64,000 bases of DNA, taken from the IMG/VR virus record IMGVR_UViG_3300009151_000031. One strand, 5' to 3'. Positions 1 through 64,000 of the stretch are shown here, one piece after another. The position numbers and the translations under genes were made by a program. The DNA is from a virus. Position 1 is the stretch's first letter. The number at the start of each line of letters is the position of its first letter. The notes under the pieces are model-generated. The model was not told where the DNA came from. It did not search any database and saw only the letters and a list, made by a program, of their open reading frames with translations.

Positions 1-91
1 ACAGGCAAACTTAGGCGCATATCAGACTTTTGCCAATACAACTATATCAACTACACAGGCAAACTTAGGTGCATATCAGACTTTTGCCAAT
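1..91 (+). repeat. 54-nt-period (18-aa) tandem coding repeat
   Basis: acaggcaaacttaggYgcatatcagacttttgccaat at 1-37 and 55-91. A diverged third copy (TISSTQANIGAYQTY) lies near 330-372. Confidence 0.85.
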
Positions 92-1117
92 GCCAACGTA
101 AGTAATTTATACAACAGTATACTGGGATCAAATTCTGCAATAGTAACAGCCAATGCGGCAATGAAGTCATATGTTGACACCTCATTAAGCACATTGACCA
201 ATGGTGCATCTACTGCATTAGATACTCTATTAGAGATTGGAACAGCACTAGGCAATAACGCCAACTTTAGTGGCGTCGTAATAACTTGGTTGGGAAATAT
301 CACTGCCAATAATACAGCGGCCAATGCAACTATATCAAGTACACAAGCCAATATTGGTGCATATCAGACTTATGGTAATGCTCAATTGGCATTACGTGCT
401 CCAATTGCCAATCCATCATTTACCGGTGAATTGACCAGTGCCGGCAATATAACTGTTACTGGACATGTATTACCCAGTGCCAACGTAACCTATAGCTTGG
501 GTAGCCCAACCCGGAGGTGGAAAGACCTATATCTAAGTGGAAACACTATGGTACTTGGTCAAGCCAACATACAGTCACACGACAGTGGTATTACTATATA
601 CGCACCACAGCAGACTATAACCCTCAATCAAAATCTACACACCACAGCAACTCCATCATTTGCTAACGTAACTGCCACCGGCAATTTATTAGTCAGTGGA
701 AAATTACGCGACATTAATGGTAATGCCGGTCTAAGTGGACAGTACTTAGTATCTACAAGCACCGGCGTACAATGGTACACACAGGCCAGTGGAAGCGGTG
801 CATTATCTGGACTGAGCGATGTTAATTTGAGCAGTCCGCAAGCTCAGCAAGTTTTAACATATAATGGTACTTACTGGGTCAACGCGGCAGCTGGCGTAAC
901 AGTAGCATCTGCGGTATTTGCATCTAGTCAAACAGACAACGGGTTAGTAAACGATGCTATTGTGTCGGTTGCAGAAGATGAAGGCTTTGTCATAGAGGTA
1001 TCCAATAATATCTATGATTTGGGAGTTTTAAGTTTCACCGGTATTATTTCGTTAAATAACATAGACCAATCGATTAAGTCAGATTATTTGGGTTATTCGA
1101 TTATTTTTGGATTCTAA
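2..1117 (+). CDS. Tail fibre / virion structural protein, 5'-truncated by the window edge
   Basis: The frame of the 161..1117 ORF is open back to position 2 (QANLGAYQTFAN repeats). Ala/Asn/Thr/Ser-rich, with fibre-type motifs (LGSPTRRWKDLYLS, LSGLSDV). Confidence 0.7.
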   Translation, partial: QANLGAYQTFANTTISTTQANLGAYQTFANANVSNLYNSILGSNSAIVTANAAMKSYVDTSLSTLTNGASTALDTLLEIGTALGNNANFSGVVITWLGNITANNTAANATISSTQANIGAYQTYGNAQLALRAPIANPSFTGELTSAGNITVTGHVLPSANVTYSLGSPTRRWKDLYLSGNTMVLGQANIQSHDSGITIYAPQQTITLNQNLHTTATPSFANVTATGNLLVSGKLRDINGNAGLSGQYLVSTSTGVQWYTQASGSGALSGLSDVNLSSPQAQQVLTYNGTYWVNAAAGVTVASAVFASSQTDNGLVNDAIVSVAEDEGFVIEVSNNIYDLGVLSFTGIISLNNIDQSIKSDYLGYSIIFGF

Positions 1118-1125
1118 GGAAAAAC

Positions 1126-4008
1126 ATGGCACGCCAACTGATAGAAAAGTATATTTTTAGCCCTAACGTAGCAGGGGCAGGAACATTAAAGTTTCCGGGT
1201 AAAGTAGACTTAACGCAATTATTGATTATTGCAAATAAAACTCAACAAACCAATATTTACGCCATTGGTGATCCAACCAAAAACGGCACGCTGGTATACA
1301 GCGAAAGCGATACTACCTTCTTAGGTGGATCCTCTCAATACTCTGAACAAGTCGGTGTTACCACTGTGACATTTTTTGCCGACACATCTGCAATGTTAAG
1401 TTCGGATGCTATTGCAATTTATTCCGATGCCCCAAAACAACAAGGTAATATTGTGCGTCCTTATGCGTTTGGGGTTGACGCAATTGAGCGTCAGCGTGTT
1501 GCTACACCACAGTCATTGATTGACGCTGACTTTGAATACGGACTACAGCCGACCAAGTGGCAAAACTACACAGACATCCGTGGTATTCCGGGTATTTACG
1601 AAAAGCCCGGTCTAGATTTATTTGTTACAAATATTGTATCAGACGGTGGTAACCCAAGCGTTATCACAGTAACAGTCAGTGCGGCACATGGACTAAGCGT
1701 AACTAATCCTGTTATTATATTTGGCCTTGGCGGTGTGTCAAACTCGGCACGTGCTGAAGGTGCTTTTGTTATTGCTACAGTCCCAGACACAACTTCATTC
1801 ACTTATTTTGCCAAAGGTATTGTTGGAGTATCGGGTACTTCTGTGTACACTGGTAGCACATACGGTCGACGTGGCGGTTTCTATGCAGGGTCTGGATTGC
1901 CAATTAGCGGTTATGTCAGTGACAGCAATAGCCCAAGTAAAATTACAGTCACATGTAGCGCGGCACACGGATTGGTGCCTGGCGCTCCAATTGTTAACGT
2001 AGTCACATCTAGTGGAACATATCACACATTAATGGGTGGTAATTTCTTTGTTGAAACAGTTCCTACAGCAACAACATTTACATTTACGGCCAGAGTTGGT
2101 GGTGCAGTACAAAACTCTGGCATCATAGCAACAACTTACACACGAAGCGATGCATTCGTTCAACATAGACCATTTGACGGTGGTATTAATTTGGGTACAT
2201 TCTTACCAAGCCACGGGGCAAGTATATCAAGACAGACCAAAAAGTATATGCGTTACCAGTCTGGTAAAGGTATGTTATGGACAAGTGGTGTATTGTTTAA
2301 CCCAGTTATTAACCTGGATCAAATTAGTGCAAGCAATACAACTACCGGTTCTACAATTACAGTTACAACAGAAACAGATCACGGCTTACAAGCTGGCGCC
2401 ACTGTGGAAATTGCTGGTGTTGTGACATCGGGCTATAATGGTACATATGGTGTTGTTGGGGTAACTAGCGAAAGCGTATTTACATTGAGTGCCACACAAA
2501 CATTGGGTAGCACATCAGCAGTTATCACTAACTTACCGCGTGTAACAGTCAAAGCCTGGCATGGTGCTACAACTCGATGCGGTGCATTTGATGACCAGAA
2601 CGGATTGTTTTGGGAGTTTGACGGCAAAGAGCTAGCAGTGGTCAAACGCTCGGCTACATATCAGCTGTCTGGATTTATTACTGTTAACTCAGGCAGTCAG
2701 GCTGTTACCGGAACAAGTTCACGGTTTACACAACAACTTAAAACTGGGGATCGTATTGTTATTCGCGGCATGACCTATATGGTTGGTACAATTACTGATG
2801 ATACAACCATGACCATTAACCCAGAATACCGCGGCGTTAATAACGCTACCAGTTGCAAGATTGCACAGGTTATTGACCAGCGTGTACCACAAAGCCAATT
2901 TAACATTGACCGATTAGATGGTACAGGTATTAGTGGATACAACATTAACTTAAACAAAATGCAAATGCTAGGAATTTCATTCTCCTGGTACGGTGCCGGC
3001 TTTGTTGATTTTCTCTTGCGCGGTCCAGATGGTAACATGATCCTGGCACATAGGTTGAAACAAAATAACGTTAATGATGAAGCATATATGCGTACAGGTA
3101 ACCAAGCTGTGCGATACCAAGCTATCAATGAATCTGCACGTGATAGATTGTACGCCAACATTAATAGCTCAGTTACATCAATCCAGGTATATGATGTTAG
3201 CCGTTTCCCTAATACAGGCGGAACAGTTTTAATTGACCAGGAGTGTATCAATTACACAGGTATTAGTTTAGGTACTAATACATTGACTGGATGTACACGT
3301 GGTGCTAGTTTTAGCCTGTTTGTTGGCGGATCTACAAAGTCATTTACTGGTAGCGCAGCCGCTAGTCATGCCGCTGGCAACGGTTATACATCTGTGACAT
3401 TAATTAGTTGTACTTGTGCTCCGATTGTTAATCACTGGGGTAGTAGTTATATCATGGACGGATTATTTGACACAGACCGCGGCTACTACTTTAACTATGC
3501 ATCATTGGGAACTGTACTTACAGCTAACCAAAGTAAAACAACATTCTTTTTACGTTTGGCACCTAGCGTAAGTAATTCTATTGCCGGACAGTTTGGCGAT
3601 AGAGATTTGATCAACCGTTCTCAATTGCTATTACAGCAGTTGCAAATTCAGTCAGACCAATCAGTGCAAGTATACGGTATTTTAAATCCTGGTAATATTG
3701 ATGCCAGTTCGCTAACATGGCAAGCAGTTAACTCTGCGGCCCTGGGATCTCAACCAAGTTTTGCTCAAATTTCAACAAGTAGCTCAACAGTTGCTACCCC
3801 AGGAGAACAGAACTTTAGTACATTGGGACAACCTGGCGGATTTGCACAAATTGACCTAACCAATCTGAAAGAATTAACAAACTCTGCAATCGGTGGATAC
3901 AGCAATTATCCAGACGGACCAGACGTTTTAGCAGTTGTTGTTAAAAACCTAACAGCTAACACAGCCAACGTAAACATTAACTTGTTTTGGTCCGAGGCAC
4001 AGGCGTAA
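1126..4008 (+). CDS. Large virion structural protein (tail/baseplate-associated, beta-rich)
   Basis: 960-aa ORF, Thr/Ser/Gly/Val-rich, DADFEYGLQPTKW motif, repeated TVTxxxxHGL beta modules, located among fibre genes. Confidence 0.6.
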   Translation: MARQLIEKYIFSPNVAGAGTLKFPGKVDLTQLLIIANKTQQTNIYAIGDPTKNGTLVYSESDTTFLGGSSQYSEQVGVTTVTFFADTSAMLSSDAIAIYSDAPKQQGNIVRPYAFGVDAIERQRVATPQSLIDADFEYGLQPTKWQNYTDIRGIPGIYEKPGLDLFVTNIVSDGGNPSVITVTVSAAHGLSVTNPVIIFGLGGVSNSARAEGAFVIATVPDTTSFTYFAKGIVGVSGTSVYTGSTYGRRGGFYAGSGLPISGYVSDSNSPSKITVTCSAAHGLVPGAPIVNVVTSSGTYHTLMGGNFFVETVPTATTFTFTARVGGAVQNSGIIATTYTRSDAFVQHRPFDGGINLGTFLPSHGASISRQTKKYMRYQSGKGMLWTSGVLFNPVINLDQISASNTTTGSTITVTTETDHGLQAGATVEIAGVVTSGYNGTYGVVGVTSESVFTLSATQTLGSTSAVITNLPRVTVKAWHGATTRCGAFDDQNGLFWEFDGKELAVVKRSATYQLSGFITVNSGSQAVTGTSSRFTQQLKTGDRIVIRGMTYMVGTITDDTTMTINPEYRGVNNATSCKIAQVIDQRVPQSQFNIDRLDGTGISGYNINLNKMQMLGISFSWYGAGFVDFLLRGPDGNMILAHRLKQNNVNDEAYMRTGNQAVRYQAINESARDRLYANINSSVTSIQVYDVSRFPNTGGTVLIDQECINYTGISLGTNTLTGCTRGASFSLFVGGSTKSFTGSAAASHAAGNGYTSVTLISCTCAPIVNHWGSSYIMDGLFDTDRGYYFNYASLGTVLTANQSKTTFFLRLAPSVSNSIAGQFGDRDLINRSQLLLQQLQIQSDQSVQVYGILNPGNIDASSLTWQAVNSAALGSQPSFAQISTSSSTVATPGEQNFSTLGQPGGFAQIDLTNLKELTNSAIGGYSNYPDGPDVLAVVVKNLTANTANVNINLFWSEAQA

Positions 4009-4013
4009 CCAAG

Positions 4014-4021
4014 TATAAATA
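4014..4021 (+). promoter_or_regulatory. T4-late-type promoter TATAAATA
   Basis: Exact T4 late consensus, followed by an AGGA RBS and the ATG at 4040. Confidence 0.7.
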
Positions 4022-4039
4022 TAGAAACAGAGGATAGAT

Positions 4040-5176
4040 ATGGCAAATCAAGTACAATTTAGACGAGGAACTACTACCCAGAATAACGCCTTTACCGGCG
4101 CCGCTGGCGAGATTACCTATGATACTGATGCCAAAACGCTACGTTTACACGATGGCACAACTGCCGGCGGCGGTGCGACGGTATTAACCACCGGTGCTAC
4201 TCAGACAGTATTAAACAAAACAATGAGTACCGGGTCCACTTGGCAAGGTACTCCTGTTGCATTAGCATATGGTGGCACCGGTAGTGCATTGACCGCGGCT
4301 GCAGGCGCAGTTCCATATTCTACTTCAAGTGGTATGGGGCTAAGCCTAGCCGGTACATCGGGCCAGATTTTAGTGTCTGGAGGTACAGGATCTCCAACTT
4401 GGGTCAGCGGGTCCACGCTAACTGTTGGTACGGCTACAGTTGCTACCAGTGCAACAAATATTCAAGGCGGTAGTGCTGGACAATTAATGATCCAGGCAGA
4501 TACCAACTTAACAACATTCATTACAGCTGGTGCTCAAGGTACCTTCTTAAAATCTGCTGGTGCAGGATATGCTCCTACGTGGGCGGCCGGACAGGTAACT
4601 TATGGTAACACAACGGTGTCACTTGGTAGTAATAGTGCAGGCGTTTTAAATGGTATTACTACATTAAACAGCGACATACAATTTGTACCATTACCAACAG
4701 GTAATACTGCTCAACGCCCAGGCGGTGCATACAACACTATTAGCCCACAATTAGGGCATGTACGCTATAACACTCAACTTCAAAGTTTTGAAGGATACGG
4801 CGCAGGTAATGCTTGGTCTAGTTTGGGTGGTGTTACTTCTGTAGACAAAAAAGCATATATCCAAGCAGAAACAAGCGCAGGTGCAGGCGATGACGTAATA
4901 CGTGTTTACGCCGGCGATAGTGGAACAGCTACACAGGCTATGTTCGCCAGCACAAGCAACGTAAGTATTTTAGTTGGTGCAAATTTAACATATCGTAACT
5001 CTACTACTAGTATTTTTCCAGGTATTGCTAACGTAAACTTGGCAACATTGTACGGAACTGAAGCTACATTGACATCAAATTTTGATGGATTTGGCGTGCC
5101 GACTGGAAATTTTGGTCGGTATGATTTAATGGATCCAGTTGGTAGTGTAAAAACGTACGATCTTGGAATATTATAA
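4040..5176 (+). CDS. Tail fibre protein with Mtd N-terminal domain
   Basis: N-terminus QFRRGTTTQNNAFTGAAGEITYDTDAKTLRLHDGTTAGG resembles the BPP-1 Mtd N-terminus. Also has LPTGNTAQRP...GHVRYNT...FEGY fibre motif. Confidence 0.75.
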   Translation: MANQVQFRRGTTTQNNAFTGAAGEITYDTDAKTLRLHDGTTAGGGATVLTTGATQTVLNKTMSTGSTWQGTPVALAYGGTGSALTAAAGAVPYSTSSGMGLSLAGTSGQILVSGGTGSPTWVSGSTLTVGTATVATSATNIQGGSAGQLMIQADTNLTTFITAGAQGTFLKSAGAGYAPTWAAGQVTYGNTTVSLGSNSAGVLNGITTLNSDIQFVPLPTGNTAQRPGGAYNTISPQLGHVRYNTQLQSFEGYGAGNAWSSLGGVTSVDKKAYIQAETSAGAGDDVIRVYAGDSGTATQAMFASTSNVSILVGANLTYRNSTTSIFPGIANVNLATLYGTEATLTSNFDGFGVPTGNFGRYDLMDPVGSVKTYDLGIL

Positions 5177-5187
5177 GAACACTTTAA

Positions 5188-5195
5188 GATAAATA
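5188..5195 (+). promoter_or_regulatory. Late-type promoter (gaTAAATA)
   Basis: TAAATA core upstream of AAGGA RBS and the ATG at 5216. Confidence 0.55.
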
Positions 5196-5215
5196 ACATA
5201 TAAGGAATTTAAGAG

Positions 5216-5887
5216 ATGCCAACACAAGTACAATTTAGACGAGGTAACAACGCCGCTTCCAACGCCTATGTTGGCGCCGCCGGCGAACTCGCTGTTAACT
5301 CCGATTCGGGCACGATACACGTACACGACGGCTCAACACCGGGCGGTAACATAGCAGTGACTACAACGGGCACTCAGACACTAACAAACAAAACATTTGG
5401 TAACGTAAACTTATCTGGTAACATTGTTCCTACAGCCAACCTAACTTATAACTTAGGATCATCGGTTCAATGGTTTAATACATTTTACGGTATCTCTTCT
5501 CAAGCCAAATACGCTGACTTGGCAGAAAAATATACGTCAGACAAAGAATATCCAATTGGCACAGTAGTTGTATTTGGTGGAACACACGAAATTACATCAT
5601 CAACTATTGATCACGATACTCGTATTGCTGGAGTCATTTCTGGTGAACCGGCATACTTGATGAATGCCGCAGGAGCAGGCCAAGCTGTTGCACTAACAGG
5701 TCGTGTTCCGTGCCGAGTTAAAGGTCCTGTTACAAAAGGTGATGTACTAGTAACTAGTAGTATAGAAGGTGTGGCACAAACAATTGATAATGATAAATTT
5801 ATTCCTGGTTGTATTTTAGGAAAAAGTTTAAGCACAGTCAGATCCGATGATATTGTAACTATTGAAGTGGTAGTTGGTAAACATTAA
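5216..5887 (+). CDS. Mtd-N domain fused to peptidase G2/intramolecular-chaperone-like C-terminal domain
   Basis: QFRRG...HDG N-terminus. C-terminal YADLAEKY...GVIS..PAYLMN..VALTGRVPCRV.G.V.KGD.LVTS pattern. Confidence 0.65.
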   Translation: MPTQVQFRRGNNAASNAYVGAAGELAVNSDSGTIHVHDGSTPGGNIAVTTTGTQTLTNKTFGNVNLSGNIVPTANLTYNLGSSVQWFNTFYGISSQAKYADLAEKYTSDKEYPIGTVVVFGGTHEITSSTIDHDTRIAGVISGEPAYLMNAAGAGQAVALTGRVPCRVKGPVTKGDVLVTSSIEGVAQTIDNDKFIPGCILGKSLSTVRSDDIVTIEVVVGKH

Positions 5888-5900
5888 TATTTAACATACT

Positions 5901-6641
5901 ATGCAAAAATTAAAACAACTTTATCGCAGTTCTTATCCAGGCGAAAATGTTATCACACAATTAACATACGAAAACGGCGAGTGGCACCCAACTACAGAAA
6001 TGGTTCCCAATCAAGTTTTCAATACCTTTACAACCACACAAGCATTGGTAATTGGTAACGGTGAATCGCGTAAAGATTTTGATTTAATGCACATTGATAA
6101 TCACACTGGCGGATTACTTGGATCAAACCGACTACAGTCGTATGGTTGTAATGCATTATACAGAGATTTTACTCCCGACTTCTTAATTGCTGTTGGAAAC
6201 GGCATAGTAAAAGAAATTGCTGAGTCAACGTACACCGCTGAAAATATTGTTTATGCAAATGGTCAGCACGTTATTGACTATCCGGGTAAATTTTATTTGA
6301 TTCCGCAAAACATAGCATTTGACGCCGGCTCATTGGCAGTTTACTTGGCCTGTTTTGATGGGCATAAAAAAATATTCTTAATGGGATTTGACGGGTACGA
6401 TGAAGCTGGAAATGTTAATAACATTTACAAAGATACCAACGGGTACCCAGCATCCACCGAAGATCAAAATGAAACATTTTGGAACATGTCGTTAAGCACA
6501 GTGATGACTACATACCCTAATGTAGAATTTGTAAGTATTATGCCAACAGCACAATGGTATGTACATGCTATGTTTGATAGCAAACCAAACTACCGTCAAA
6601 TCGACTACAGAGACTTTGTACTAGAAGCTGACGTTGGTTAA
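5901..6641 (+). CDS. Hypothetical protein, MptE/DUF115- or sialyltransferase-like Rossmann fold
   Basis: VIGNGESR...YGCNALYRDFTPDFLIAV...IFLMGFDG motifs. Confidence 0.4.
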   Translation: MQKLKQLYRSSYPGENVITQLTYENGEWHPTTEMVPNQVFNTFTTTQALVIGNGESRKDFDLMHIDNHTGGLLGSNRLQSYGCNALYRDFTPDFLIAVGNGIVKEIAESTYTAENIVYANGQHVIDYPGKFYLIPQNIAFDAGSLAVYLACFDGHKKIFLMGFDGYDEAGNVNNIYKDTNGYPASTEDQNETFWNMSLSTVMTTYPNVEFVSIMPTAQWYVHAMFDSKPNYRQIDYRDFVLEADVG

Positions 6642-7069
6642 TTTAATATAGACTCTAGAGTCTTTATCTTTTTACGAACAATATCAAAATTAAAACTACG
6701 CCAAAGACCTGGATGCAACGGTCTTGGGTAGTCGTCTAAGTTTACCCAACAATATCCGCGGTGCTCGCTATTTAATTTAGGAACAAATTCTTCTTCTACA
6801 CTTACCAAAAATGTGTAGTAAGCAAATTTACGATTGTCTGCTGTAAATGTTTCTAGAGGAATAAACTTTTTCTTAGAAAAATCACTACCAATTTCTTCAC
6901 GTATCTCTCGCACAAGTCCTTGTGTAACAGTTTCTCCTGCCTCAATCTTTCCGCCTACAATTCCCCAGCTACCTGAGTGTTTGGATTTATCTCGTAGTAA
7001 AAAAAGATATCGATTAGTCGACTTGGCGTACACTAATGCGCCACATCCTTCTGTATGATTGTCGGACAT
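6638..7069 (-). CDS. NUDIX hydrolase
   Basis: Nudix box GGKIEAGETVTQGLVREIREEIG. Confidence 0.9.
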   Translation of the reverse strand: MSDNHTEGCGALVYAKSTNRYLFLLRDKSKHSGSWGIVGGKIEAGETVTQGLVREIREEIGSDFSKKKFIPLETFTADNRKFAYYTFLVSVEEEFVPKLNSEHRGYCWVNLDDYPRPLHPGLWRSFNFDIVRKKIKTLESILN

Positions 7070-8424
7070 TAGAGAACCAAACTCCAGTTGCCTGCAGAGT
7101 ATTCACCTTCGTAGCTCTTTACCCAAGCATCACCGGCCCAACGATATTGGACATGAGTTTTAGTATTAGTAACATACTGCACAACTGGATTATTGTTACT
7201 TTCAAACGATACATGCCAGTATGATCCATTCCATTCAATGATATCATTGGCATTGGCAATTAAATTAGTACCAGCCGCACCTGCCCATGCAATAGAACTA
7301 TCACTGTTGGCATCACCGATTGGATTTAAAATCAAATATCGAGCTCCATTGGTAGGAGTTAGTATGCTACTATCTATGGTAACATTCATAGGATCAATGA
7401 TAGCGTCAACCGCTCTTAGTGTATTTGCCGGCAATGTTTCGGGAAAAGCTGTAAACAATAGCTGGGTGTCATCGGTTGGGTTATAAGCAACAGTACCTGC
7501 AATTTCATGTGTGCCATCTGGGTATTCAAATGACAAGCGCATCTGACTAATACCATTTGTTAATGTTCCAAATAACGCAACTACCTGTGTCCATGCAGTT
7601 GGCACTCCGTATTGTGCGGCATTCTTGTACAAGGTCAATGTATTGCCAACCCAGACTAGACCATAATTCATTGGTGTAAATCTTTGTTGACTACTTGGTT
7701 GGCTGTAGATAATCTCTGGATTCAAGTCGCCATCGACGTTGTGCATGTTGGCAATAATTTGTGCAACTACGCCCATCTTTTTAACCTTAGCTGGCAATGT
7801 AATCCAAATTGGCAACTCAAAAGTCATTGTAGCTATGTCAATACTTTCTTCGCCACCTTGCGGAACAGCACGACTACTATAGGTTACATCAGTTAACAAT
7901 ACAGCACTTAAACTGGTCCAATCAATGTAGTTATCGTTGCTTTGAATTTCCATGCTTGGATTAAACAACGGAGTCAGCTGTTCTAATATTTGATGCTTTT
8001 GGTCTGTGTTACTTGTCCATATATCTAGTTTGATTGTTACCTTATACGGAGCAGGCATTAATCTTTCTACAGTATAAATTCCATCCTGTTGTCCAGTATA
8101 AGCGTGTGCATCTTTATCGTATATTTGTTCACGGAAACGTAATGTACTTTCGTGATACGGGTTTTGTAGTCGATCTCGATCGTATTGGAATCCAGATATA
8201 TATGCGGCCATGGCTGGAACAGCACTCAACGTGTTTTCGCTATTTTGTTTTAAAATTACACTAGCTTGGCGGCTCGGATCGCCGTAATACACTGGTACAG
8301 TTTGTAGTGTGCGATCGCCGTTACTATCTTTTCCAAACTGTACTTGGAAGTTGGAAACCATACGTATAAATTGAATTATAAATTTACGTATTTGACCATC
8401 GTAATTGTATTGAACTACTGACAT
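7069..8424 (-). CDS. gp15: Tail sheath stabilizer/completion protein (T4 gp15-like) with C-terminal extension
   Basis: YxGQIRKFIIQFIRMVSNFQV..VPVYYG..P.P.K....LDIWTSNTDQKHQILEQ..PLFNP pattern. Adjacent to gp14-like gene. Confidence 0.7.
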   Translation of the reverse strand: MSVVQYNYDGQIRKFIIQFIRMVSNFQVQFGKDSNGDRTLQTVPVYYGDPSRQASVILKQNSENTLSAVPAMAAYISGFQYDRDRLQNPYHESTLRFREQIYDKDAHAYTGQQDGIYTVERLMPAPYKVTIKLDIWTSNTDQKHQILEQLTPLFNPSMEIQSNDNYIDWTSLSAVLLTDVTYSSRAVPQGGEESIDIATMTFELPIWITLPAKVKKMGVVAQIIANMHNVDGDLNPEIIYSQPSSQQRFTPMNYGLVWVGNTLTLYKNAAQYGVPTAWTQVVALFGTLTNGISQMRLSFEYPDGTHEIAGTVAYNPTDDTQLLFTAFPETLPANTLRAVDAIIDPMNVTIDSSILTPTNGARYLILNPIGDANSDSSIAWAGAAGTNLIANANDIIEWNGSYWHVSFESNNNPVVQYVTNTKTHVQYRWAGDAWVKSYEGEYSAGNWSLVL

Positions 8425-9593
8425 TAATTATCTGCCTTAGGTGTGAGTACTTTGCTTAAACTTTGACGTTCGGTGTGTGTATTGCCCGCGGCATCTTTGT
8501 AAGTATTAGTGTTATTTACGAAGCCCGACTTCTGTGTTTTATTATCTGCTCCAGGTGTTAGGTTAGTACGTACAGCATCTTCAATCTTGGACCAATTGTA
8601 GCCACTGAAACGGAATAAACGATTTGGTAAGTAATCTAAACGCAAGAAATAATCTCCTTGACTTGGCGTTTCTGGGAAAGCAACGCCAGCGCCAGTTACA
8701 ACACTATTTGGTGCTGTGCCATCTCCAGTTAAGTATCCGTGGACTTTGCTCTTTGGACTTGCAACACCTGCATCTGCGGTAGTGTTATTGTTGTCGGCTG
8801 TTAGAAAGGTGTTGTCTGCTCGTATTGGAGTAGCAACTTGATCACCGGCTTCGTTGGTTGGTAAAGTAAACAAGGACGAGGTGTCAAACCCAGACTTAGG
8901 AACATTAATTTCGGCTTGAGCAACAATGGCCTTATTAATATCCATGTATGTGTTATACGTACTTAAAATTTCTCCCACCGGGGTAGTAGTATCTGTTCCA
9001 GCTTTTAGTTTATCTAAAATATCTTTGTACTCTTGACTGTCTACTAGCGGGTTAAGTTTAACACGCCATAAGTGTGGCCACCAAGTTGGGCTAAATCCTT
9101 CACTTGCAAAACTTGCATCGCTTACACTATAGAAACGTTTTAGTGCGGCGGGTACATCTTCATTTAATCCATCAAAATCTTTAAGGTGTTGCAATTCAAT
9201 TACGTCGCCGGCAATTAGTTTACGGCCAATTTGATCAACCATGTCACGTAAGTGGAATACCATAAAGATAGTTCCAGTTTGTAAGAACAAGCCAAATTGG
9301 CTCAGGTCAAAGTCTTGATCGGCACGTTGATAGATACCACGCATTTTATATACTTCAGTATCGTACTTGCGATCGCGGTTTTCTAACCATAGCAAGTCTT
9401 GAATATTCTTTTCGCTTTGATTTAAATAATCTGGTATAGTAGCATCTGTACTGCCAGTTTGTTTAGTAGGACCTAAATATTTGTTTAATAGTACGCCCGT
9501 ACCGCCAATGGTAAACATTTCACTGATCCTGCGATCAAAAAACTTGTAATCATTTGAGTGTTTGCCGTCTTTCCATAGACTTAAACGTGCCAT
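8424..9593 (-). CDS. gp14: Neck / head-closure protein (T4 gp14-like)
   Basis: DLLWLENRDRKYD...FDLSQFGLF...GDVI pattern. Reverse-strand TAAATA promoter at 9616-9621. Confidence 0.65.
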   Translation of the reverse strand: MARLSLWKDGKHSNDYKFFDRRISEMFTIGGTGVLLNKYLGPTKQTGSTDATIPDYLNQSEKNIQDLLWLENRDRKYDTEVYKMRGIYQRADQDFDLSQFGLFLQTGTIFMVFHLRDMVDQIGRKLIAGDVIELQHLKDFDGLNEDVPAALKRFYSVSDASFASEGFSPTWWPHLWRVKLNPLVDSQEYKDILDKLKAGTDTTTPVGEILSTYNTYMDINKAIVAQAEINVPKSGFDTSSLFTLPTNEAGDQVATPIRADNTFLTADNNNTTADAGVASPKSKVHGYLTGDGTAPNSVVTGAGVAFPETPSQGDYFLRLDYLPNRLFRFSGYNWSKIEDAVRTNLTPGADNKTQKSGFVNNTNTYKDAAGNTHTERQSLSKVLTPKADN

Positions 9594-9628
9594 AAGTGAA
9601 TCCTGTTAGTTGTAGTATTTATCGCGGG

Positions 9629-9657
9629 TTGACCCAGAAATCGTTTTAATATATAAT
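9629..9657 (+). promoter_or_regulatory. Sigma70-type promoter
   Basis: TTGACC-17-TATAAT. Confidence 0.7.
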
Positions 9658-9662
9658 ACAAT

Positions 9663-9905
9663 ATGGATCAATTTATAACTGAGCTATATTTCAAAATTAT
9701 CGCTTGTAAACAAGAGCATCAACGTGATTTAAAACGAATGTATACAAATTGCAGACGCATACAAAACGAAATAAGCAAAGAAGATGTTACTTGCCGCAGA
9801 TTTGGCAAAAATACAGTTAAAAAACAAGAGCTTACACAAGAACTTCAAGAAGCAGTAAATACCTTAGAGCAATATCTAGTATTTGCTACACTCCTAAACG
9901 GTTGA
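9663..9905 (+). CDS. Hypothetical protein
   Basis: 80-aa ORF directly downstream of the promoter. Confidence 0.55.
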   Translation: MDQFITELYFKIIACKQEHQRDLKRMYTNCRRIQNEISKEDVTCRRFGKNTVKKQELTQELQEAVNTLEQYLVFATLLNG

Positions 9906-9930
9906 CAAATAAATACCAAAATGCTATACT
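9902..9930 (+). promoter_or_regulatory. Sigma70-type promoter
   Basis: TTGACA-17-TATACT. Confidence 0.75.
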
Positions 9931-9935
9931 AGCTT

Positions 9936-10445
9936 ATGTTGATATTTTTGGATACGGAATTCACAGATTTTCCCGAGTCGGAATGTGACTTAATCTCCAT
10001 TGGATTAGTTGACGAAAATGATCGAGAATTTTATGCAGAGCTAACAGACTATAGGCAAGAAGCCTGTAGTGGCTTTGTTCGAGAAGTAGTACTTCCGTTA
10101 TTGGGTCAGCATAAAAACAGAATAACAGGCCCTCGCTACATGATAGCCAAAGAGCTTGCAGAATGGTTAGAGCTGTATCGTGAAACGGAATGTACCATTT
10201 GTTTTGATTACAATACAGATTGGCAGTTGATGCGTAACATGATAATGTTACTGCCCGACGACATGTTGCCCGATTTTTTAACAACAAAAAATATTTGGGG
10301 CGATATAGATCAACAAGCATTAGATTGGTTTTGGTTGGAAAGAGACACAATAGGATGGAAACCGCACATGGCATTGTATGATGCCCATGCAAATAAATTC
10401 GCATATAAACCCTTAGTAAAGGCAAGACATGAAACTCAACGGTAA
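9936..10445 (+). CDS. DEDD-type 3'-5' exoribonuclease (Rv2179c-like)
   Basis: IFLDTEFT...LISIGLV...FYAE...DYNTDW...HMALYDA motifs. Confidence 0.8.
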   Translation: MLIFLDTEFTDFPESECDLISIGLVDENDREFYAELTDYRQEACSGFVREVVLPLLGQHKNRITGPRYMIAKELAEWLELYRETECTICFDYNTDWQLMRNMIMLLPDDMLPDFLTTKNIWGDIDQQALDWFWLERDTIGWKPHMALYDAHANKFAYKPLVKARHETQR

Positions 10446-11598
10446 AACAGTACGGTCAAAAGTAAAAGTACAACGCAACCCATTGATGGTTGATGAAAAG
10501 TACACAGGCGGTGAGCCAGTGTGGGATACTGAACGTGCCACAGCATTTGACGATGCTACATTTGATCATTTTATGCGTCAAAGTTTTTACTACTACAATT
10601 ACTATTACAGCCAAAAAGATTGTAAAAAGTATGTGATAGAGTGGATGAAAACTCCTGAGCTTAAATTCACTGCCGCCGACATCAAAACATTCCAACGTAG
10701 TCCTGACAAGGCAATTGAAATGACAGCGTGTAGTCTTATTATGGCCAATCGCGCTGGCATGCCATTCCGTGGGCGCCATGTTGAGTATATTAAAGGTTGT
10801 ATTGCTCGAGCAATTACTAGCACAGCCGATGAAGTTGAAGAAGCAGTGGCAGACAAGCCTAAAGCATACGTTCCTACTATTCAAGACAGGATGAACGAAA
10901 AGACAGCAGATACCATTGGTGAGCTTGAAGGACATTATGATGAGTTCATGATGAATTCCGAGTATCAGTTTAAGTGTTATGATTTCTTGGTTGCTAACAA
11001 CGTACCGCAAAGTCAATTAAGCAAGTATGAAGAAGTGTACCAGGGCAGATTTAACGAGCTCAAAGCCGCATACGAAAAACAAGATGAACAATTGGTTGAA
11101 GGTTACAGCCATTTAAGAGCCGCAGACTTTAAACGGTTCTTTACCTTCCTTGATCAAATTTTAAACGACATACAACAGTATCGCGGTGTTAAAAAAGCTA
11201 CCAAAAAAGTACGTGCTCCAAAGAGTGTAAGTAAAGAAAAAGTAGTCAGCAAGCTCAAGTATTCCAAAGAAGATAAAGTACTTCGATTGATTAGTATTAA
11301 CCCTGCAGATATCATTGGCTCACAGGAACTATGGGTGTATAATAGTAAAACACGCAAGTTAGGCAAGTATGTAGCCGACAGCATCATCGGTCCCTTGAAC
11401 GTCAAAGGAACCACGATTATTGGCTACGATGAGTTCAAAAGCATAACAAAAACACTTCGTAAACCGGAGGAAAAGCTCAAGGAGTTTGCCAAGGCTAGTA
11501 AGGTACAGTTACGTAAGTTTATTGAAGATATTAAAGCTACTGAAACTAAACTAAATGGTCGAATAAGTGCCGACGTAGTGCTATTACGCACAGCCTAA
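10429..11598 (+). CDS. Hypothetical protein (basic C-terminus)
   Basis: 389-aa ORF overlapping the upstream gene, with phage-like codon usage. No catalytic motif recognised. Confidence 0.6.
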   Translation: MKLNGKTVRSKVKVQRNPLMVDEKYTGGEPVWDTERATAFDDATFDHFMRQSFYYYNYYYSQKDCKKYVIEWMKTPELKFTAADIKTFQRSPDKAIEMTACSLIMANRAGMPFRGRHVEYIKGCIARAITSTADEVEEAVADKPKAYVPTIQDRMNEKTADTIGELEGHYDEFMMNSEYQFKCYDFLVANNVPQSQLSKYEEVYQGRFNELKAAYEKQDEQLVEGYSHLRAADFKRFFTFLDQILNDIQQYRGVKKATKKVRAPKSVSKEKVVSKLKYSKEDKVLRLISINPADIIGSQELWVYNSKTRKLGKYVADSIIGPLNVKGTTIIGYDEFKSITKTLRKPEEKLKEFAKASKVQLRKFIEDIKATETKLNGRISADVVLLRTA

Positions 11599-11649
11599 TT
11601 AGAGCTGTACTCCGTTGTATGGAATAAATACTGTATAACGGAGTAATCA

Positions 11650-12606
11650 ATGGCTACACCATTCACTAATGCAGTTACAGTTGAACCAGGGTTCGACAGT
11701 CAAAACAACATAACAGCCAAGAGCCTGTTTAATGCAAATACAGGTGCTCAGTCGGGCGCCCATATTGCATTCGATGGAAATCCTACAGTTACAAATCCTG
11801 GTGTTACTGATCCTAACTGGACGTATGGCAATACTACAGACAGTATGCGAGGCAGTATTGTTGACTATATTCGTATGCGATTAGGTGACGGCATTGTAGA
11901 CGTAGAGCTTGAAAAAGAACACTACGAAATGGGTATTAATCAAGCCCTGATCAAGTATCGTCAAAAAGCACAAAACTCCACAGAAGAATCTTATGCGTTC
12001 TTGAAGCTAGAACCCGAGACACAAGAGTACATTCTGCCTAAAGAAATTCAGACTGTTAAAGCTATACACCGTCGTGGTATTGGTAGCGTAACAGGTACAA
12101 CAGCTAGCCAATTTGAACCATTTGCAAGTGGCTACCTGAACACTTATATGCTAACCGCAGGTCGCGTTGGCGGTCTAACAAACTATGAATTGTTTGTTGA
12201 CTATCAAAAATTAGCCATGCGTATGTTTGGTGGTTATATGAACTTTACATTTAATCCTGTAACCAAGAAACTTACACTAGTACGTAAGATGCCTTTCCAA
12301 GGTGCTAACCCTGATCAAGCACAACAGGAAAGTGTGTTATTACATATTTTTAATACCAAGCCTGATCAAATGATCTTTAACGACACTTATGCTTTTCCTT
12401 GGATTCAAGAATATGCGTACAGTTTCTGCAAACGCATCCTTGGTGAAGCACGTAGTAAGTTTAATCAAATTGCTGGCCCACAAGGTGGTACTTCATTAAA
12501 CGGTGATGCTTTGAAAAATGAAGCACAAGCCGAAATGGAAAAATTAGAAGAAGATCTTAAAACTTATGTTGATGGCAGTCAGCCACTAACCTGGGTAACT
12601 GGATAA
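11650..12606 (+). CDS. gp13: Neck / head-tail adaptor (T4 gp13-like)
   Basis: RLGDGIVDVEL...ALIKY...KFNQIAGPQGGTSLNGDAL.NEA..E..KLEE. Late promoter aaTAAATA at 11623-11630. Confidence 0.8.
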   Translation: MATPFTNAVTVEPGFDSQNNITAKSLFNANTGAQSGAHIAFDGNPTVTNPGVTDPNWTYGNTTDSMRGSIVDYIRMRLGDGIVDVELEKEHYEMGINQALIKYRQKAQNSTEESYAFLKLEPETQEYILPKEIQTVKAIHRRGIGSVTGTTASQFEPFASGYLNTYMLTAGRVGGLTNYELFVDYQKLAMRMFGGYMNFTFNPVTKKLTLVRKMPFQGANPDQAQQESVLLHIFNTKPDQMIFNDTYAFPWIQEYAYSFCKRILGEARSKFNQIAGPQGGTSLNGDALKNEAQAEMEKLEEDLKTYVDGSQPLTWVTG

Positions 12607-12613
12607 GTATAGT

Positions 12614-12982
12614 ATGAAGATCACAGAAATTATCATTGAATCCCAATTACCAGCAGATCAGGTATCTGCTACGCCTGGGATGAAAATACATAAAGAATTA
12701 CAAAGCTCAGATCCATATGATGCTTATAAATTTGGTGTTAACATGGGCGGTGCCCCGGATTTTCATCATCCGCCCGACCTCGAAGGCCCAGCAGGTCAAT
12801 CATTGATAACTGTGGCATATACCGATGCGTGTGAAGCCATTATTGATGCTACAGAAAAAGCACATGGCGTAAAAAGCAAACGTATTAGCCCACGTGGTAG
12901 CCAAGAAGCTGACTTTATCCAAAAAGTTAGCCCACATCGAAATCCAGGGCCAATTACACTTAACCGTAAACCTAAAAAATAA
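12614..12982 (+). CDS. Hypothetical protein, possible internal head protein
   Basis: 122-aa ORF starting MKITEIIIES. Confidence 0.5.
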   Translation: MKITEIIIESQLPADQVSATPGMKIHKELQSSDPYDAYKFGVNMGGAPDFHHPPDLEGPAGQSLITVAYTDACEAIIDATEKAHGVKSKRISPRGSQEADFIQKVSPHRNPGPITLNRKPKK

Positions 12983-13038
12983 CTTGACTTTATATTAAAA
13001 ATATGTAAAAATAGCTCTTATACACTAGGAGCTTTTTT

Positions 13039-13719
13039 ATGATCATTGGCATCTGCGGATTTATTGGTAGCGGTAAAGACACTATTGCTGACTACTTGGT
13101 TAACTTCCACGAATTTAGGCGTGACAGCTATGCTGGTACTCTTAAAGATGCTGTGGCCGCTGTGTTTAACTGGGATCGTGAGTTACTAGAAGGACGCACC
13201 AAACAAGCTCGTGAGTGGCGCGAACAAGTAGATCCATGGTGGGCTGAACGCTTGAACATGCCTGCCTTAACTCCTAGACTGGTACTACAGCTATGGGGAA
13301 CGGAAGTGTGCCGCAAAGGCTTTCACGACGATATTTGGATTGCCAGCGTGGAAAACAAACTGCGGTCAAGCAGAGATAACATTGTTATCAGCGATTGCCG
13401 TTTCCCTAACGAAATTAAAAGTATTAAACAAGCCGGTGGCAGAGTTGTTTGGGTCAAGCGTGGCGAACTACCCAATTGGTGTCAAACAGCAGTTTTAGCC
13501 AATGGCGGCAATGTTGAAAAACAAACAGAATTAAAACAGCTAGGTGTTCACGTTAGCGAAACTGCTTGGGTTGGTACTAAGTTTGATGTTTTAATTGATA
13601 ATAACGGAAGCATTGAAGACCTATACAGTCAAGTTAAAAGTCTGGTGTTAGTGGAGCCGCCTTCCAGGCCAAGCGGGACCTATAAACCTCTGACTGACAG
13701 TTTAAGCATACTGTCTTAA
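13039..13719 (+). CDS. gp1: Deoxynucleoside monophosphate kinase (T4 gp1-like)
   Basis: IIGICGFIGSGKDT P-loop, LQLWGTE..R, VISDCRFPNE. Confidence 0.9.
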   Translation: MIIGICGFIGSGKDTIADYLVNFHEFRRDSYAGTLKDAVAAVFNWDRELLEGRTKQAREWREQVDPWWAERLNMPALTPRLVLQLWGTEVCRKGFHDDIWIASVENKLRSSRDNIVISDCRFPNEIKSIKQAGGRVVWVKRGELPNWCQTAVLANGGNVEKQTELKQLGVHVSETAWVGTKFDVLIDNNGSIEDLYSQVKSLVLVEPPSRPSGTYKPLTDSLSILS

Positions 13720-13984
13720 GATTAAAGTGATTGTTATTCTTTAAGTTGCCGTCAACGTAAAACACATTTAGTTGTTCCGGTAATTTAGCCTTAAAATTGC
13801 ATTTCTCACATACAGGCTTTTTCTTATAGCCGGCCTTCTGCCATGCAGTTGGTTCTTTCTTTAAAGTTTTGCCTTTCCTGCTACAACTAGAACAAATATT
13901 ACGGTAATGGTGTATACCATCCTTGATATAGTTCACTGCTACAGCATTGACGTGGCATACTGGGCACAAATTGCGATTTAACAT
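13634..13984 (-). CDS. Zinc-binding HNH-like protein, apparently degenerate
   Basis: CxxC pairs and VDGNLKNNNHFNLKTVCLNC. Start placed at MLNRNLC, just after a reverse TAAATA at 13990-13995. Confidence 0.6.
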   Translation of the reverse strand: MLNRNLCPVCHVNAVAVNYIKDGIHHYRNICSSCSRKGKTLKKEPTAWQKAGYKKKPVCEKCNFKAKLPEQLNVFYVDGNLKNNNHFNLKTVCLNCQSEVYRSRLAWKAAPLTPDF

Positions 13985-14046
13985 ACAGTTATTTACCCCA
14001 AACCTTTGCAAAGGCACCTGCAACTGCCATCATTTTGTGCCTTTAT

Positions 14047-14054
14047 TATAAATA
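14047..14054 (+). promoter_or_regulatory. T4-late-type promoter TATAAATA
   Basis: Exact consensus upstream of the sheath gene. Confidence 0.75.
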
Positions 14055-14085
14055 ACTGTAACATGTAATTTAAAGGAAGATCACC

Positions 14086-17000
14086 ATGGCACTAGTATCC
14101 CCAGGAGTATCGATCAGTATTAATGATCAGAGTCAATATGTTGCAAGCAATGTAGGTTCTGTTCCATTAGTTATCTTGGCAACTGCTCAAGATAAAACAT
14201 ATAACAATTCCGCCGCAACTGGCACAAGCAAAGCCAATGCTGGTAAGCTACAAGCGTTTACAAGTCAACGTGACTTGATTACAGCAATGGGCACACCAAC
14301 ATTCCAACTTAGCGCCGCTGGCACACCATTAAATGGTAGCGAGCTAAACGAATACGGTCTGTTAACAGCATATTCAGCACTAGGTTTAAGCAATCAGTTA
14401 TTTGCTATTCGTGCAGATGTTAACCTAAACGAGCTTGTTGGTACAAGCAATCGTCCAGTTGGCATGGTTGACGATGGCACCTATTGGTTAGACTTGGCCA
14501 ACACAGATTTTGGTATTTACAGTTCAAACGGAACTACACCTGCATCATTTACTAGCGTTAGTCCATTATTAATTACTGATACATCACAAGTAGTTAATAT
14601 TAGCGATATTCCGACTCCAATTGCGGCAATTGGCGCACAAGGTAGCTATGCATTAGTATTTGTTGGAGTAAATAATGCTCCAGTAACAGCCGTGCGTTTG
14701 TTCTACAAAGCCACCGCAGTCAACAGCGCAAGCCTAACAAACAGCTGGGTACAAGTTGGTTCCACAGCATGGCAAACCAGTACTGTCACAGTACAAGGAA
14801 ATATTCCTAGCCCAACAGTACCAACAAGTGCTTCATTTAAAATTAACAACGTAACTATTAACACTAGCGCAATTAATGCTACTGTTGGTGCATTAGCAAC
14901 GGCTATTAACACAGCCGCAGTCACTGGCGTTACTGCATTAGCAGTACCTGGACAAGGTCTAGCATTATTTGCCACAAGTGCTGCCGGCACTAATTTGGGC
15001 ACAATGACATTATCTAACGATGCATCTGGTGTATTTGCTTCTTGCGGTATTACTTTATCTACATACCATGCACCTATTATGTCTTACGGTACATTTGCAC
15101 AAGAACCAAGTGCAGGTTGGTCGGCATATCCAGCTGGTACAATTTGGTGGAAAACAACTGCAACAGGTAGTGGTTTTAGCCCAGCACTTAAAAAATACAG
15201 CATGTCCAAGGATTCGTGGCAAGCTATTCCGGCCCCAATGTATGATTACCCACCCAGTGCAATTTATGGCCTAGATCCAATTGGTGGCGGCGCAAATCTT
15301 GTACACGGTCAAGTAGTTTCTTTCTTTGGTGCTACTGATTCAACTGCTAATAGATTAAGTTTTAGCGAGCAACAGGTAGGAACACAAACGGTTGCCACTG
15401 GTGGTACACCAACTGCGTTCCCGGGAACAGGTTCGTTTACTATCCAAGCAACTGCACCAGGAACTCCAAATATGAGTTCAGCAGTTACTATTAGCCCAAC
15501 ATCTGGCGCAAGCGGATTCGTTACTGCAATTTTAGCGGCTAACATTCCTTACGTTACAGCACAATCTAATACTGATGGTACAGTAAGCGTTATCCATACC
15601 AAAGGCGGACATATCGTTCTAGCTCAAGTAACTGGTACGAACTTAGCTAATGCTGGATTTGTTACAGGTAGCGGATCAGGCTTTGTAGTACTAGACAACG
15701 GAAACATTGCTGTTAACAATTGGAACGGTATTACACGTTCTGTTGTTTACAGTTCAACAGAGCCATATGCCGCCCCAGCAGATGGCACACTATGGTACTA
15801 CAGCAATCCAACAGACATCGATGTAATGATCAGTGATGTTGGTGGGTGGAAAGGTTACAAAAACGTTTCTGCAGATATTCGTGGTTACAACTTAGGAAAC
15901 ACAGATCCAGCAGGTGTTATCGTGTCTGGAACACAACCAACTAGCCAATCTGACAGCTCAATATTAGAAGCTGGCGACTTATGGTTGGATACATCAGACT
16001 TAGTAAACTTCCCGGCTCTATCACGTTACAATGGTACTGCATGGGTAGCAATTGATAACACTGATCATATTAGCAACAATGGTATTATTTTTGCTGATGC
16101 ACGGTGGGACGGTACAGCCGGCAGTTCAGTTGGTAATACCACTGATGTTGCCGCAGGCGTATTGCCTTCAACAGTTACACTATTAACAAGTAATCATACT
16201 GATGTTGATTGCCCAGATTATCGTTTATATCCACGTGGAACAATCTTGTTCAACACACGTCGTTCAGGCTACAACATTAAGAAATTTGTAGGCAATTACT
16301 TTACTCAGTTCTCTGGCACGTCCGGATATGTAGTTAAAGATGCTTGGGTTAGTGTAAGTGGTCTTAAAGAAGATGGTACTATGTATGCTGGTTCCGCCGC
16401 ACAACGTAACATTGTTGTTGCCGCAATGAAATCAGCTGTTGACAGCAACACTGATGTACTAGATGCAAACTATAATTTTAACTTGTTAGTTGCTCCTGGT
16501 TATCCAGAGTTAATTCCTAACTTGGTAACATTAAACAACAACCGTACAAGTACAGGTTTTATTATCGGTGACACGCCAATGACATTGGCACCAAACGTAA
16601 CTGATATTACAGCATGGGAAAGTAACAAAAATGGTAACGGACTAGCAACAGCTAGCCCATATCTAGGTGTATATTACCCAGCTGGTTTAACAAACGACTT
16701 GGCAGGCAACACAGTAGCAGTACCAGCAAGTCACGCAGTATTACGTACATTCTTGTACAATGACCAAGTTGCATATCAGTGGTTTGCTCCAGCTGGTGTT
16801 AACCGTGGCCTAGTAAGCAACCTAAGTGACATTGGTTACGTTGATATCAACTCAGGTGCATTTGTACACAACGGTGTTAACCAAGGTCTACGTGATGCAT
16901 TGTACAGTATTAACGTTAACCCAATTACACAATTGCCTGGCACAGGATTAGTTGTATGGGGTCAAGAAACACGTAGTGGTGCTGAAACAGCACGTAATCG

Positions 17001-17328
17001 TGTAAACGTTGTTCGCTTAGAAAACTACTTACGTACAATCTTTGCCACAATCAGCAATGGCTTCTTGTTTGAACCAAACGATACAATTACACGTAAGAGT
17101 ATTGCAACTCAAATTGAAAGCGCATGTAACGATTTATTAAGCAAGCGTGGTCTATATGACTTCTTAGTAATCTGCGACACAAGTAATAACACACCAAGCA
17201 CTATTGCTAATAATCAACTGTATGTTGACGTAGCAATTGAGCCAATGCGTGATGTTGAGTTTATCTACATTCCAATTGCGTTATACAATCCCGGAACTGT
17301 AAAACAGCTTGGTGCAAGTTCAACTTAA
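14086..17328 (+). CDS. gp18: Tail sheath protein
   Basis: LVSPGVSI.I.D N-terminus. C-terminal WFAPAGVNRG...INVNPI..G.VVWGQ.T...RVNVVRL...FEPND...LY.F.VICD.SNNT..I.NNQLYVDVAIEP. Confidence 0.95.
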   Translation: MALVSPGVSISINDQSQYVASNVGSVPLVILATAQDKTYNNSAATGTSKANAGKLQAFTSQRDLITAMGTPTFQLSAAGTPLNGSELNEYGLLTAYSALGLSNQLFAIRADVNLNELVGTSNRPVGMVDDGTYWLDLANTDFGIYSSNGTTPASFTSVSPLLITDTSQVVNISDIPTPIAAIGAQGSYALVFVGVNNAPVTAVRLFYKATAVNSASLTNSWVQVGSTAWQTSTVTVQGNIPSPTVPTSASFKINNVTINTSAINATVGALATAINTAAVTGVTALAVPGQGLALFATSAAGTNLGTMTLSNDASGVFASCGITLSTYHAPIMSYGTFAQEPSAGWSAYPAGTIWWKTTATGSGFSPALKKYSMSKDSWQAIPAPMYDYPPSAIYGLDPIGGGANLVHGQVVSFFGATDSTANRLSFSEQQVGTQTVATGGTPTAFPGTGSFTIQATAPGTPNMSSAVTISPTSGASGFVTAILAANIPYVTAQSNTDGTVSVIHTKGGHIVLAQVTGTNLANAGFVTGSGSGFVVLDNGNIAVNNWNGITRSVVYSSTEPYAAPADGTLWYYSNPTDIDVMISDVGGWKGYKNVSADIRGYNLGNTDPAGVIVSGTQPTSQSDSSILEAGDLWLDTSDLVNFPALSRYNGTAWVAIDNTDHISNNGIIFADARWDGTAGSSVGNTTDVAAGVLPSTVTLLTSNHTDVDCPDYRLYPRGTILFNTRRSGYNIKKFVGNYFTQFSGTSGYVVKDAWVSVSGLKEDGTMYAGSAAQRNIVVAAMKSAVDSNTDVLDANYNFNLLVAPGYPELIPNLVTLNNNRTSTGFIIGDTPMTLAPNVTDITAWESNKNGNGLATASPYLGVYYPAGLTNDLAGNTVAVPASHAVLRTFLYNDQVAYQWFAPAGVNRGLVSNLSDIGYVDINSGAFVHNGVNQGLRDALYSINVNPITQLPGTGLVVWGQETRSGAETARNRVNVVRLENYLRTIFATISNGFLFEPNDTITRKSIATQIESACNDLLSKRGLYDFLVICDTSNNTPSTIANNQLYVDVAIEPMRDVEFIYIPIALYNPGTVKQLGASST

Positions 17329-17335
17329 GAATATA

Positions 17336-17343
17336 GATAAATA
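17336..17343 (+). promoter_or_regulatory. Late-type promoter (gaTAAATA)
   Basis: Upstream of AGGAG RBS and tail tube start. Confidence 0.6.
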
Positions 17344-17361
17344 AGAGTATAGGAGAATATT

Positions 17362-17976
17362 ATGGCCGTAGCAAGTTTAAGTAAGTTTACAGTTCCTTTA
17401 GCGAACAACCAGTCAGCAGACAATCAAGGTCTGTTAATGCCAAAATTATCGTATCGCTTCCGTGCGAACTTTATCAACTTTGGCGTTACAAACCAAACAA
17501 ACGAATTGACTAAGCAGGTTGTTGATATCAAGCGTCCAAACGTAAACTTTACACCAATTACACTTGATGTTTACAACAGTAAGGTATACTTACAAGGTAA
17601 ACCAGAGTGGCAAGAAACAACAATCAACTTACGTGATGACAGCACCGGTGCAGTTAGTAAGTTAGTTGGGCAACAAGTTCAGAAACAGTATGACTTTATG
17701 GAACAAGCTAGTGCGGCAGCTGGTATTAACTACAAGTTCCAACTAACATACGAAATGTTAGATGGCGGCAATGGTACAGTTATGCCTAATGTTCTTGAAG
17801 CATGGGAATTAGACGGTTGCTTCCTAAGTCAAGTTGACTGGGGTTCAATGGACTACAAGAGTAACGATCCAGTGCAAATCGCTTTAACAATTCGCTTCGA
17901 CAATGCTATTCAAACAGTTGGTGGCGGCGTTGGTACTAGCGTAGTTAGCATGACACCTGGTTCTAGTGTAAACTAA
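17362..17976 (+). CDS. gp19: Tail tube protein
   Basis: Follows sheath. YRFR..F, KVYLQGKPEWQETTINLRDD, WEL.GCF..Q pattern. Confidence 0.9.
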   Translation: MAVASLSKFTVPLANNQSADNQGLLMPKLSYRFRANFINFGVTNQTNELTKQVVDIKRPNVNFTPITLDVYNSKVYLQGKPEWQETTINLRDDSTGAVSKLVGQQVQKQYDFMEQASAAAGINYKFQLTYEMLDGGNGTVMPNVLEAWELDGCFLSQVDWGSMDYKSNDPVQIALTIRFDNAIQTVGGGVGTSVVSMTPGSSVN

Positions 17977-17996
17977 TTAGTCGTTTTAAATAAACT

Positions 17997-18024
17997 AAAC
18001 CCGGATTAAAACCCGGGTTTTTTT
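17997..18024 (+). terminator. Intrinsic terminator
   Basis: aaacccgg/ccgggttt hairpin followed by a T run. Confidence 0.8.
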
Positions 18025-18041
18025 ATGGCATAAATATTAGT

Positions 18042-19481
18042 ATGAACCAACAACCGCAAGAAACTATTTTACGTAGCTATCAACATGGTAAGAAAATATT
18101 TGTTGATAGTAACTTCCGACTGAGTCCCAAGTATGGTTTTTTATTCTATGTTGAGTTTGACTTCAATCCGCTAATTACTGAAATTAGCAATCAAGCCGCG
18201 CAAGAACTAGGCATGGTAGTTAAGTCAGTGTCGTTGCCAAAATTTTCAATTGATACCAAAGTACATAATGCGTATAATCGCAGAAATCTTGTACAGAACA
18301 AAATTAACTATGATCCAGTAAACATTAGTTTCCGTGATGACCAAGCAGATAACGTAAAACAATTTTGGTATGACTACTATAGTTATTTCTATCGCGACCC
18401 AGACTATGCTGACGCAACATATTCGGCACAGCACAAATATCAAAGCCGTCCAAGTTTTGACTGGGGATACAGTCCACGACCAGCAGTAGGATACAATAAT
18501 GCAAATGGTACACAACCAGTACAGTATATACAAGCAATAAGAATTTATAGTTTATACCAAGGTAACTTTAGCGAATACCAATTAGTCAATCCAATGATTA
18601 CTAGATTTGCTCATAGTGATCACGACATTAGCAACAGTGATTTTATGTCAATGGACATGACAGTAAACTATGAAACCGTGAAATACTTAGAAGGAAAAGT
18701 TACAAACAATACAGTGGGTGGATTCATGGATTTGCATTACGATACTACACCAAGTCCATACCCTAGTTACCCAGGCACTACACAAAATGCTCCGCAATCT
18801 AGCTCTAACACAAATCAAATAACAGATTTAGCCAACAATCAAACGGCTATCATGCCATTTATTCGCAGTGACGTTGCGCTACAAGCGGCCAGCGGAAACC
18901 CGTCTAATGCAGTTGCACCATTATTTAATCAAGTAACTAACGGCATGGCAGGCGGCGGAAATGGTGGCGGTTATAGTATACCAAGTCTTGGCAGCTTAAC
19001 ACAAGGTGTTACTGGTAGTGCGGTGCTAGGACAACAATTACAATCTGCTGGTATTGGCCTAGTAGGAAGTGCTACCAGTACATTAGCAAACGGTATTACC
19101 GGCGCAATAGCAAAAGGGCTTGGGCCCAATGGTTCAAGTATTGTGGGTATGGCCGCAAGTATTATTGCTAATCCAAATCAAGCATTAAAGACTATTGAAA
19201 ACATGGCTACCTCATTGGTACTTGGTATTGGTATGAATTATTTAAATACAAAAATTGCAGAAGGGGTAGGAATATTATCGGGGGGTATTGAAAAAGGTGT
19301 AGCTGGTGGTGTAACCTCGTTATCAACAGCATGGGGTGATTCGTCGACTACACTTGGCGGTATAAACCTTGGAGTAAGTAATTTTCTTAACAACAATCTT
19401 CCGATTAATCTCAATACTAGTTTTGTGCCAGCCTCTCGGTTAGCGTTCGACCCATTGACTCATACTGATTCGGACTTCTAA
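18042..19481 (+). CDS. Tail-tube-fold baseplate protein (gp54/gp48-like tube initiator) with low-complexity C-terminus
   Basis: VKSVSLPKFSIDT..NAYNR..QNKINYDPVNISFRDD tube-fold pattern. Promoter caTAAATA at 18029-18036. Confidence 0.6.
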   Translation: MNQQPQETILRSYQHGKKIFVDSNFRLSPKYGFLFYVEFDFNPLITEISNQAAQELGMVVKSVSLPKFSIDTKVHNAYNRRNLVQNKINYDPVNISFRDDQADNVKQFWYDYYSYFYRDPDYADATYSAQHKYQSRPSFDWGYSPRPAVGYNNANGTQPVQYIQAIRIYSLYQGNFSEYQLVNPMITRFAHSDHDISNSDFMSMDMTVNYETVKYLEGKVTNNTVGGFMDLHYDTTPSPYPSYPGTTQNAPQSSSNTNQITDLANNQTAIMPFIRSDVALQAASGNPSNAVAPLFNQVTNGMAGGGNGGGYSIPSLGSLTQGVTGSAVLGQQLQSAGIGLVGSATSTLANGITGAIAKGLGPNGSSIVGMAASIIANPNQALKTIENMATSLVLGIGMNYLNTKIAEGVGILSGGIEKGVAGGVTSLSTAWGDSSTTLGGINLGVSNFLNNNLPINLNTSFVPASRLAFDPLTHTDSDF

Positions 19482-19483
19482 CT

Positions 19484-19885
19484 ATGTCATCTAATAGCCA
19501 GTCAACAACAGCAACGAACATAACGGCACCTGACCTTACTCCTGCGACCGCAAAAAACAAAGCACCAAAATATTTTAATAATTTTTATGCCACTCCGTTT
19601 AATGTAAGTGCAGGTACCAATGATGCTATTGTTGCATTCTTTGAAAAATATACTCAAAATGCCACTGCTGGAAAAAACATGGCATCGGCAGTATTGTATA
19701 CTGCAATGGCACAAAATATTGATCCAATGTCAGTACTAAGTGAATTTCAAAATTTACCTCGGGGCGAGTTAAATTCATACCTTGCGGCATTCCTAAATAT
19801 TAGTCGAGCACCCACTAGTAGCCTTGGTATTAACAACGGCACCAAAACAACCAGCACATATATATCTAGAAGTATTATTTTATAA
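19484..19885 (+). CDS. Hypothetical protein
   Basis: 133-aa ORF coupled to its neighbours. Confidence 0.6.
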   Translation: MSSNSQSTTATNITAPDLTPATAKNKAPKYFNNFYATPFNVSAGTNDAIVAFFEKYTQNATAGKNMASAVLYTAMAQNIDPMSVLSEFQNLPRGELNSYLAAFLNISRAPTSSLGINNGTKTTSTYISRSIIL

Positions 19886-20319
19886 TGTCCAAATACGCAC
19901 AAGGCAAATTTCAACTACAAAATCCAGCAAAGTATGTAGGCAACAAAACTCCAACTTATCGTAGTAGTTGGGAATTTGTGTTTATGCAATTTTGTGACAA
20001 CAATCCCAACATTATAAATTGGGCAAGCGAAGCAGTTCGAATCAACTACAAAAATCCATTAACTGGTAAAAATACAATTTATGTCCCAGATTTTTTAATT
20101 ACCTACGGTGATGCTACTGGCAAGCAACACGCCGAAGTAATTGAAATTAAACCCAAAAAGGAAACCACTTTGGAGGGTGCCAAGAACATTCGTGACCAGG
20201 CAAGTGCTATACTTAATATGGCAAAATGGGAAGCCGCCCGTGCCTGGTGCCGAGCTCACGGAGTTACCTTCCGGGTAGTTACGGAAGATATGATTTTCGC
20301 CCAGGGCCGCGGCAAATAA
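19885..20319 (+). CDS. gp4: Head completion nuclease (T4 gp4, TnsA-N-like)
   Basis: YRSSWE..FM.FCD.NP.I..WASE..Y.PDF...EIKPK.ET...N.AKWEAA..W. Confidence 0.9.
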   Translation: MSKYAQGKFQLQNPAKYVGNKTPTYRSSWEFVFMQFCDNNPNIINWASEAVRINYKNPLTGKNTIYVPDFLITYGDATGKQHAEVIEIKPKKETTLEGAKNIRDQASAILNMAKWEAARAWCRAHGVTFRVVTEDMIFAQGRGK

Positions 20320-20327
20320 ATATTGGT

Positions 20328-20825
20328 ATGACTAAAAAATTAGAATCACTATTTAACTTACCCCCAGAAACCAACATAGATATTACAGTTGAAGAAAGCA
20401 CAAGTTTTGTTGAGCAAAATCGCGAGCTAATACTTGATGTTGATAATGCTATTGATCGAATAGATGCGGCCCTGCCCACAGTACACGATTTAGATACCGG
20501 CGATGCTGAATTAGATGTACTGGCTAAACTAGCACAAAGTAAAGCTGAAGATCTAATAGATTTGGGTATGAATGTAGAACCACGTTTTTCAGGTGTTATA
20601 CTACAAACAGCCGGTATTATGTTAGGGCATGCCATTACAGCTAAAACAGCTAAACTAGATAAGAAGCTTAAAATGGTACAGTTACAGTTAGCTAAGGCTA
20701 AACTAGATCACCAAATTAAAAAAGACGCTGGCACACCAGAAGAACAGGCAGTAGAAGGCCACGGTGTAGTACTAGATCGCAATGATTTACTAAAACAGAT
20801 ACTTGCAAACAAGCCCAGCAAATAA
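20328..20825 (+). CDS. Possible terminase small subunit (gp16-like)
   Basis: Start re-placed at MTKKLES after TAAATA 20317-20322. Helical protein with a NVEPR...V motif reminiscent of the gp16 PR motif. Not adjacent to gp17. Confidence 0.4.
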   Translation: MTKKLESLFNLPPETNIDITVEESTSFVEQNRELILDVDNAIDRIDAALPTVHDLDTGDAELDVLAKLAQSKAEDLIDLGMNVEPRFSGVILQTAGIMLGHAITAKTAKLDKKLKMVQLQLAKAKLDHQIKKDAGTPEEQAVEGHGVVLDRNDLLKQILANKPSK

Positions 20826-20864
20826 GCCATCAGAGCTAAATATACAATATACAGGATTAATACA

Positions 20865-21452
20865 ATGTTAAAGCCATTCCAAACTTACATTTTTGAACTA
20901 AGCAAGCCAAGCGAGTTCCGCATTAAATTAGCCGGCATCAACCCAACTGGTGAAGTAATGGACAAAATTAAAAATGCGCTTGAAGCATACCAACTTGAAA
21001 GCGTAAGTGCTGTTAAAAGTTTACCAATCCAAGAACACCGTGACTTCCCACAATGGGGCGGCCCATGCGAAGCATACCAATTTGATGTTACATTAACATA
21101 CCCAACTACAAACATTGTAGTACGTCAACTTATTAAAGAACGTGCTGGCATTAATGTTGATTGGATTAATGTACGTAATTTAAATGAAGCAAACTATACC
21201 GACGAAGCCGAAGCAAATGGTAAAGACCATGAAGGCGCCTTACTAGACGAAACTGAATTAAAAGATGCGCCAGACGCACAAGCACTAGCTGGCCAAAGTC
21301 GTATTGGTAGTTTATTAAAAGAATTAGAATCTCGCAAGTTTGAGTTTGCCCAGGAAAGTAAAGAAGCTGGTAAGACAACAAACAATGCTCCAATGGGTGA
21401 CAAAAGTCCAGTTGGAACAACGCAAAATAAAGTTTATAAAGTAAAAGGTTAA
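20865..21452 (+). CDS. Hypothetical late protein
   Basis: 195-aa ORF with AGGA RBS and TAAATA at 20837-20842. Confidence 0.6.
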   Translation: MLKPFQTYIFELSKPSEFRIKLAGINPTGEVMDKIKNALEAYQLESVSAVKSLPIQEHRDFPQWGGPCEAYQFDVTLTYPTTNIVVRQLIKERAGINVDWINVRNLNEANYTDEAEANGKDHEGALLDETELKDAPDAQALAGQSRIGSLLKELESRKFEFAQESKEAGKTTNNAPMGDKSPVGTTQNKVYKVKG

Positions 21453-21456
21453 GACA

Positions 21457-23454
21457 ATGAGCAAGAACCACCCAAACGATAATATGTATTCCATTCTTGG
21501 AAAACTAGAGGCACTAAAGCCAACACCTGAAGAGAAGCGTTTTGCTCTTGTAAAAGAAATTCGCGAAAGTGTTGAAGCTAAGGGCTCTGTACTACAGGGT
21601 GTTGATGCTGTTCAAGCTCGTCTAGCGAAACAATTTTCTGAAACAACTACTAACGAAGCTATTCGTGTTGCTGGCAATACAAAAGGTCCAGTTGGTCATT
21701 ACTCGCAAATGAAACATGTTGGTAAAGATGGTAGTCCCGAAGCACAATCACATCGTGATGCTACTGCTGGCATGGCCCGGTCGGCACGTGCCGCTGGTAG
21801 CAAATTACCTTTTAACAAAACAACAGAGCCAACGGGTAAACTTGCCCCGGGTGGTTACAATGCAATGACCAAAGGTGTTACACCTATTAGAACTAGCACA
21901 GAAGAATGTGCTATGTGCGAATCTGGTAACTGCGAAGAACACGGAATGGTTGAGGGCGAAACAACATACAAAAACGGTGTAACTACACATCGTAAAACAG
22001 ATTTCCCAGGATATCCAGTTGATGACAATGATGATATCGAAGATACAAACAAAGGCAAGCGCGGCCGCCCACGCAAGCATGCCGTTAAAGTAGCTAAGAC
22101 TGATGCCGAAGGCAATAAACTAGGACGCGGTCGTCCAGCTAAAGTTAAAGCACCAACATACACTAAGATGTCCGATCCATTTGGACGTACAACAGGTGCT
22201 GTTCCTAAACCTAAAGTTAAAGGTCGTGTACATACATTAGACGAAGCAATGTCTATGGTAGAAACAAATTTAACTGAAGGCCGCCATATGGTCGACGAGT
22301 CAGGCGAAACACTAAAACATATTTTAAATCGTTTCAAACATGAAGTTAAATCATTCGAAGAGGGACACGATCTAGGCGATCTTTTGTTTGATGCATTGTT
22401 TGATTACTATTGTGACAATGGCGAAATGCCATACGGTACAGCTAAAGCACGTGATGGAGACCCATACGAATGGATCTCAGACCGTTTACATCAAGAATTG
22501 GGTACAGACGAAGCAATTGATCCCGCTAACCCACGTGACTATGACATTCCGGCATATATGCGTAAGGCATCTGGACAAGCACCGTTAACACAACGTGATG
22601 TTATGCAAAAAGATAAAAAGCCAGAACATGATTTTTATCAACGTCGTACAGGTGAAACACATCCAGACGCATTAAAAACTGAACTAGATGAACTAGCTCA
22701 ACTAGCTGGTTTAAAAACTGAAGGCAATGCGTTCAGCGGCAAATTAGCTAACACAGCCAAAGGCGATAGTTTTGAGCAAGATGGTGAAACATTTACCAAC
22801 AACAGCAGTATTGCTGATAAAGAATTAGACGAAGAAGAAACAGACGAAGGCAACGCATTTGGTCAAGCAGTACGTAATGCCAAATCTGATGGTGTACAAG
22901 CCGGCGAAAAAGTCAAAGTTGACGGAAAAGAAATTCCTGTAAAAGAAAGCATGGAACTGCCAGGCAGCGAAGAAAGCAACTTTAATATCAGCACAAGTTT
23001 AAGTAGCGATGGTAACAAAAACGTTACTGTTAGTGCTACAGGTGAACATGCCGCTAGTTTATTACAGATGTTACGTATAGCCGGTCTAGGCGATGGTGCT
23101 AAAGCACAAGAGCTACAAGCCGAACCAGAAATGGGCCAAGAAGAACCGGGCATTGAAGTTATTGGTATTGAGCCAGAACAAGAAGTCGACGAATCTGGAA
23201 TTGATGTTGACGATGCTGGCGCAAATCCTGTAAATGCACCCAATCCACAATATGCTAGCATGAAAGGTTCTACTATGGGACCAGGCGAGGGAGATGCCGG
23301 AGAGAAAGCAATGAATCCAGATCGCCCTACCAAGAACAACGGCGACAATGCATTAGCAACTCCTCCATCAAGAGCACAAAAAACTCTTATTGCAGTTTCT
23401 GCACTAGAATCAAAACTTGCCGCAGAATACGAAAGTATTAAGAAACTTAGCTAA
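21457..23454 (+). CDS. Large low-complexity protein with two AT-hook-like motifs (possible internal head/core protein)
   Basis: KRGRPRK and GRGRPAK motifs, acidic C-terminal half, repeated EGNAF. Confidence 0.55.
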   Translation: MSKNHPNDNMYSILGKLEALKPTPEEKRFALVKEIRESVEAKGSVLQGVDAVQARLAKQFSETTTNEAIRVAGNTKGPVGHYSQMKHVGKDGSPEAQSHRDATAGMARSARAAGSKLPFNKTTEPTGKLAPGGYNAMTKGVTPIRTSTEECAMCESGNCEEHGMVEGETTYKNGVTTHRKTDFPGYPVDDNDDIEDTNKGKRGRPRKHAVKVAKTDAEGNKLGRGRPAKVKAPTYTKMSDPFGRTTGAVPKPKVKGRVHTLDEAMSMVETNLTEGRHMVDESGETLKHILNRFKHEVKSFEEGHDLGDLLFDALFDYYCDNGEMPYGTAKARDGDPYEWISDRLHQELGTDEAIDPANPRDYDIPAYMRKASGQAPLTQRDVMQKDKKPEHDFYQRRTGETHPDALKTELDELAQLAGLKTEGNAFSGKLANTAKGDSFEQDGETFTNNSSIADKELDEEETDEGNAFGQAVRNAKSDGVQAGEKVKVDGKEIPVKESMELPGSEESNFNISTSLSSDGNKNVTVSATGEHAASLLQMLRIAGLGDGAKAQELQAEPEMGQEEPGIEVIGIEPEQEVDESGIDVDDAGANPVNAPNPQYASMKGSTMGPGEGDAGEKAMNPDRPTKNNGDNALATPPSRAQKTLIAVSALESKLAAEYESIKKLS

Positions 23455-23882
23455 TGAAACAATATAGAATCACCAGTGAACACTTTGTACCACAAGGCGA
23501 AACTGGTGATGCCGATGCTTTCATTGACCCCACAGAATTAAACGAACTCAAACGCCTAGCGGGCTTACCATTTAGTATTGGCGAGTCAACTGGTAATATG
23601 AGCCAACCTGGTCCTGTAGGTGGCATGTTGGATCAAGTTCCGCAAGCTGGAGAAAATGGTATTGTTAGTCCTGTGGGCACAACAGATCAGGCCAATGCTG
23701 GTAGCAATATCAGTTATACTGCACAAGAGCGCAATGCACTAGAAGCAGAATACTGTGCCAAACCCGGCGATGACCTATGGTTTATAATTAACTTTAGTCG
23801 ACCATTCTTAAATGGTAGCCTGCGTGACAAGTGTGAAGACTATCTTCAAGCCCACCCAGAATATCGGCCGCGCACTCGTTAA
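23454..23882 (+). CDS. Hypothetical protein
   Basis: 142-aa ORF coupled by TAATG overlap. Confidence 0.55.
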   Translation: MKQYRITSEHFVPQGETGDADAFIDPTELNELKRLAGLPFSIGESTGNMSQPGPVGGMLDQVPQAGENGIVSPVGTTDQANAGSNISYTAQERNALEAEYCAKPGDDLWFIINFSRPFLNGSLRDKCEDYLQAHPEYRPRTR

Positions 23883-24409
23883 GCCGCGTCTAACTCGGGT
23901 CTTCCAAGGTACTGATACCAACTATCTTGTTTGACACTAAACGGCATTTTCTTCCACTGGTTAACAAGACTATAATAATCAGGCTTGTATGGTTTAATCA
24001 ACGGTTTAATCAATTTACTACCCTTGGCATGATTACATGATTTACAACTGGTAACACAGTTTTCCCATTGGGTCTTGCCACCACCGCTACGTGGGATAAC
24101 GTGATCAATGGTTAAATCTTCATAATCAAACACATCGTCGCAATATTGACATTTGAATAAATCACGCATATATAAGTTATATCTGCTAAATTTAACAGAT
24201 TTTTTATAATGGAAATAATCTTTGGTCACGCAGATACTAGGAACATTTATAGCTAAACGTTCGCTGTGTAGTATCCAGTCTGGATAGGTTTCGATAACAT
24301 GAACCTTTCCCAAGTACATTAGCTTTATGGCATGCTGCCAGTTAATGACACTTAGGGGTAGTACGCTGATTGGTTCGTAGTTGCTGTTAAGTAGTAGTGT
24401 GTCTGACAT
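23879..24409 (-). CDS. HNH endonuclease (McrA/HNH_5 type)
   Basis: RD.FKCQYC....LTIDHVIPRS.GG...WENCVTSCKSCNH.KG. Confidence 0.9.
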   Translation of the reverse strand: MSDTLLLNSNYEPISVLPLSVINWQHAIKLMYLGKVHVIETYPDWILHSERLAINVPSICVTKDYFHYKKSVKFSRYNLYMRDLFKCQYCDDVFDYEDLTIDHVIPRSGGGKTQWENCVTSCKSCNHAKGSKLIKPLIKPYKPDYYSLVNQWKKMPFSVKQDSWYQYLGRPELDAA

Positions 24410-24475
24410 TTGATTACCCGTTGGTGTATTCGAAGTTAAATATACTTATATGACAAGTATAACACAAAACTGTTT

Positions 24476-26038
24476 ATGAGTAAAGAACTAGAAACGGCAA
24501 TTATTAAGGCACCGTATAAACGGATGTCTTATACTGAAGTACAAATCAGGGAATTAGCCCGATGTGCTGACCCAGAAACGGGCCCATCTTACTTTATGGA
24601 TAATTATTTCCATATACAACATCCGACTAAAGGTGCTATACAATATCATCCATTTGAGTACCAGGAACGTCTAGTTAGCACATATCACAATTATAGATTC
24701 TCTATATCACTAATGCCTAGACAAACGGGCAAATCGACCAGTGCCGCAGGCTATTTGCTTTGGTATGCTATGTTTGTTCCTGATTCAACTATTCTTGTTG
24801 CCGCACACAAGTATCTAGGCGCACAAGAAATTATGCAACGTGTACGCTATGCTTATGAGAATTGTCCAGACTTCATACGAGCCGGAGTTACTAGTTATAA
24901 CAAAGGTAGCTTGGATTTTGAAAACGGAAGCCGTATTGTAAGTCAAACAACAACAGAAAACACAGGACGCGGTATGAGTTTATCACTCTTGTACTGTGAC
25001 GAGTTTGCATTCGTTCGTCCGACCATTGCCAGCGAATTTTGGACTTCCATCACTCCTACACTAGCAACTGGTGGTAAGTGTATTATTACATCAACACCAA
25101 ACTCAGATGAAGATCAATTTGCACAAATTTGGCGTAGTGCTAATAAATGCTTTGATGAACAAGGTAACGAAACTGAATTAGGGCAAAACGGATTTAAAGC
25201 ATTCCGTAGCGCCTGGCAAGAACATCCGGATCGTGATGAGAAGTGGGCCGCACAAATGCGAGCACAGTTAGGCGAAGAACGTTTTAGACGTGAGATGGAA
25301 TGTGAATTCATTATCTTTGATGAAACATTAATTAATCCATTACACCTAGTTGAAATGGCCGGAATTGATCCTATAGAAAAACAAGGACAAATACGTTGGT
25401 ATAAAAAGCCTGCAAAAGATCATACTTACGTAGTTGCACTAGATCCCAGCCTAGGAACAGGTAGTGACCCAGCGGCTATACAAGTATTTGAAATGCCCGG
25501 GCTTAAACAAGTAGCAGAGTGGCGGGATAATAAAACTATTGTTCAACGACAGGTAGTTATTATGAAAGAGATTTGCCAGCATCTAGTAGATGTAACTGGA
25601 ACAAATAATGTGTACTATAGTGTTGAAAATAATACACTAGGTGAAGCCGCTCTGGTTGCTATAAATGAACTTGGGGAAGAAAATATCCCGGGTACATTCC
25701 TTAGTGAGCCACGTAAAGGTGGTGCCGGTGTGCGTTATCGCAAGGGGTTTACTACAACAAACAAAAGCAAACTAAGTGCCTGTGCCAAGTTTAAAAGTTT
25801 AGTTGAAACCAAAAGACTGCATATTGCCAGTAAAGCTCTAATTAGTGAATTAAAGACATTTGTAGCAAGTGGTAACAGTTTTTCGGCTAAAATAGGTGAA
25901 CACGATGACTTGGTTATGAGTGCATTGCTAGCAATACGCATGATTATGCTGTTACAGCAGTTTGATGCAGGATTAGATGGCGAACTTAAAGATAGTATAG
26001 ATAATTTTATTGAACCTATGCCGTTCATAATGATATAA
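24476..26038 (+). CDS. gp17: Terminase large subunit
   Basis: MPRQTGKST Walker A, LLYCDEFAF Walker B, ITSTPN, ALDPSLG and HDDLVM nuclease motifs. Confidence 0.97.
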   Translation: MSKELETAIIKAPYKRMSYTEVQIRELARCADPETGPSYFMDNYFHIQHPTKGAIQYHPFEYQERLVSTYHNYRFSISLMPRQTGKSTSAAGYLLWYAMFVPDSTILVAAHKYLGAQEIMQRVRYAYENCPDFIRAGVTSYNKGSLDFENGSRIVSQTTTENTGRGMSLSLLYCDEFAFVRPTIASEFWTSITPTLATGGKCIITSTPNSDEDQFAQIWRSANKCFDEQGNETELGQNGFKAFRSAWQEHPDRDEKWAAQMRAQLGEERFRREMECEFIIFDETLINPLHLVEMAGIDPIEKQGQIRWYKKPAKDHTYVVALDPSLGTGSDPAAIQVFEMPGLKQVAEWRDNKTIVQRQVVIMKEICQHLVDVTGTNNVYYSVENNTLGEAALVAINELGEENIPGTFLSEPRKGGAGVRYRKGFTTTNKSKLSACAKFKSLVETKRLHIASKALISELKTFVASGNSFSAKIGEHDDLVMSALLAIRMIMLLQQFDAGLDGELKDSIDNFIEPMPFIMI

Positions 26039-26051
26039 GATAAATAGTTTT

Positions 26052-27497
26052 ATGTCTAAAGAAATTGAATCCATTGCAACTGCATTATTTGAGAAAATAC
26101 GCTCAAGATTTACCAACGTAACCTTGGGCGATGAAAAAGCTCAGGCTGAACAAGATCCAGAAAAAGCCCGTTTCTTTAATTTTACATACACAGGACGTGA
26201 TGGTGCAAAATTTGGCACAGTGACTATTAGTTTAATTGATGAAACTAGTTTAAAAGTGTACTTTGGCCAAAACATTTCTGCAGACATGGACCGCGACCAA
26301 CGCAAAGAATGGTACGAATTTTTACGCAATTTAAGAATGTTTGCAAAACGCAATTTATTAACATTTGACACCCGCGACATTAACAAATCCAATTTAAAAC
26401 TACAAGACGTTAAACAGCAAGCTCGAGTTGACGACGTATCTACTACAGATGATATGCCTGTAACAGAAAGTAAGTTATACGGTACTCCGGGACGTCCATA
26501 CAATAGCTTTGCTGATAAAGGCAATACTAAAATTTTAATCCGTCACGCAGACAAAGTAAACGATGAAATTCGCGGAAGCCGCGCAAGACGCATCCAAGAA
26601 ATTTTCTTAGAAACCGAACGCGGCGAACGCTTCCTATTAGGACACAAAAACTTACACGGTGCTTATGCAATGGCCGAGCATTTAAATGCTGGCGGTACAA
26701 TGTATGATGAACGTGCAAAACATATTGATAATTTAATTGCTGAAATGTCAGCAATGCGACACTTTGTTCGTAGCACTAAACATCGTCAATTTGAAGATGA
26801 AGAAACAGCAGATATGACTCGTTGTGCTGTACACCATTACGATCAAATTAAACGCAAGTTGCGTGTAATGCGTGGTGCTCGCGGATACAAAAGTTATTTT
26901 GAAACTTTAGAACCGGAATCTCAACAAGACAATCAAATTGATGTAGATGCACTACGTGAACGTTTTGTTAAAAAGACATACGATGATCGTTTTACAGAAG
27001 CACTACCTATTGTATATAAAGCATACAAAAAATATCAATCAGAATCAGCCGGGCAACTAGGCGATGAGTTGTCTGAGTGGGCAGATGAAGTAACTGAAGG
27101 TACTTGGATTAAACCAGATACATCAGATAAAGCAACAGCACTACAGCAACTATTAAAATCGCCAATTACATCTAGTACAGCAAAAGATCGTTTAGAACCG
27201 TTAATTGGTAGCGATGCATTAAATGATGCCTTGGCTAACTATCAAGATCAACCTGATTATGATGTACGTCCCGTAGTTAAAAAATGGTTACAAGACAATA
27301 TGCCAGAGTTAGCCGGCAAGTTAACATACGGCGAAAATAATGTTGATGATGCTGGCACAAATTGGGTAGCCGCAACAAGCCCGCAAATGGCGCATCCAAC
27401 TGATACATACGGTGCAAGTTCTTTAGAAGAACCAAATGTAAATGAATCCCAGGACAGTTTGGATTTTATTCGTAGCCTTGCTGGCATCCGTCGTTAA
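26052..27497 (+). CDS. Hypothetical late protein
   Basis: 481-aa ORF behind gaTAAATA at 26039-26046. Confidence 0.6.
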   Translation: MSKEIESIATALFEKIRSRFTNVTLGDEKAQAEQDPEKARFFNFTYTGRDGAKFGTVTISLIDETSLKVYFGQNISADMDRDQRKEWYEFLRNLRMFAKRNLLTFDTRDINKSNLKLQDVKQQARVDDVSTTDDMPVTESKLYGTPGRPYNSFADKGNTKILIRHADKVNDEIRGSRARRIQEIFLETERGERFLLGHKNLHGAYAMAEHLNAGGTMYDERAKHIDNLIAEMSAMRHFVRSTKHRQFEDEETADMTRCAVHHYDQIKRKLRVMRGARGYKSYFETLEPESQQDNQIDVDALRERFVKKTYDDRFTEALPIVYKAYKKYQSESAGQLGDELSEWADEVTEGTWIKPDTSDKATALQQLLKSPITSSTAKDRLEPLIGSDALNDALANYQDQPDYDVRPVVKKWLQDNMPELAGKLTYGENNVDDAGTNWVAATSPQMAHPTDTYGASSLEEPNVNESQDSLDFIRSLAGIRR

Positions 27498-27517
27498 ATA
27501 CAACTAAACAATCATTT

Positions 27518-28537
27518 ATGGAAATTATAAAGTCAACCAATGGCTTTCCTTACGCATGGAAAGCTGGCCGTGTCGAGCATCTAATTAGACAAATACTAGA
27601 ATCAAAAATCAAGCAACAGCTTACAGTAGAGCGAGCCATGATTATTAATCCTACATGGCTACACGAAAACGATTTATCAGTGCAAATTACTAGCGCAGAT
27701 CCCGGGTTTGTTATTTGTCACAACTTTGTAGACCCGGCAGTACCAAAAATATTTGAAGCAGTTGAACAATGCGGTCGCCCCAATCTTATTATAGGTAATG
27801 CTGATCAATACCGTTTAGATTTTTGGGCAATGGTATGCGACTTTTACTTCCGTGATTACCCCGACTACGAGCTAGCTCCACACACCAATGCACGTAAGTT
27901 TATTTGTTTAAATCGTAAACCGCATCAACATCGTGTGGCACTAGTAGAACGTTTGCTAGCAGTTAAAGATGAAGGATTCATTAGTTTAGGGTTACCCGGT
28001 GATCGTGCGCTAACAATAGACACAGACTTTGATCCAGACCAAGGTATTAACGATGAGTTTGGCAACATGGGCACAGACGAAGGTACAGTTAGCCGTAAGA
28101 TTAAAAATGATATCTTTAGCCTAGGCGACTTGGCCAATTGGAATCGTAGCTTATTATGCATAGTAACAGAAACAGAGTTTTCTAATACTAACCCTGAGAA
28201 CTTCTTTATGAGTGAAAAGACTTGGAAGCCAGTATTGGGTCTACGTCCTTTCTTTGTCTACGGACAACCTCGCCTGCGCGATTACTTAAAAGCACAAGGC
28301 TTTGATATATTCGAAGATATATTTGACTACAGTATTGTAAACGAACGTGCTGGCGATAGAGAACAGCAACAGCAATATGCCACAGTGGCACTCAATGGCA
28401 TTGCAAAGATAAACAATCCATACCAAGACTATCAAAAGTATTTTTATCGTTGTGTACTAAATCGTGTACGCTTCCATGCTTATGTATATGAGCAATGGGA
28501 TCGACTAAACACATTGGATCTAACTCAGTATGTTTGA
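27518..28537 (+). CDS. GT10/GT-B-like protein (SEKT family, copy 1)
   Basis: FICLNRKP..HR...IVTET...FMSEKTWKP...PFFVYG...GFDIF. Confidence 0.45.
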   Translation: MEIIKSTNGFPYAWKAGRVEHLIRQILESKIKQQLTVERAMIINPTWLHENDLSVQITSADPGFVICHNFVDPAVPKIFEAVEQCGRPNLIIGNADQYRLDFWAMVCDFYFRDYPDYELAPHTNARKFICLNRKPHQHRVALVERLLAVKDEGFISLGLPGDRALTIDTDFDPDQGINDEFGNMGTDEGTVSRKIKNDIFSLGDLANWNRSLLCIVTETEFSNTNPENFFMSEKTWKPVLGLRPFFVYGQPRLRDYLKAQGFDIFEDIFDYSIVNERAGDREQQQQYATVALNGIAKINNPYQDYQKYFYRCVLNRVRFHAYVYEQWDRLNTLDLTQYV

Positions 28538-29288
28538 AGTGCCAAGTTGGTCAATGATTGACAATCCGTATTCGTATGTACATAGACCCACAGATGTAGA
28601 ATTGACCAAGCTGTTAATTACAGTAGGTGATAGCTGGACTTACGGAGACAGCCTAGGCCGGACTAAAGTACGCAACGGCATCGACGATACTGACTATAGA
28701 CTAGCACACATATACGGTAACGTCATGGCTGAACACATGTGGGCAGACTGGATGAATTTAGCATTACCCGGCGGATCAAATACCCTAATGCTGACCTGGT
28801 TGGAAACGTTACTTGCAAAAAATCTCAAGTACAACGAGATAGTGTGTGTAATTACTCTAACAGAGTCTGGTAGACACGAAGACCTGCAACTAATTGATCG
28901 CGGGTTAATAACTCAACAGCGTGTATTAGAAAAAATAGTAACCACAGCATATGGACAGATTCAAACATTGGCACTGAGATACCCTAAAATTAAATTTGTT
29001 GTGGCACATAACTTTACAGACTCGTGTAGCAATATTCCTGTAAAAAAATCATGGCTAGAAGTAATGCTGGGTACAACCGTACAAGATGGTACACACATTG
29101 TTATTAGCGAACATATCGATCAAATGAACTATGAAACTAGATTCCCGGACGTACTTGACATAATGGATCGTGCTGGTAAAAGAATGGACCTGCTAGACTC
29201 CTGCAAATATTGTTTTAAAGAAGACAGTCGCCATCCCAACGAACAAGGTCATCGTATGTGGGCCGAGTACTTACTAACACAAATATGA
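28530..29288 (+). CDS. SGNH/GDSL hydrolase-fold protein
   Basis: GDSWTYG block I, NLALPGGSN block II, DSRHPNEQGH block V. Confidence 0.7.
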   Translation: MFEVPSWSMIDNPYSYVHRPTDVELTKLLITVGDSWTYGDSLGRTKVRNGIDDTDYRLAHIYGNVMAEHMWADWMNLALPGGSNTLMLTWLETLLAKNLKYNEIVCVITLTESGRHEDLQLIDRGLITQQRVLEKIVTTAYGQIQTLALRYPKIKFVVAHNFTDSCSNIPVKKSWLEVMLGTTVQDGTHIVISEHIDQMNYETRFPDVLDIMDRAGKRMDLLDSCKYCFKEDSRHPNEQGHRMWAEYLLTQI

Positions 29289-30247
29289 TAGAGCAAGCAG
29301 TTACCGTTACCCCAAACGAGATTGTCATCCTTGGACAGTTCTTTGTACACAAGGACTACAGTATCACACGTAAAGATTTGTTGCTAGACATTGTGGCCAA
29401 ACAATATAGTGGACAACAGATTGTGGTTCGACTGTTTGATGGCGAAAACACAGACTTTAGCGGATTTGAACAATTCATCAAGTACCTATGTGCTACTGTG
29501 GGTATTCCTTATAACACCGTAACATTCGAAACACACAGCCCCAACCTAGATCCAGACTTTAACTTAACACAATTAAAATTAGGTATCTTTATCAGCGTCA
29601 ATCAATACTTGCCTGCAGAGTTTGATCGTGACTTAACTGCGGCAAGGTTTGTTGGCACTACACTAGGGCGTTACAATCTAAATCGTTTACGCCTAGCATA
29701 TGAACTAGACACAGCCTTTCCCAACGATACATATATTACATTCCAACCAAACAAACCATTTATAAACGAAACCCTGAAGCACTTTAGTAATCACTACGAA
29801 AATGAGCTTGCATGGTTACAGACAAAAACATTTGATGTGGATCTAGTAAGTAAGCATCATATGGGCATGATCGATTGGTACGATGCTTGCCGTAGTTATG
29901 GCAATGTTTGGAATCGTTTTCAAATTGAAGTAGTAAGTGAAACTGACAGTATAGATAACTTTTGGTTTACTGAAAAAACTGCTAACTGTTTGGCAACAGG
30001 CAAACCATTTGTTCTAGTAAGTGGGCAGGGTAGCTTACAGCGGTTGCGTGATATGGGATTTGTTACATTTGATACTATTCTAGACGAAGCATATGATCTT
30101 GCCAAAACACCATATAGTCGTATAAAACAGTTGACATCTGCACTTGATGCGTTATATAATAGCACAAGTAAAGCAGAAAAGATGCAAGAGCTTTACCGTT
30201 TAGCTAGCCAAAATGTAAAGATTTACCAAAACTATTGCGTTCGGTAA
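29285..30247 (+). CDS. GT10/GT-B-like protein (TEKT family, copy 2)
   Basis: VVSET...FTEKT...GKPFVLVSG...LRDMGF.TF. Start placed at MIEQ (ATGA overlap). Confidence 0.45.
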   Translation: MIEQAVTVTPNEIVILGQFFVHKDYSITRKDLLLDIVAKQYSGQQIVVRLFDGENTDFSGFEQFIKYLCATVGIPYNTVTFETHSPNLDPDFNLTQLKLGIFISVNQYLPAEFDRDLTAARFVGTTLGRYNLNRLRLAYELDTAFPNDTYITFQPNKPFINETLKHFSNHYENELAWLQTKTFDVDLVSKHHMGMIDWYDACRSYGNVWNRFQIEVVSETDSIDNFWFTEKTANCLATGKPFVLVSGQGSLQRLRDMGFVTFDTILDEAYDLAKTPYSRIKQLTSALDALYNSTSKAEKMQELYRLASQNVKIYQNYCVR

Positions 30248-30265
30248 TAAAATCTAAAAAACAGT

Positions 30266-30295
30266 TTGACAAGCTAAATAATATTGTTATATACT
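30266..30295 (+). promoter_or_regulatory. Sigma70-type promoter with embedded late TAAATA
   Basis: TTGACA-18-TATACT, with TAAATA at 30275-30280. Confidence 0.55.
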
Positions 30296-30357
30296 AGCGG
30301 AGTGCTAGAATATATCTAGGCATATTTAAAGACCATCTTATATAAAGGAAAAACATC

Positions 30358-31335
30358 ATGGCCACAACTTTAGCAGAAATTAGAGCAAAACTTCAGTCGC
30401 AAGATACACGCGGCGGCAACAAACAATCAGGTGGCGACAACGCTATCTATCCACATTGGAACATTGCAGAAGGCTCTACCACACGTATTAGATTCCTCCC
30501 CGACGGTAACACCAAGAACAGCTTCTTTTGGGCTGAACGAGCAATGATTCGTTTGTCATTTGCTGGCGTAAAAGGCCAAGCAGACAGCAAGCCAGTTGTA
30601 GTTCAAGTTCCATGTATGGAAATGTATGGTGCGGCATGTCCAATTCTAGCCGAGGTACGTCCTTGGTTCAAAGACCCTAGCCTAGAGGAAATGGGTCGTA
30701 AGTATTGGAAGAAGAAGAGCTATGTATTCCAAGGCTTTGTACGTGAGAACGCACTAAGCGATGACAAGACGCCGGCCAATCCAATCCGTCGTTTTACTAT
30801 TAGCCCACAGATCTTTAATATCATCAAAGCGGCATTGATGGATCCAGAAATGGAAGAATTGCCAACAGACTTGCAACGTGGTTTGGATTTCCAAATTGTT
30901 AAAACAAGTAAAGGTGGCTATGCTGACTACTCTACAAGCAAGTGGTCACGTAAAGAATCTGCTATAACAGCAGAAGAACAAGCGGCTATTGACGAGCATG
31001 GACTGTTTAACTTGTCAGACTTCTTGCCTAAGCAACCTACCGAAACAGAGTTGAAGGTTATCAAAGAAATGTTTGAAGCATCGGTTGATGGTCAAGCATA
31101 CGATGCCGACAAATGGGGTGCTTATTACAAACCTTACGGTTTAGATACACCTAATGCGGCGCCAAAAGCAACAGCAGATGCTGGCGATGCACCTACTCCG
31201 GTAGCAAAGCCAGCAGTTGTAGTTGAAGATGAAGACGAAGCACCAACTCCTACTGCCCCAGTAGAAGCCGCTAAACCTTCTAGCCAAAAGGCAGAAGATA
31301 TTTTAGCAATGATTCGTAATCGTCAGAAGCAATAA
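30358..31335 (+). CDS. gp32: Single-stranded DNA-binding protein
   Basis: RIRFLP, VPCMEMYG..CPI, YWKKKSY, G.DF.I.K..KGGYADY..S, acidic tail. Confidence 0.9.
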   Translation: MATTLAEIRAKLQSQDTRGGNKQSGGDNAIYPHWNIAEGSTTRIRFLPDGNTKNSFFWAERAMIRLSFAGVKGQADSKPVVVQVPCMEMYGAACPILAEVRPWFKDPSLEEMGRKYWKKKSYVFQGFVRENALSDDKTPANPIRRFTISPQIFNIIKAALMDPEMEELPTDLQRGLDFQIVKTSKGGYADYSTSKWSRKESAITAEEQAAIDEHGLFNLSDFLPKQPTETELKVIKEMFEASVDGQAYDADKWGAYYKPYGLDTPNAAPKATADAGDAPTPVAKPAVVVEDEDEAPTPTAPVEAAKPSSQKAEDILAMIRNRQKQ

Positions 31336-31347
31336 CTTTAACTGATC

Positions 31348-31377
31348 GAGTGTGGGGGCTTTGGTCCCCACTCTTTC
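31348..31377 (+). terminator. Possible intrinsic terminator
   Basis: gag..tggggg/tcccca-ctc hairpin plus short T run after gp32. Confidence 0.45.
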
Positions 31378-31380
31378 ATT

Positions 31381-32502
31381 ATGAATCAGATAAATTCTAT
31401 TGGGTTTGCATTAGATCCAACTAATATTCCAAGTTTTCTACTAGACTGGGAACTAACTAAGTTATGTAACTTAGACTGTTCCTATTGTCCTACGGGTATA
31501 GAAGGTGGTCACGACAACTCAACTCGGCATCCTCCGCTAGAAGAATGTCTACGCACAATTGATTTTATGTATGAATACGTAGATCAATATATGCGGCATA
31601 AGAAAGAATCACAACGCAAAGTAGTTTTAAATGTTTATGGTGGAGAAAGTTTATTCCATCCCGACATTATTACGATCCTAAAAGCAGTGAAAGACAAACA
31701 TGAACAATATAAAGATTCGTGGTATCTAACTGTAACTTGTACTACAAATGGAGTAGTAGGACAAAGTCGATGGGCACGTATTGTTCCGCTAATAGATGAG
31801 TTTACTGTAAGCTATCATTCAGAAAACTATTCTAAACAAAAACATCAAGTTCTAAAAAATCTATTGTATCTTAAAGAAAACAATAAACGATTTAAGTGCG
31901 TAGTAATGATGCACAACGATCTAGAATTGTTCAAAGACTCTGAATCAGTTATTACATTTTGTAAAGAAAACAGTATTCGCTATACAGCAAAACCCTTGGA
32001 TAACCAACAACCGGAATGGCAGTATACAGGCGAACAATATTCTACACTTAAGACATACTGGATGGTTCCTGCTGAAGTAACCAAAGACAAGGTACAGGCA
32101 ATTGAAGAAGGACGTAGTTGTTGTGGCGGACGTAAATTAAGTCTCAATGGCGATTTAAAATCTAGTGTGGGGTTTGTTCCCAGACAAGGGTTTGAAGGTT
32201 GGTCATGTAGTGTAAATTGGTTTTTCTTGTTTGTGCGGCAACTAGATGGTGCTGTATATACCAATAAGGATTGCCTAATGAGCACAACTGGCAACGTAGA
32301 ACCTTTAGGAAATATTAACAACGCACAAAAGATTATAAGTACGCTTAAGGATCAATTGGATAATGGAGCAATGCCCATTATTAAATGTAAAAAACGAATT
32401 TGTAGATGTGGGTTCTGTGCCCCAAAAGCCGAAAGTGAAAATGACTTTCGGGATTTAATTAAGAGAAACGTTCCAGTTGACGTTTTTCTAAAAGAGTGTT
32501 AA
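31381..32502 (+). CDS. Radical SAM protein
   Basis: CNLDCSYC (CxxxCxxC), YGGES, TTNG, Cys-rich C-terminus (CRCGFC). Confidence 0.85.
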   Translation: MNQINSIGFALDPTNIPSFLLDWELTKLCNLDCSYCPTGIEGGHDNSTRHPPLEECLRTIDFMYEYVDQYMRHKKESQRKVVLNVYGGESLFHPDIITILKAVKDKHEQYKDSWYLTVTCTTNGVVGQSRWARIVPLIDEFTVSYHSENYSKQKHQVLKNLLYLKENNKRFKCVVMMHNDLELFKDSESVITFCKENSIRYTAKPLDNQQPEWQYTGEQYSTLKTYWMVPAEVTKDKVQAIEEGRSCCGGRKLSLNGDLKSSVGFVPRQGFEGWSCSVNWFFLFVRQLDGAVYTNKDCLMSTTGNVEPLGNINNAQKIISTLKDQLDNGAMPIIKCKKRICRCGFCAPKAESENDFRDLIKRNVPVDVFLKEC

Positions 32503-32530
32503 ACTAACAATAATCAATAAGGAAACTATC

Positions 32531-33649
32531 ATGGCTAAACCATTTGACGTATCAAAATTTCGCAAAAGCATTACAAAAAGTATCGACGGTATTAGCGTCG
32601 GCTTTACAGATCCAACTGACTGGATCAGCACAAACAATTACGCATTAAACTATTTGATCAGTGGAGACTTTAACAAAGGTGTTCCGCTAGGTAAAGTTAC
32701 CGTGTTTGCTGGAGAATCTGGCGCAGGTAAATCATTTATCTGTTCAGGTAACTTGGTAGCTAACGCACAAAAGCAAGGCATCTATGTTATCCTGGTAGAT
32801 AGTGAAAACGCACTTGACGAAAAGTGGCTACACGCATTGAATGTAGACACAAGTGAAGACAAACTTCTCAAACTTAACATGGCCATGATCGACGATGTGG
32901 GCAAGATGATCAGTGAGTTTGTTAAAGAATACAAAACACTACCAGAACTAGAACGTCCTAAGGTTTTGTTTGTAGTTGACTCGTTGGGCATGTTGCTAAC
33001 ACCAACAGACGTTAACCAATTTGAAGCAGGAGACATGAAAGGCGATATGGGTCGTAAGCCCAAAGCACTTGCCGCACTAGTTCGTAATTGTGTTAATATG
33101 TTTGGTAGTTTGAATCTAGGCCTAGTATGTACAGCACACACATACGCAAGTCAGGACATGTTTGATCCTGATGACAAGATCAGCGGTGGACAGGGTTTTA
33201 TCTACGCTAGCTCTATCGTTGTGGCAATGCGTAAGTTGAAATTAAAAGAAGATGAAGATGGCAACAAGATCTCAGAAGTTAAAGGTATTCGTGCCGCTTG
33301 TAAGATTATGAAAACACGTTATGCTAAACCTTTTGAATCAGTACAGGTTAAGATTCCGTACGAAGAAGGTATGAATCCCTACTCTGGTCTAGTTGACTTG
33401 TTTGAAGGCAAGGGCTTACTTGCTAAAGAAGGTAACAGTTTGGTATATACATTAGTTGATGGCACTATTATCAAGAAGTTCCGCAAAGCATGGGAACGAA
33501 ATGAAGATGTATGTTTGGATCGTGCCATGGCAGACTTTGTTGCTAATCCACATCACAAGACTGTTGATGTAGAAGAACTCGAAGCAGTAGTAGAAGCTAT
33601 TGTTGAAGAAAAACCAAAGAAGTCTAAAAAAGAGGAAGTAGTTGAGTAA
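32531..33649 (+). CDS. uvsX: RecA-like recombinase
   Basis: AGESGAGKS, DSENA, VVDSLG, SGGQG..YASS..., acidic/basic tail. Confidence 0.95.
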   Translation: MAKPFDVSKFRKSITKSIDGISVGFTDPTDWISTNNYALNYLISGDFNKGVPLGKVTVFAGESGAGKSFICSGNLVANAQKQGIYVILVDSENALDEKWLHALNVDTSEDKLLKLNMAMIDDVGKMISEFVKEYKTLPELERPKVLFVVDSLGMLLTPTDVNQFEAGDMKGDMGRKPKALAALVRNCVNMFGSLNLGLVCTAHTYASQDMFDPDDKISGGQGFIYASSIVVAMRKLKLKEDEDGNKISEVKGIRAACKIMKTRYAKPFESVQVKIPYEEGMNPYSGLVDLFEGKGLLAKEGNSLVYTLVDGTIIKKFRKAWERNEDVCLDRAMADFVANPHHKTVDVEELEAVVEAIVEEKPKKSKKEEVVE

Positions 33650-34265
33650 TATACTCATCATTGGTGATAGCTTTGCCGCAGATTGGTCTACTAAATATAA
33701 AGACTATTTAGGTTGGCCCAGTCTGCTAGCAGAACAGCACACCGTAACTAATCTTGCACAAGCAGGAGTTAGTGAGTATAAAATTTACAAACAATTACTT
33801 TCAGTTAAAGATTTAAGCGTATTTGATGCAGTTATTGTAGCGCACACGAGCCCGTACCGTGTGCCTACTAGACTACACCCTGTACATTTTAATGATGTAT
33901 TGCACAATAAGTCAGATTTAATTTATACAGACATTGAATATCATTCTTTTCAGTTAAAAAATATGTTCAATAGAAGTTTATGTGCGGCAAAGAAGTTTTT
34001 TACATATCATTTTGACGAAGAGTTTTTTGAAGTTAGTTATGGATTATTTAGAGATAAGATAAACACTATATTAGCTGATAAAAAAGTTATCACTCTTGCA
34101 ACGTTTGATACATGGGCGTCAACAGAAAAATATGTACTAGACTTTGTTGATTTGTTAAATACCCAACCGGGATTAATAAATCATTATTCAAAAGAAGGCA
34201 ACCAAACTGTGTGTAACACGGTAATTGCTACACTAAAATTAATATCAAAGGAAACTAAACAATGA
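33642..34265 (+). CDS. SGNH hydrolase-fold protein
   Basis: IIGDSFA, NLAQAGVSE, NHYSKEGN. TTG start. Confidence 0.6.
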   Translation: MSNILIIGDSFAADWSTKYKDYLGWPSLLAEQHTVTNLAQAGVSEYKIYKQLLSVKDLSVFDAVIVAHTSPYRVPTRLHPVHFNDVLHNKSDLIYTDIEYHSFQLKNMFNRSLCAAKKFFTYHFDEEFFEVSYGLFRDKINTILADKKVITLATFDTWASTEKYVLDFVDLLNTQPGLINHYSKEGNQTVCNTVIATLKLISKETKQ

Positions 34266-34489
34266 GTATGGACGTAGAAGTTTTAATTGAAGCATATACT
34301 ATTTTAAAACAGTATATCCCACAGAAAGATCGTCAAGAAGCCGCAGACAATCTTATGAGCATTATGGTTGACATGTTAAATGATGAAGAGCTTGCTAATT
34401 TTGGCGGAGCAGATAATACACTTAAACGTGCCCTTAAAGAATACTCAGCCGACGATGATGAAGTCGAGGACGAAGAAGGTGATTGGTAA
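34262..34489 (+). CDS. Hypothetical acidic protein
   Basis: 75-aa ORF, AAGGA RBS. Confidence 0.6.
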   Translation: MSMDVEVLIEAYTILKQYIPQKDRQEAADNLMSIMVDMLNDEELANFGGADNTLKRALKEYSADDDEVEDEEGDW

Positions 34490-35123
34490 ATCGGGCGTAA
34501 TTGATAATTTCTTTACTGAGCCAGAATTGGACCCAGTGATAAAATACCTGTCGAATTTAAAATCAGCATTTAGTTACGGCAACGGAATTGATGCAACTAA
34601 TAGTCTTTATCCGTGGTTTGTTAAAAAGTGTTTTAACAAGATACAAGAAACATTTGGCAAAGACCTAATACTTAACAGAGTTACGTATTTAAATGATGGA
34701 GTTCCTATTTCATTACATTCAGATTATTACCAAATGGATGGTAAAGGGATACCAAAGTTTGCAATGCTAATCCCAATCTCAGTTAACAATGATAGGTCGT
34801 TTAAAAGCAAAGTTCATACTGTTATTTTTAATGAGGTTGATGAATTTTCTAATAGAACAGACAAATTAACTACACATTGGAATAAAGAAGGTTGGTATAG
34901 TAATAAATCGATTAAAGAAAATAATGCTATGCAATATAAAGATGAACATCTTGGGCATCTTAGCACTGAAGATTTAGAATGTTTGACTGTGCATACTATA
35001 TCGGAATGGAAGTTTGGTAGTTTAATATATTGGGATTCAAGTCTATTACACACAAGCGATAACTTTACAAAAAACAATGTTACATCAAAACAGGCGTTAG
35101 TACTACACACTTATGTTTTATAA
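34479..35123 (+). CDS. 2OG-Fe(II) oxygenase-like protein
   Basis: LHSDY (HxD) and distal LLHTS His, followed by a K/Q..LV strand. Start placed at GTG 34479. Confidence 0.5.
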   Translation: MIGKSGVIDNFFTEPELDPVIKYLSNLKSAFSYGNGIDATNSLYPWFVKKCFNKIQETFGKDLILNRVTYLNDGVPISLHSDYYQMDGKGIPKFAMLIPISVNNDRSFKSKVHTVIFNEVDEFSNRTDKLTTHWNKEGWYSNKSIKENNAMQYKDEHLGHLSTEDLECLTVHTISEWKFGSLIYWDSSLLHTSDNFTKNNVTSKQALVLHTYVL

Positions 35124-35568
35124 TAAAATCGTTGCCAATCTTGGAGAAATTCCAAACTTCATTGATTACTATGAAGGCGAACTTATTGCGGCTAAAGCCG
35201 ACATTAAAATTCGAGGCAACGTAGAACGAGCATTAAGTAACTTGCCGGGTGAAACAGAACATCGTTTTAATCAATTGCAAGAAATTGAAGCAGTATTAGA
35301 GTTTCTTAATATACAGTTGCGTAAAATACGTCAGTCACACTATAAAAAATATTTAGAAGCCTATGCTCGTGCATTAACAAGCCGAGATGCAGAAAAGTAT
35401 GCAGAAGCCGAAGACGAAGTTATTGATATGGAAACTATTATCAACGAGGTAGCACTACTCCGTAACAAATGGTTAGGAGTAATGAAAGGCATAGAGAGTA
35501 AGAACTTTATGCTAGGGCACGTTGTTCGATTACGAACGGCGGGTATGGAGGATATTGTTGTATCATGA
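35113..35568 (+). CDS. uvsY: Recombination mediator protein
   Basis: YKKYLEAY.RALTSRDAEKY...NEVALLRNKWLG.MKG.ESK...R.AGMED, near uvsX and gp32. Confidence 0.8.
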   Translation: MFYNKIVANLGEIPNFIDYYEGELIAAKADIKIRGNVERALSNLPGETEHRFNQLQEIEAVLEFLNIQLRKIRQSHYKKYLEAYARALTSRDAEKYAEAEDEVIDMETIINEVALLRNKWLGVMKGIESKNFMLGHVVRLRTAGMEDIVVS

Positions 35569-35819
35569 TAGACTGGAAAGCACGAGCTGATCAACTATTA
35601 GAAGAGTTTAACATGTGCATTAAGGCTAAACCAATGCACAATGTAGTAGATATACAATTAGAAAAAGATACGGTTGCTAAGTTTGCTTATAATTTAAGTA
35701 CACAACGTGGCTGGGGTTCTGATACGGAGATTGCTGAAGCAATTTATCAACTTGAACCAAGACTTGCAGAACTTAAAAAGAAATTAATTATAGAGATACT
35801 ACAACGTGGGCCTGTTTAA
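35565..35819 (+). CDS. Hypothetical protein
   Basis: 84-aa coupled ORF. Confidence 0.55.
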   Translation: MIDWKARADQLLEEFNMCIKAKPMHNVVDIQLEKDTVAKFAYNLSTQRGWGSDTEIAEAIYQLEPRLAELKKKLIIEILQRGPV

Positions 35820-36561
35820 AAACTCATACGCTAGCCATGATCATAGTTTAGAATTTTTAAACATGATCTATGGGTATGATACCTTTCTTGACAATTTAGA
35901 AGTCATAGCCGATATGGGCTGTGGCGAAGGTCGAGACGTTGAGTGGTGGGCTACATTAACTACACGTGACGATCCGCCTATTCCGCACAACTATCTAGTA
36001 TATGCTGTAGATAAAGATATTAACCAAATAGAACCAGACATACTAAAAAACAATACTAACGTAAAAGCTATTGAAGGAGACTTTGAAACTCGTGTTGTTC
36101 CTAGGAATGTTGATTTAATTTGGGCACATGATAGTTTCCAGTATGCCCGAGACCCATTTAAGTGTTTGAATACATGGAAAAGTACACTGAATGTTAATGG
36201 TATGTTATTAATGACAATACCACAGACTACTTACTTGTATAATAATCGTCTAATAGTTGCTAACTATAGTCATCAATACTATAACTATAATATATTGAAT
36301 ATGATGTATATGTTGGCCATTAGCGGATTTGATTGTAGAGATGCATATTTTTATCGTAAAGAAAATAGCCCTTGGTTGTATATTGGCGTGTATGCTAGCG
36401 AACACGGACCATTAACTCAAGATGCTACATGGTACGATTTAGCGGATCGCAACTTAATTAACGACAGCGTAATTAATAGCGTAAGTAAATATGGATACGC
36501 TAGATTAGAAGATGTTGTTGTAAGTTGGTTCGATAAAAACTTATATCAAATAACAAATTAA
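35806..36561 (+). CDS. Class I SAM-dependent methyltransferase
   Basis: IADMGCGEG motif I, DLIWAHDSF motif IV. Confidence 0.8.
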   Translation: MGLFKNSYASHDHSLEFLNMIYGYDTFLDNLEVIADMGCGEGRDVEWWATLTTRDDPPIPHNYLVYAVDKDINQIEPDILKNNTNVKAIEGDFETRVVPRNVDLIWAHDSFQYARDPFKCLNTWKSTLNVNGMLLMTIPQTTYLYNNRLIVANYSHQYYNYNILNMMYMLAISGFDCRDAYFYRKENSPWLYIGVYASEHGPLTQDATWYDLADRNLINDSVINSVSKYGYARLEDVVVSWFDKNLYQITN

Positions 36562-36562
36562 A

Positions 36563-37297
36563 ATGAAAATTGTAATAGTAACCGGGGGATTTGATCCCAT
36601 ACACAGTGGACATATTGCTTACCTTAAAGAAGCACGACTCCTAGGCGACATGCTAATAGTAGGACTAAACAGCGATGCGTGGTTGGAACGTAAAAAAGGT
36701 CGTGCGTTTATGCCATTCACGGAACGTGCCTGTATCATTGATAATCTGTCAATGGTTGATTATGTGATTAATTTTTCTGATGACGATAACACCGCAATAG
36801 ATGCAATACGCAAAGTTCAGGCCGAATATCCAGGTGCTACTATCATATTTGCCAACGGTGGTGACCGCACACAAAACAACATTCCTGAAATGTCAGTAGC
36901 AGGAGTAACATTTGCATTTGGTGTTGGGGGAACTAATAAAGCCAACAGTAGTAGTTGGATCCTTGAGGAGTGGAAAGCACCCAAGATCTATCGTCCTTGG
37001 GGGTATTACCGTGTGTTATACGATGTTCCTGGAACGAAAGTTAAGGAGTTAGTAGTCGAGCCGGGTAAACAACTAAGTATGCAACGTCATAAAATGCGAT
37101 CTGAATACTGGAAAGTAGCCGAAGGTATGGCCCGTGTGGTTAACGAAACTGGAACAACCACGTTAGGAATACATGGAAGCTATTTTGTAGCTCGTACTGA
37201 ATGGCATCAACTGACTAATCCGTTCAAAGATCCATTAAAGCTGGTAGAAATACAGTATGGCCCGGACTGTGCTGAAGAAGATATAGAACGCAGATAA
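36563..37297 (+). CDS. Cytidylyltransferase (HxGH) fused to mannose-6-phosphate isomerase type II cupin
   Basis: TGGFDPIHSGH, GLNSD, NGGDR, then RPWGYY...LSMQRH..RSE.W...EWHQL.N...EIQYG...EEDIER. Confidence 0.9.
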   Translation: MKIVIVTGGFDPIHSGHIAYLKEARLLGDMLIVGLNSDAWLERKKGRAFMPFTERACIIDNLSMVDYVINFSDDDNTAIDAIRKVQAEYPGATIIFANGGDRTQNNIPEMSVAGVTFAFGVGGTNKANSSSWILEEWKAPKIYRPWGYYRVLYDVPGTKVKELVVEPGKQLSMQRHKMRSEYWKVAEGMARVVNETGTTTLGIHGSYFVARTEWHQLTNPFKDPLKLVEIQYGPDCAEEDIERR

Positions 37298-37301
37298 ATA
37301 C

Positions 37302-38876
37302 TTGATGCGTAATTTAATCGATATCATCACTGAAGCTACTATTGCAGACTATCCAATGGGTACAACGTACCTAATTAGTGGTAGTAAATCTGGTCGTGCA
37401 TTAGCTGATGCATTATCGCATCAAGGCGTTAACATCGAAGAACCAATGGTTAGTGTTGATCAAAGTGAAGTTAACCCCAAAGAAATTAAAGCCTACGTAG
37501 GCAAAAATGCTCCGGGTGTTGCTAGTCAAGCATTCCGTGACGCCGATAACACATTGTGGGTTTACTATGGCGGTGCAAGCGGTATGAACAGTTGTTTTGT
37601 ACACGCAGATAAACTAGCTAACCGTGGCGAGATTGCAGAAGGCATTCTTGGCGCGGCTATGTTTGCCAAGTTTACTAAACGTGCCCCACAAGAAGAAATA
37701 GCACAAGTTACGGTACAAGATGTAGAACGTGTTCTTGCACAGTTGAGTAATAAAGCCGAAGACGTATACTCCGTTACGGTAAATGATGCCGATAATCGGC
37801 ATGCTGACACTATTACATTTGATCTATTCTTAAAAACAAAACCTTTTCAAGACCTAATGGATTTAAAAAAGCGCGAAGCACTTATGCAAGAGTTTAGTAG
37901 TGCCGCCGCCTATGTAAATACTCCCAATGCAGAACGTTACAGCCGTTACTTTTATATCAACGGTAAAACAGACTCGATCGAAATTATTGCCAATGGAGCA
38001 CTTGCTGAAAAATCAAGCAAGGTTGATGTGTTTGTACAAGTTAACGGTAAGCGTTTACGGTTAAACACTAGTCTTAAAGTTGGCGGCATCAAGCAGTTTG
38101 GTCAAGTTGGCGGCAGCGAAATGGCCAGTATGATTAAACTATGGAACTACTTTGGCGTTGATGTAGCACCAATGACTAAAAAGTTTGAAAAACTACGTAA
38201 CAACGATCAGTTTGACGCATTGGAATATATGTATCGCAACATTGCTGATCAGCTAGGTAAAGAACTACGCGGTAACAATGACAGAACTGAAGCATCGTTT
38301 GTAGTAAAAGTTGCTAATGCCGTTTCGTATTTTGCTACATTAGGCGAAAAGAATGTTGAGCTAGTAGACTTTAGCAAGGGTGGCTTCAAGATTTTACGTT
38401 TTAATGATCTAGTACAAAAGTTACATAATGTTGACTTAACAGCAACTTATAAAGAAGCAAAAGGTCGCCCAGAAATTGGTATCCATGATGTCTCAGATCC
38501 AAAACGAGAACTAGTAAGTATTCGTGTTAAAATTGAAAACAAAAAAGAAGGCCCTTATGTTCGTAACATCATCGAAAAAGGTCCGTTGTTAGAAGAATTA
38601 ACTACAGTACAACAAGGATCGTTGGCACACGGCACCGGATCAAAAATATTAGCACGTACACCTGCTCCGGTTAAAACAGCACCAGCATCCACCTCACCAG
38701 TTGCTAAAGTCAATGCACCAGTACAGCAACCAGTGGCCAAAAAACCAACAGGACCAACTCAAGATTATACCCCACCCGGACATCCAGACTATGTTGAGCC
38801 AGACGATGAGCTCAGATATTCTGAATCGGTAAGACCCAAACGCAGTCTGTCTGAAATACGTCGCCAACGCCGTTGA
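37302..38876 (+). CDS. Hypothetical late protein, possible PD-(D/E)xK nuclease fold
   Basis: gaTAAATA at 37293-37300, N-terminal IITEA, GEIAEG...KVDV...SLK spacing, Pro-rich linker and basic tail. Confidence 0.45.
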   Translation: MMRNLIDIITEATIADYPMGTTYLISGSKSGRALADALSHQGVNIEEPMVSVDQSEVNPKEIKAYVGKNAPGVASQAFRDADNTLWVYYGGASGMNSCFVHADKLANRGEIAEGILGAAMFAKFTKRAPQEEIAQVTVQDVERVLAQLSNKAEDVYSVTVNDADNRHADTITFDLFLKTKPFQDLMDLKKREALMQEFSSAAAYVNTPNAERYSRYFYINGKTDSIEIIANGALAEKSSKVDVFVQVNGKRLRLNTSLKVGGIKQFGQVGGSEMASMIKLWNYFGVDVAPMTKKFEKLRNNDQFDALEYMYRNIADQLGKELRGNNDRTEASFVVKVANAVSYFATLGEKNVELVDFSKGGFKILRFNDLVQKLHNVDLTATYKEAKGRPEIGIHDVSDPKRELVSIRVKIENKKEGPYVRNIIEKGPLLEELTTVQQGSLAHGTGSKILARTPAPVKTAPASTSPVAKVNAPVQQPVAKKPTGPTQDYTPPGHPDYVEPDDELRYSESVRPKRSLSEIRRQRR

Positions 38877-38901
38877 CCTTTAAATAGCAATAATATATAA
38901 T
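38873..38901 (+). promoter_or_regulatory. Sigma70-type promoter for the first tRNAs
   Basis: TTGACC-17-TATAAT. Confidence 0.75.
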
Positions 38902-38913
38902 ACATGCTTAGTT

Positions 38914-38988
38914 GGGCCAATAGCTTAATGGTAAAGCAATCGACTCATAATCGATTGAGTCTTGGTTCAATTCCAAGTTGGCCCACCA
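38914..38988 (+). tRNA. trnI2: tRNA(CAT), probably Ile2 (lysidine type)
   Basis: Cloverleaf with CCA. CGA-CTCATAA-TCG anticodon arm and G1-C72 as in bacterial Ile2. Confidence 0.8.
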
Positions 38989-39012
38989 GAATTAGTTGAT
39001 AAGTAGTACATT

Positions 39013-39097
39013 GCCCCGATGGTGGAATTGGTAGACACGCTGGTCTTAGAAGCCAGTGCCGAAAGGTGTGCGAGTTCGAGTCTCGCTTGGGGCACCA
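39013..39097 (+). tRNA. trnL: tRNA-Leu(TAG)
   Basis: Cloverleaf, long variable arm, CCA. Confidence 0.95.
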
Positions 39098-39113
39098 GAT
39101 TTAAGGAAGTAAG

Positions 39114-39320
39114 ATGAACATGGATCAAGCCGCAGTATTTTTAGCGGCAAGTATTTTAACAGCCTTAGGGTTTATTGTGTTTGTTATTGGCGCAGTTGTA
39201 GTAAACAATATTCTTCACCAATTTTGGAAGCCAATTAAATGGTCAAACTATTTAGAGTTTCCGCCAAACTTTATAGCCGAAGAAGATCTTAAAAAAGATA
39301 AAGAGCCTAAATTTAAGTAA
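39114..39320 (+). CDS. Small membrane protein
   Basis: 68 aa, one long hydrophobic segment, AAGGA RBS. Confidence 0.65.
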   Translation: MNMDQAAVFLAASILTALGFIVFVIGAVVVNNILHQFWKPIKWSNYLEFPPNFIAEEDLKKDKEPKFK

Positions 39321-39325
39321 AATCT

Positions 39326-39478
39326 GCGACTGTGGTGAAATAATGCCCGGGTGATGAAATGGTATACATAGAAGACTTAAAATCTTCCGTCTGTAATGGG
39401 CATGCCGGTTCGAGTCCGGCTCCGGGCACCAAGTTAGTTTGCGATGGTATGCCGGTTCGATTCCGGCCAGTCGCACCA
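39326..39478 (+). pseudogene. Split tRNA-Leu-like remnant enclosing an intact tRNA
   Basis: GCGACTG at 39326 pairs with CAGTCGC-ACCA at 39468-39478. T arm at 39451-39467. No anticodon arm of its own. Confidence 0.65.
39345..39431 (+). tRNA. trnL: tRNA-Leu(TAA), long variable arm
   Basis: gaaga-ctTAAaa-tcttc arm, CCA. Confidence 0.93.
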
Positions 39479-39541
39479 ATTAATCTAGCCCAAACGGGCT
39501 AAAATGATAAATAAAAGTAAGAACTTCAGGAGATTTCCCAC

Positions 39542-40513
39542 ATGAATCAACCACGTAAAATCCGTTGGCTATTAGAACACGAACCAGTTGAGCTTTTCTT
39601 ACGCACAGCTAAAGAGTTTGACAAGCGTATTCGCGCTCTAACAAACGACGAAATCCAAGTAGAAATGTATAAAAAAGAAGAATACCAAGCTAAATTTGGT
39701 GTTGCTAAAGAAATGATGGATTCAGTAGGCCTAATGCACTCTGGCGATATTGAAATGACTCAAACACAAATCGGCAACGTTGGTCAGTGGTACTGCCCAG
39801 ATTTCTTTGCATTAGAAATGCCATTCTTGTTTGATAGCCATGAACACGCTACTCGTGTTCTTGATGGCCAAATTGGTGAACGCCTATTAGACACCATTGA
39901 GCAAAATGCAAGTGCCAAAGGTTTAGCATTTACATACTCAGGTGGTTATCGTGTGTTTGCATCCAATGACAAACTAACAACAGCCGAAGACTTAAAAGGT
40001 CTAAATTGTTTGACTGACATCAGTGCAGTTCGTATTGATACAGCCAAAGCATTTGGTTTAAATGTAGTTCCATTCAAAGATGCCACCTTAGAAGGCGGTC
40101 AAATTGAGATTCTAAATGATCGTTACGAAGCAAGCCAAACACGTGAAACAACATTGCCACGTTATGAAGCCGAAGCGTACCATGCAGGTCATCACCACAT
40201 TGGTGTTACTAACCACAGCATGTACTTGACTACTATTCTAGTTAACAAAGAGTTCTTTGCAAGTTTAACAGCGGACCAACAGGTCGCAATGAAACAAGTT
40301 GCTATGGAAGTTGCCAAGTTAGAGCGTGAATGGTCGGTGACTGATGCAGACACATTGGCTAACAACACAGTTAAACACGCTGAAATGGGTATTACCTATA
40401 CAGAGTTTGCTGATAGCGAAGTGGCCAAATTGAAACAAGCAGTTGAGCCATTGTACGAAAAATATCGTGCGATTTTTAGCCCATTGCTGATTGATAACAT
40501 TCGCTCTGCCTAA
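39542..40513 (+). CDS. TRAP DctP-fold solute-binding-like protein, copy 1 (no signal peptide)
   Basis: ALEMPFLFDS.EHA.RVL.G.IG, GLAFTYSGGYR, EDLKGL. gaTAAATA at 39506-39513. Confidence 0.8.
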   Translation: MNQPRKIRWLLEHEPVELFLRTAKEFDKRIRALTNDEIQVEMYKKEEYQAKFGVAKEMMDSVGLMHSGDIEMTQTQIGNVGQWYCPDFFALEMPFLFDSHEHATRVLDGQIGERLLDTIEQNASAKGLAFTYSGGYRVFASNDKLTTAEDLKGLNCLTDISAVRIDTAKAFGLNVVPFKDATLEGGQIEILNDRYEASQTRETTLPRYEAEAYHAGHHHIGVTNHSMYLTTILVNKEFFASLTADQQVAMKQVAMEVAKLEREWSVTDADTLANNTVKHAEMGITYTEFADSEVAKLKQAVEPLYEKYRAIFSPLLIDNIRSA

Positions 40514-40521
40514 TTAGCCCT

Positions 40522-41145
40522 TTGAAGTATCCTGAAAAACAATTCGAGTTGTATGACAAGAATTGTTTTTCTACGACTAGCTGGCAAGAAATATTTTCTG
40601 GACGTAGAGTTCTGATTTGTTCTATTGTGCGTCCTCCTTTGTGTTTTAATCAAAATTATATAATAGATTTACAAATTTACAGAGAAATGTACAAGTTGCT
40701 TGGGGTAGATGAAGTCTACTTACTAAGCCGTTCTCGTCTTGGATTAGTCAGTTTATTAAATCGAACAACAATACCTTGCATGGCAGATGTAAATTCAGAA
40801 TTTGCATTGCATTTGAACAGTCTGGTCAATACAAAAGAATACAGTAAAAATCATTTGTCATCGTTCTGGGCATATCAGGTATTAATCAACGACGGCGAAG
40901 TGGAACAGATCACACAACAACCTCTAGAAAATTATCTGGCCACCATGCTCAAGGATACCAAGAACATTGCCGCACTTAAAGCAATTGGATTAAAAAACGA
41001 AAAGTTAATTTGGACACCGACTTTTTTGACACGAACTATTAAATTGGCCAGAGACATTTTTTACTACCGATTGCACCCAAACATCGAGCTCAAAAAACAT
41101 TTATTCTCAACTTATCCAAACATACTTGACAATAAAGATAAATAA
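40522..41145 (+). CDS. Peroxiredoxin-5/redoxin-fold protein, degenerate, copy 1
   Basis: RRVLICS...GVDEVYLLS...MADVNSEF...VLINDGEV. TTG start. Confidence 0.5.
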   Translation: MKYPEKQFELYDKNCFSTTSWQEIFSGRRVLICSIVRPPLCFNQNYIIDLQIYREMYKLLGVDEVYLLSRSRLGLVSLLNRTTIPCMADVNSEFALHLNSLVNTKEYSKNHLSSFWAYQVLINDGEVEQITQQPLENYLATMLKDTKNIAALKAIGLKNEKLIWTPTFLTRTIKLARDIFYYRLHPNIELKKHLFSTYPNILDNKDK

Positions 41146-41154
41146 ATGTATAAT
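41126..41154 (+). promoter_or_regulatory. Sigma70 consensus promoter
   Basis: TTGACA-17-TATAAT, with TAAATA inside the spacer. Confidence 0.85.
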
Positions 41155-41164
41155 TGATAACATT

Positions 41165-41293
41165 ATGACACTAAGAACTTGTAAACATCTACCATCCATA
41201 CAGCCAACACTAGGTATGTTAGCCTATTGGCCTGCGAATGAAGTGTTTACATCAATTAATAGTGATCGTGAATACAGAGAGGGTCTCAATTAG
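41165..41293 (+). CDS. Putative 42-aa leader peptide
   Basis: MTLRTCKHLPSIQPTLGMLAYWPANEVFTSINSDREYREGLN*. Starts about 10 nt after the -10 box and ends inside a hairpin arm. Confidence 0.45.
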   Translation: MTLRTCKHLPSIQPTLGMLAYWPANEVFTSINSDREYREGLN

Positions 41294-41351
41294 AGTATTG
41301 TAGTTTACCATATTTTAATCGAGACCCTGGACTAAACACCCAGGGTTTTTT
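41281..41351 (+). terminator. Attenuator-like antiterminator/terminator pair
   Basis: gggtctc(41281)/gagaccc(41321) stem overlaps the ccctgg(41325)/ccaggg(41340) terminator, followed by a T run. Confidence 0.65.
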
Positions 41352-41370
41352 GTTTATAAAGGAGAAAGAA

Positions 41371-41547
41371 ATGTCGCATAAAATTAATAAAAATGAGTAT
41401 TCGCAATTTATTCTTTCCCGTGAAGAAAAGGTTGCATTAATGGAAGCAAAAATTGCAAGAGCGGAAGCTCAAGTAAAGGCGTTAGCAGAAATTGTAAAAG
41501 TAAAAGCAAAGGAATCTGCAAGGGGGTCGAAATACACCTCACGCTGA
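41371..41547 (+). CDS. Small basic coiled-coil protein
   Basis: MSHKINKNE...SR* with AAGGAG RBS. Confidence 0.55.
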   Translation: MSHKINKNEYSQFILSREEKVALMEAKIARAEAQVKALAEIVKVKAKESARGSKYTSR

Positions 41548-41965
41548 TAAATGGATTGAGGTTATGTTAAGTACAGGCACGTTTTTTTCGTGTACTATAT
41601 TTGATAAACCTGAGTAAGTGTGTAAAGAGGAAACGAGGTCCTCGCTGGGCACTATAAACATCTAGCAAACGGGCGGACAGGATACATAAAAGCCGGGCGA
41701 TAACCGGTTAGTAAGACTCCTGGGTAGGGTACTATCCCTATCATATCCTGTAGCAATACAGGGTATTCTAAAGCATATTAGATGAGAGCGTCCAAAGGTC
41801 CTGAACACCTTGTGGGACAGGGCACAGGAATCACCGTGACACTAGTATGTTTTATAATACCCTTTAGAAGAACACGCCCAAGCACCGCACCGATAAAGCG
41901 GACTGCCAGAGCAACCGTCACATAAACGGCCGCTGTTATCCAACACAGCAACTAAAGGGTAGACT
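41548..41965 (+). ncRNA. Candidate large structured ncRNA
   Basis: No credible ORF, many stems (see findings), directly 5' of tRNA-Tyr. Confidence 0.5.
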
Positions 41966-41970
41966 TATAT

Positions 41971-42055
41971 GGAGGAACGGCGCAGATGGCGGGGCGCGGC
42001 AGACTGTAAATCTGTTCTCTAGGGCTAGTTGGTTCGAATCCATCTTCCTCCACCA
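41971..42055 (+). tRNA. trnY: tRNA-Tyr(GTA), atypical D arm
   Basis: ggaggaa/ttcctcc acceptor, gcaga-ctGTAaa-tctgt arm, CCA. Confidence 0.85.
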
Positions 42056-42136
42056 CAAATCCTGAATTTTAATAAATATATTGAGCAGTATTTCAAATTG
42101 CACATAAATACATAATAAAATCCCAGGAGATTGTTG

Positions 42137-43084
42137 ATGCAAAAAACAAATAAAATTAAGTGGCTAATCGCACACGAGCCGGTACATCTTTTCTTACGTA
42201 CAGCAGAAGCATTTGCCGCTGATGTTAAAGCAAAAACCAACGGTGAGATTGATATTGAAATTTATACAGCAACAGAATATGCCAATAAATTCCACAATGG
42301 TCACAAAGAAAACCCATTGACACATATGGAAAATGGCACGTTAGAGATGAGCCAATTGCATATCAGTCAGTTATGGAAATACAATGCTCCATCATTTATG
42401 GCTCTTGAAATGCCATTCTTGTTTAGCGATCATGACCATGCTACCCGTGTATTGGAAGGCAACATTGGTCAAGACATGCTAGCAAGTTTGAAAGAAAAAT
42501 CACCAGCACGTGGACTAGCGTTCACATACAGCGGCGGCTATCGTGTCATGGTCAGTGATACCGAAGTTAACGAAATAGCTGACTTCCGTAATATGAAGTT
42601 CTATACAGGCACAAACCCAATTGGTATGGATACTATCGAAGTTATCGGTGGCCAACCCGATCCACACGCTATTGACCATTTTTGGCACAGCGTTACTGCT
42701 AATGGTATCAAACACGATGCAATCGATACAACAATTCCACGTGTTTTAGCCACAGTTGACAAACTAAGCAAGCGTTTTATCACTGACACCAAGCACAGCA
42801 TGTTTTTGACAAGCATTATTGTTAGTGAAGCATGGTGGAACACACTAAGCGAAGAGACAAAAGAAATTTTGGCCACTGCCGCAACCGATGCCGCACGTTT
42901 AGAGCGTAAGTGGTCAGTTGAAGACAGCAACCATGTTATTGCCAATGCTGTAGAATTGGGCTTAGAATATAAAGAACTAAGCAAAGAAGATCAATCCAAG
43001 TTCCAGGCACTAACAGAACCATTGTACCAAAAGTATGAATCTATGTTTATGCCAGGTTTAGTTAACGGAATTATCCGCGGTTAA
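42137..43084 (+). CDS. TRAP DctP-fold protein, copy 2 (no signal peptide)
   Basis: WLIAHEPVHLFLRTA, ALEMPFLF, GLAFTYSGGYR. TAAATA boxes at 42071-42078 and 42103-42110. Confidence 0.8.
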   Translation: MQKTNKIKWLIAHEPVHLFLRTAEAFAADVKAKTNGEIDIEIYTATEYANKFHNGHKENPLTHMENGTLEMSQLHISQLWKYNAPSFMALEMPFLFSDHDHATRVLEGNIGQDMLASLKEKSPARGLAFTYSGGYRVMVSDTEVNEIADFRNMKFYTGTNPIGMDTIEVIGGQPDPHAIDHFWHSVTANGIKHDAIDTTIPRVLATVDKLSKRFITDTKHSMFLTSIIVSEAWWNTLSEETKEILATAATDAARLERKWSVEDSNHVIANAVELGLEYKELSKEDQSKFQALTEPLYQKYESMFMPGLVNGIIRG

Positions 43085-43090
43085 TAATCG

Positions 43091-43119
43091 TTGCAATAGT
43101 TTTAGTTTTAGTATATAAT
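43091..43119 (+). promoter_or_regulatory. Sigma70-type promoter
   Basis: TTGCAA-17-TATAAT. Confidence 0.6.
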
Positions 43120-43127
43120 CAGACTCT

Positions 43128-43580
43128 ATGAAAGATAATCTTTTAGAGTCTGATTCCTTTTGTGCAAAACGAATTCTGGTATTTGGTATTAATAGAATTC
43201 AAAGCCATCCTACAATAGATCATGTTAAGACCATTGATGCTATGCACGATGAATTTTTAGCACATGGCATAGACGAAATACATTTTATTTCTATTTGTGA
43301 TTTTTTATTGTTTGATCCAATGATGACCAAATTGGCACCACATTGCAAGTCTACTCAATTGACTGATACAACAGCGTTACAAAAAATGTTCAGTAAAAAA
43401 GGTCATCCTAGATACCTTTGTGAATATTGGCAGTTTGCAGCCGTTGTTAATAAACAACAGGTCGAATTCTATGCAGAGCAACCGTTTGTGGCAAAGTTTG
43501 GCCCAGACACCAGAGCTGATATTTATAGCAACGTGAGTGCAGAAAAAGTTCTAGCATGGTTGTCCAATAAATCAGTTTAA
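43128..43580 (+). CDS. Peroxiredoxin-5/redoxin-fold protein, degenerate, copy 2
   Basis: KRILVFG...HGIDEIHFISICD...YWQFAAVVN...EQP. Confidence 0.5.
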   Translation: MKDNLLESDSFCAKRILVFGINRIQSHPTIDHVKTIDAMHDEFLAHGIDEIHFISICDFLLFDPMMTKLAPHCKSTQLTDTTALQKMFSKKGHPRYLCEYWQFAAVVNKQQVEFYAEQPFVAKFGPDTRADIYSNVSAEKVLAWLSNKSV

Positions 43581-43631
43581 TGTACAATTGATACATCAAG
43601 TAAGAAATTACACGCTCTTTAAAAATTTAAA

Positions 43632-43756
43632 CCATAGAACCCTGTGAAGGGTGCTATACAAAAATACACAATGACCAAACTCGGGTTCATCCGTGAGGTC
43701 AAGTAATTGATCCTATATCTTGTGTATTTTTGTATAGTCGAAAGAATTGGCACCCT
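43632..43756 (+). ncRNA. Candidate structured RNA / inverted-repeat element
   Basis: Perfect 18-bp IR 43654-43671/43720-43737 inside a gggtgc/gcaccc stem. ccc-tgtgaa-ggg hairpin. Confidence 0.45.
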
Positions 43757-43828
43757 AAGAAGTCCATTAGAGGCCTGACGCCCCTGTAAATCAATCAATA
43801 CTGTTTACGAACCGGGTCACTAAATTTT

Positions 43829-43905
43829 GGAGAAGTAGCTCAGTTGGTTAGAGTGCCTGCCTGTCACGCAGGAAGTCGCGGGTTCGAGTCCCGTCTTTTC
43901 CGCCA
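43829..43905 (+). tRNA. trnD: tRNA-Asp(GTC)
   Basis: Cloverleaf, CCA. Confidence 0.95.
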
Positions 43906-43909
43906 AATT

Positions 43910-43985
43910 GCTCGGTTCGTCTATCGGTCTAGGACACCGCCCTTTCACGGCGGGAAGAGGGGTTCGATTCCCCTACCGAGTACCA
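43910..43985 (+). tRNA. trnE: tRNA-Glu(TTC)
   Basis: Cloverleaf, CCA. Confidence 0.95.
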
Positions 43986-43992
43986 ATGTTAT

Positions 43993-44067
43993 GCAGGATT
44001 AATTCAGTGGTAGAATGTCTCGTTGCCAACGAGAATGTCAGGAGTTCGACCCTCCTATCCTGCTCCA
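43993..44067 (+). tRNA. trnG: tRNA-Gly(GCC)
   Basis: Cloverleaf, U discriminator, CCA. Confidence 0.93.
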
Positions 44068-44073
44068 AGTTAG

Positions 44074-44149
44074 GTATCCTTAGCTCAATTGGCAGAGCGT
44101 TGGTCTCCAAAACCAAAGGTTCGCGGTTCGAGGCCGTGAGGGTACGCCA
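44074..44149 (+). tRNA. trnW: tRNA-Trp(CCA)
   Basis: ttggt-ctCCAaa-accaa arm, G discriminator, CCA. Confidence 0.93.
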
Positions 44150-44276
44150 AGTTAGGTTTGTATAGTAGCTACAATGGAACACCGAGACACTTGCCAAAGT
44201 CGACTAATGCAAGGACCGGCCATGAAGAGTAGGGCTACCTCAGGTTCAAGCACTGAATACAAACACCCAATCCTAA

Positions 44277-44350
44277 GCGGGATTAGTTTAATGGTAAAAC
44301 AGCAGATTTCCAATCTTCGGTCAAGAGTTCGATTCTCTTATCCCGCTCCA
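44277..44350 (+). tRNA. trnG: tRNA-Gly(TCC)
   Basis: Cloverleaf, one anticodon-stem mismatch, CCA. Confidence 0.9.
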
Positions 44351-44359
44351 TTTTAACAT

Positions 44360-44563
44360 ATGACATTAAACGATTTAAAAGAAAAAGACCAGGCAGTGAT
44401 ACTCAGTGTCACCAACGAGCGTTTACAGCAAATGGGTCTTGTTCCTACAAGAACTGTAACTGTTTTAAGACGCATGGCCTGTTGTCTTCACATACGTGTG
44501 GGTTCCACTGAATGGGCCATACGTGATCAAGACGCTCAGTCAGTAACGATTATTCCCCGATAG
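44360..44563 (+). CDS. feoA: FeoA-like SH3-fold protein
   Basis: MTLNDLK...RLQQMGLVP...V.VLR...IRVG...AIR..DA..V matches the FeoA pattern. Stop codon lies inside tRNA-Asn. Confidence 0.65.
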   Translation: MTLNDLKEKDQAVILSVTNERLQQMGLVPTRTVTVLRRMACCLHIRVGSTEWAIRDQDAQSVTIIPR

Positions 44564-44628
44564 CTCAGCGGTAGAGCAGTAGACTGTTAATCTATTGGTC
44601 GGTGGTTCGATCCCACCTTGGGGAGCCA
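44554..44628 (+). tRNA. trnN: tRNA-Asn(GTT)
   Basis: Cloverleaf, CCA. Confidence 0.95.
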
Positions 44629-44635
44629 AAATCAT

Positions 44636-44713
44636 ATAGCGGTGGCAGAGTGGTCAATTGCACGGGATTGCAAATCCCGAAAACCGTGAGTTCAAATCTC
44701 ACCCGCTATTCCA
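44636..44713 (+). tRNA. trnC: tRNA-Cys(GCA)
   Basis: cggga-ttGCAaa-tcccg arm, U discriminator, CCA. Confidence 0.93.
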
Positions 44714-44726
44714 ATAAATCTTTTTA

Positions 44727-45050
44727 ATGTATAATAGGTATATGATGAATAAATTAATCCGTGATGGTCAAGTTGCTGTACTAGTAAGTCCAGGATATGG
44801 TGCTGGCTGGTACTCGTGGCATTCAATTGAAGAACTGGTCTACGATCCTAGCATAGTAGAGTGGTTAGAACAAGGTGAAATGCCAAAAATTCAAGCATAC
44901 TTGGCCTTAAAATACAAAGATGAGTATTTTGGTGGCCTAGAAGATTTAGTAGTAATGTGGGTACCTGAAGGAGCTCGGTTTCGTATTAAAGAATATGACG
45001 GAGCAGAGAGCTTGGTACTTGAATCACAAGAACGCTGGATGACAGCATAA
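44727..45050 (+). CDS. Hypothetical protein
   Basis: VAVLVSPGYGAGW...FRIKEYDGAE, coherent 107-aa ORF. Confidence 0.65.
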   Translation: MYNRYMMNKLIRDGQVAVLVSPGYGAGWYSWHSIEELVYDPSIVEWLEQGEMPKIQAYLALKYKDEYFGGLEDLVVMWVPEGARFRIKEYDGAESLVLESQERWMTA

Positions 45051-45059
45051 GGAGGCCGT

Positions 45060-45524
45060 ATGTCCTGGATTGAAAATGTAGCGGCTGTAGATGTGTCTAG
45101 CGGATTCCATCATGCGGCTGGTCCTAACAGTATGCTGATTAGTATTGCTGACTGTGGTAGTTGGCGCCCAGAATCAAAGCACGAATTCAAGGAGCGTCAC
45201 AACTTTGAGTTTCTTGATATTGAGCTTAACGATTTTGCTTTAGAAGAAGCAATGCGTTGTAGCCAAGAGCAAGCAGATGAATTAGTTCGTTTGCTACAAC
45301 ATGCACTGGCTAATCGTATGAATGTGGTTGTACATTGTACCGCTGGCATTTGTAGATCCGGTGCAGTAACAGAAGTTGGAGTTATGTTAGGTTTTGATGA
45401 TACTGAACGGTTTCGTAGTCCTAATTTGTTAGTAAAACATCGTATGATGAAAGCCCTTGGGTGGACATACAATGAAAACGAAAAGCCAAACATTGATGAC
45501 TGGCGTACTTTTAGGAGTGTCTGA
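45060..45524 (+). CDS. Dual-specificity / protein-tyrosine phosphatase family protein
   Basis: VVHCTAGICRS (HCxxGxxR) active-site loop. Confidence 0.85.
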   Translation: MSWIENVAAVDVSSGFHHAAGPNSMLISIADCGSWRPESKHEFKERHNFEFLDIELNDFALEEAMRCSQEQADELVRLLQHALANRMNVVVHCTAGICRSGAVTEVGVMLGFDDTERFRSPNLLVKHRMMKALGWTYNENEKPNIDDWRTFRSV

Positions 45525-45721
45525 TGACAATTAATGCTATTTCACAATATAATAATAAAATATTTAATTTGATGGCTGTAAAGCAGTTGGATTTTAGACA
45601 TGAAGAACTTCGCTTAGAAGCAGTTCGAGTAAAAGAACAGCTTGAAGAAAATGAGCAAAAACGAATTGAAATGAATCGCCGGATGAATCGGCCCGGACAA
45701 AATGTTGATAAACTAGCGTAA
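45524..45721 (+). CDS. Hypothetical protein
   Basis: 65-aa coupled ORF. Confidence 0.5.
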   Translation: MTINAISQYNNKIFNLMAVKQLDFRHEELRLEAVRVKEQLEENEQKRIEMNRRMNRPGQNVDKLA

Positions 45722-45743
45722 CTCAAATTGAAAGGAGTATAAT

Positions 45744-46346
45744 ATGCCAGCAGTATTTTTAGTAAGCGACACGCACTTTGGTCATGCCGGTGTATGCCGT
45801 TTTACCCGCAACGATGGTGTTACAAAACTTCGCCCATGGGATGATGCAGACGAAATGGATGAATTCATGGTCAAGGCCTGGAACGAACGTGTTCGTCCTA
45901 ACGATAAAGTTTATCACTTAGGCGATGTAGTTATTAACCGTAAAAGTCTTGCTATTATGCGTAGGCTCAACGGGGATAAAGTTCTTATCCGTGGTAACCA
46001 CGATATCTTTAAGGACACTGACTATCGTGAACATTTCCGTGAACTTCGTGCATACCATGTGATGAATGGAATGATTCTTAGTCACATTCCTGTACACGTA
46101 GAGTCACTTGGTCGGTTTGGTGTTAACATTCACGGACACTTACACGCAAATCGTGTTAAGAAAATTCGTGGAGTAAACGCCAAGACAGGTGAACTTCTGT
46201 ACAGTGATGAACCAGATGTACGCTACCATTGCGTATGTGTGGAGCAAACTGACTTTGCACCTATTCTGTTTGAAGATGTTATCAAACGTATTGAAGCAGA
46301 AGGTGGTTCCGTGGGTTTCCGTAACGGTAACGGCCCTACGATGTAA
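45744..46346 (+). CDS. Calcineurin-like metallophosphoesterase
   Basis: SDTHFGH, HLGD, RGNHD, LSH.P, HGHLH motifs. Confidence 0.92.
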   Translation: MPAVFLVSDTHFGHAGVCRFTRNDGVTKLRPWDDADEMDEFMVKAWNERVRPNDKVYHLGDVVINRKSLAIMRRLNGDKVLIRGNHDIFKDTDYREHFRELRAYHVMNGMILSHIPVHVESLGRFGVNIHGHLHANRVKKIRGVNAKTGELLYSDEPDVRYHCVCVEQTDFAPILFEDVIKRIEAEGGSVGFRNGNGPTM

Positions 46347-46406
46347 GAACAGTCTTGGACACGCAGACTTTAAAGCGAGGTGGGAGTAGGTGGAAGCCCT
46401 GCATCT

Positions 46407-46515
46407 ATATAAAAACACATCTATGATCTGGGATATGCGAATGCGTACATATAAACTAAGATCCCACTTGTTAGTGGGTACGGGAGTGGGAATCTCCCTA
46501 GGTGTGTTTCTATAT
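46407..46515 (+). ncRNA. Inverted-repeat-bounded structured element
   Basis: atataaaaacacatcta / taggtgtgtttctatat stem with internal cccac/gtggg and ggga/tccc hairpins, abutting tRNA-Met. Confidence 0.4.
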
Positions 46516-46590
46516 GGAAATATAGCACAGCGGTAGTGCATCGCCTTCATACGGCGCAGGTCAGTAGTTCAAATCTACTTATTTCCACCA
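46516..46590 (+). tRNA. trnM: tRNA-Met(CAT), elongator type
   Basis: G1-C72, ttCATac loop, CCA. Confidence 0.8.
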
Positions 46591-46594
46591 ATTA

Positions 46595-46673
46595 CGGAGT
46601 GTAGGAAAGTCTGGCTTAATCCGCCTCGTTTGGGACGAGGAGACCGAAGGTTCGAATCCTTCCATTCCGACCA
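46595..46673 (+). tRNA. trnP: tRNA-Pro(TGG)
   Basis: Cloverleaf, CCA. Confidence 0.93.
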
Positions 46674-46678
46674 TATAT

Positions 46679-46754
46679 AGGACTTTAGCTCAGTTGGTAG
46701 AGCGTCTGCCTTACACGCAGAATGTCGTCAGTTCGAACCTGGCAAGTCCTACCA
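46679..46754 (+). tRNA. trnV: tRNA-Val(TAC)
   Basis: Cloverleaf, CCA. Confidence 0.95.
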
Positions 46755-46757
46755 TTT

Positions 46758-46833
46758 GCCCCTATAGCTCAGTTGGTAGAGCACCGCCTTGATAAGGCGT
46801 AGGTCCCTGGTTCGAGTCCAGGTGGAGGCACCA
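46758..46833 (+). tRNA. trnI: tRNA-Ile(GAT)
   Basis: Cloverleaf, one acceptor mismatch, CCA. Confidence 0.92.
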
Positions 46834-46837
46834 ATAT

Positions 46838-46914
46838 CGGCCTTTAACTCAATTGGATAGAGTGCAAGTCTTCGAAACTTGAAGTTGGGAGTTCGAATCT
46901 CTCAGGGCCGGCCA
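46838..46914 (+). tRNA. trnR: tRNA-Arg(TCG)
   Basis: caagt-ctTCGaa-acttg arm, CCA. Confidence 0.93.
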
Positions 46915-46920
46915 AATTAC

Positions 46921-46996
46921 AGGACGTTAGCTCAGCCGGTAGAGCAGTAGACTTTTAATCTATTGGTCGTGGGTTCGATCCCCGCACGTCCTACCA
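46921..46996 (+). tRNA. trnK: tRNA-Lys(TTT)
   Basis: Cloverleaf, CCA. Confidence 0.95.
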
Positions 46997-46998
46997 AT

Positions 46999-47074
46999 GC
47001 TACTTTAGCTGATGTGGTCATAGCGGCGGTTTGAAGAACCGTTGAACTAGGTTCGATTCCTAGAGGTAGCACCA
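46999..47074 (+). tRNA. trnF: tRNA-Phe(GAA)
   Basis: Cloverleaf, CCA. Confidence 0.92.
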
Positions 47075-47083
47075 AATTATTGT

Positions 47084-47157
47084 TGGGGGTTAGTGTAGCG
47101 GTAACACTACAGACTTTGACTCTGTCATCACTGGTTCGATCCCAGTACCCTCTGCCA
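47084..47157 (+). tRNA. trnQ: tRNA-Gln(TTG)
   Basis: acaga-ctTTGac-tctgt arm, CCA, unpaired 1:72 position. Confidence 0.9.
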
Positions 47158-47163
47158 AATTAC

Positions 47164-47238
47164 CTCGCCTTAGTATAATGGATAATACAGTAGGCTTCTA
47201 CCCTACGAATGTGGGTTCGATTCCTGCAGGCGAGGCCA
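47164..47238 (+). tRNA. trnR: tRNA-Arg(TCT)
   Basis: Cloverleaf, CCA. Confidence 0.93.
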
Positions 47239-47244
47239 AACAAT

Positions 47245-47320
47245 GGTGACTATAGTGTAAAGGTTAACACCACGGATTGTGATTCCGTTAATATGGGTTC
47301 GATTCCCATTAGTTACCCCA
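47245..47320 (+). tRNA. trnH: tRNA-His(GTG)
   Basis: Encoded G-1 and C discriminator, CCA. Confidence 0.93.
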
Positions 47321-47328
47321 ATCAATAT

Positions 47329-47406
47329 ACCCCTGTAGGCAAATTGGTAAAGCCAACTCTCTTAAAAGGAGTAGTCTTCCCTGTTCGAATCAGGGCAGGG
47401 GTACCA
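47329..47406 (+). tRNA. trnL: tRNA-Leu(TAA), short variable loop
   Basis: acccctg/caggggt acceptor, actct-ctTAAaa-ggagt arm, 6-nt variable region, CCA. Confidence 0.8.
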
Positions 47407-47411
47407 ATCAA

Positions 47412-47501
47412 GGAAGTGTGTCTGAGTCCGGCTTAAGGAAACAGTCTTGAAAACTGTCGGCTGTAAAAGGTCCGTGGGTTCGAATCCCACCGCTTCCGCC
47501 A
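47412..47501 (+). tRNA. trnS: tRNA-Ser(TGA)
   Basis: Long variable arm, CCA. Confidence 0.93.
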
Positions 47502-48803
47502 TTAATAAATGCTTAACTTGCCTTCGATGCAATGCAAGTATCGTGTTTGATCGTTCTTAAAATCCTGCGCTTTAACTGCGCCAGTACTAGGAATACTACT
47601 GTCACCGATGTAATACATTGGACTAATGTATTGCTTAAGGTCTCGTAATTGTCCGTCTAGAGTTTTTGTAATGTATCTAGCATCTAAGTTAGTAGACATA
47701 AATTCTACACCGGCTTCCCAAATCTGATATTGTTTAGTATCGATAAAATTTTGAAAGAACCAATTATCCATTTCTGCTCTGATGCCGGTAGTAGGTTTAG
47801 CAACTTGGAAGGTATTAAAGTCATAGTCGGGATAAACAATAGCACGTACAAGACCTTCGTACGTAGTGCGGTTATAGTGATCGCCATTGGGCCAGCGTAC
47901 AGCACTTTGGAAATTATAATGCATGGGCATTTCAAACCATTGTCGTACCATGTGTGCTTGTTTAGTTAACATTGCACAACTATCTGGTGACCAGTAAAAC
48001 AGTTCTGTTGTCACATTGGTAATATCACCCATGTCTGCGCTGTTGTGATTAGCAAGTGGATCTTGGAAATACAAGAACCACCGACAGTCTTTGACACACA
48101 GCTTGGGTTTATCGCAGCCAAATACCATGGCAATACGTATATTGCAATCAACCAAGTTCTTTTGTTCTGCACTACTGGCCACAGTATGCTTTGACCATTG
48201 TCCAGGCTGTAATGCATGACGAGTGCGAAAGATCCAAGACTCATCTGTACCTTGACGATCGATCAAATCGTCTGTGTAATCGTGTATGGTAATTTTTGTA
48301 GCAGGATAGTTTGCGGCAATCCAATTCATTATTGGTTTGACAGCAAAATCAAACTCGCTGAGATGATTGGCAGAACTGGTATCCCAGGGATTGCCTGATG
48401 CGTTTTTATCTGCTTGTTTTGGGTAACGATAGATAACTTCGTCTAAGTGTATTCCGTTAAGCAAAAACGCAAATGCTACTGTGGCACTATCGGCACCACC
48501 GCTTAACTCTAGACGTACATAGTCATAGTTATCGCGAATAGATTGTGCGCGACGTCGATACAGTTCACGTATATCTTCTTCGGGCTCAATATGCCAGGCA
48601 TGTTTTAAGAATACATCTTCGTTAAATAGCCAGCGCACAGGATCGTTATTGAGATTGTGTGCATGACCGGGAAGTTTTGAACCAGCTAAGATTGCTTGGT
48701 TTTTATTATAAAATACTTCATTACCTAAAGTATAGTAGCCAAGTTTTTTGTTTGGTTCAAATTTAATACCACCTGCAGAGGTGTGTTCAATTTTAGGTAG
48801 CAT
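47502..48803 (-). CDS. PP-loop (N-type ATP pyrophosphatase; asparagine-synthetase-like) protein
   Basis: LELSGGADS PP-loop, FGCDKP. Reverse TAAATA at 48840-48845. Confidence 0.65.
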   Translation of the reverse strand: MLPKIEHTSAGGIKFEPNKKLGYYTLGNEVFYNKNQAILAGSKLPGHAHNLNNDPVRWLFNEDVFLKHAWHIEPEEDIRELYRRRAQSIRDNYDYVRLELSGGADSATVAFAFLLNGIHLDEVIYRYPKQADKNASGNPWDTSSANHLSEFDFAVKPIMNWIAANYPATKITIHDYTDDLIDRQGTDESWIFRTRHALQPGQWSKHTVASSAEQKNLVDCNIRIAMVFGCDKPKLCVKDCRWFLYFQDPLANHNSADMGDITNVTTELFYWSPDSCAMLTKQAHMVRQWFEMPMHYNFQSAVRWPNGDHYNRTTYEGLVRAIVYPDYDFNTFQVAKPTTGIRAEMDNWFFQNFIDTKQYQIWEAGVEFMSTNLDARYITKTLDGQLRDLKQYISPMYYIGDSSIPSTGAVKAQDFKNDQTRYLHCIEGKLSIY

Positions 48804-48829
48804 AGTTGATTATAACAGATAAGTAAGTG

Positions 48830-48858
48830 TTGACGCAAGTATTTATTTAATATATAAT
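48830..48858 (+). promoter_or_regulatory. Sigma70-type promoter
   Basis: TTGACG-17-TATAAT. Confidence 0.7.
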
Positions 48859-48879
48859 ACATCAATAATGAAAGGTGAT

Positions 48880-49023
48880 ATGAGCCATAACGACACACTC
48901 AATCGAGCATACGGTAATATCCCAAAAGAAGTCGGATACACAGTTGACTTCAGTTTCATGCCATTTCATCGCCCAGTTAAGTATTTTTGGCTTACCTGGA
49001 TTGTAAGAAAGTTTTTTAGATAA
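48880..49023 (+). CDS. Small hypothetical protein (47 aa)
   Basis: MSHNDTLNRAYGNIPKE...FFR*, AAAGGTG RBS, not in the ORF track. Confidence 0.45.
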   Translation: MSHNDTLNRAYGNIPKEVGYTVDFSFMPFHRPVKYFWLTWIVRKFFR

Positions 49024-49028
49024 TCTAA

Positions 49029-49103
49029 CGCGGGGTACGTCAGTGGTAGACCGCCAGGCTCATAACCTGGAAGACGGAGGTTCGAATCCTTCCCCCGCAA
49101 CCA
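49029..49103 (+). tRNA. trnfM: Initiator tRNA-fMet(CAT)
   Basis: C1:A72 mismatch, CGCGGGG acceptor, CCA. Confidence 0.88.
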
Positions 49104-49106
49104 AAT

Positions 49107-50186
49107 ATGTTACACCTAATACTACACCCATTAAAACGCCCAGCCGAAAAACAAGTTGATCTACTTGTTGCAACCTTAGACATGCACGGAATTGATTACG
49201 TTAAATGTAGTATTGACAAGGTTCCAGCAGGAGCCACAATCATCACAGATTGTTTTATAATGGAAACTCCTTGTGGAGATCCGGGCAATGATATTGCTAG
49301 TAATATTATAGATCATGCCGCAAGTCACAATAACAAAATTGTATTTTATTATCCTAGCGAAAGCTACGCAACATTATCGGCAAGTTTTTGCCCTACCGCA
49401 GAAGCAATACAAGAAAAAAATGTCAAGGGATATTTAGTAAAGTGTGGTGACTGGGATATAGATGGTTACGTAAAAAATTATAACATGCCAGAGTTTTTTG
49501 CATGGATACTTAATAATGAATTTAATCGTACCAGATTAGACTATACACACAGTCTGATAGATACTATGACAAAGTCACACAAGTTCCTATTCTTTAACGG
49601 AGAGTTCCGCAACAATAGAGAACGCTTCTTTGAATTGTTTAAAGAGGCTGGATTACTTGAATCAAGTATATGGAGTCATAGGTCGGGCAAGAGTGCAGAA
49701 GGCTTCGGTCCTGACAAAGATTGGCCGGATCCATTTATACATCCAGACTTTAGATTTTATGCATATTATCCTAGTCATTATTATGACACTAGTATAAGCA
49801 TTGTGAGTGAAACTACACAAACAGAATTCTTCCCTACGGAAAAGACCTATAAGAGTTTAATGCTAGGACATCCATTTGCTGTGTATGGCGGGCAACATAG
49901 TCTACGTAAACTGCAAGCATTAGGATTTGAAACGTTTGGCGATAGCATAGATGAAACGTATGACAACTGCGAGTGGCCAGAAGAACGTGCCAATGTTCTA
50001 ATAGAAAGTCTAAAAAATTGCAGTATTCCACGACCCAGTAACCATAATAGGCTACAATTTCAGAAAGTGGCTAATTCAGCATACAATCATCTGTTAAATA
50101 TCTTGCAAGATATAGATAATAATGTTATAATAAAAGAGAACTTTGCAGTCAGTAGTTCTGTTTTGAACAAGTATTTTTTAAATTAA
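49107..50186 (+). CDS. GT10/GT-B-like protein (TEKT family, copy 3)
   Basis: FLFFNG..R.NR...IVSET...FPTEKTYK...HPF.VYGG..L..LGFETF. Confidence 0.45.
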   Translation: MLHLILHPLKRPAEKQVDLLVATLDMHGIDYVKCSIDKVPAGATIITDCFIMETPCGDPGNDIASNIIDHAASHNNKIVFYYPSESYATLSASFCPTAEAIQEKNVKGYLVKCGDWDIDGYVKNYNMPEFFAWILNNEFNRTRLDYTHSLIDTMTKSHKFLFFNGEFRNNRERFFELFKEAGLLESSIWSHRSGKSAEGFGPDKDWPDPFIHPDFRFYAYYPSHYYDTSISIVSETTQTEFFPTEKTYKSLMLGHPFAVYGGQHSLRKLQALGFETFGDSIDETYDNCEWPEERANVLIESLKNCSIPRPSNHNRLQFQKVANSAYNHLLNILQDIDNNVIIKENFAVSSSVLNKYFLN

Positions 50187-50195
50187 AGGATTACA

Positions 50196-50423
50196 ATGCC
50201 ACAGTACATCAGCCGCGGAGCATCAATTGACACAGAAAAATGTGTTGCAGAAGCAGGTGGAAATAGATTTGATTTAGTCATTATGGCCACTCAACGTGCC
50301 AGAGAAATTAAACAACGTAATCAACATAGTGTAAAGCATGAGCATCTACATGGTGTAGTTACAGCACTAATAGAAATACAAGATGGTAATGTAGATCCCA
50401 ATTGGAAACAAAAAGTTCGATGA
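50196..50423 (+). CDS. rpoZ: RNA polymerase omega subunit homolog
   Basis: GNRFDLVIMATQRAREI...ALIEIQDG matches NRFDLVLVAARRARQ...AL.EI..G of RpoZ. AAAGGA RBS. Confidence 0.8.
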   Translation: MPQYISRGASIDTEKCVAEAGGNRFDLVIMATQRAREIKQRNQHSVKHEHLHGVVTALIEIQDGNVDPNWKQKVR

Positions 50424-50857
50424 AACCAAAGTTTCAACAGCTATATATAACTATAGCAAGTACAGTAGCAACAATGAGTACAGCACGTCGCCTACAAGTT
50501 GGTGCTATTGTGGTCAAAGATGATCGTGTTATTAGTATGGGCTACAATGGTATGCCTAGTGGGTGGGACAATAATTGCGAAGATGAAATATGTTGGCCCA
50601 ATGGGGAAATAAAGTTTTTAACAACTAAACCGGAGGTACTTCATGCTGAAACTAATGCAATCGCTAAGTTGGCAAGATCAAACGAGTCTGGCCTTGGTGC
50701 TACTATGTTCATTACTCACTCACCTTGCTTGGACTGTGCCAAATTGGTTTACCAATCTGGTATCAATACTGTTTATTATCGCAATAGTTATCGTAACGAA
50801 GAAGGCATACAATTCCTGGAAAAAGCAGGAGTAGAAGTAGTAAAATTAGAAGATTAA
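50420..50857 (+). CDS. cd: dCMP deaminase
   Basis: VGAIVVKD..ISMGYNG..HAETNAI..SPCLDC. Start at ATGA overlap. Confidence 0.93.
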   Translation: MKPKFQQLYITIASTVATMSTARRLQVGAIVVKDDRVISMGYNGMPSGWDNNCEDEICWPNGEIKFLTTKPEVLHAETNAIAKLARSNESGLGATMFITHSPCLDCAKLVYQSGINTVYYRNSYRNEEGIQFLEKAGVEVVKLED

Positions 50858-50858
50858 C

Positions 50859-50934
50859 GGGGGTGTAGCTCATTTGGGAGAGCGCCTGCTTTGCAAGCAG
50901 GATGTAGCAAGTTCGATCCTTGTCACCTCCACCA
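50859..50934 (+). tRNA. trnA: tRNA-Ala(TGC)
   Basis: G3:U70, CCA. Confidence 0.95.
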
Positions 50935-50940
50935 AAATAA

Positions 50941-51028
50941 GGAAAGTTGGCCGAGTGGTTAAGGCAACGGTTTGCTAAACCGTCGTCCCGAAAGGGGCGC
51001 ATAGGTTCGAATCCTATACTTTCCGCCA
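50941..51028 (+). tRNA. trnS: tRNA-Ser(GCT)
   Basis: Long variable arm, CCA. Confidence 0.95.
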
Positions 51029-51093
51029 AATTGTATCAAAAAAGTGTAAACGACAATAAATAAGTACATATACACTTACCAGGAGTTTCCCCC

Positions 51094-52059
51094 ATGAGTC
51101 AAACACGTACAATACGTTGGGTTTTATACCACGAACCAGTTGATTTGTTTTTGCGTACAGCCAAGGCATTCAGCGAAGAAATCGCTCGTACAACCAACGG
51201 CCGTTTAGCAGTTGAAATTTTAACAACACAAGAGTTTGCTGACAAATACAACAAAGATGCTGGCCTAGAACCATTGACTTGGATGCAGTCAGGCGATGCA
51301 GAAATGACACAAGTTCAAGTTGTGCATTTAGGTATTTGGCATGCTCCAGAGTTTTTTGCACTGGAATTGCCATTCTTGTTTGATAGTCACGAACATGCTA
51401 CTCGCGTACTAGAAGGAGATATTGGTGAAACTATGCTAGGCGATCTAGATAGCAAGACTCCGGTACACGGTTTAGCATTCACATATTCAGGCGGTTATCG
51501 TTGTTTAGCACTCGACCGTGAAATTAGTAAAGCTGAAGATCTTCAAGGTCTTAAGATGGTGACTAATACAAACCCAGTATCAATTGATACAGCAGAAGCA
51601 TTTGGATGCGTTGCAGTACCAGTCAATCTAAAAGAAGCAGTAAACGTTAATAGAAACAACGACAACAATCACAACGGCAACAACGCAATCGAAACAACAT
51701 TGCCACGTTATGAAAAAGAAGCCAAGAGTGCAGTACATACACACGTAAGCAATACACGTCACAGCATGTATCTAACAAGTATTTTAATTAGTAAGGACTT
51801 CTGGGCAAGTTTAAGTGCAGAAGATCAAGCGTCTATCAAGGCAGCGGCAATGCACAGTTCTGCATTAGAACGCCATTGGACTGTTAATGATAGTGCCAAG
51901 ATTGCTAACAGCACAGAAGAACAAGCTAAAATGGGCATTAGTTATACTGAGTTTGCTGATAGCGAACGTGCTAAATTAAAAGAATTAGTACAGCCAATGT
52001 ACAACAAGTATCGCCAAATCTTTGGCGTTGATCTAGTAGATGGAATTATCAAGGGATAA
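51094..52059 (+). CDS. TRAP DctP-fold protein, copy 3 (no signal peptide)
   Basis: WVLYHEPVDLFLRTA, ALELPFLFDSHEHA, GLAFTYSGGYR. aaTAAATA at 51055-51062. Confidence 0.8.
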   Translation: MSQTRTIRWVLYHEPVDLFLRTAKAFSEEIARTTNGRLAVEILTTQEFADKYNKDAGLEPLTWMQSGDAEMTQVQVVHLGIWHAPEFFALELPFLFDSHEHATRVLEGDIGETMLGDLDSKTPVHGLAFTYSGGYRCLALDREISKAEDLQGLKMVTNTNPVSIDTAEAFGCVAVPVNLKEAVNVNRNNDNNHNGNNAIETTLPRYEKEAKSAVHTHVSNTRHSMYLTSILISKDFWASLSAEDQASIKAAAMHSSALERHWTVNDSAKIANSTEEQAKMGISYTEFADSERAKLKELVQPMYNKYRQIFGVDLVDGIIKG

Positions 52060-52707
52060 ATGAAAGACTTTAGTTTTTCAATTCTTAAAAATAACGAAGT
52101 ACAAAAAATAACATTCCAGGACTTAGCCTTAAACAAGCGAGTCCTGGTTTGCTCTGTTGTCCGTATGCAAACCCATGTTTCGGATTTGTATGTTAAAGAA
52201 TTAATTAAGCAAACTACTAGTTACAAACAACAAGGCATTGACGAAGTTTATCTAATAAACTCATGCCATGGACTATTTGCACTTGCAAGATTTGATAAGA
52301 TATTTCCGGAAATTACAATGTTAGCAGATACTGATAATCAATTTGTAACGTGGATTAGTAGTACGGTAAACAAAGCTACGCAGACTATAGATAATTTATC
52401 AAAGTATTGGAGTTATCAAGTACTACTGAACAATGGCAAAATAGAGCAATTTTACGAACAGCCAACTGAAAATTATATTAGACATTTAATTAAGGCTGGA
52501 CACAAACCAAATTTGGCACACCAAAAGTTTTTTATAACCGAAGGCGACACAGTTGCATTACATCGCCCTGGGTTAAGTAGAGAAGAACAAAATACATTTG
52601 GACATTTGCCATTTGATGGTGCTCGGTGTACTCCGTTGGAGTTTATGTATTTTAATCTTTGTCCAAACACTAAATTAAATCAATATTTGCTTGACACACA
52701 GGTGTAA
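52060..52707 (+). CDS. Peroxiredoxin-5/redoxin-fold protein, degenerate, copy 3
   Basis: KRVLVCS...QGIDEVYLIN...MLADTDNQF...YWSYQVLLNNGKIEQFYEQP. Confidence 0.55.
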   Translation: MKDFSFSILKNNEVQKITFQDLALNKRVLVCSVVRMQTHVSDLYVKELIKQTTSYKQQGIDEVYLINSCHGLFALARFDKIFPEITMLADTDNQFVTWISSTVNKATQTIDNLSKYWSYQVLLNNGKIEQFYEQPTENYIRHLIKAGHKPNLAHQKFFITEGDTVALHRPGLSREEQNTFGHLPFDGARCTPLEFMYFNLCPNTKLNQYLLDTQV

Positions 52708-52719
52708 CTAGTATATAAT
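52691..52719 (+). promoter_or_regulatory. Sigma70 consensus promoter
   Basis: TTGACA-17-TATAAT. Confidence 0.85.
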
Positions 52720-52730
52720 TAATACAAGTA

Positions 52731-52980
52731 ATAAGTTTGGGTACATGGTGTGGCGACCATCTGATACATGTGGTAGTCTTAGTAATAGTATGTAACACAC
52801 GACCCCGTGGCACTGATACTGCAAAATCGGGTACTCCCGAGGGTACAAGGAATTTTAAAACTATGAACAGGTGCAAGAGTCCATGAAAAAGCCTGTGAAG
52901 GCAAGCTATTTAGCCGAGTCGCTCTTGGTTAGCATTGTGGTCCACTGTCGAAAAGCAGATTTAGGTGTACCCAAACTTAT
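52731..52980 (+). ncRNA. Candidate ~250-nt structured ncRNA
   Basis: 16-bp terminal stem ataagtttgggtacat/gtgtacccaaacttat, internal hairpins, own promoter, no credible plus-strand ORF. Confidence 0.6.
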
Positions 52981-52998
52981 TACATTAAATAGTATTAT

Positions 52999-53074
52999 GC
53001 CCTTTTAGCTCATTTGGTAGAGCAACGCACTTGTAATGCGTAGGTGGTCAGTTCGAATCCGACAAAGGGCACCA
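52999..53074 (+). tRNA. trnT: tRNA-Thr(TGT)
   Basis: Cloverleaf, CCA. Confidence 0.95.
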
Positions 53075-53089
53075 TTTTAACGAGGATAT

Positions 53090-53266
53090 ATGACAGAAGA
53101 AAAGAAAAGTAAGAATCCTTTTATTAACTTGGCAAATGCCGCAAAAGCGGCGGCCGGAGTACCAAGTACACCTGGATCTAAGACAGCAGAAGTTCAAAAA
53201 GCTAAATTTGGCACACAAGTACAGGGTAACAAACCAGCTAAACGAAGTGCTGGCAGAGGCAGATAA
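53090..53266 (+). CDS. Small basic hypothetical protein (58 aa)
   Basis: MTEEKKSKNPF...RSAGRGR*, GAGGA RBS, not in the ORF track. Confidence 0.55.
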   Translation: MTEEKKSKNPFINLANAAKAAAGVPSTPGSKTAEVQKAKFGTQVQGNKPAKRSAGRGR

Positions 53267-53311
53267 GCATAAATAAAGCTATAGAGTACCATACTTGATT
53301 TAGGAAAAATT

Positions 53312-53854
53312 ATGCACATTATATCATCCACAGATCCTTGGGATTTAACCACACGTCAAATTGATATTGGTTTACTGGTGTCGGCGCTTAACACAGCATC
53401 ATCGTCAACCGGGTCAGCATCTATTCAGATCAACGGAACAACAGTTGCATCTGGGATTGCTGTATCTAATATTGCCGCGAGCAACGAAACAATTGATCCA
53501 ATTGGTGCAGATCATGCACAATTGACTATTCACAGCATTTATGCAAATATTTCACGTAACGATGCCACACAAGGTCCTATTACAGTTCGTGTAACTGCCG
53601 ATGAAGGTAGTGCGGATTTGTTATGGTGCTATACAGGCTCTAAATCAATACAATATTTTCGTACTGTAAATGGTGTTATAGAATACGGTCCTAGAGGTAA
53701 CACATTACCAAGATTTGACCCAACTCTCGGAACCGTTCAAACTCCAACAGGCGGTGGTGTAGGCAATGTAGAGTTAGGGTATGGATGGAAAACTATTCCT
53801 TCAGCTGGTAGCGTTGTTGTAGATATAACCGGTATTTTAGGTAATATCGCTTAA
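53312..53854 (+). CDS. Hypothetical beta-rich late protein
   Basis: 180 aa, TAAATA near 53270, AGGA RBS. Confidence 0.6.
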   Translation: MHIISSTDPWDLTTRQIDIGLLVSALNTASSSTGSASIQINGTTVASGIAVSNIAASNETIDPIGADHAQLTIHSIYANISRNDATQGPITVRVTADEGSADLLWCYTGSKSIQYFRTVNGVIEYGPRGNTLPRFDPTLGTVQTPTGGGVGNVELGYGWKTIPSAGSVVVDITGILGNIA

Positions 53855-53871
53855 TTACCACATGCCACAAT

Positions 53872-53899
53872 AATCCGCTCTTTTGGGCGGATTTTTTTT
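53872..53899 (+). terminator. Intrinsic terminator
   Basis: aatccgctc/gggcggatt hairpin plus T run. Confidence 0.8.
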
Positions 53900-53926
53900 G
53901 ACCTTTAATTCTTTCTATGTTATACT
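53898..53926 (+). promoter_or_regulatory. Sigma70-type promoter
   Basis: TTGACC-17-TATACT. Confidence 0.6.
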
Positions 53927-53955
53927 AGATATTAGTTAAACCCTAGGAGTAATAA

Positions 53956-54120
53956 ATGTTTGAATCACTAGAAATCCGCAGAGTTGCAAATGGTTTTATT
54001 TTGGTAGTTAATACCGAAGAAGATGCCACTGAGTTTGTGTACGATACTGAACGCAAATTAATGCGTGTAGTTAAACAGTACCTTGGAGAGCGTGTAAGCA
54101 AGGATGAGTTGGCTGATTAA
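53956..54120 (+). CDS. Small hypothetical protein (54 aa)
   Basis: MFESLEIRRVANGFIL...LAD*, AGGAG RBS, TAATG coupling to the next gene. Confidence 0.6.
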   Translation: MFESLEIRRVANGFILVVNTEEDATEFVYDTERKLMRVVKQYLGERVSKDELAD

Positions 54121-54761
54121 TGAGTATTGCCGATTATTTAACAAATAACCCGGTTGCTAAATTACAACTAGGGTGTGGTGGTAATATGTTGCAGGGCTGG
54201 TGCAATACCGATGGTCAAAGTGACGGCTGGTATCATCCCAACGGGATCAAGTTAGATGCCAGTAAGCCTTTTCCCGTTGCCGACGATAGTTTTGATTATG
54301 TATTCAGCGAGCACATGATTGAGCATCTTGATTATTGGGCCGGGTACCGTATGCTAGAAGAATCATTTAGGGTAATGAAACCAGGCGCTCGTATTCGTAT
54401 CAGTTGCCCGTCAATTGATTTGCTCATGCAAATTTGCGCCGATAAAGAGCATCCTGACCATCGAGCCTACATTGAATTTTTATTAAATGAACCCGACAAA
54501 GAGCCTTTTGTGGATACCATGTTTATCTTTAATAAAATGTTTAGATTTTGTGGGCATACACATATCTATACTAAAACAGGTTTAGTAACTACCATGGAGG
54601 CAGTTGGGTTTGCGGACTTCAGTGAACATAAGATCATTGAAAGCAACGATCCTAACTTGGCAGGATTAGAAAAAGTTTGGCACATGCCTGACTTTGATGG
54701 ACATAACAGTCGTATCCTGCAAATGGAAACTATGACAATAGAAGCAGTTAAGCCAAAATAA
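54120..54761 (+). CDS. Class I SAM-dependent methyltransferase
   Basis: LQLGCG, FDYVFSEHMIEH, RVMKPGA. Confidence 0.85.
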   Translation: MSIADYLTNNPVAKLQLGCGGNMLQGWCNTDGQSDGWYHPNGIKLDASKPFPVADDSFDYVFSEHMIEHLDYWAGYRMLEESFRVMKPGARIRISCPSIDLLMQICADKEHPDHRAYIEFLLNEPDKEPFVDTMFIFNKMFRFCGHTHIYTKTGLVTTMEAVGFADFSEHKIIESNDPNLAGLEKVWHMPDFDGHNSRILQMETMTIEAVKPK

Positions 54762-54783
54762 AACCGCCCAAAGGCGGTTTTTT
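54760..54783. terminator. Bidirectional intrinsic terminator
   Basis: aaaaccgcc-caaa-ggcggtttttt between convergent genes. Confidence 0.8.
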
Positions 54784-54797
54784 AATGACTGTAAATG

Positions 54798-55829
54798 TTA
54801 ACGCTCAAACAACTTACGCTCAAAGTTTTCACGTAATTCATCTGCGGTACGATTAGCTTGATACCATTCGATGGTCTTTGCAATGCCATCTTTAAAACTA
54901 ACAGTAGGTTGCCAACCTAACCATAGTTTCTGATTAGTAGTATCTGCCGCACGAGCATGTACACCTTCTGGCTTACTACGATCAAAGAAGAAACCATCAG
55001 CTGGCTGATATCCCATAATGTCACATACTGTTTGGACTGCATCGGCGATCTTGGTAATTTCGCTAGTGCCAATGTTGATACTACGGCAGTCAGTAATGTT
55101 TTCACAGGCTAGTTTTAACCCTTCAACGATATCGCTTACATAGGTAAAGTTACGATCTTGTTGTCCACTGCCCCAAACCTCATACGGGTTTTGTTCTATC
55201 ATGGCCTTGGCAATAAACGCAATAATAGCATGACTCTCGTTTTCACGTGGGCCGTATACAGTGAACAGTCGGCAACTTACACCCTTGGTACCATATTGTT
55301 TGTGATACCCTTTAAGTGCCATTTCACCCATGAACTTGGCCCAGCCATATTCGCCATCGGCCAAGGCGGCACCTTTAGTAAATGGATCGGCCATTTCTTC
55401 GCTTAGGTAACGTTGTTGATCTGGCCCATCTTCTTGTAAGTTAGTTGGGTACGCACAAGCACTTGACGTATATACAACTCGGTCGACATTGTTTAAATGG
55501 CTATAGTAAAATACGTTACCATCGATTAAAAAGTTTTGACTGATCTCGCCTGGGTGTGTTTCAATGAAGCCTCGTCCACCATGGATGTTGGCCAAGTGGA
55601 ATACAATGTCTTTATCTCGGGTCACATCTCGAGCAACATTGGCATCCCGTAAATCGCCTAATACAAAATTAATTTGGCCGCGAACTGTTTCGATGTTTTC
55701 AATCTTACCACTACTTAAATCGTCAACTACAGTAACGTGTGCGCCATCGGCCAATAGGCTTTCAACCAAGAAGCTACCAATAAAACAACAGCCGCCTGTG
55801 ACTAAAACTTTTTTATTTTTAAAAAACAT
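54798..55829 (-). CDS. NAD-dependent epimerase/dehydratase (GDP-mannose 3,5-epimerase-like)
   Basis: VLVTGGCCFIGS, TSSACAYP, YGWAK (YxxxK), R.F.YV.D. Confidence 0.88.
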   Translation of the reverse strand: MFFKNKKVLVTGGCCFIGSFLVESLLADGAHVTVVDDLSSGKIENIETVRGQINFVLGDLRDANVARDVTRDKDIVFHLANIHGGRGFIETHPGEISQNFLIDGNVFYYSHLNNVDRVVYTSSACAYPTNLQEDGPDQQRYLSEEMADPFTKGAALADGEYGWAKFMGEMALKGYHKQYGTKGVSCRLFTVYGPRENESHAIIAFIAKAMIEQNPYEVWGSGQQDRNFTYVSDIVEGLKLACENITDCRSINIGTSEITKIADAVQTVCDIMGYQPADGFFFDRSKPEGVHARAADTTNQKLWLGWQPTVSFKDGIAKTIEWYQANRTADELRENFERKLFER

Positions 55830-55838
55830 ATTTTTCCT

Positions 55839-56633
55839 TTATTCGATGGTTACAGCATACAAGCAACTACGACCAGACTGAACAGGTATGTGCCATGCAC
55901 GTTCTGTTTCGCAAGTCATCAAGTAGTACTGCCCATCTTTTAATATAAATGCTGTTGGGTCAATGATGTTGTAACGGTTGTCCCAATCAAAATTAACGTT
56001 AACAATATCAACATTTTGTTTTGACATATCAATGCACCAACCAAATGGTCTATGTCTAATACTATCTCTATTAGATGCATAATTGTCGTGTCCAAATCCT
56101 ACAACTAAATTGTTGCCAATATCTAATCCGTTGCACCCACCACGTAATGTTGAGTAGCTATCCAGTGGTTGTATTTCCGTTGGCAAGTCTTGTGTAAACA
56201 CTGAGTATACTACATCACCCGCTAACTTTACTACCCTGAATGGAGAAATTTCATGCACAAAATAAATTTCGTCATTGTACACAAACGGTGCCCAATTTTT
56301 CCCTGGGCGTAGATTATCGCCCATATTGATTTGTATGCAATCCCATGTATCATCACTTTTGATATACAACTGCGGTATAAATTTGTTACCGGTAAACCTC
56401 ACTGAGTAGCATACCGGGATTCCAAGCAAATCAAACGCTCTAGGATCTTCGCCAGGACCTATTAGGGTACTGCCAATTTTGACCTGCGTATTGAACCAGT
56501 CTTGACGATTTACATGTCGAGAAAAAGTATGCTCAATGTCATCAACATAACATTGGCTATGGAACACATCAAAAGTTGTTGGAGTAAATTCAAATTGATT
56601 AATTATGGTACAATCAGTAATTGATATTTTCAT
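55839..56633 (-). CDS. Beta-propeller glycosidase/phosphorylase-like protein (GH130-like)
   Basis: EDPR, KNWAPF, LRGG motifs. Confidence 0.45.
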   Translation of the reverse strand: MKISITDCTIINQFEFTPTTFDVFHSQCYVDDIEHTFSRHVNRQDWFNTQVKIGSTLIGPGEDPRAFDLLGIPVCYSVRFTGNKFIPQLYIKSDDTWDCIQINMGDNLRPGKNWAPFVYNDEIYFVHEISPFRVVKLAGDVVYSVFTQDLPTEIQPLDSYSTLRGGCNGLDIGNNLVVGFGHDNYASNRDSIRHRPFGWCIDMSKQNVDIVNVNFDWDNRYNIIDPTAFILKDGQYYLMTCETERAWHIPVQSGRSCLYAVTIE

Positions 56634-56707
56634 TAAGTGTATTTATAATAGCATAAACTATGGCTCGCAAATAATTGAGCCAAACTTGGCTAAAAATAAA
56701 TACGTAT

Positions 56708-57577
56708 ATGAAAATCTATGACTGTTTTACGTTTTACAACGAACTCGACTTACTTGAATTTAGACTAGAAGAACTTTATGATCATGTTGATCATTTTGTC
56801 CTTGTGGAAGCAAACACAACATATACCAGCATACCTAAACCATTCTTGTTTGAAGAAAACAAAGAACGTTATGCCCGCTGGATGGATAAAATTATTCATG
56901 TTCGAGTGGAAGACATGCCCATGAATCCAGATGCCTGGGTAAACGACCGATTCCAGCGTGATCAAATTTATCGCGGCATCGCGGATGCTGATCATAATGA
57001 TTTAATTATAGTCAGTGACCTAGATGAAATTATACGCCCAGAAGCAATTGAGTATATGAAACAAAGCGATCAAAGTATATTTGCATTGCGTATGCCCTTG
57101 TTTAACTTCAAATTTAATTACATGAGGTTTAATCCTAATCAATATGATATTTGGGGCATGGCCGGAAGACGTATCTTTTTTGAAGATATCAAACCCGATG
57201 CATTTAGATTCTTGCGTTTTAATTTTATGGACAAGCCATACCAGTATCAAAATGACGGTTGCGAAGTCATTGAACACGGCGGTTGGCAGTTTAGTAACCT
57301 AGGCGACAACGAGTTTATGAAAAACAAACTTCGTAGTTTTGCTCATGCTGAAGTAAACTATCCAGAATATCTAGCACAAGTTGATATTGATGCTAGTATT
57401 GCCGAAGGCTTGGGTGTTGGCCGTAAGTTTGAGCAACAGGAATGGAAGCTAGTTGAAATAGACAGCTACTTTCCAAAAACATTGTTAAACAATCTAGACA
57501 AATATAAAAATTACATTTTGGACAATCCGGCAACTACAGCTCTTGCTATATTGCCCAAGTTCCCGTATAATAGTTAA
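56708..57577 (+). CDS. Glycosyltransferase family 17 (MGAT3-like GlcNAc transferase)
   Basis: IYDCFTFYNELDLLE.R..EL...VDHFVLVEAN.T, SDLDEI, GGW.FS. Confidence 0.88.
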   Translation: MKIYDCFTFYNELDLLEFRLEELYDHVDHFVLVEANTTYTSIPKPFLFEENKERYARWMDKIIHVRVEDMPMNPDAWVNDRFQRDQIYRGIADADHNDLIIVSDLDEIIRPEAIEYMKQSDQSIFALRMPLFNFKFNYMRFNPNQYDIWGMAGRRIFFEDIKPDAFRFLRFNFMDKPYQYQNDGCEVIEHGGWQFSNLGDNEFMKNKLRSFAHAEVNYPEYLAQVDIDASIAEGLGVGRKFEQQEWKLVEIDSYFPKTLLNNLDKYKNYILDNPATTALAILPKFPYNS

Positions 57578-57594
57578 ATTCAAACAGGTATATA

Positions 57595-58635
57595 ATGGCA
57601 AAGACAGTTCTAATAACAGGTGGTGCTGGATTCATCGCGCATCACGTAATTGACAAAATTTTAAAAGACACAGACTGGAAGATTGTTTGTTTAGATCGAC
57701 TAGATATTTCTGGCAACCTAAACAGACTAGCAGACATGCTACACACGCACAATAAAGTGGATGTAACTCGGCGTTTGCGTATTGTATTCCATGATCTTAA
57801 AGCAGAACTAAATGAAATGATTGTCAAGGACATCGGTCCTGTTGATATTGTATTACATTTAGCGGCCGGCAGTCATGTGGATCGTTCAATTACATATCCA
57901 ATGGAATTTGTATTAGATAATACAGTTGGTACTGTTAACATGTTAGACTATGCTCGTAAACATTTGCCCGATCTAGAACGTTTTGTTTATTTTAGTACAG
58001 ATGAAATATTTGGTGTTGCTCCTCCTGGCGTCAGCTATAAAGAATACGATCGTTACAACAGCACAAACCCGTATTCAGCTAGCAAAGCAGCCGCAGAAGA
58101 GTTTTGCGTGGCATATGAAAACACATACAAAATGCCTATTGTGGTCACCCATACCATGAATGTATTTGGCGAACGTCAACATCCAGAAAAGTTTATTCCC
58201 ATGTGTATCCAACGTGCCAGAGATGGTGAACGAGTATATATTCACGCCAATGCAGACTGTACAGAAGCAGGCACACGTATGTATATCCATGCTCGAGATG
58301 TAGCAGAAGGCCTGATGTTCATTCTTAATACATTACCTCGAGATTACAAACACACAGGCGACTACGGATGGGCTCATTGTCCCAAGTTTAACCTGGTAGG
58401 CACAGAAGAAATTGATAACTTAACCTTGGCTCGCATGATTGCTGATGCACAAGGCCGAGAACTTAATTATGAAATGGTTGACTTCCACGGAAGCCGTCCC
58501 GGGCACGACTTACGCTATGCATTAGATGGCGGATTGTTAAAGCAACTTGGATGGGAACCCAAGATTAAATTAAGCGAACGCATTAAAGAAATGACACTTT
58601 GGACTTTGGAGAACACACGTTGGCTCAGCAAATAA
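57595..58635 (+). CDS. dTDP-glucose 4,6-dehydratase-like SDR
   Basis: TGGAGFI, HLAAGSHVDRSI, STDEIFG, PYSASK, RPGHD.RYA.D. Confidence 0.9.
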   Translation: MAKTVLITGGAGFIAHHVIDKILKDTDWKIVCLDRLDISGNLNRLADMLHTHNKVDVTRRLRIVFHDLKAELNEMIVKDIGPVDIVLHLAAGSHVDRSITYPMEFVLDNTVGTVNMLDYARKHLPDLERFVYFSTDEIFGVAPPGVSYKEYDRYNSTNPYSASKAAAEEFCVAYENTYKMPIVVTHTMNVFGERQHPEKFIPMCIQRARDGERVYIHANADCTEAGTRMYIHARDVAEGLMFILNTLPRDYKHTGDYGWAHCPKFNLVGTEEIDNLTLARMIADAQGRELNYEMVDFHGSRPGHDLRYALDGGLLKQLGWEPKIKLSERIKEMTLWTLENTRWLSK

Positions 58636-59354
58636 CTAATACAAAACACGCATTCATTGTTACATCTGCTATTAATAGCAAGTTTGGTGTATTCAACCCA
58701 ATGCAACGTTTACAGCAAACCCTAGACACAATTAACAGTATTAAAAATAAAATACCCGCCGCTAAAATTATTATCTTAGAATGTTGTGGAGATCCTGTTA
58801 CACCCGAACAAGAAAACATACTTAGAAAAAGTTGTGATGTATATGTTGACTTTGGTACCGATCCAGACGTCAAGGACATGTACGATAACAACAACTGGGA
58901 CGTTGTAAAGAACGGAACAGAAATCATGGTATTTGGTCGCGCTTTGGCAATTTTAAATAAAGAAAATCAGTTTGCAGGAATTGATCGTATTCACAAAATG
59001 TCGGGACGATATGTATTAAACGACATGTTTGATCCGATGACATATGATCAATCTGAACTTGAAGATAAAATTATCATTGGACCAAAATGTCGAAGTCAGT
59101 TCCCGATTGAAGTAACTACCGTACCACTACAATACATGGCACGACTTTGGAGTTGGCCAACTAGTCGTATTGATGAAGTTATACAAGTATACAATGACAG
59201 TCTAATGTTCTTTGCAGAACGATTGGCAGTGGGTGGATACGTAGATATCGAACACGTACTGGCCAAGTTTCTAAATCCTGAAGTGGTACACGAAATTCAA
59301 AACATGGGCGTTGAAGGATGTATTGCACCCACTGGACAAGCTATTAAAAACTAA
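58599..59354 (+). CDS. Hypothetical protein (glycosyltransferase-like?)
   Basis: FIVTSAI, HKMSGRY. Start uncertain (TTG 58599 or 58620). Confidence 0.5.
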   Translation: MDFGEHTLAQQITNTKHAFIVTSAINSKFGVFNPMQRLQQTLDTINSIKNKIPAAKIIILECCGDPVTPEQENILRKSCDVYVDFGTDPDVKDMYDNNNWDVVKNGTEIMVFGRALAILNKENQFAGIDRIHKMSGRYVLNDMFDPMTYDQSELEDKIIIGPKCRSQFPIEVTTVPLQYMARLWSWPTSRIDEVIQVYNDSLMFFAERLAVGGYVDIEHVLAKFLNPEVVHEIQNMGVEGCIAPTGQAIKN

Positions 59355-60565
59355 TGGAAAACTGTACTCTTATCAATCAATGTCTGGCATGCGGTAGCAC
59401 AGACTTAGTACCTACACTAGATCTTGGCAATCAACCATTGGCCAATAATTTCAGGTCTGGTGAATCCATGGACTCTGAAGAAAAGTATCCGTTGGCAATT
59501 AACCGTTGTCAAGATTGTGATCATTTACAATTAACACACGCAGTGGATCCTAAATTGATTTACACACATTATCTTTACGTTAGCGGTACTAGCGATACCT
59601 ATGTACAATACATGGATTGGTATGCTAAATTTGTACGCGAACAGTTTCGACATTGGACTACTAGGGTGTTAGACATTGGATGCAATGACGGCAGTCAACT
59701 TAACGCATTTAAAAAAATAGGATATACCACGTACGGAGTAGATCCTGCTGAAAATTTATATGCCACGTCGAGTGCAAATCACAATGTTATCTGCGGATTC
59801 TGGAATGAAGAAGTTGCTGCCAAATTGGACTGTAATTTTGATATTATTAGTACACAAAATGCATTTGCACACAATCCCGATCCCTTGGCATATTTACAAT
59901 TAGCTAAAAAATATTTAAAAGCTGATGGCAAAATCTTTATTAGTACCAGTCAAGCAGACATGGTTGTTAATGGCGAATTTGATACCATCTACCACGAACA
60001 TATTAGTTACTACAATGCCGAATCAATGCAGGCGCTAGCAGAACGTGCTGGCCTGCATTTAATTGATATGGTTAAGGCTCCCATACACGGAACTAGCTAT
60101 ATTTTTATACTTGCCAACGAGCCACTTAAAAAATACAGGATGGAAAATATTTTAGCAACAGAATTTAAACTACATTCAGGATCAACGTATAGAAATTGGG
60201 CCGCTGGTGTAGAAGAATTGCTAATAGGTCTTAAAGATCAAATCGACGAGTATCAGCATTGGGGATATCGGTGTATTGGCTACGGAGCCGCCGCCAAAGG
60301 AATGACCTTGCTCAATGCTAGCAAGATTACGTTAGATTGTGTCATTGATGACAATCCATTGAAGCAAGGACTGTATTGCCCGGGCACAACTATTCCAGTT
60401 GTAAGTAGTAACTACATTAATCAATTGCCCGAAACAGATCGAGTCATATTCATTCCATTGGCCTGGAACTTTTACGATGAGATCAAACGTAAAATACAAA
60501 AAATTAGAACTAACGAACACGATATGTTTTTACGTTATTTCCCGACTATTAAAACCGAAACATGA
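59354..60565 (+). CDS. NDP-sugar C-methyltransferase (Zn finger + SAM domain)
   Basis: CLACGS...LDLG.QPLAN..C..C...QL, LDIGCNDG, YHEHISYY, GYGAAAKG..LLN. Confidence 0.9.
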   Translation: MENCTLINQCLACGSTDLVPTLDLGNQPLANNFRSGESMDSEEKYPLAINRCQDCDHLQLTHAVDPKLIYTHYLYVSGTSDTYVQYMDWYAKFVREQFRHWTTRVLDIGCNDGSQLNAFKKIGYTTYGVDPAENLYATSSANHNVICGFWNEEVAAKLDCNFDIISTQNAFAHNPDPLAYLQLAKKYLKADGKIFISTSQADMVVNGEFDTIYHEHISYYNAESMQALAERAGLHLIDMVKAPIHGTSYIFILANEPLKKYRMENILATEFKLHSGSTYRNWAAGVEELLIGLKDQIDEYQHWGYRCIGYGAAAKGMTLLNASKITLDCVIDDNPLKQGLYCPGTTIPVVSSNYINQLPETDRVIFIPLAWNFYDEIKRKIQKIRTNEHDMFLRYFPTIKTET

Positions 60566-61452
60566 AATTAGAAAATCCAATTAACATACTTGTGCAACGT
60601 CGTGCGGCAATTGGCGACGTTATTATGACCACAGGTGTTGTGCGCGAACTAAAGAAACGTTACGGCGATGATGCCAACATTGATGTCGCCACGGACTTTG
60701 CTGGCATATACCGCAATAACCCACACATACGCAATATCTTTCCAGTGGACCTGGTGCCTGCAGTCAATAACAAATATGAAATTTACATTAATCTAGATAA
60801 CGCATATGAATTAAATCCCACAGAGCATTATGTAAAAAACTATTTTTATCGTGCGTTTGGTTCAACTACTATGAACATGTCTACAGAGCTGTTTCCCAGT
60901 AACGAAGATAAGATTCTTGTTGATGCAGATCTTAAAGAAATTGGCACAAAGTTTATAGCAGTACATTTACGTAACTGGCATTGGACAGCTAAAAATATTA
61001 CCATGGATATATGGTTAGAAGTATTTGGCAAGCTGTTTGAAAAACGTGCAGATTTTAAAGTGGTATGTTTGGGTGGATCCACTGATCACTTTGTTGACCA
61101 TCCGCTGTTCCTGGACCGGCGCACAGTATATAATGATCAGCAGATTAAGTACCTGTGTGATCATGCCAAGTGTTTTGTGGGAATCGATTCTGGGCCCTAC
61201 TGGGCGGCTTCGGCAAGTAGCACTCATATAGTTGCTTTGCTGACACATTTACGTCCAGAGGTTATTTTGCCGTGGCGCAAACATGATTATGCTAACAACG
61301 CCACAGCAATACAAACATTAGAAGATTGCCGTGGATGCAATGATGATCAAGCACGTCCAGTTAGCCAATTGGTATGTAAAAAGGGTAACACTCCTTGTAA
61401 CAATAATTTTGATACAGATGCAATAGCAAACGCAATATTGGAACAATTATGA
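60562..61452 (+). CDS. Glycosyltransferase family 9 (heptosyltransferase-like)
   Basis: AAIGDVIM, AKCFVGIDSGP..AAS. Confidence 0.8.
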   Translation: MKLENPINILVQRRAAIGDVIMTTGVVRELKKRYGDDANIDVATDFAGIYRNNPHIRNIFPVDLVPAVNNKYEIYINLDNAYELNPTEHYVKNYFYRAFGSTTMNMSTELFPSNEDKILVDADLKEIGTKFIAVHLRNWHWTAKNITMDIWLEVFGKLFEKRADFKVVCLGGSTDHFVDHPLFLDRRTVYNDQQIKYLCDHAKCFVGIDSGPYWAASASSTHIVALLTHLRPEVILPWRKHDYANNATAIQTLEDCRGCNDDQARPVSQLVCKKGNTPCNNNFDTDAIANAILEQL

Positions 61453-61829
61453 TAGTACTGGCACCAATCAGTGTAGGTGAATTAATTGACAAGATTACTA
61501 TCTTGGAGATCAAAGTAGAAAACATTACAGACTTTGATAAAAATGACAACATCACCCGTGAACTAAGAACCTTAATTGGAATCTTAGAAGGGTTAGAAGG
61601 TTTACCGAACTTGCAGTCTTTATCACAACAACTAAGCATGATAAATCTTGAACTATGGCGTATTGAAGATGCAAAAAGAGAATGTGAACGTAATCAATCA
61701 TTTGACGAGCACTTTATTCATTTAGCCAGACAAGTTTACATTAAAAATGATGTACGTGCTCAGATTAAAAGAGAAATTAATATGCTCTGCGGTAGCTACA
61801 TTGTAGAAGAAAAAAGTTACAAAAAATAA
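61449..61829 (+). CDS. DUF6165-like protein
   Basis: PISVGELIDKITILEIK...LW.IED..R..F..LAR.VY..ND.R..IK..IN...GS..VEEKSY. Confidence 0.75.
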   Translation: MIVLAPISVGELIDKITILEIKVENITDFDKNDNITRELRTLIGILEGLEGLPNLQSLSQQLSMINLELWRIEDAKRECERNQSFDEHFIHLARQVYIKNDVRAQIKREINMLCGSYIVEEKSYKK

Positions 61830-61840
61830 TTAGGAAATTT

Positions 61841-62647
61841 ATGCAAACAGCATTTACTGTACCTAGCATACGCTCTGGATACAAAGTTGATATATCCGGG
61901 ACAAGTTGCTATTGGTTTGAACCCGAGCACCCCGGCGAAGGCCATCGTACGTTACTAGATGTGTTTGACATGTACCTCAATGATTTTCAGTGGGACAAGT
62001 TTATCATTCCTGGCTCTACTGTTATTGACATTGGCGGACACTCAGGGGATACGGCTGTGCCTATGCAGTTACTCGCCAACGGCACAGTATTAGTAGTCGA
62101 GCCAAATCCTACTATTAAACCTTATTTAGATATGACCTGCATTGCCAATGGTCACTTAGGTAAATTTGTTACTGCCAGTGAAGCAGTTACTACCGAAGAT
62201 ACCGACAGCGTTACTATATTAGATCACTGTAACGCACTATGCAATGGCGGCATGATTGATCCAACATGGACTGAAGGACTACAGCAACGTATGACAGAAA
62301 TGTCAGGCAACAGCGTTACAGTACCTGGATTGACCCTAGAACATCTTTGCGAAAAATATCTAACATCAACAGAAATTGATAATATTAGTTTTATTAAAAC
62401 TGACACAGAAGGACATGATGTTAGTATCCTAGAATCAAGTAAAGCGTTTATTGATCGCAGACGGCCTGTAATTTTTATTGAATGGTTCTTTGCATTTACT
62501 GATGTTGAAAGCAAGCACATGTTTGATGTAATAGAATCAATGGACTACTTACCATTTTATCCGTTAACACTAGAGCCAGCTACGATTGATATTCGCAGTG
62601 ACGATTTAGTGTTAATACATAAGTCTAAGGTCGGCAACTATCTATGA
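61841..62647 (+). CDS. FkbM-family methyltransferase
   Basis: IDIGGHSGD, VEPN, FIKTDTEGHD, RPVIFIE. Confidence 0.85.
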   Translation: MQTAFTVPSIRSGYKVDISGTSCYWFEPEHPGEGHRTLLDVFDMYLNDFQWDKFIIPGSTVIDIGGHSGDTAVPMQLLANGTVLVVEPNPTIKPYLDMTCIANGHLGKFVTASEAVTTEDTDSVTILDHCNALCNGGMIDPTWTEGLQQRMTEMSGNSVTVPGLTLEHLCEKYLTSTEIDNISFIKTDTEGHDVSILESSKAFIDRRRPVIFIEWFFAFTDVESKHMFDVIESMDYLPFYPLTLEPATIDIRSDDLVLIHKSKVGNYL

Positions 62648-63414
62648 AAACATTTGTACACTCTGGCACACTAGGTGATTTAATTTACAGCCTTCCTATT
62701 GTAAAGAAAATGGGCGGTGGCAAGTTCTTGGTTGCTATTGACAACATACAAGAGTGCGTAACTAAGTATTCGTGTGGTAATCCTGCGTGGGCACAAGTAG
62801 ATCCCGAACACGTAGGTCGCTTTACTGTTAAGGATTACGAAAAACTTAAACCGTTATTAGAACGACAAAGTTACATTCAAGATACAGGTATGTGGCACAA
62901 AGGTGATGCACCAGCTGATGTTGATCTAGACCATTTCCGTAGTGTACAGTTTAGATCGTTTGAAGGAAATTATGTACAAGGATATCATTTGGCATTTGAT
63001 CTACCATTTACCATGGCTGACTATGATGCTACTTGGTTAGAAGCAGATCCAAATCCAGTTGCACCCATTGTGGTATGTCGGTCAGGGCGTTATCAAGATC
63101 CAGCAGGCGACGCACAATGGCAAAAAATAATTAACGATGTCCAATTGGAAAAACACGGAACATTTGTTGGTGTAGAATCCGAACGCCAAGCATTTATACA
63201 AGCAACCGGATGCAATATTCCACTTTGCCCAATTAATGGGTTCTTAGAATTAGCCAACGTAATAGCCGGCGCCGAACTGGTGCTATGTAACCAAAGTTTT
63301 ACATATAGTATAGCAATGGGGCTGGGTAAACAAACAGTTTTGGAAACAATGAAACTCAAACCATTACAACATAACGAGTGTTTCTTTCCAAGAACCAATA
63401 TTCAGTACTTTTAA
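62644..63414 (+). CDS. GT9-like protein
   Basis: HSG.LGDLIYSLP N-terminus, LELANVIAGAELVLCNQS. Confidence 0.5.
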   Translation: MKTFVHSGTLGDLIYSLPIVKKMGGGKFLVAIDNIQECVTKYSCGNPAWAQVDPEHVGRFTVKDYEKLKPLLERQSYIQDTGMWHKGDAPADVDLDHFRSVQFRSFEGNYVQGYHLAFDLPFTMADYDATWLEADPNPVAPIVVCRSGRYQDPAGDAQWQKIINDVQLEKHGTFVGVESERQAFIQATGCNIPLCPINGFLELANVIAGAELVLCNQSFTYSIAMGLGKQTVLETMKLKPLQHNECFFPRTNIQYF

Positions 63415-63441
63415 AAAAATAAATAAATTTGCCAATAGAGT

Positions 63442-63470
63442 TTGACTTATTGGCATTCATGTAGTATAAT
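63442..63470 (+). promoter_or_regulatory. Sigma70-type promoter for groES-groEL
   Basis: TTGACT-17-TATAAT. Confidence 0.75.
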
Positions 63471-63502
63471 CAATTATTAAATCATTTAACAAGGAGATCA
63501 TA

Positions 63503-63796
63503 ATGAATCTAAAACCGCTATCTGATAGGGTCGTAGTCCGCCGTGTTGACAGTGAATCTGTGACTGCTGGTGGCATTTTTATCCCAGACGCCGCCACGGA
63601 AAAAGCCGATCAAGGCACCGTTCTCGCTGTTGGTCCAGGAAAACGCAATGACGAAGGTGAAGTAATTGCCTTGGACATTGCTGTAAACGACCGGGTATTA
63701 TTTGGGAAGTTTTCTGGACAGACTGTCAAAGTCAACGGAGAAGAAGTTTTAATTTTAAAAGAGGATGACATCCTCGCTGTTATTCAAGGAGAATAA
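63503..63796 (+). CDS. groES: Co-chaperonin GroES
   Basis: [28 protein letters not shown]...GKFSG...ILKEDDILA. Confidence 0.97.

Positions 63797-64000
<204 letters not shown>

Follow-up and report, generated by a model that had tools for sequence, protein, structure and literature searches.

A 64,000-nucleotide stretch of viral DNA (IMG/VR record IMGVR_UViG_3300009151_000031; this whole stretch is called the window below) derives from a new jumbo phage and carries three old copies of a two-gene unit. In each copy, a leaderless gene of the DctP family is followed by a paralogous gene whose product has a Prx5-type peroxiredoxin fold. Such units occur widely among uncultured phages. The modules form a derived branch within a large family of leaderless phage DctP-like proteins, a family found in 423 IMG/VR stretches, none of them from a cultured phage. 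In our best reading, which we regard as having about an even chance of being correct, each unit yields two proteins late in infection that act as a pair in the cytoplasm, binding a ligand or passing it on. The module region (positions 39506-52707) and a neighboring gene discussed below have the following features:

39507-39513 and 39527-39532, plus strand: ATAAATA late-type box and CAGGAG Shine-Dalgarno sequence upstream of DctP-like 1
39542-40513, plus strand: DctP-like 1 (P0001), 323 aa, leaderless; Arg column occupied by L (GLNCL); PF03480 E 3e-35
40522-41145, plus strand: pseudo-Prx5 partner 1, 207 aa, type a; phrog_2281 E 1e-7
42104-42110 and 42124-42129, plus strand: ATAAATA box and CAGGAG upstream of DctP-like 2
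42137-43084, plus strand: DctP-like 2 (P0002), 315 aa, leaderless; Arg column occupied by Y (NMKFY); PF03480 E 2e-42
43128-43580, plus strand: pseudo-Prx5 partner 2, 150 aa, short type c, with FGINRIQSHPT; phrog_2281 E 5e-8
47502-48803, minus strand: 433-aa protein with an SGGADS PP-loop motif at residue 100, possibly functionally linked to the modules
51056-51062 and 51080-51085, plus strand: ATAAATA box and CAGGAG upstream of DctP-like 3
51094-52059, plus strand: DctP-like 3 (P0003), 321 aa, leaderless; Arg column occupied by V (GLKMV); PF03480 E 8e-35
52060-52707, plus strand: pseudo-Prx5 partner 3 (P0006), 215 aa, type b; phrog_2281 E 4e-10

Partner 1 has a TTG start 8 nt after the stop codon of DctP-like 1, and its N-terminal LKYPEKQF also begins its orthologs P0007-P0019. 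The ATG of partner 3 directly abuts the stop codon of DctP-like 3, and orthologs of the short type c (150-153 aa) are placed after DctP-likes of 315-316 aa. The modules are surrounded by tRNA and nucleotide-metabolism genes, and megablast of the region against GenBank phages returned tRNA matches only.

An earlier note, made from the letters of the sequence, had assigned the ORFs starting at 39542, 42137 and 51094 to the DctP/TRAP family, and profile searches agree. All three match PF03480, scoring 121-146 bits (gathering cut-off 23.4), and exceed the cut-off of NF037995 (85-120 bits; cut-off 50); with TIGR00787 they reach 98-113, below its cut-off of 175. The AF2 model of P0003 (pLDDT 91.8) has two alpha/beta lobes, a hinge and a long spanning helix, with an Asn-rich loop of low confidence around residues 181-195, and Foldseek matched it to 4p47 (TM 0.83, E 6e-25). 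The cleft signature is kept (H13, E14, Y131, S132, R136, R205 and H223 in P0003 numbering). The only matches from a tblastn search with P0002 were to bacterial-type DctP, in records that are contaminants or mislabelled.

A periplasmic location is a textbook property of TRAP-transporter solute-binding proteins. The three phage copies had been described as devoid of a signal peptide, and indeed their N-termini contain no hydrophobic leader and translation begins 8 residues before strand 1. These ORFs are not extendable upstream, because every ORF in the list already opens with the earliest start codon that follows a stop. The leader is missing in about 110 of 122 clade members, and 109 of the 122 start 8 residues ahead of an invariant Trp. 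We considered a mis-called start that hides a leader and rejected it: the longer N-termini of a few relatives contain an internal Met in the canonical place and are devoid of a hydrophobic core. Also as claimed, the carboxylate-binding Arg is lost from all three copies. In a profile alignment to 4p47 and 4pdd, the Arg of GLK(I/V)R stands opposite L, Y and V, and none of the 122 closest clusters has Arg in this column. One proposal of the earlier note did not hold: W-x3-HEP is not a new motif of these proteins, since exported bacterial relatives also have it. Specific to the partnered phage subclade is the LFxRTA variant together with the loss of Arg.

These observations bear on one possible interpretation, an auxiliary transport gene whose product reaches the periplasm and boosts a host TRAP transporter. 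Family membership agrees with it, as do the JGI labels of relatives (TRAP substrate-binding proteins). However, the proteins have no leader, though related phages place classical signal peptides on their TctC-type binding proteins, as do bacterial members of the DctP clade; and the Arg is lost. The absence of dctQ and dctM from the window was borne out by a negative tblastn search with a Bacteriovorax TRAP operon and by the lack of any multi-TM ORF. Neither gene was found in the CheckV-complete 374-kb relative G001, the phage itself being covered for the window only. Even the exported bacterial relatives are orphans, and three of five of those genomes are without DctM. We consider this interpretation close to refuted.

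The second ORF of each module is likewise confirmed as one paralogous family; all three match PHROG 2281, annotated as peroxyredoxin antioxidant. The predicted peroxiredoxin fold was recovered for partner 3, whose AF2 model (pLDDT 85) had top Foldseek matches that were all of Prx5 type (1nm3, 1tp9, 3uma, 4f82; also 2wfc). The motifs listed in the earlier note, (K/R)R(V/I)L, G(V/I)DE(V/I), (F/Y)W.(Y/F) and (E/Q)QP, are all present, and a profile search grades continuously into true Prx5 sequences. The partners had no Redoxin or AhpC-TSA match in Pfam and nothing meaningful in NCBIfam or PADLOC; with P0006, tblastn gave only weak matches to cyanophage peroxiredoxins and a single-sequence IMG/VR scan gave no match. 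An atlas feature search yielded only weak Redoxin/AhpC leads. The phrog_2281 profile also missed the partner in G001, where one is present, which indicates a failure of sensitivity rather than absence.

Catalytic residues are gone from this scaffold. In the alignment to HI0572 (1nm3), PGAFTPTC is replaced; as had been noted, GAFTPxC is missing from all three partners. The former PxxxTxxC loop has become VRMQTHVS, VRPPLCFN and NRIQSHPT, 40 members of the partner family have no conserved Cys in common, and the catalytic Arg (RSWRY/WRYS) has become S, A or Q in (F/Y)W(S/A/Q)(Y/F). Where the former active-site loop begins, there is now an invariant Arg. Types a and b are extended at the C-terminus by a helical region, most of which is missing from the short type c.

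The pairing of the two genes is upheld by their relatives. The earlier note had held that the two folds were kept paired and duplicated as a unit, and had proposed a neighborhood survey across phages; adjacency proved to be conserved in many related phage contigs. In 29 cases among related IMG/VR loci, the next gene downstream of a DctP-like gene is a partner, at a spacing of -23 to +71 nt, and synteny is preserved in 240- and 360-kb relatives. Arg is absent from all 29 partnered DctP-likes and retained in 51 of 65 unpartnered ones. Each of the three DctP subtypes pairs with its own partner subtype, and the mirror-tree distances of the two proteins co-vary (r = 0.83 versus a permutation maximum of 0.26); such a correlation, like conserved adjacency, is also expected of merely linked genes. 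Both genes are under purifying selection, with dN/dS against orthologs of 0.07 for DctP-like 1 and 0.045 for partner 1. The DctP-like 1 ortholog in related locus L008 is 94% identical.

Could these nevertheless be independent genes travelling together, the DctP-like protein alone buffering or sequestering a metabolite and the pseudo-Prx doing something unrelated? The majority of leaderless phage DctP-likes (type I) are unpartnered, and no fused DctP-Prx form occurred among 1.84 billion representative proteins. Against this stand the 29/29 co-occurrence of the partner with a lost Arg, the cognate pairing of the three subtypes, stop and start codons that overlap or abut, and the absence of the partner gene from all 55 bacterial loci. 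We consider independence unlikely. The pairing had not been recognized as a described system, and our literature searches likewise found no description of it or of a leaderless phage DctP. (As a literature term, "DctP" mostly matches dCTP.)

A late-type box and a CAGGAG ribosome-binding site had been reported before each DctP-like gene, and both are found there, the box as ATAAATA, at the positions given above. A TAAATA box is kept upstream of 21 of 21 distinct related type-II genes. Of 18 plus-strand ATAAATA sites, 13 precede a gene start by 5-52 nt, among them those of sheath and tube. That the modules have this late-type box in common with sheath and tube genes points away from an early anti-defence role and towards metabolite handling.

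The same box, which sheath, tube and other structural genes also have, together with a strong Shine-Dalgarno sequence, could also suggest virion-associated or ejected proteins, made late, packaged or displayed without export, and binding sugars or acids on or inside the host when the next cell is infected. The missing leader fits cytoplasmic assembly. On the other hand, the genes lie in the tRNA/accessory region, outside the structural block; the proteins have no anchoring domain and match no PHROG structural family, and they have lost the binding-site Arg that acid sugars would require. We consider a virion role quite unlikely.

The wider family offers a second indication of function. Its members have many genes for small-molecule enzymes as neighbors: GT2/HtrL, Rieske and 2OG oxygenases, GNAT, hydrolases and PP-loop ATPases. 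Of 51 Arg-retaining relatives, 27 are adjoined by a first PP-loop family (378 aa, invariant SGGIDST), and a second PP-loop-motif family occurs in 12 of 51 type-I (Arg-retaining) loci. The profile of the 378-aa family matched no window ORF, and the 433-aa window protein belongs to the second family: it is 35-36% identical to L050:6955-8253 and L041:2804-4036 (E 4e-84 and 6e-89) and has a syntenic copy in L006, with no significant match among solved structures. Because this gene is on the other strand and 2-4 kb from the modules, its link to them is by association only. Still, the association of the wider family with PP-loop ATPases, with a homolog in the window, again points away from early anti-defence and towards metabolite handling.

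The earlier note had suggested a sponge for immune signalling nucleotides (CBASS, Thoeris, Pycsar). A high-affinity cytoplasmic flytrap fold, diversified paralogs and a strong Shine-Dalgarno sequence could suit sequestration; among described sponges, our literature searches turned up none built on a binding-protein fold. But a late-type promoter is the wrong timing against early abortive-infection signals, the wider family lies beside biosynthetic enzymes and not anti-defence genes, the cleft signature is common to exported bacterial nutrient-type binding proteins, and no similarity to any known sponge (such as Tad1, Tad2, Acb2 and Acb4) was seen. This idea is somewhat disfavoured and, in our view, very unlikely. 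Overall, the interpretation in the earlier note is partly supported, in that the paired folds and their duplication as a unit stand.

A different reading would be a two-component enzyme, in which the pseudo-Prx has gained a new thiol-independent catalytic activity (using its invariant R35, D61, W117 and E129) and the DctP-like protein delivers its substrate, for instance in a pathway that modifies DNA, tRNA or glycans. The new invariant Arg at the old active-site loop, the very strong purifying selection, the small-molecule enzymes around the wider family and the setting of the modules are all consistent with this. Yet the pseudo-Prx carries no catalytic motif of any known thioredoxin-fold enzyme, its conserved residues could have a structural or interface role, and the short type c is without most of the C-terminal region of types a and b. 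We judge such an enzyme rather unlikely.

We therefore return to the late-expressed cytoplasmic pair. Each module has the layout of a two-gene operon, which would be transcribed from a T4-late-like ATAAATA box, with the second gene translationally coupled to the first. The first gene encodes a complete DctP-fold (Venus-flytrap) binding protein that, lacking both a leader and DctQM, would stay in the cytoplasm of the infected cell; it keeps the cleft signature of its clade but has lost the Arg that clamps carboxylates, and would bind a small metabolite other than a simple carboxylate. The second encodes a Prx5-derived pseudo-enzyme, with scaffold kept and catalytic residues gone, that may recognize or process the loaded flytrap. 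We infer that both proteins bind each other and form a cytoplasmic unit that captures a ligand and then hands it over. The three anciently diverged modules would serve three ligands, and they would probably act in biosynthesis or metabolism, in a pathway connected with PP-loop (adenylating) enzymes rather than with import. A bolder version, which we hold only tentatively, is that this is a so far unrecognized kind of phage system: a cognate heterocomplex of flytrap and dead peroxiredoxin that captures specific host or phage metabolites late in infection, either feeding PP-loop adenylating enzymes in a modification pathway or sequestering the metabolites, with three specificities that predate the divergence of this jumbo-phage group.

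Hundreds of uncultured phages keep a leaderless TRAP-type binding protein under strong selection. One lineage lost the Arg of TRAP substrate recognition at the same point at which it gained a dead peroxiredoxin as an obligate neighbor, and then triplicated the pair. The modules thus provide a concrete case of two scaffolds repurposed together, two undescribed protein families with diagnostic motifs (LFxRTA without Arg, and an Arg-for-PGAF pseudo-Prx5) and a testable entry into what large phages do with intracellular small molecules. The bacterial sister clade, composed of uncharacterised orphan exported DctP-likes, is concentrated in predatory Bdellovibrionota.

Among known systems, TRAP solute-binding proteins (Oant_4429, 4p47; H. 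influenzae SiaP; IseP, 8t9t) resemble the phage proteins in the two-lobe flytrap fold (TM 0.75-0.83), and the phage DctP-likes keep the Arg of GG(Y/F)R and most scaffold motifs. They differ in being phage-encoded behind a late-type box, without signal peptide or DctQM, with a pseudo-Prx partner and with L, Y or V for the Arg at the SiaP R147 position. The closest cellular relatives (32-40% identity) are the exported W-x3-HEP orphan DctP-likes of Bdellovibrionota (the majority), Elusimicrobia and others (L088-L129). They share W9, H13, E14, P15, FTYSGG(Y/F)R, R205 and H223 with the phage proteins and are also not found beside DctQM; in contrast to the phage modules, they have signal peptides and, in most cases, the Arg (K(I/V)RTS); none is accompanied by a pseudo-Prx partner, and some lie in NMT1-type ABC importer operons. 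Type I phage DctP-likes (leaderless, LFxRAA) belong to the same clade, start 5-8 residues before the Trp and are restricted to phages, but they keep the Arg, have no pseudo-Prx partner and usually neighbor PP-loop ATPases. The partners themselves are closest to Prx5 peroxiredoxins (type II/atypical 2-Cys; the HI0572 hybrid 1nm3 and poplar PrxD 1tp9) in fold (Foldseek prob 1.0, TM by target 0.62-0.64) and in the GxDE and W.Y…NNG..E scaffold motifs. They differ from these enzymes in having lost the peroxidatic Cys, the Thr and the catalytic Arg, in the new invariant Arg at the start of the loop and, in types a and b, in the added C-terminal helical region.

The modules belong to an undescribed jumbo myovirus, which encodes a tail sheath, a tail tube and a large terminase; the best GenBank relatives of the terminase, the PA5oct-like Pseudomonas phages, share only 54% identity with it. 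Between 38914 and 53074 there are 27 tRNA genes, and all three modules are located within this tRNA/accessory region. The six ORFs claimed in the earlier note were found at the positions it gave.

Module genes, accessory enzymes around them and two further genes of the window
14086-17328, tail sheath
36563-37297, cytidylyltransferase-like and cupin fusion (accessory enzyme)
39542-40513, + strand, DctP-like protein 1 (P0001), 323 aa, Pfam DctP E 3e-35
40522-41145, + strand, partner 1 (P0004), 207 aa
42137-43084, + strand, DctP-like protein 2 (P0002), 315 aa, Pfam DctP E 2e-42
43128-43580, + strand, partner 2 (P0005), 150 aa
45060-45524, dual-specificity phosphatase (accessory enzyme)
45744-46346, metallophosphatase (accessory enzyme)
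47502-48803, - strand, 433-aa PP-loop-motif protein, SGGADS at residue 100
50402-50857, dCMP/cytidine deaminase (accessory enzyme)
51094-52059, + strand, DctP-like protein 3 (P0003), 321 aa, Pfam DctP E 8e-35
52060-52707, + strand, partner 3 (P0006), 215 aa
54120-54761, SAM methyltransferase (accessory enzyme)

All three modules are flanked by tRNA units, the DctP-like gene starting 65-110 nt downstream of tRNA-Leu (TAA; 39345-39431), tRNA-Tyr (41971-42055) or tRNA-Ser (GCT; 50941-51028). Two perfect sigma-70 consensus promoters (TTGACA-17-TATAAT, 12/12), at 41126-41154 and 52691-52719, overlap the last codons of partners 1 and 3 and are aimed into ORF-free stretches before the next tRNA.

The DctP-like proteins P0001, P0002 and P0003 begin with MNQPRKIRWLLEHEP…, MQKTNKIKWLIAHEP… and MSQTRTIRWVLYHEP…, respectively. 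These starts lie eight residues ahead of the first strand, a hydrophobic segment is absent and the frames are not extendable, so that the reported lack of a signal peptide stands. It is not an annotation artefact, since TctC/Bug-type binding proteins of related phages (L005:12677-13585 and L037:4372-5349) keep classical signal peptides; downstream of the L005 gene lie those for unknown proteins of 391 and 213 aa and for an AMP-binding enzyme. The loss of the clamp Arg, which binds the substrate carboxylate in canonical DctP, was also borne out: when profiles are aligned with TRAP binding proteins of known structure, the canonical GLKIRT/GLKVRT falls opposite G-L-x-x-(L/Y/V)-T. An AlphaFold model of P0003 (pLDDT 91.8) matches TRAP binding proteins over the full length, with 4p47 the best (TM 0.83), followed by SiaP and IseP; its sole low-confidence loop is an Asn-rich insertion, NVNRNNDNNHNGNN (residues ~181-195, window 51634-51678). 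As claimed, DctQ and DctM are absent from the window, both in tblastn searches with a genuine TRAP operon and in that no multi-TM ORF is present, and neither was found in a 374-kb relative rated complete (G001). A transport role, for all the resemblance to TRAP binding proteins, is close to refuted.

The partners match only PHROG 2281 ("peroxyredoxin antioxidant", E 1e-7 to 4e-10). The thioredoxin-type fold proposed for them was recovered in a model of P0006 (pLDDT 85), which best resembles Prx5-type peroxiredoxins (top structural matches 1nm3, 1tp9, 3uma, 4f82 and 2wfc; TM by target 0.62-0.64). A profile alignment to the hybrid Prx5 HI0572 (1nm3) agrees with the stated absence of a GAFTPxC-type motif: PGAFTPTC of HI0572 becomes V-R-x-x-x-H-x-S in the partners, and the Arg of RSWRY is also replaced. 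The invariant partner residues are R35, D61, L113, W117 and L206. An exhaustive search with the partner-family profile gave 214 representative clusters at E ≤ 1e-3 (99 at E ≤ 1e-10), among which no DctP fusion was found. Down the ranking, the Cys-less partner type (…CS(I/V)xR…, (F/Y)WxYQ…NNG..E) grades into genuine Prx5 enzymes (FSLPGAFTPTCS…RSWRYA), a gradation that identifies the partners, at the level of sequence, as Prx5-derived pseudo-enzymes.

The adjacency of the two genes is conserved. In a 240-kb and a 360-kb relative, the pair order is kept within the series cytidylyltransferase-cupin, 494-aa protein, rubrerythrin, rubredoxin, DctP with a 202-aa partner, DctP with a 153-aa partner, GNAT and metallophosphatase, and G001 has one pair of DctP and a 207-aa partner. 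Relatives of the DctP-like protein are encoded by 423 stretches in IMG/VR; of the DctP-like genes in the 80 loci retrieved, 29 directly precede a match to the partner profile (E 1e-15 to 1e-78, gaps of -23 to +71 nt). Partner subtypes a, b and c and an intermediate of 170-180 aa each occur with their own DctP subtype. Pairwise distances of DctP and partner are correlated (r = 0.83; maximum of 0.26 in 2000 permutations), which, as linked genes share history, shows that the pair was duplicated and diverged as a unit and does not imply contact. Compared with their orthologs in the related locus L008, DctP-like 1 (94% identical) and partner 1 have dN/dS values of 0.07 and 0.045. The pairing is genuine and ancient, and it is unlikely that two unrelated genes simply travel together.

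Some loci differ in layout. In L005 (6316-6884), a rubrerythrin and a 42-aa rubredoxin are encoded just upstream of module 1, where the window has tRNA-Met, tRNA-Leu and tRNA-Leu. G001 has a second, more divergent leaderless DctP-like gene; what comes after it (L003:749-1444, - strand) is a 231-aa rubrerythrin/ferritin-like protein and not a pseudo-Prx. In L019:2989-3940 and L035:2982-3939, an intact module of the Arg-less, partnered type is closely preceded by a DctP-like gene that is broken into two neighboring ORFs, each of ~160 aa. BFVD holds only two half-length DctP-like proteins, both from uncultured phages.

W9, H13, P15, F19 and A23 are common to all of the 122 nearest protein clusters. 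With few exceptions their starts are eight residues ahead of the Trp, and the clamp position is never Arg. In wider sampling, two leaderless types were distinguished: type II, with LFxRTA, no Arg and a partner (29/29), and type I, with LFxRAA and …(K/R)xRTS kept (51 of 65 partnerless genes). Neither type was found in any cultured phage in GenBank. A cleft signature common to the exported bacterial proteins (H13, Q73, Y131, S132, R136, R205 and H223) is intact in type II, where fixed switches are limited to A22T, the loss of the clamp Arg and one S-to-T change. This pattern suggests that type II proteins probably retain ligand binding with altered specificity.

The reported late-type box and RBS were seen at each DctP gene, i.e., ATAAATA 20-31 nt upstream of the ORF and CAGGAG ~9 nt ahead of the ATG. 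The partner genes, which have no box of their own, begin 8, 43 and 0 nt past the DctP stop codon. ATAAATA is not enriched on the + strand of the window (18 sites versus 17 expected); at 13 of the 18, a gene start follows within 5-52 nt, and sheath, tube and other structural genes are among these cases. The TAAATA box precedes 21 of 21 distinct type-II genes, whose leaders are otherwise unconserved; 20 of these genes have a Shine-Dalgarno sequence as well. From this placement and conservation, the modules look like late, strongly translated genes. That they serve in the virion, as the structural genes sharing the box do, is improbable.

Type-I genes are found among those for small-molecule enzymes (GT2/HtrL, Rieske and 2OG oxygenases, GNAT, hydrolases and a ferritin-like protein). 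Their commonest neighbor (27/51 loci) is a ~378-aa protein with an invariant SGGIDST PP-loop, which weakly matches GMP synthase and LarE in the PDB; the second commonest (12/51) is a 411-433-aa family, to which the 433-aa protein of the window, itself without a Pfam or PDB match, belongs (35-36% identity, E 4e-84 and 6e-89). The best-supported explanation, to which we give about an even chance, is a cytoplasmic, late-expressed metabolite-binding flytrap with a cognate pseudo-Prx, probably tied to PP-loop enzymes. The DctP-like flytrap would bind a small metabolite in the cytoplasm, and the pseudo-Prx would serve it in docking, recognition or new chemistry; an explicitly enzymatic variant of this unit is rather unlikely. 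Late timing, biosynthetic neighborhoods and the nutrient-type cleft argue against a sponge for immune signals and make it very unlikely.

Cellular relatives occur at 55 loci in species-representative genomes, overwhelmingly of Bdellovibrionota, and further ones in Elusimicrobia, myxobacteria, and CPR and Rickettsiales MAGs. As hints to a host, the connection with Bdellovibrionota and the GC content of 40% are no more than leads. None of the 55 loci has a partner gene beside the DctP-like gene. The cellular genes are not adjacent to DctQM (DctM is absent altogether from 3 of 5 genomes checked, these being MAGs), and some are placed within NMT1-type ABC importer operons. In a Bacteriovoracaceae MAG (L089:3290-6930), an exported HEP-clade DctP-like gene ends an operon of NMT1-type binding protein, ABC ATPase and permease, i.e., a DctP-family protein is attached to an ABC importer locus. 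The distribution of the family and the patterns of leader, Arg and partner suggest a likely order of events, read from these patterns rather than from a rooted tree: an exported orphan binding protein, leader loss in phages, Arg loss with pseudo-Prx gain, and triplication. In the sources searched, no description was found of the phage family without leaders, of the subclade that lacks the Arg or of the obligate pseudo-Prx5 partner, in keeping with the view of the pairing as an undescribed system. The folds of both proteins are already known, and the exported cellular relatives differ from the phage DctP-like proteins in having classical signal peptides and in mostly keeping the Arg.
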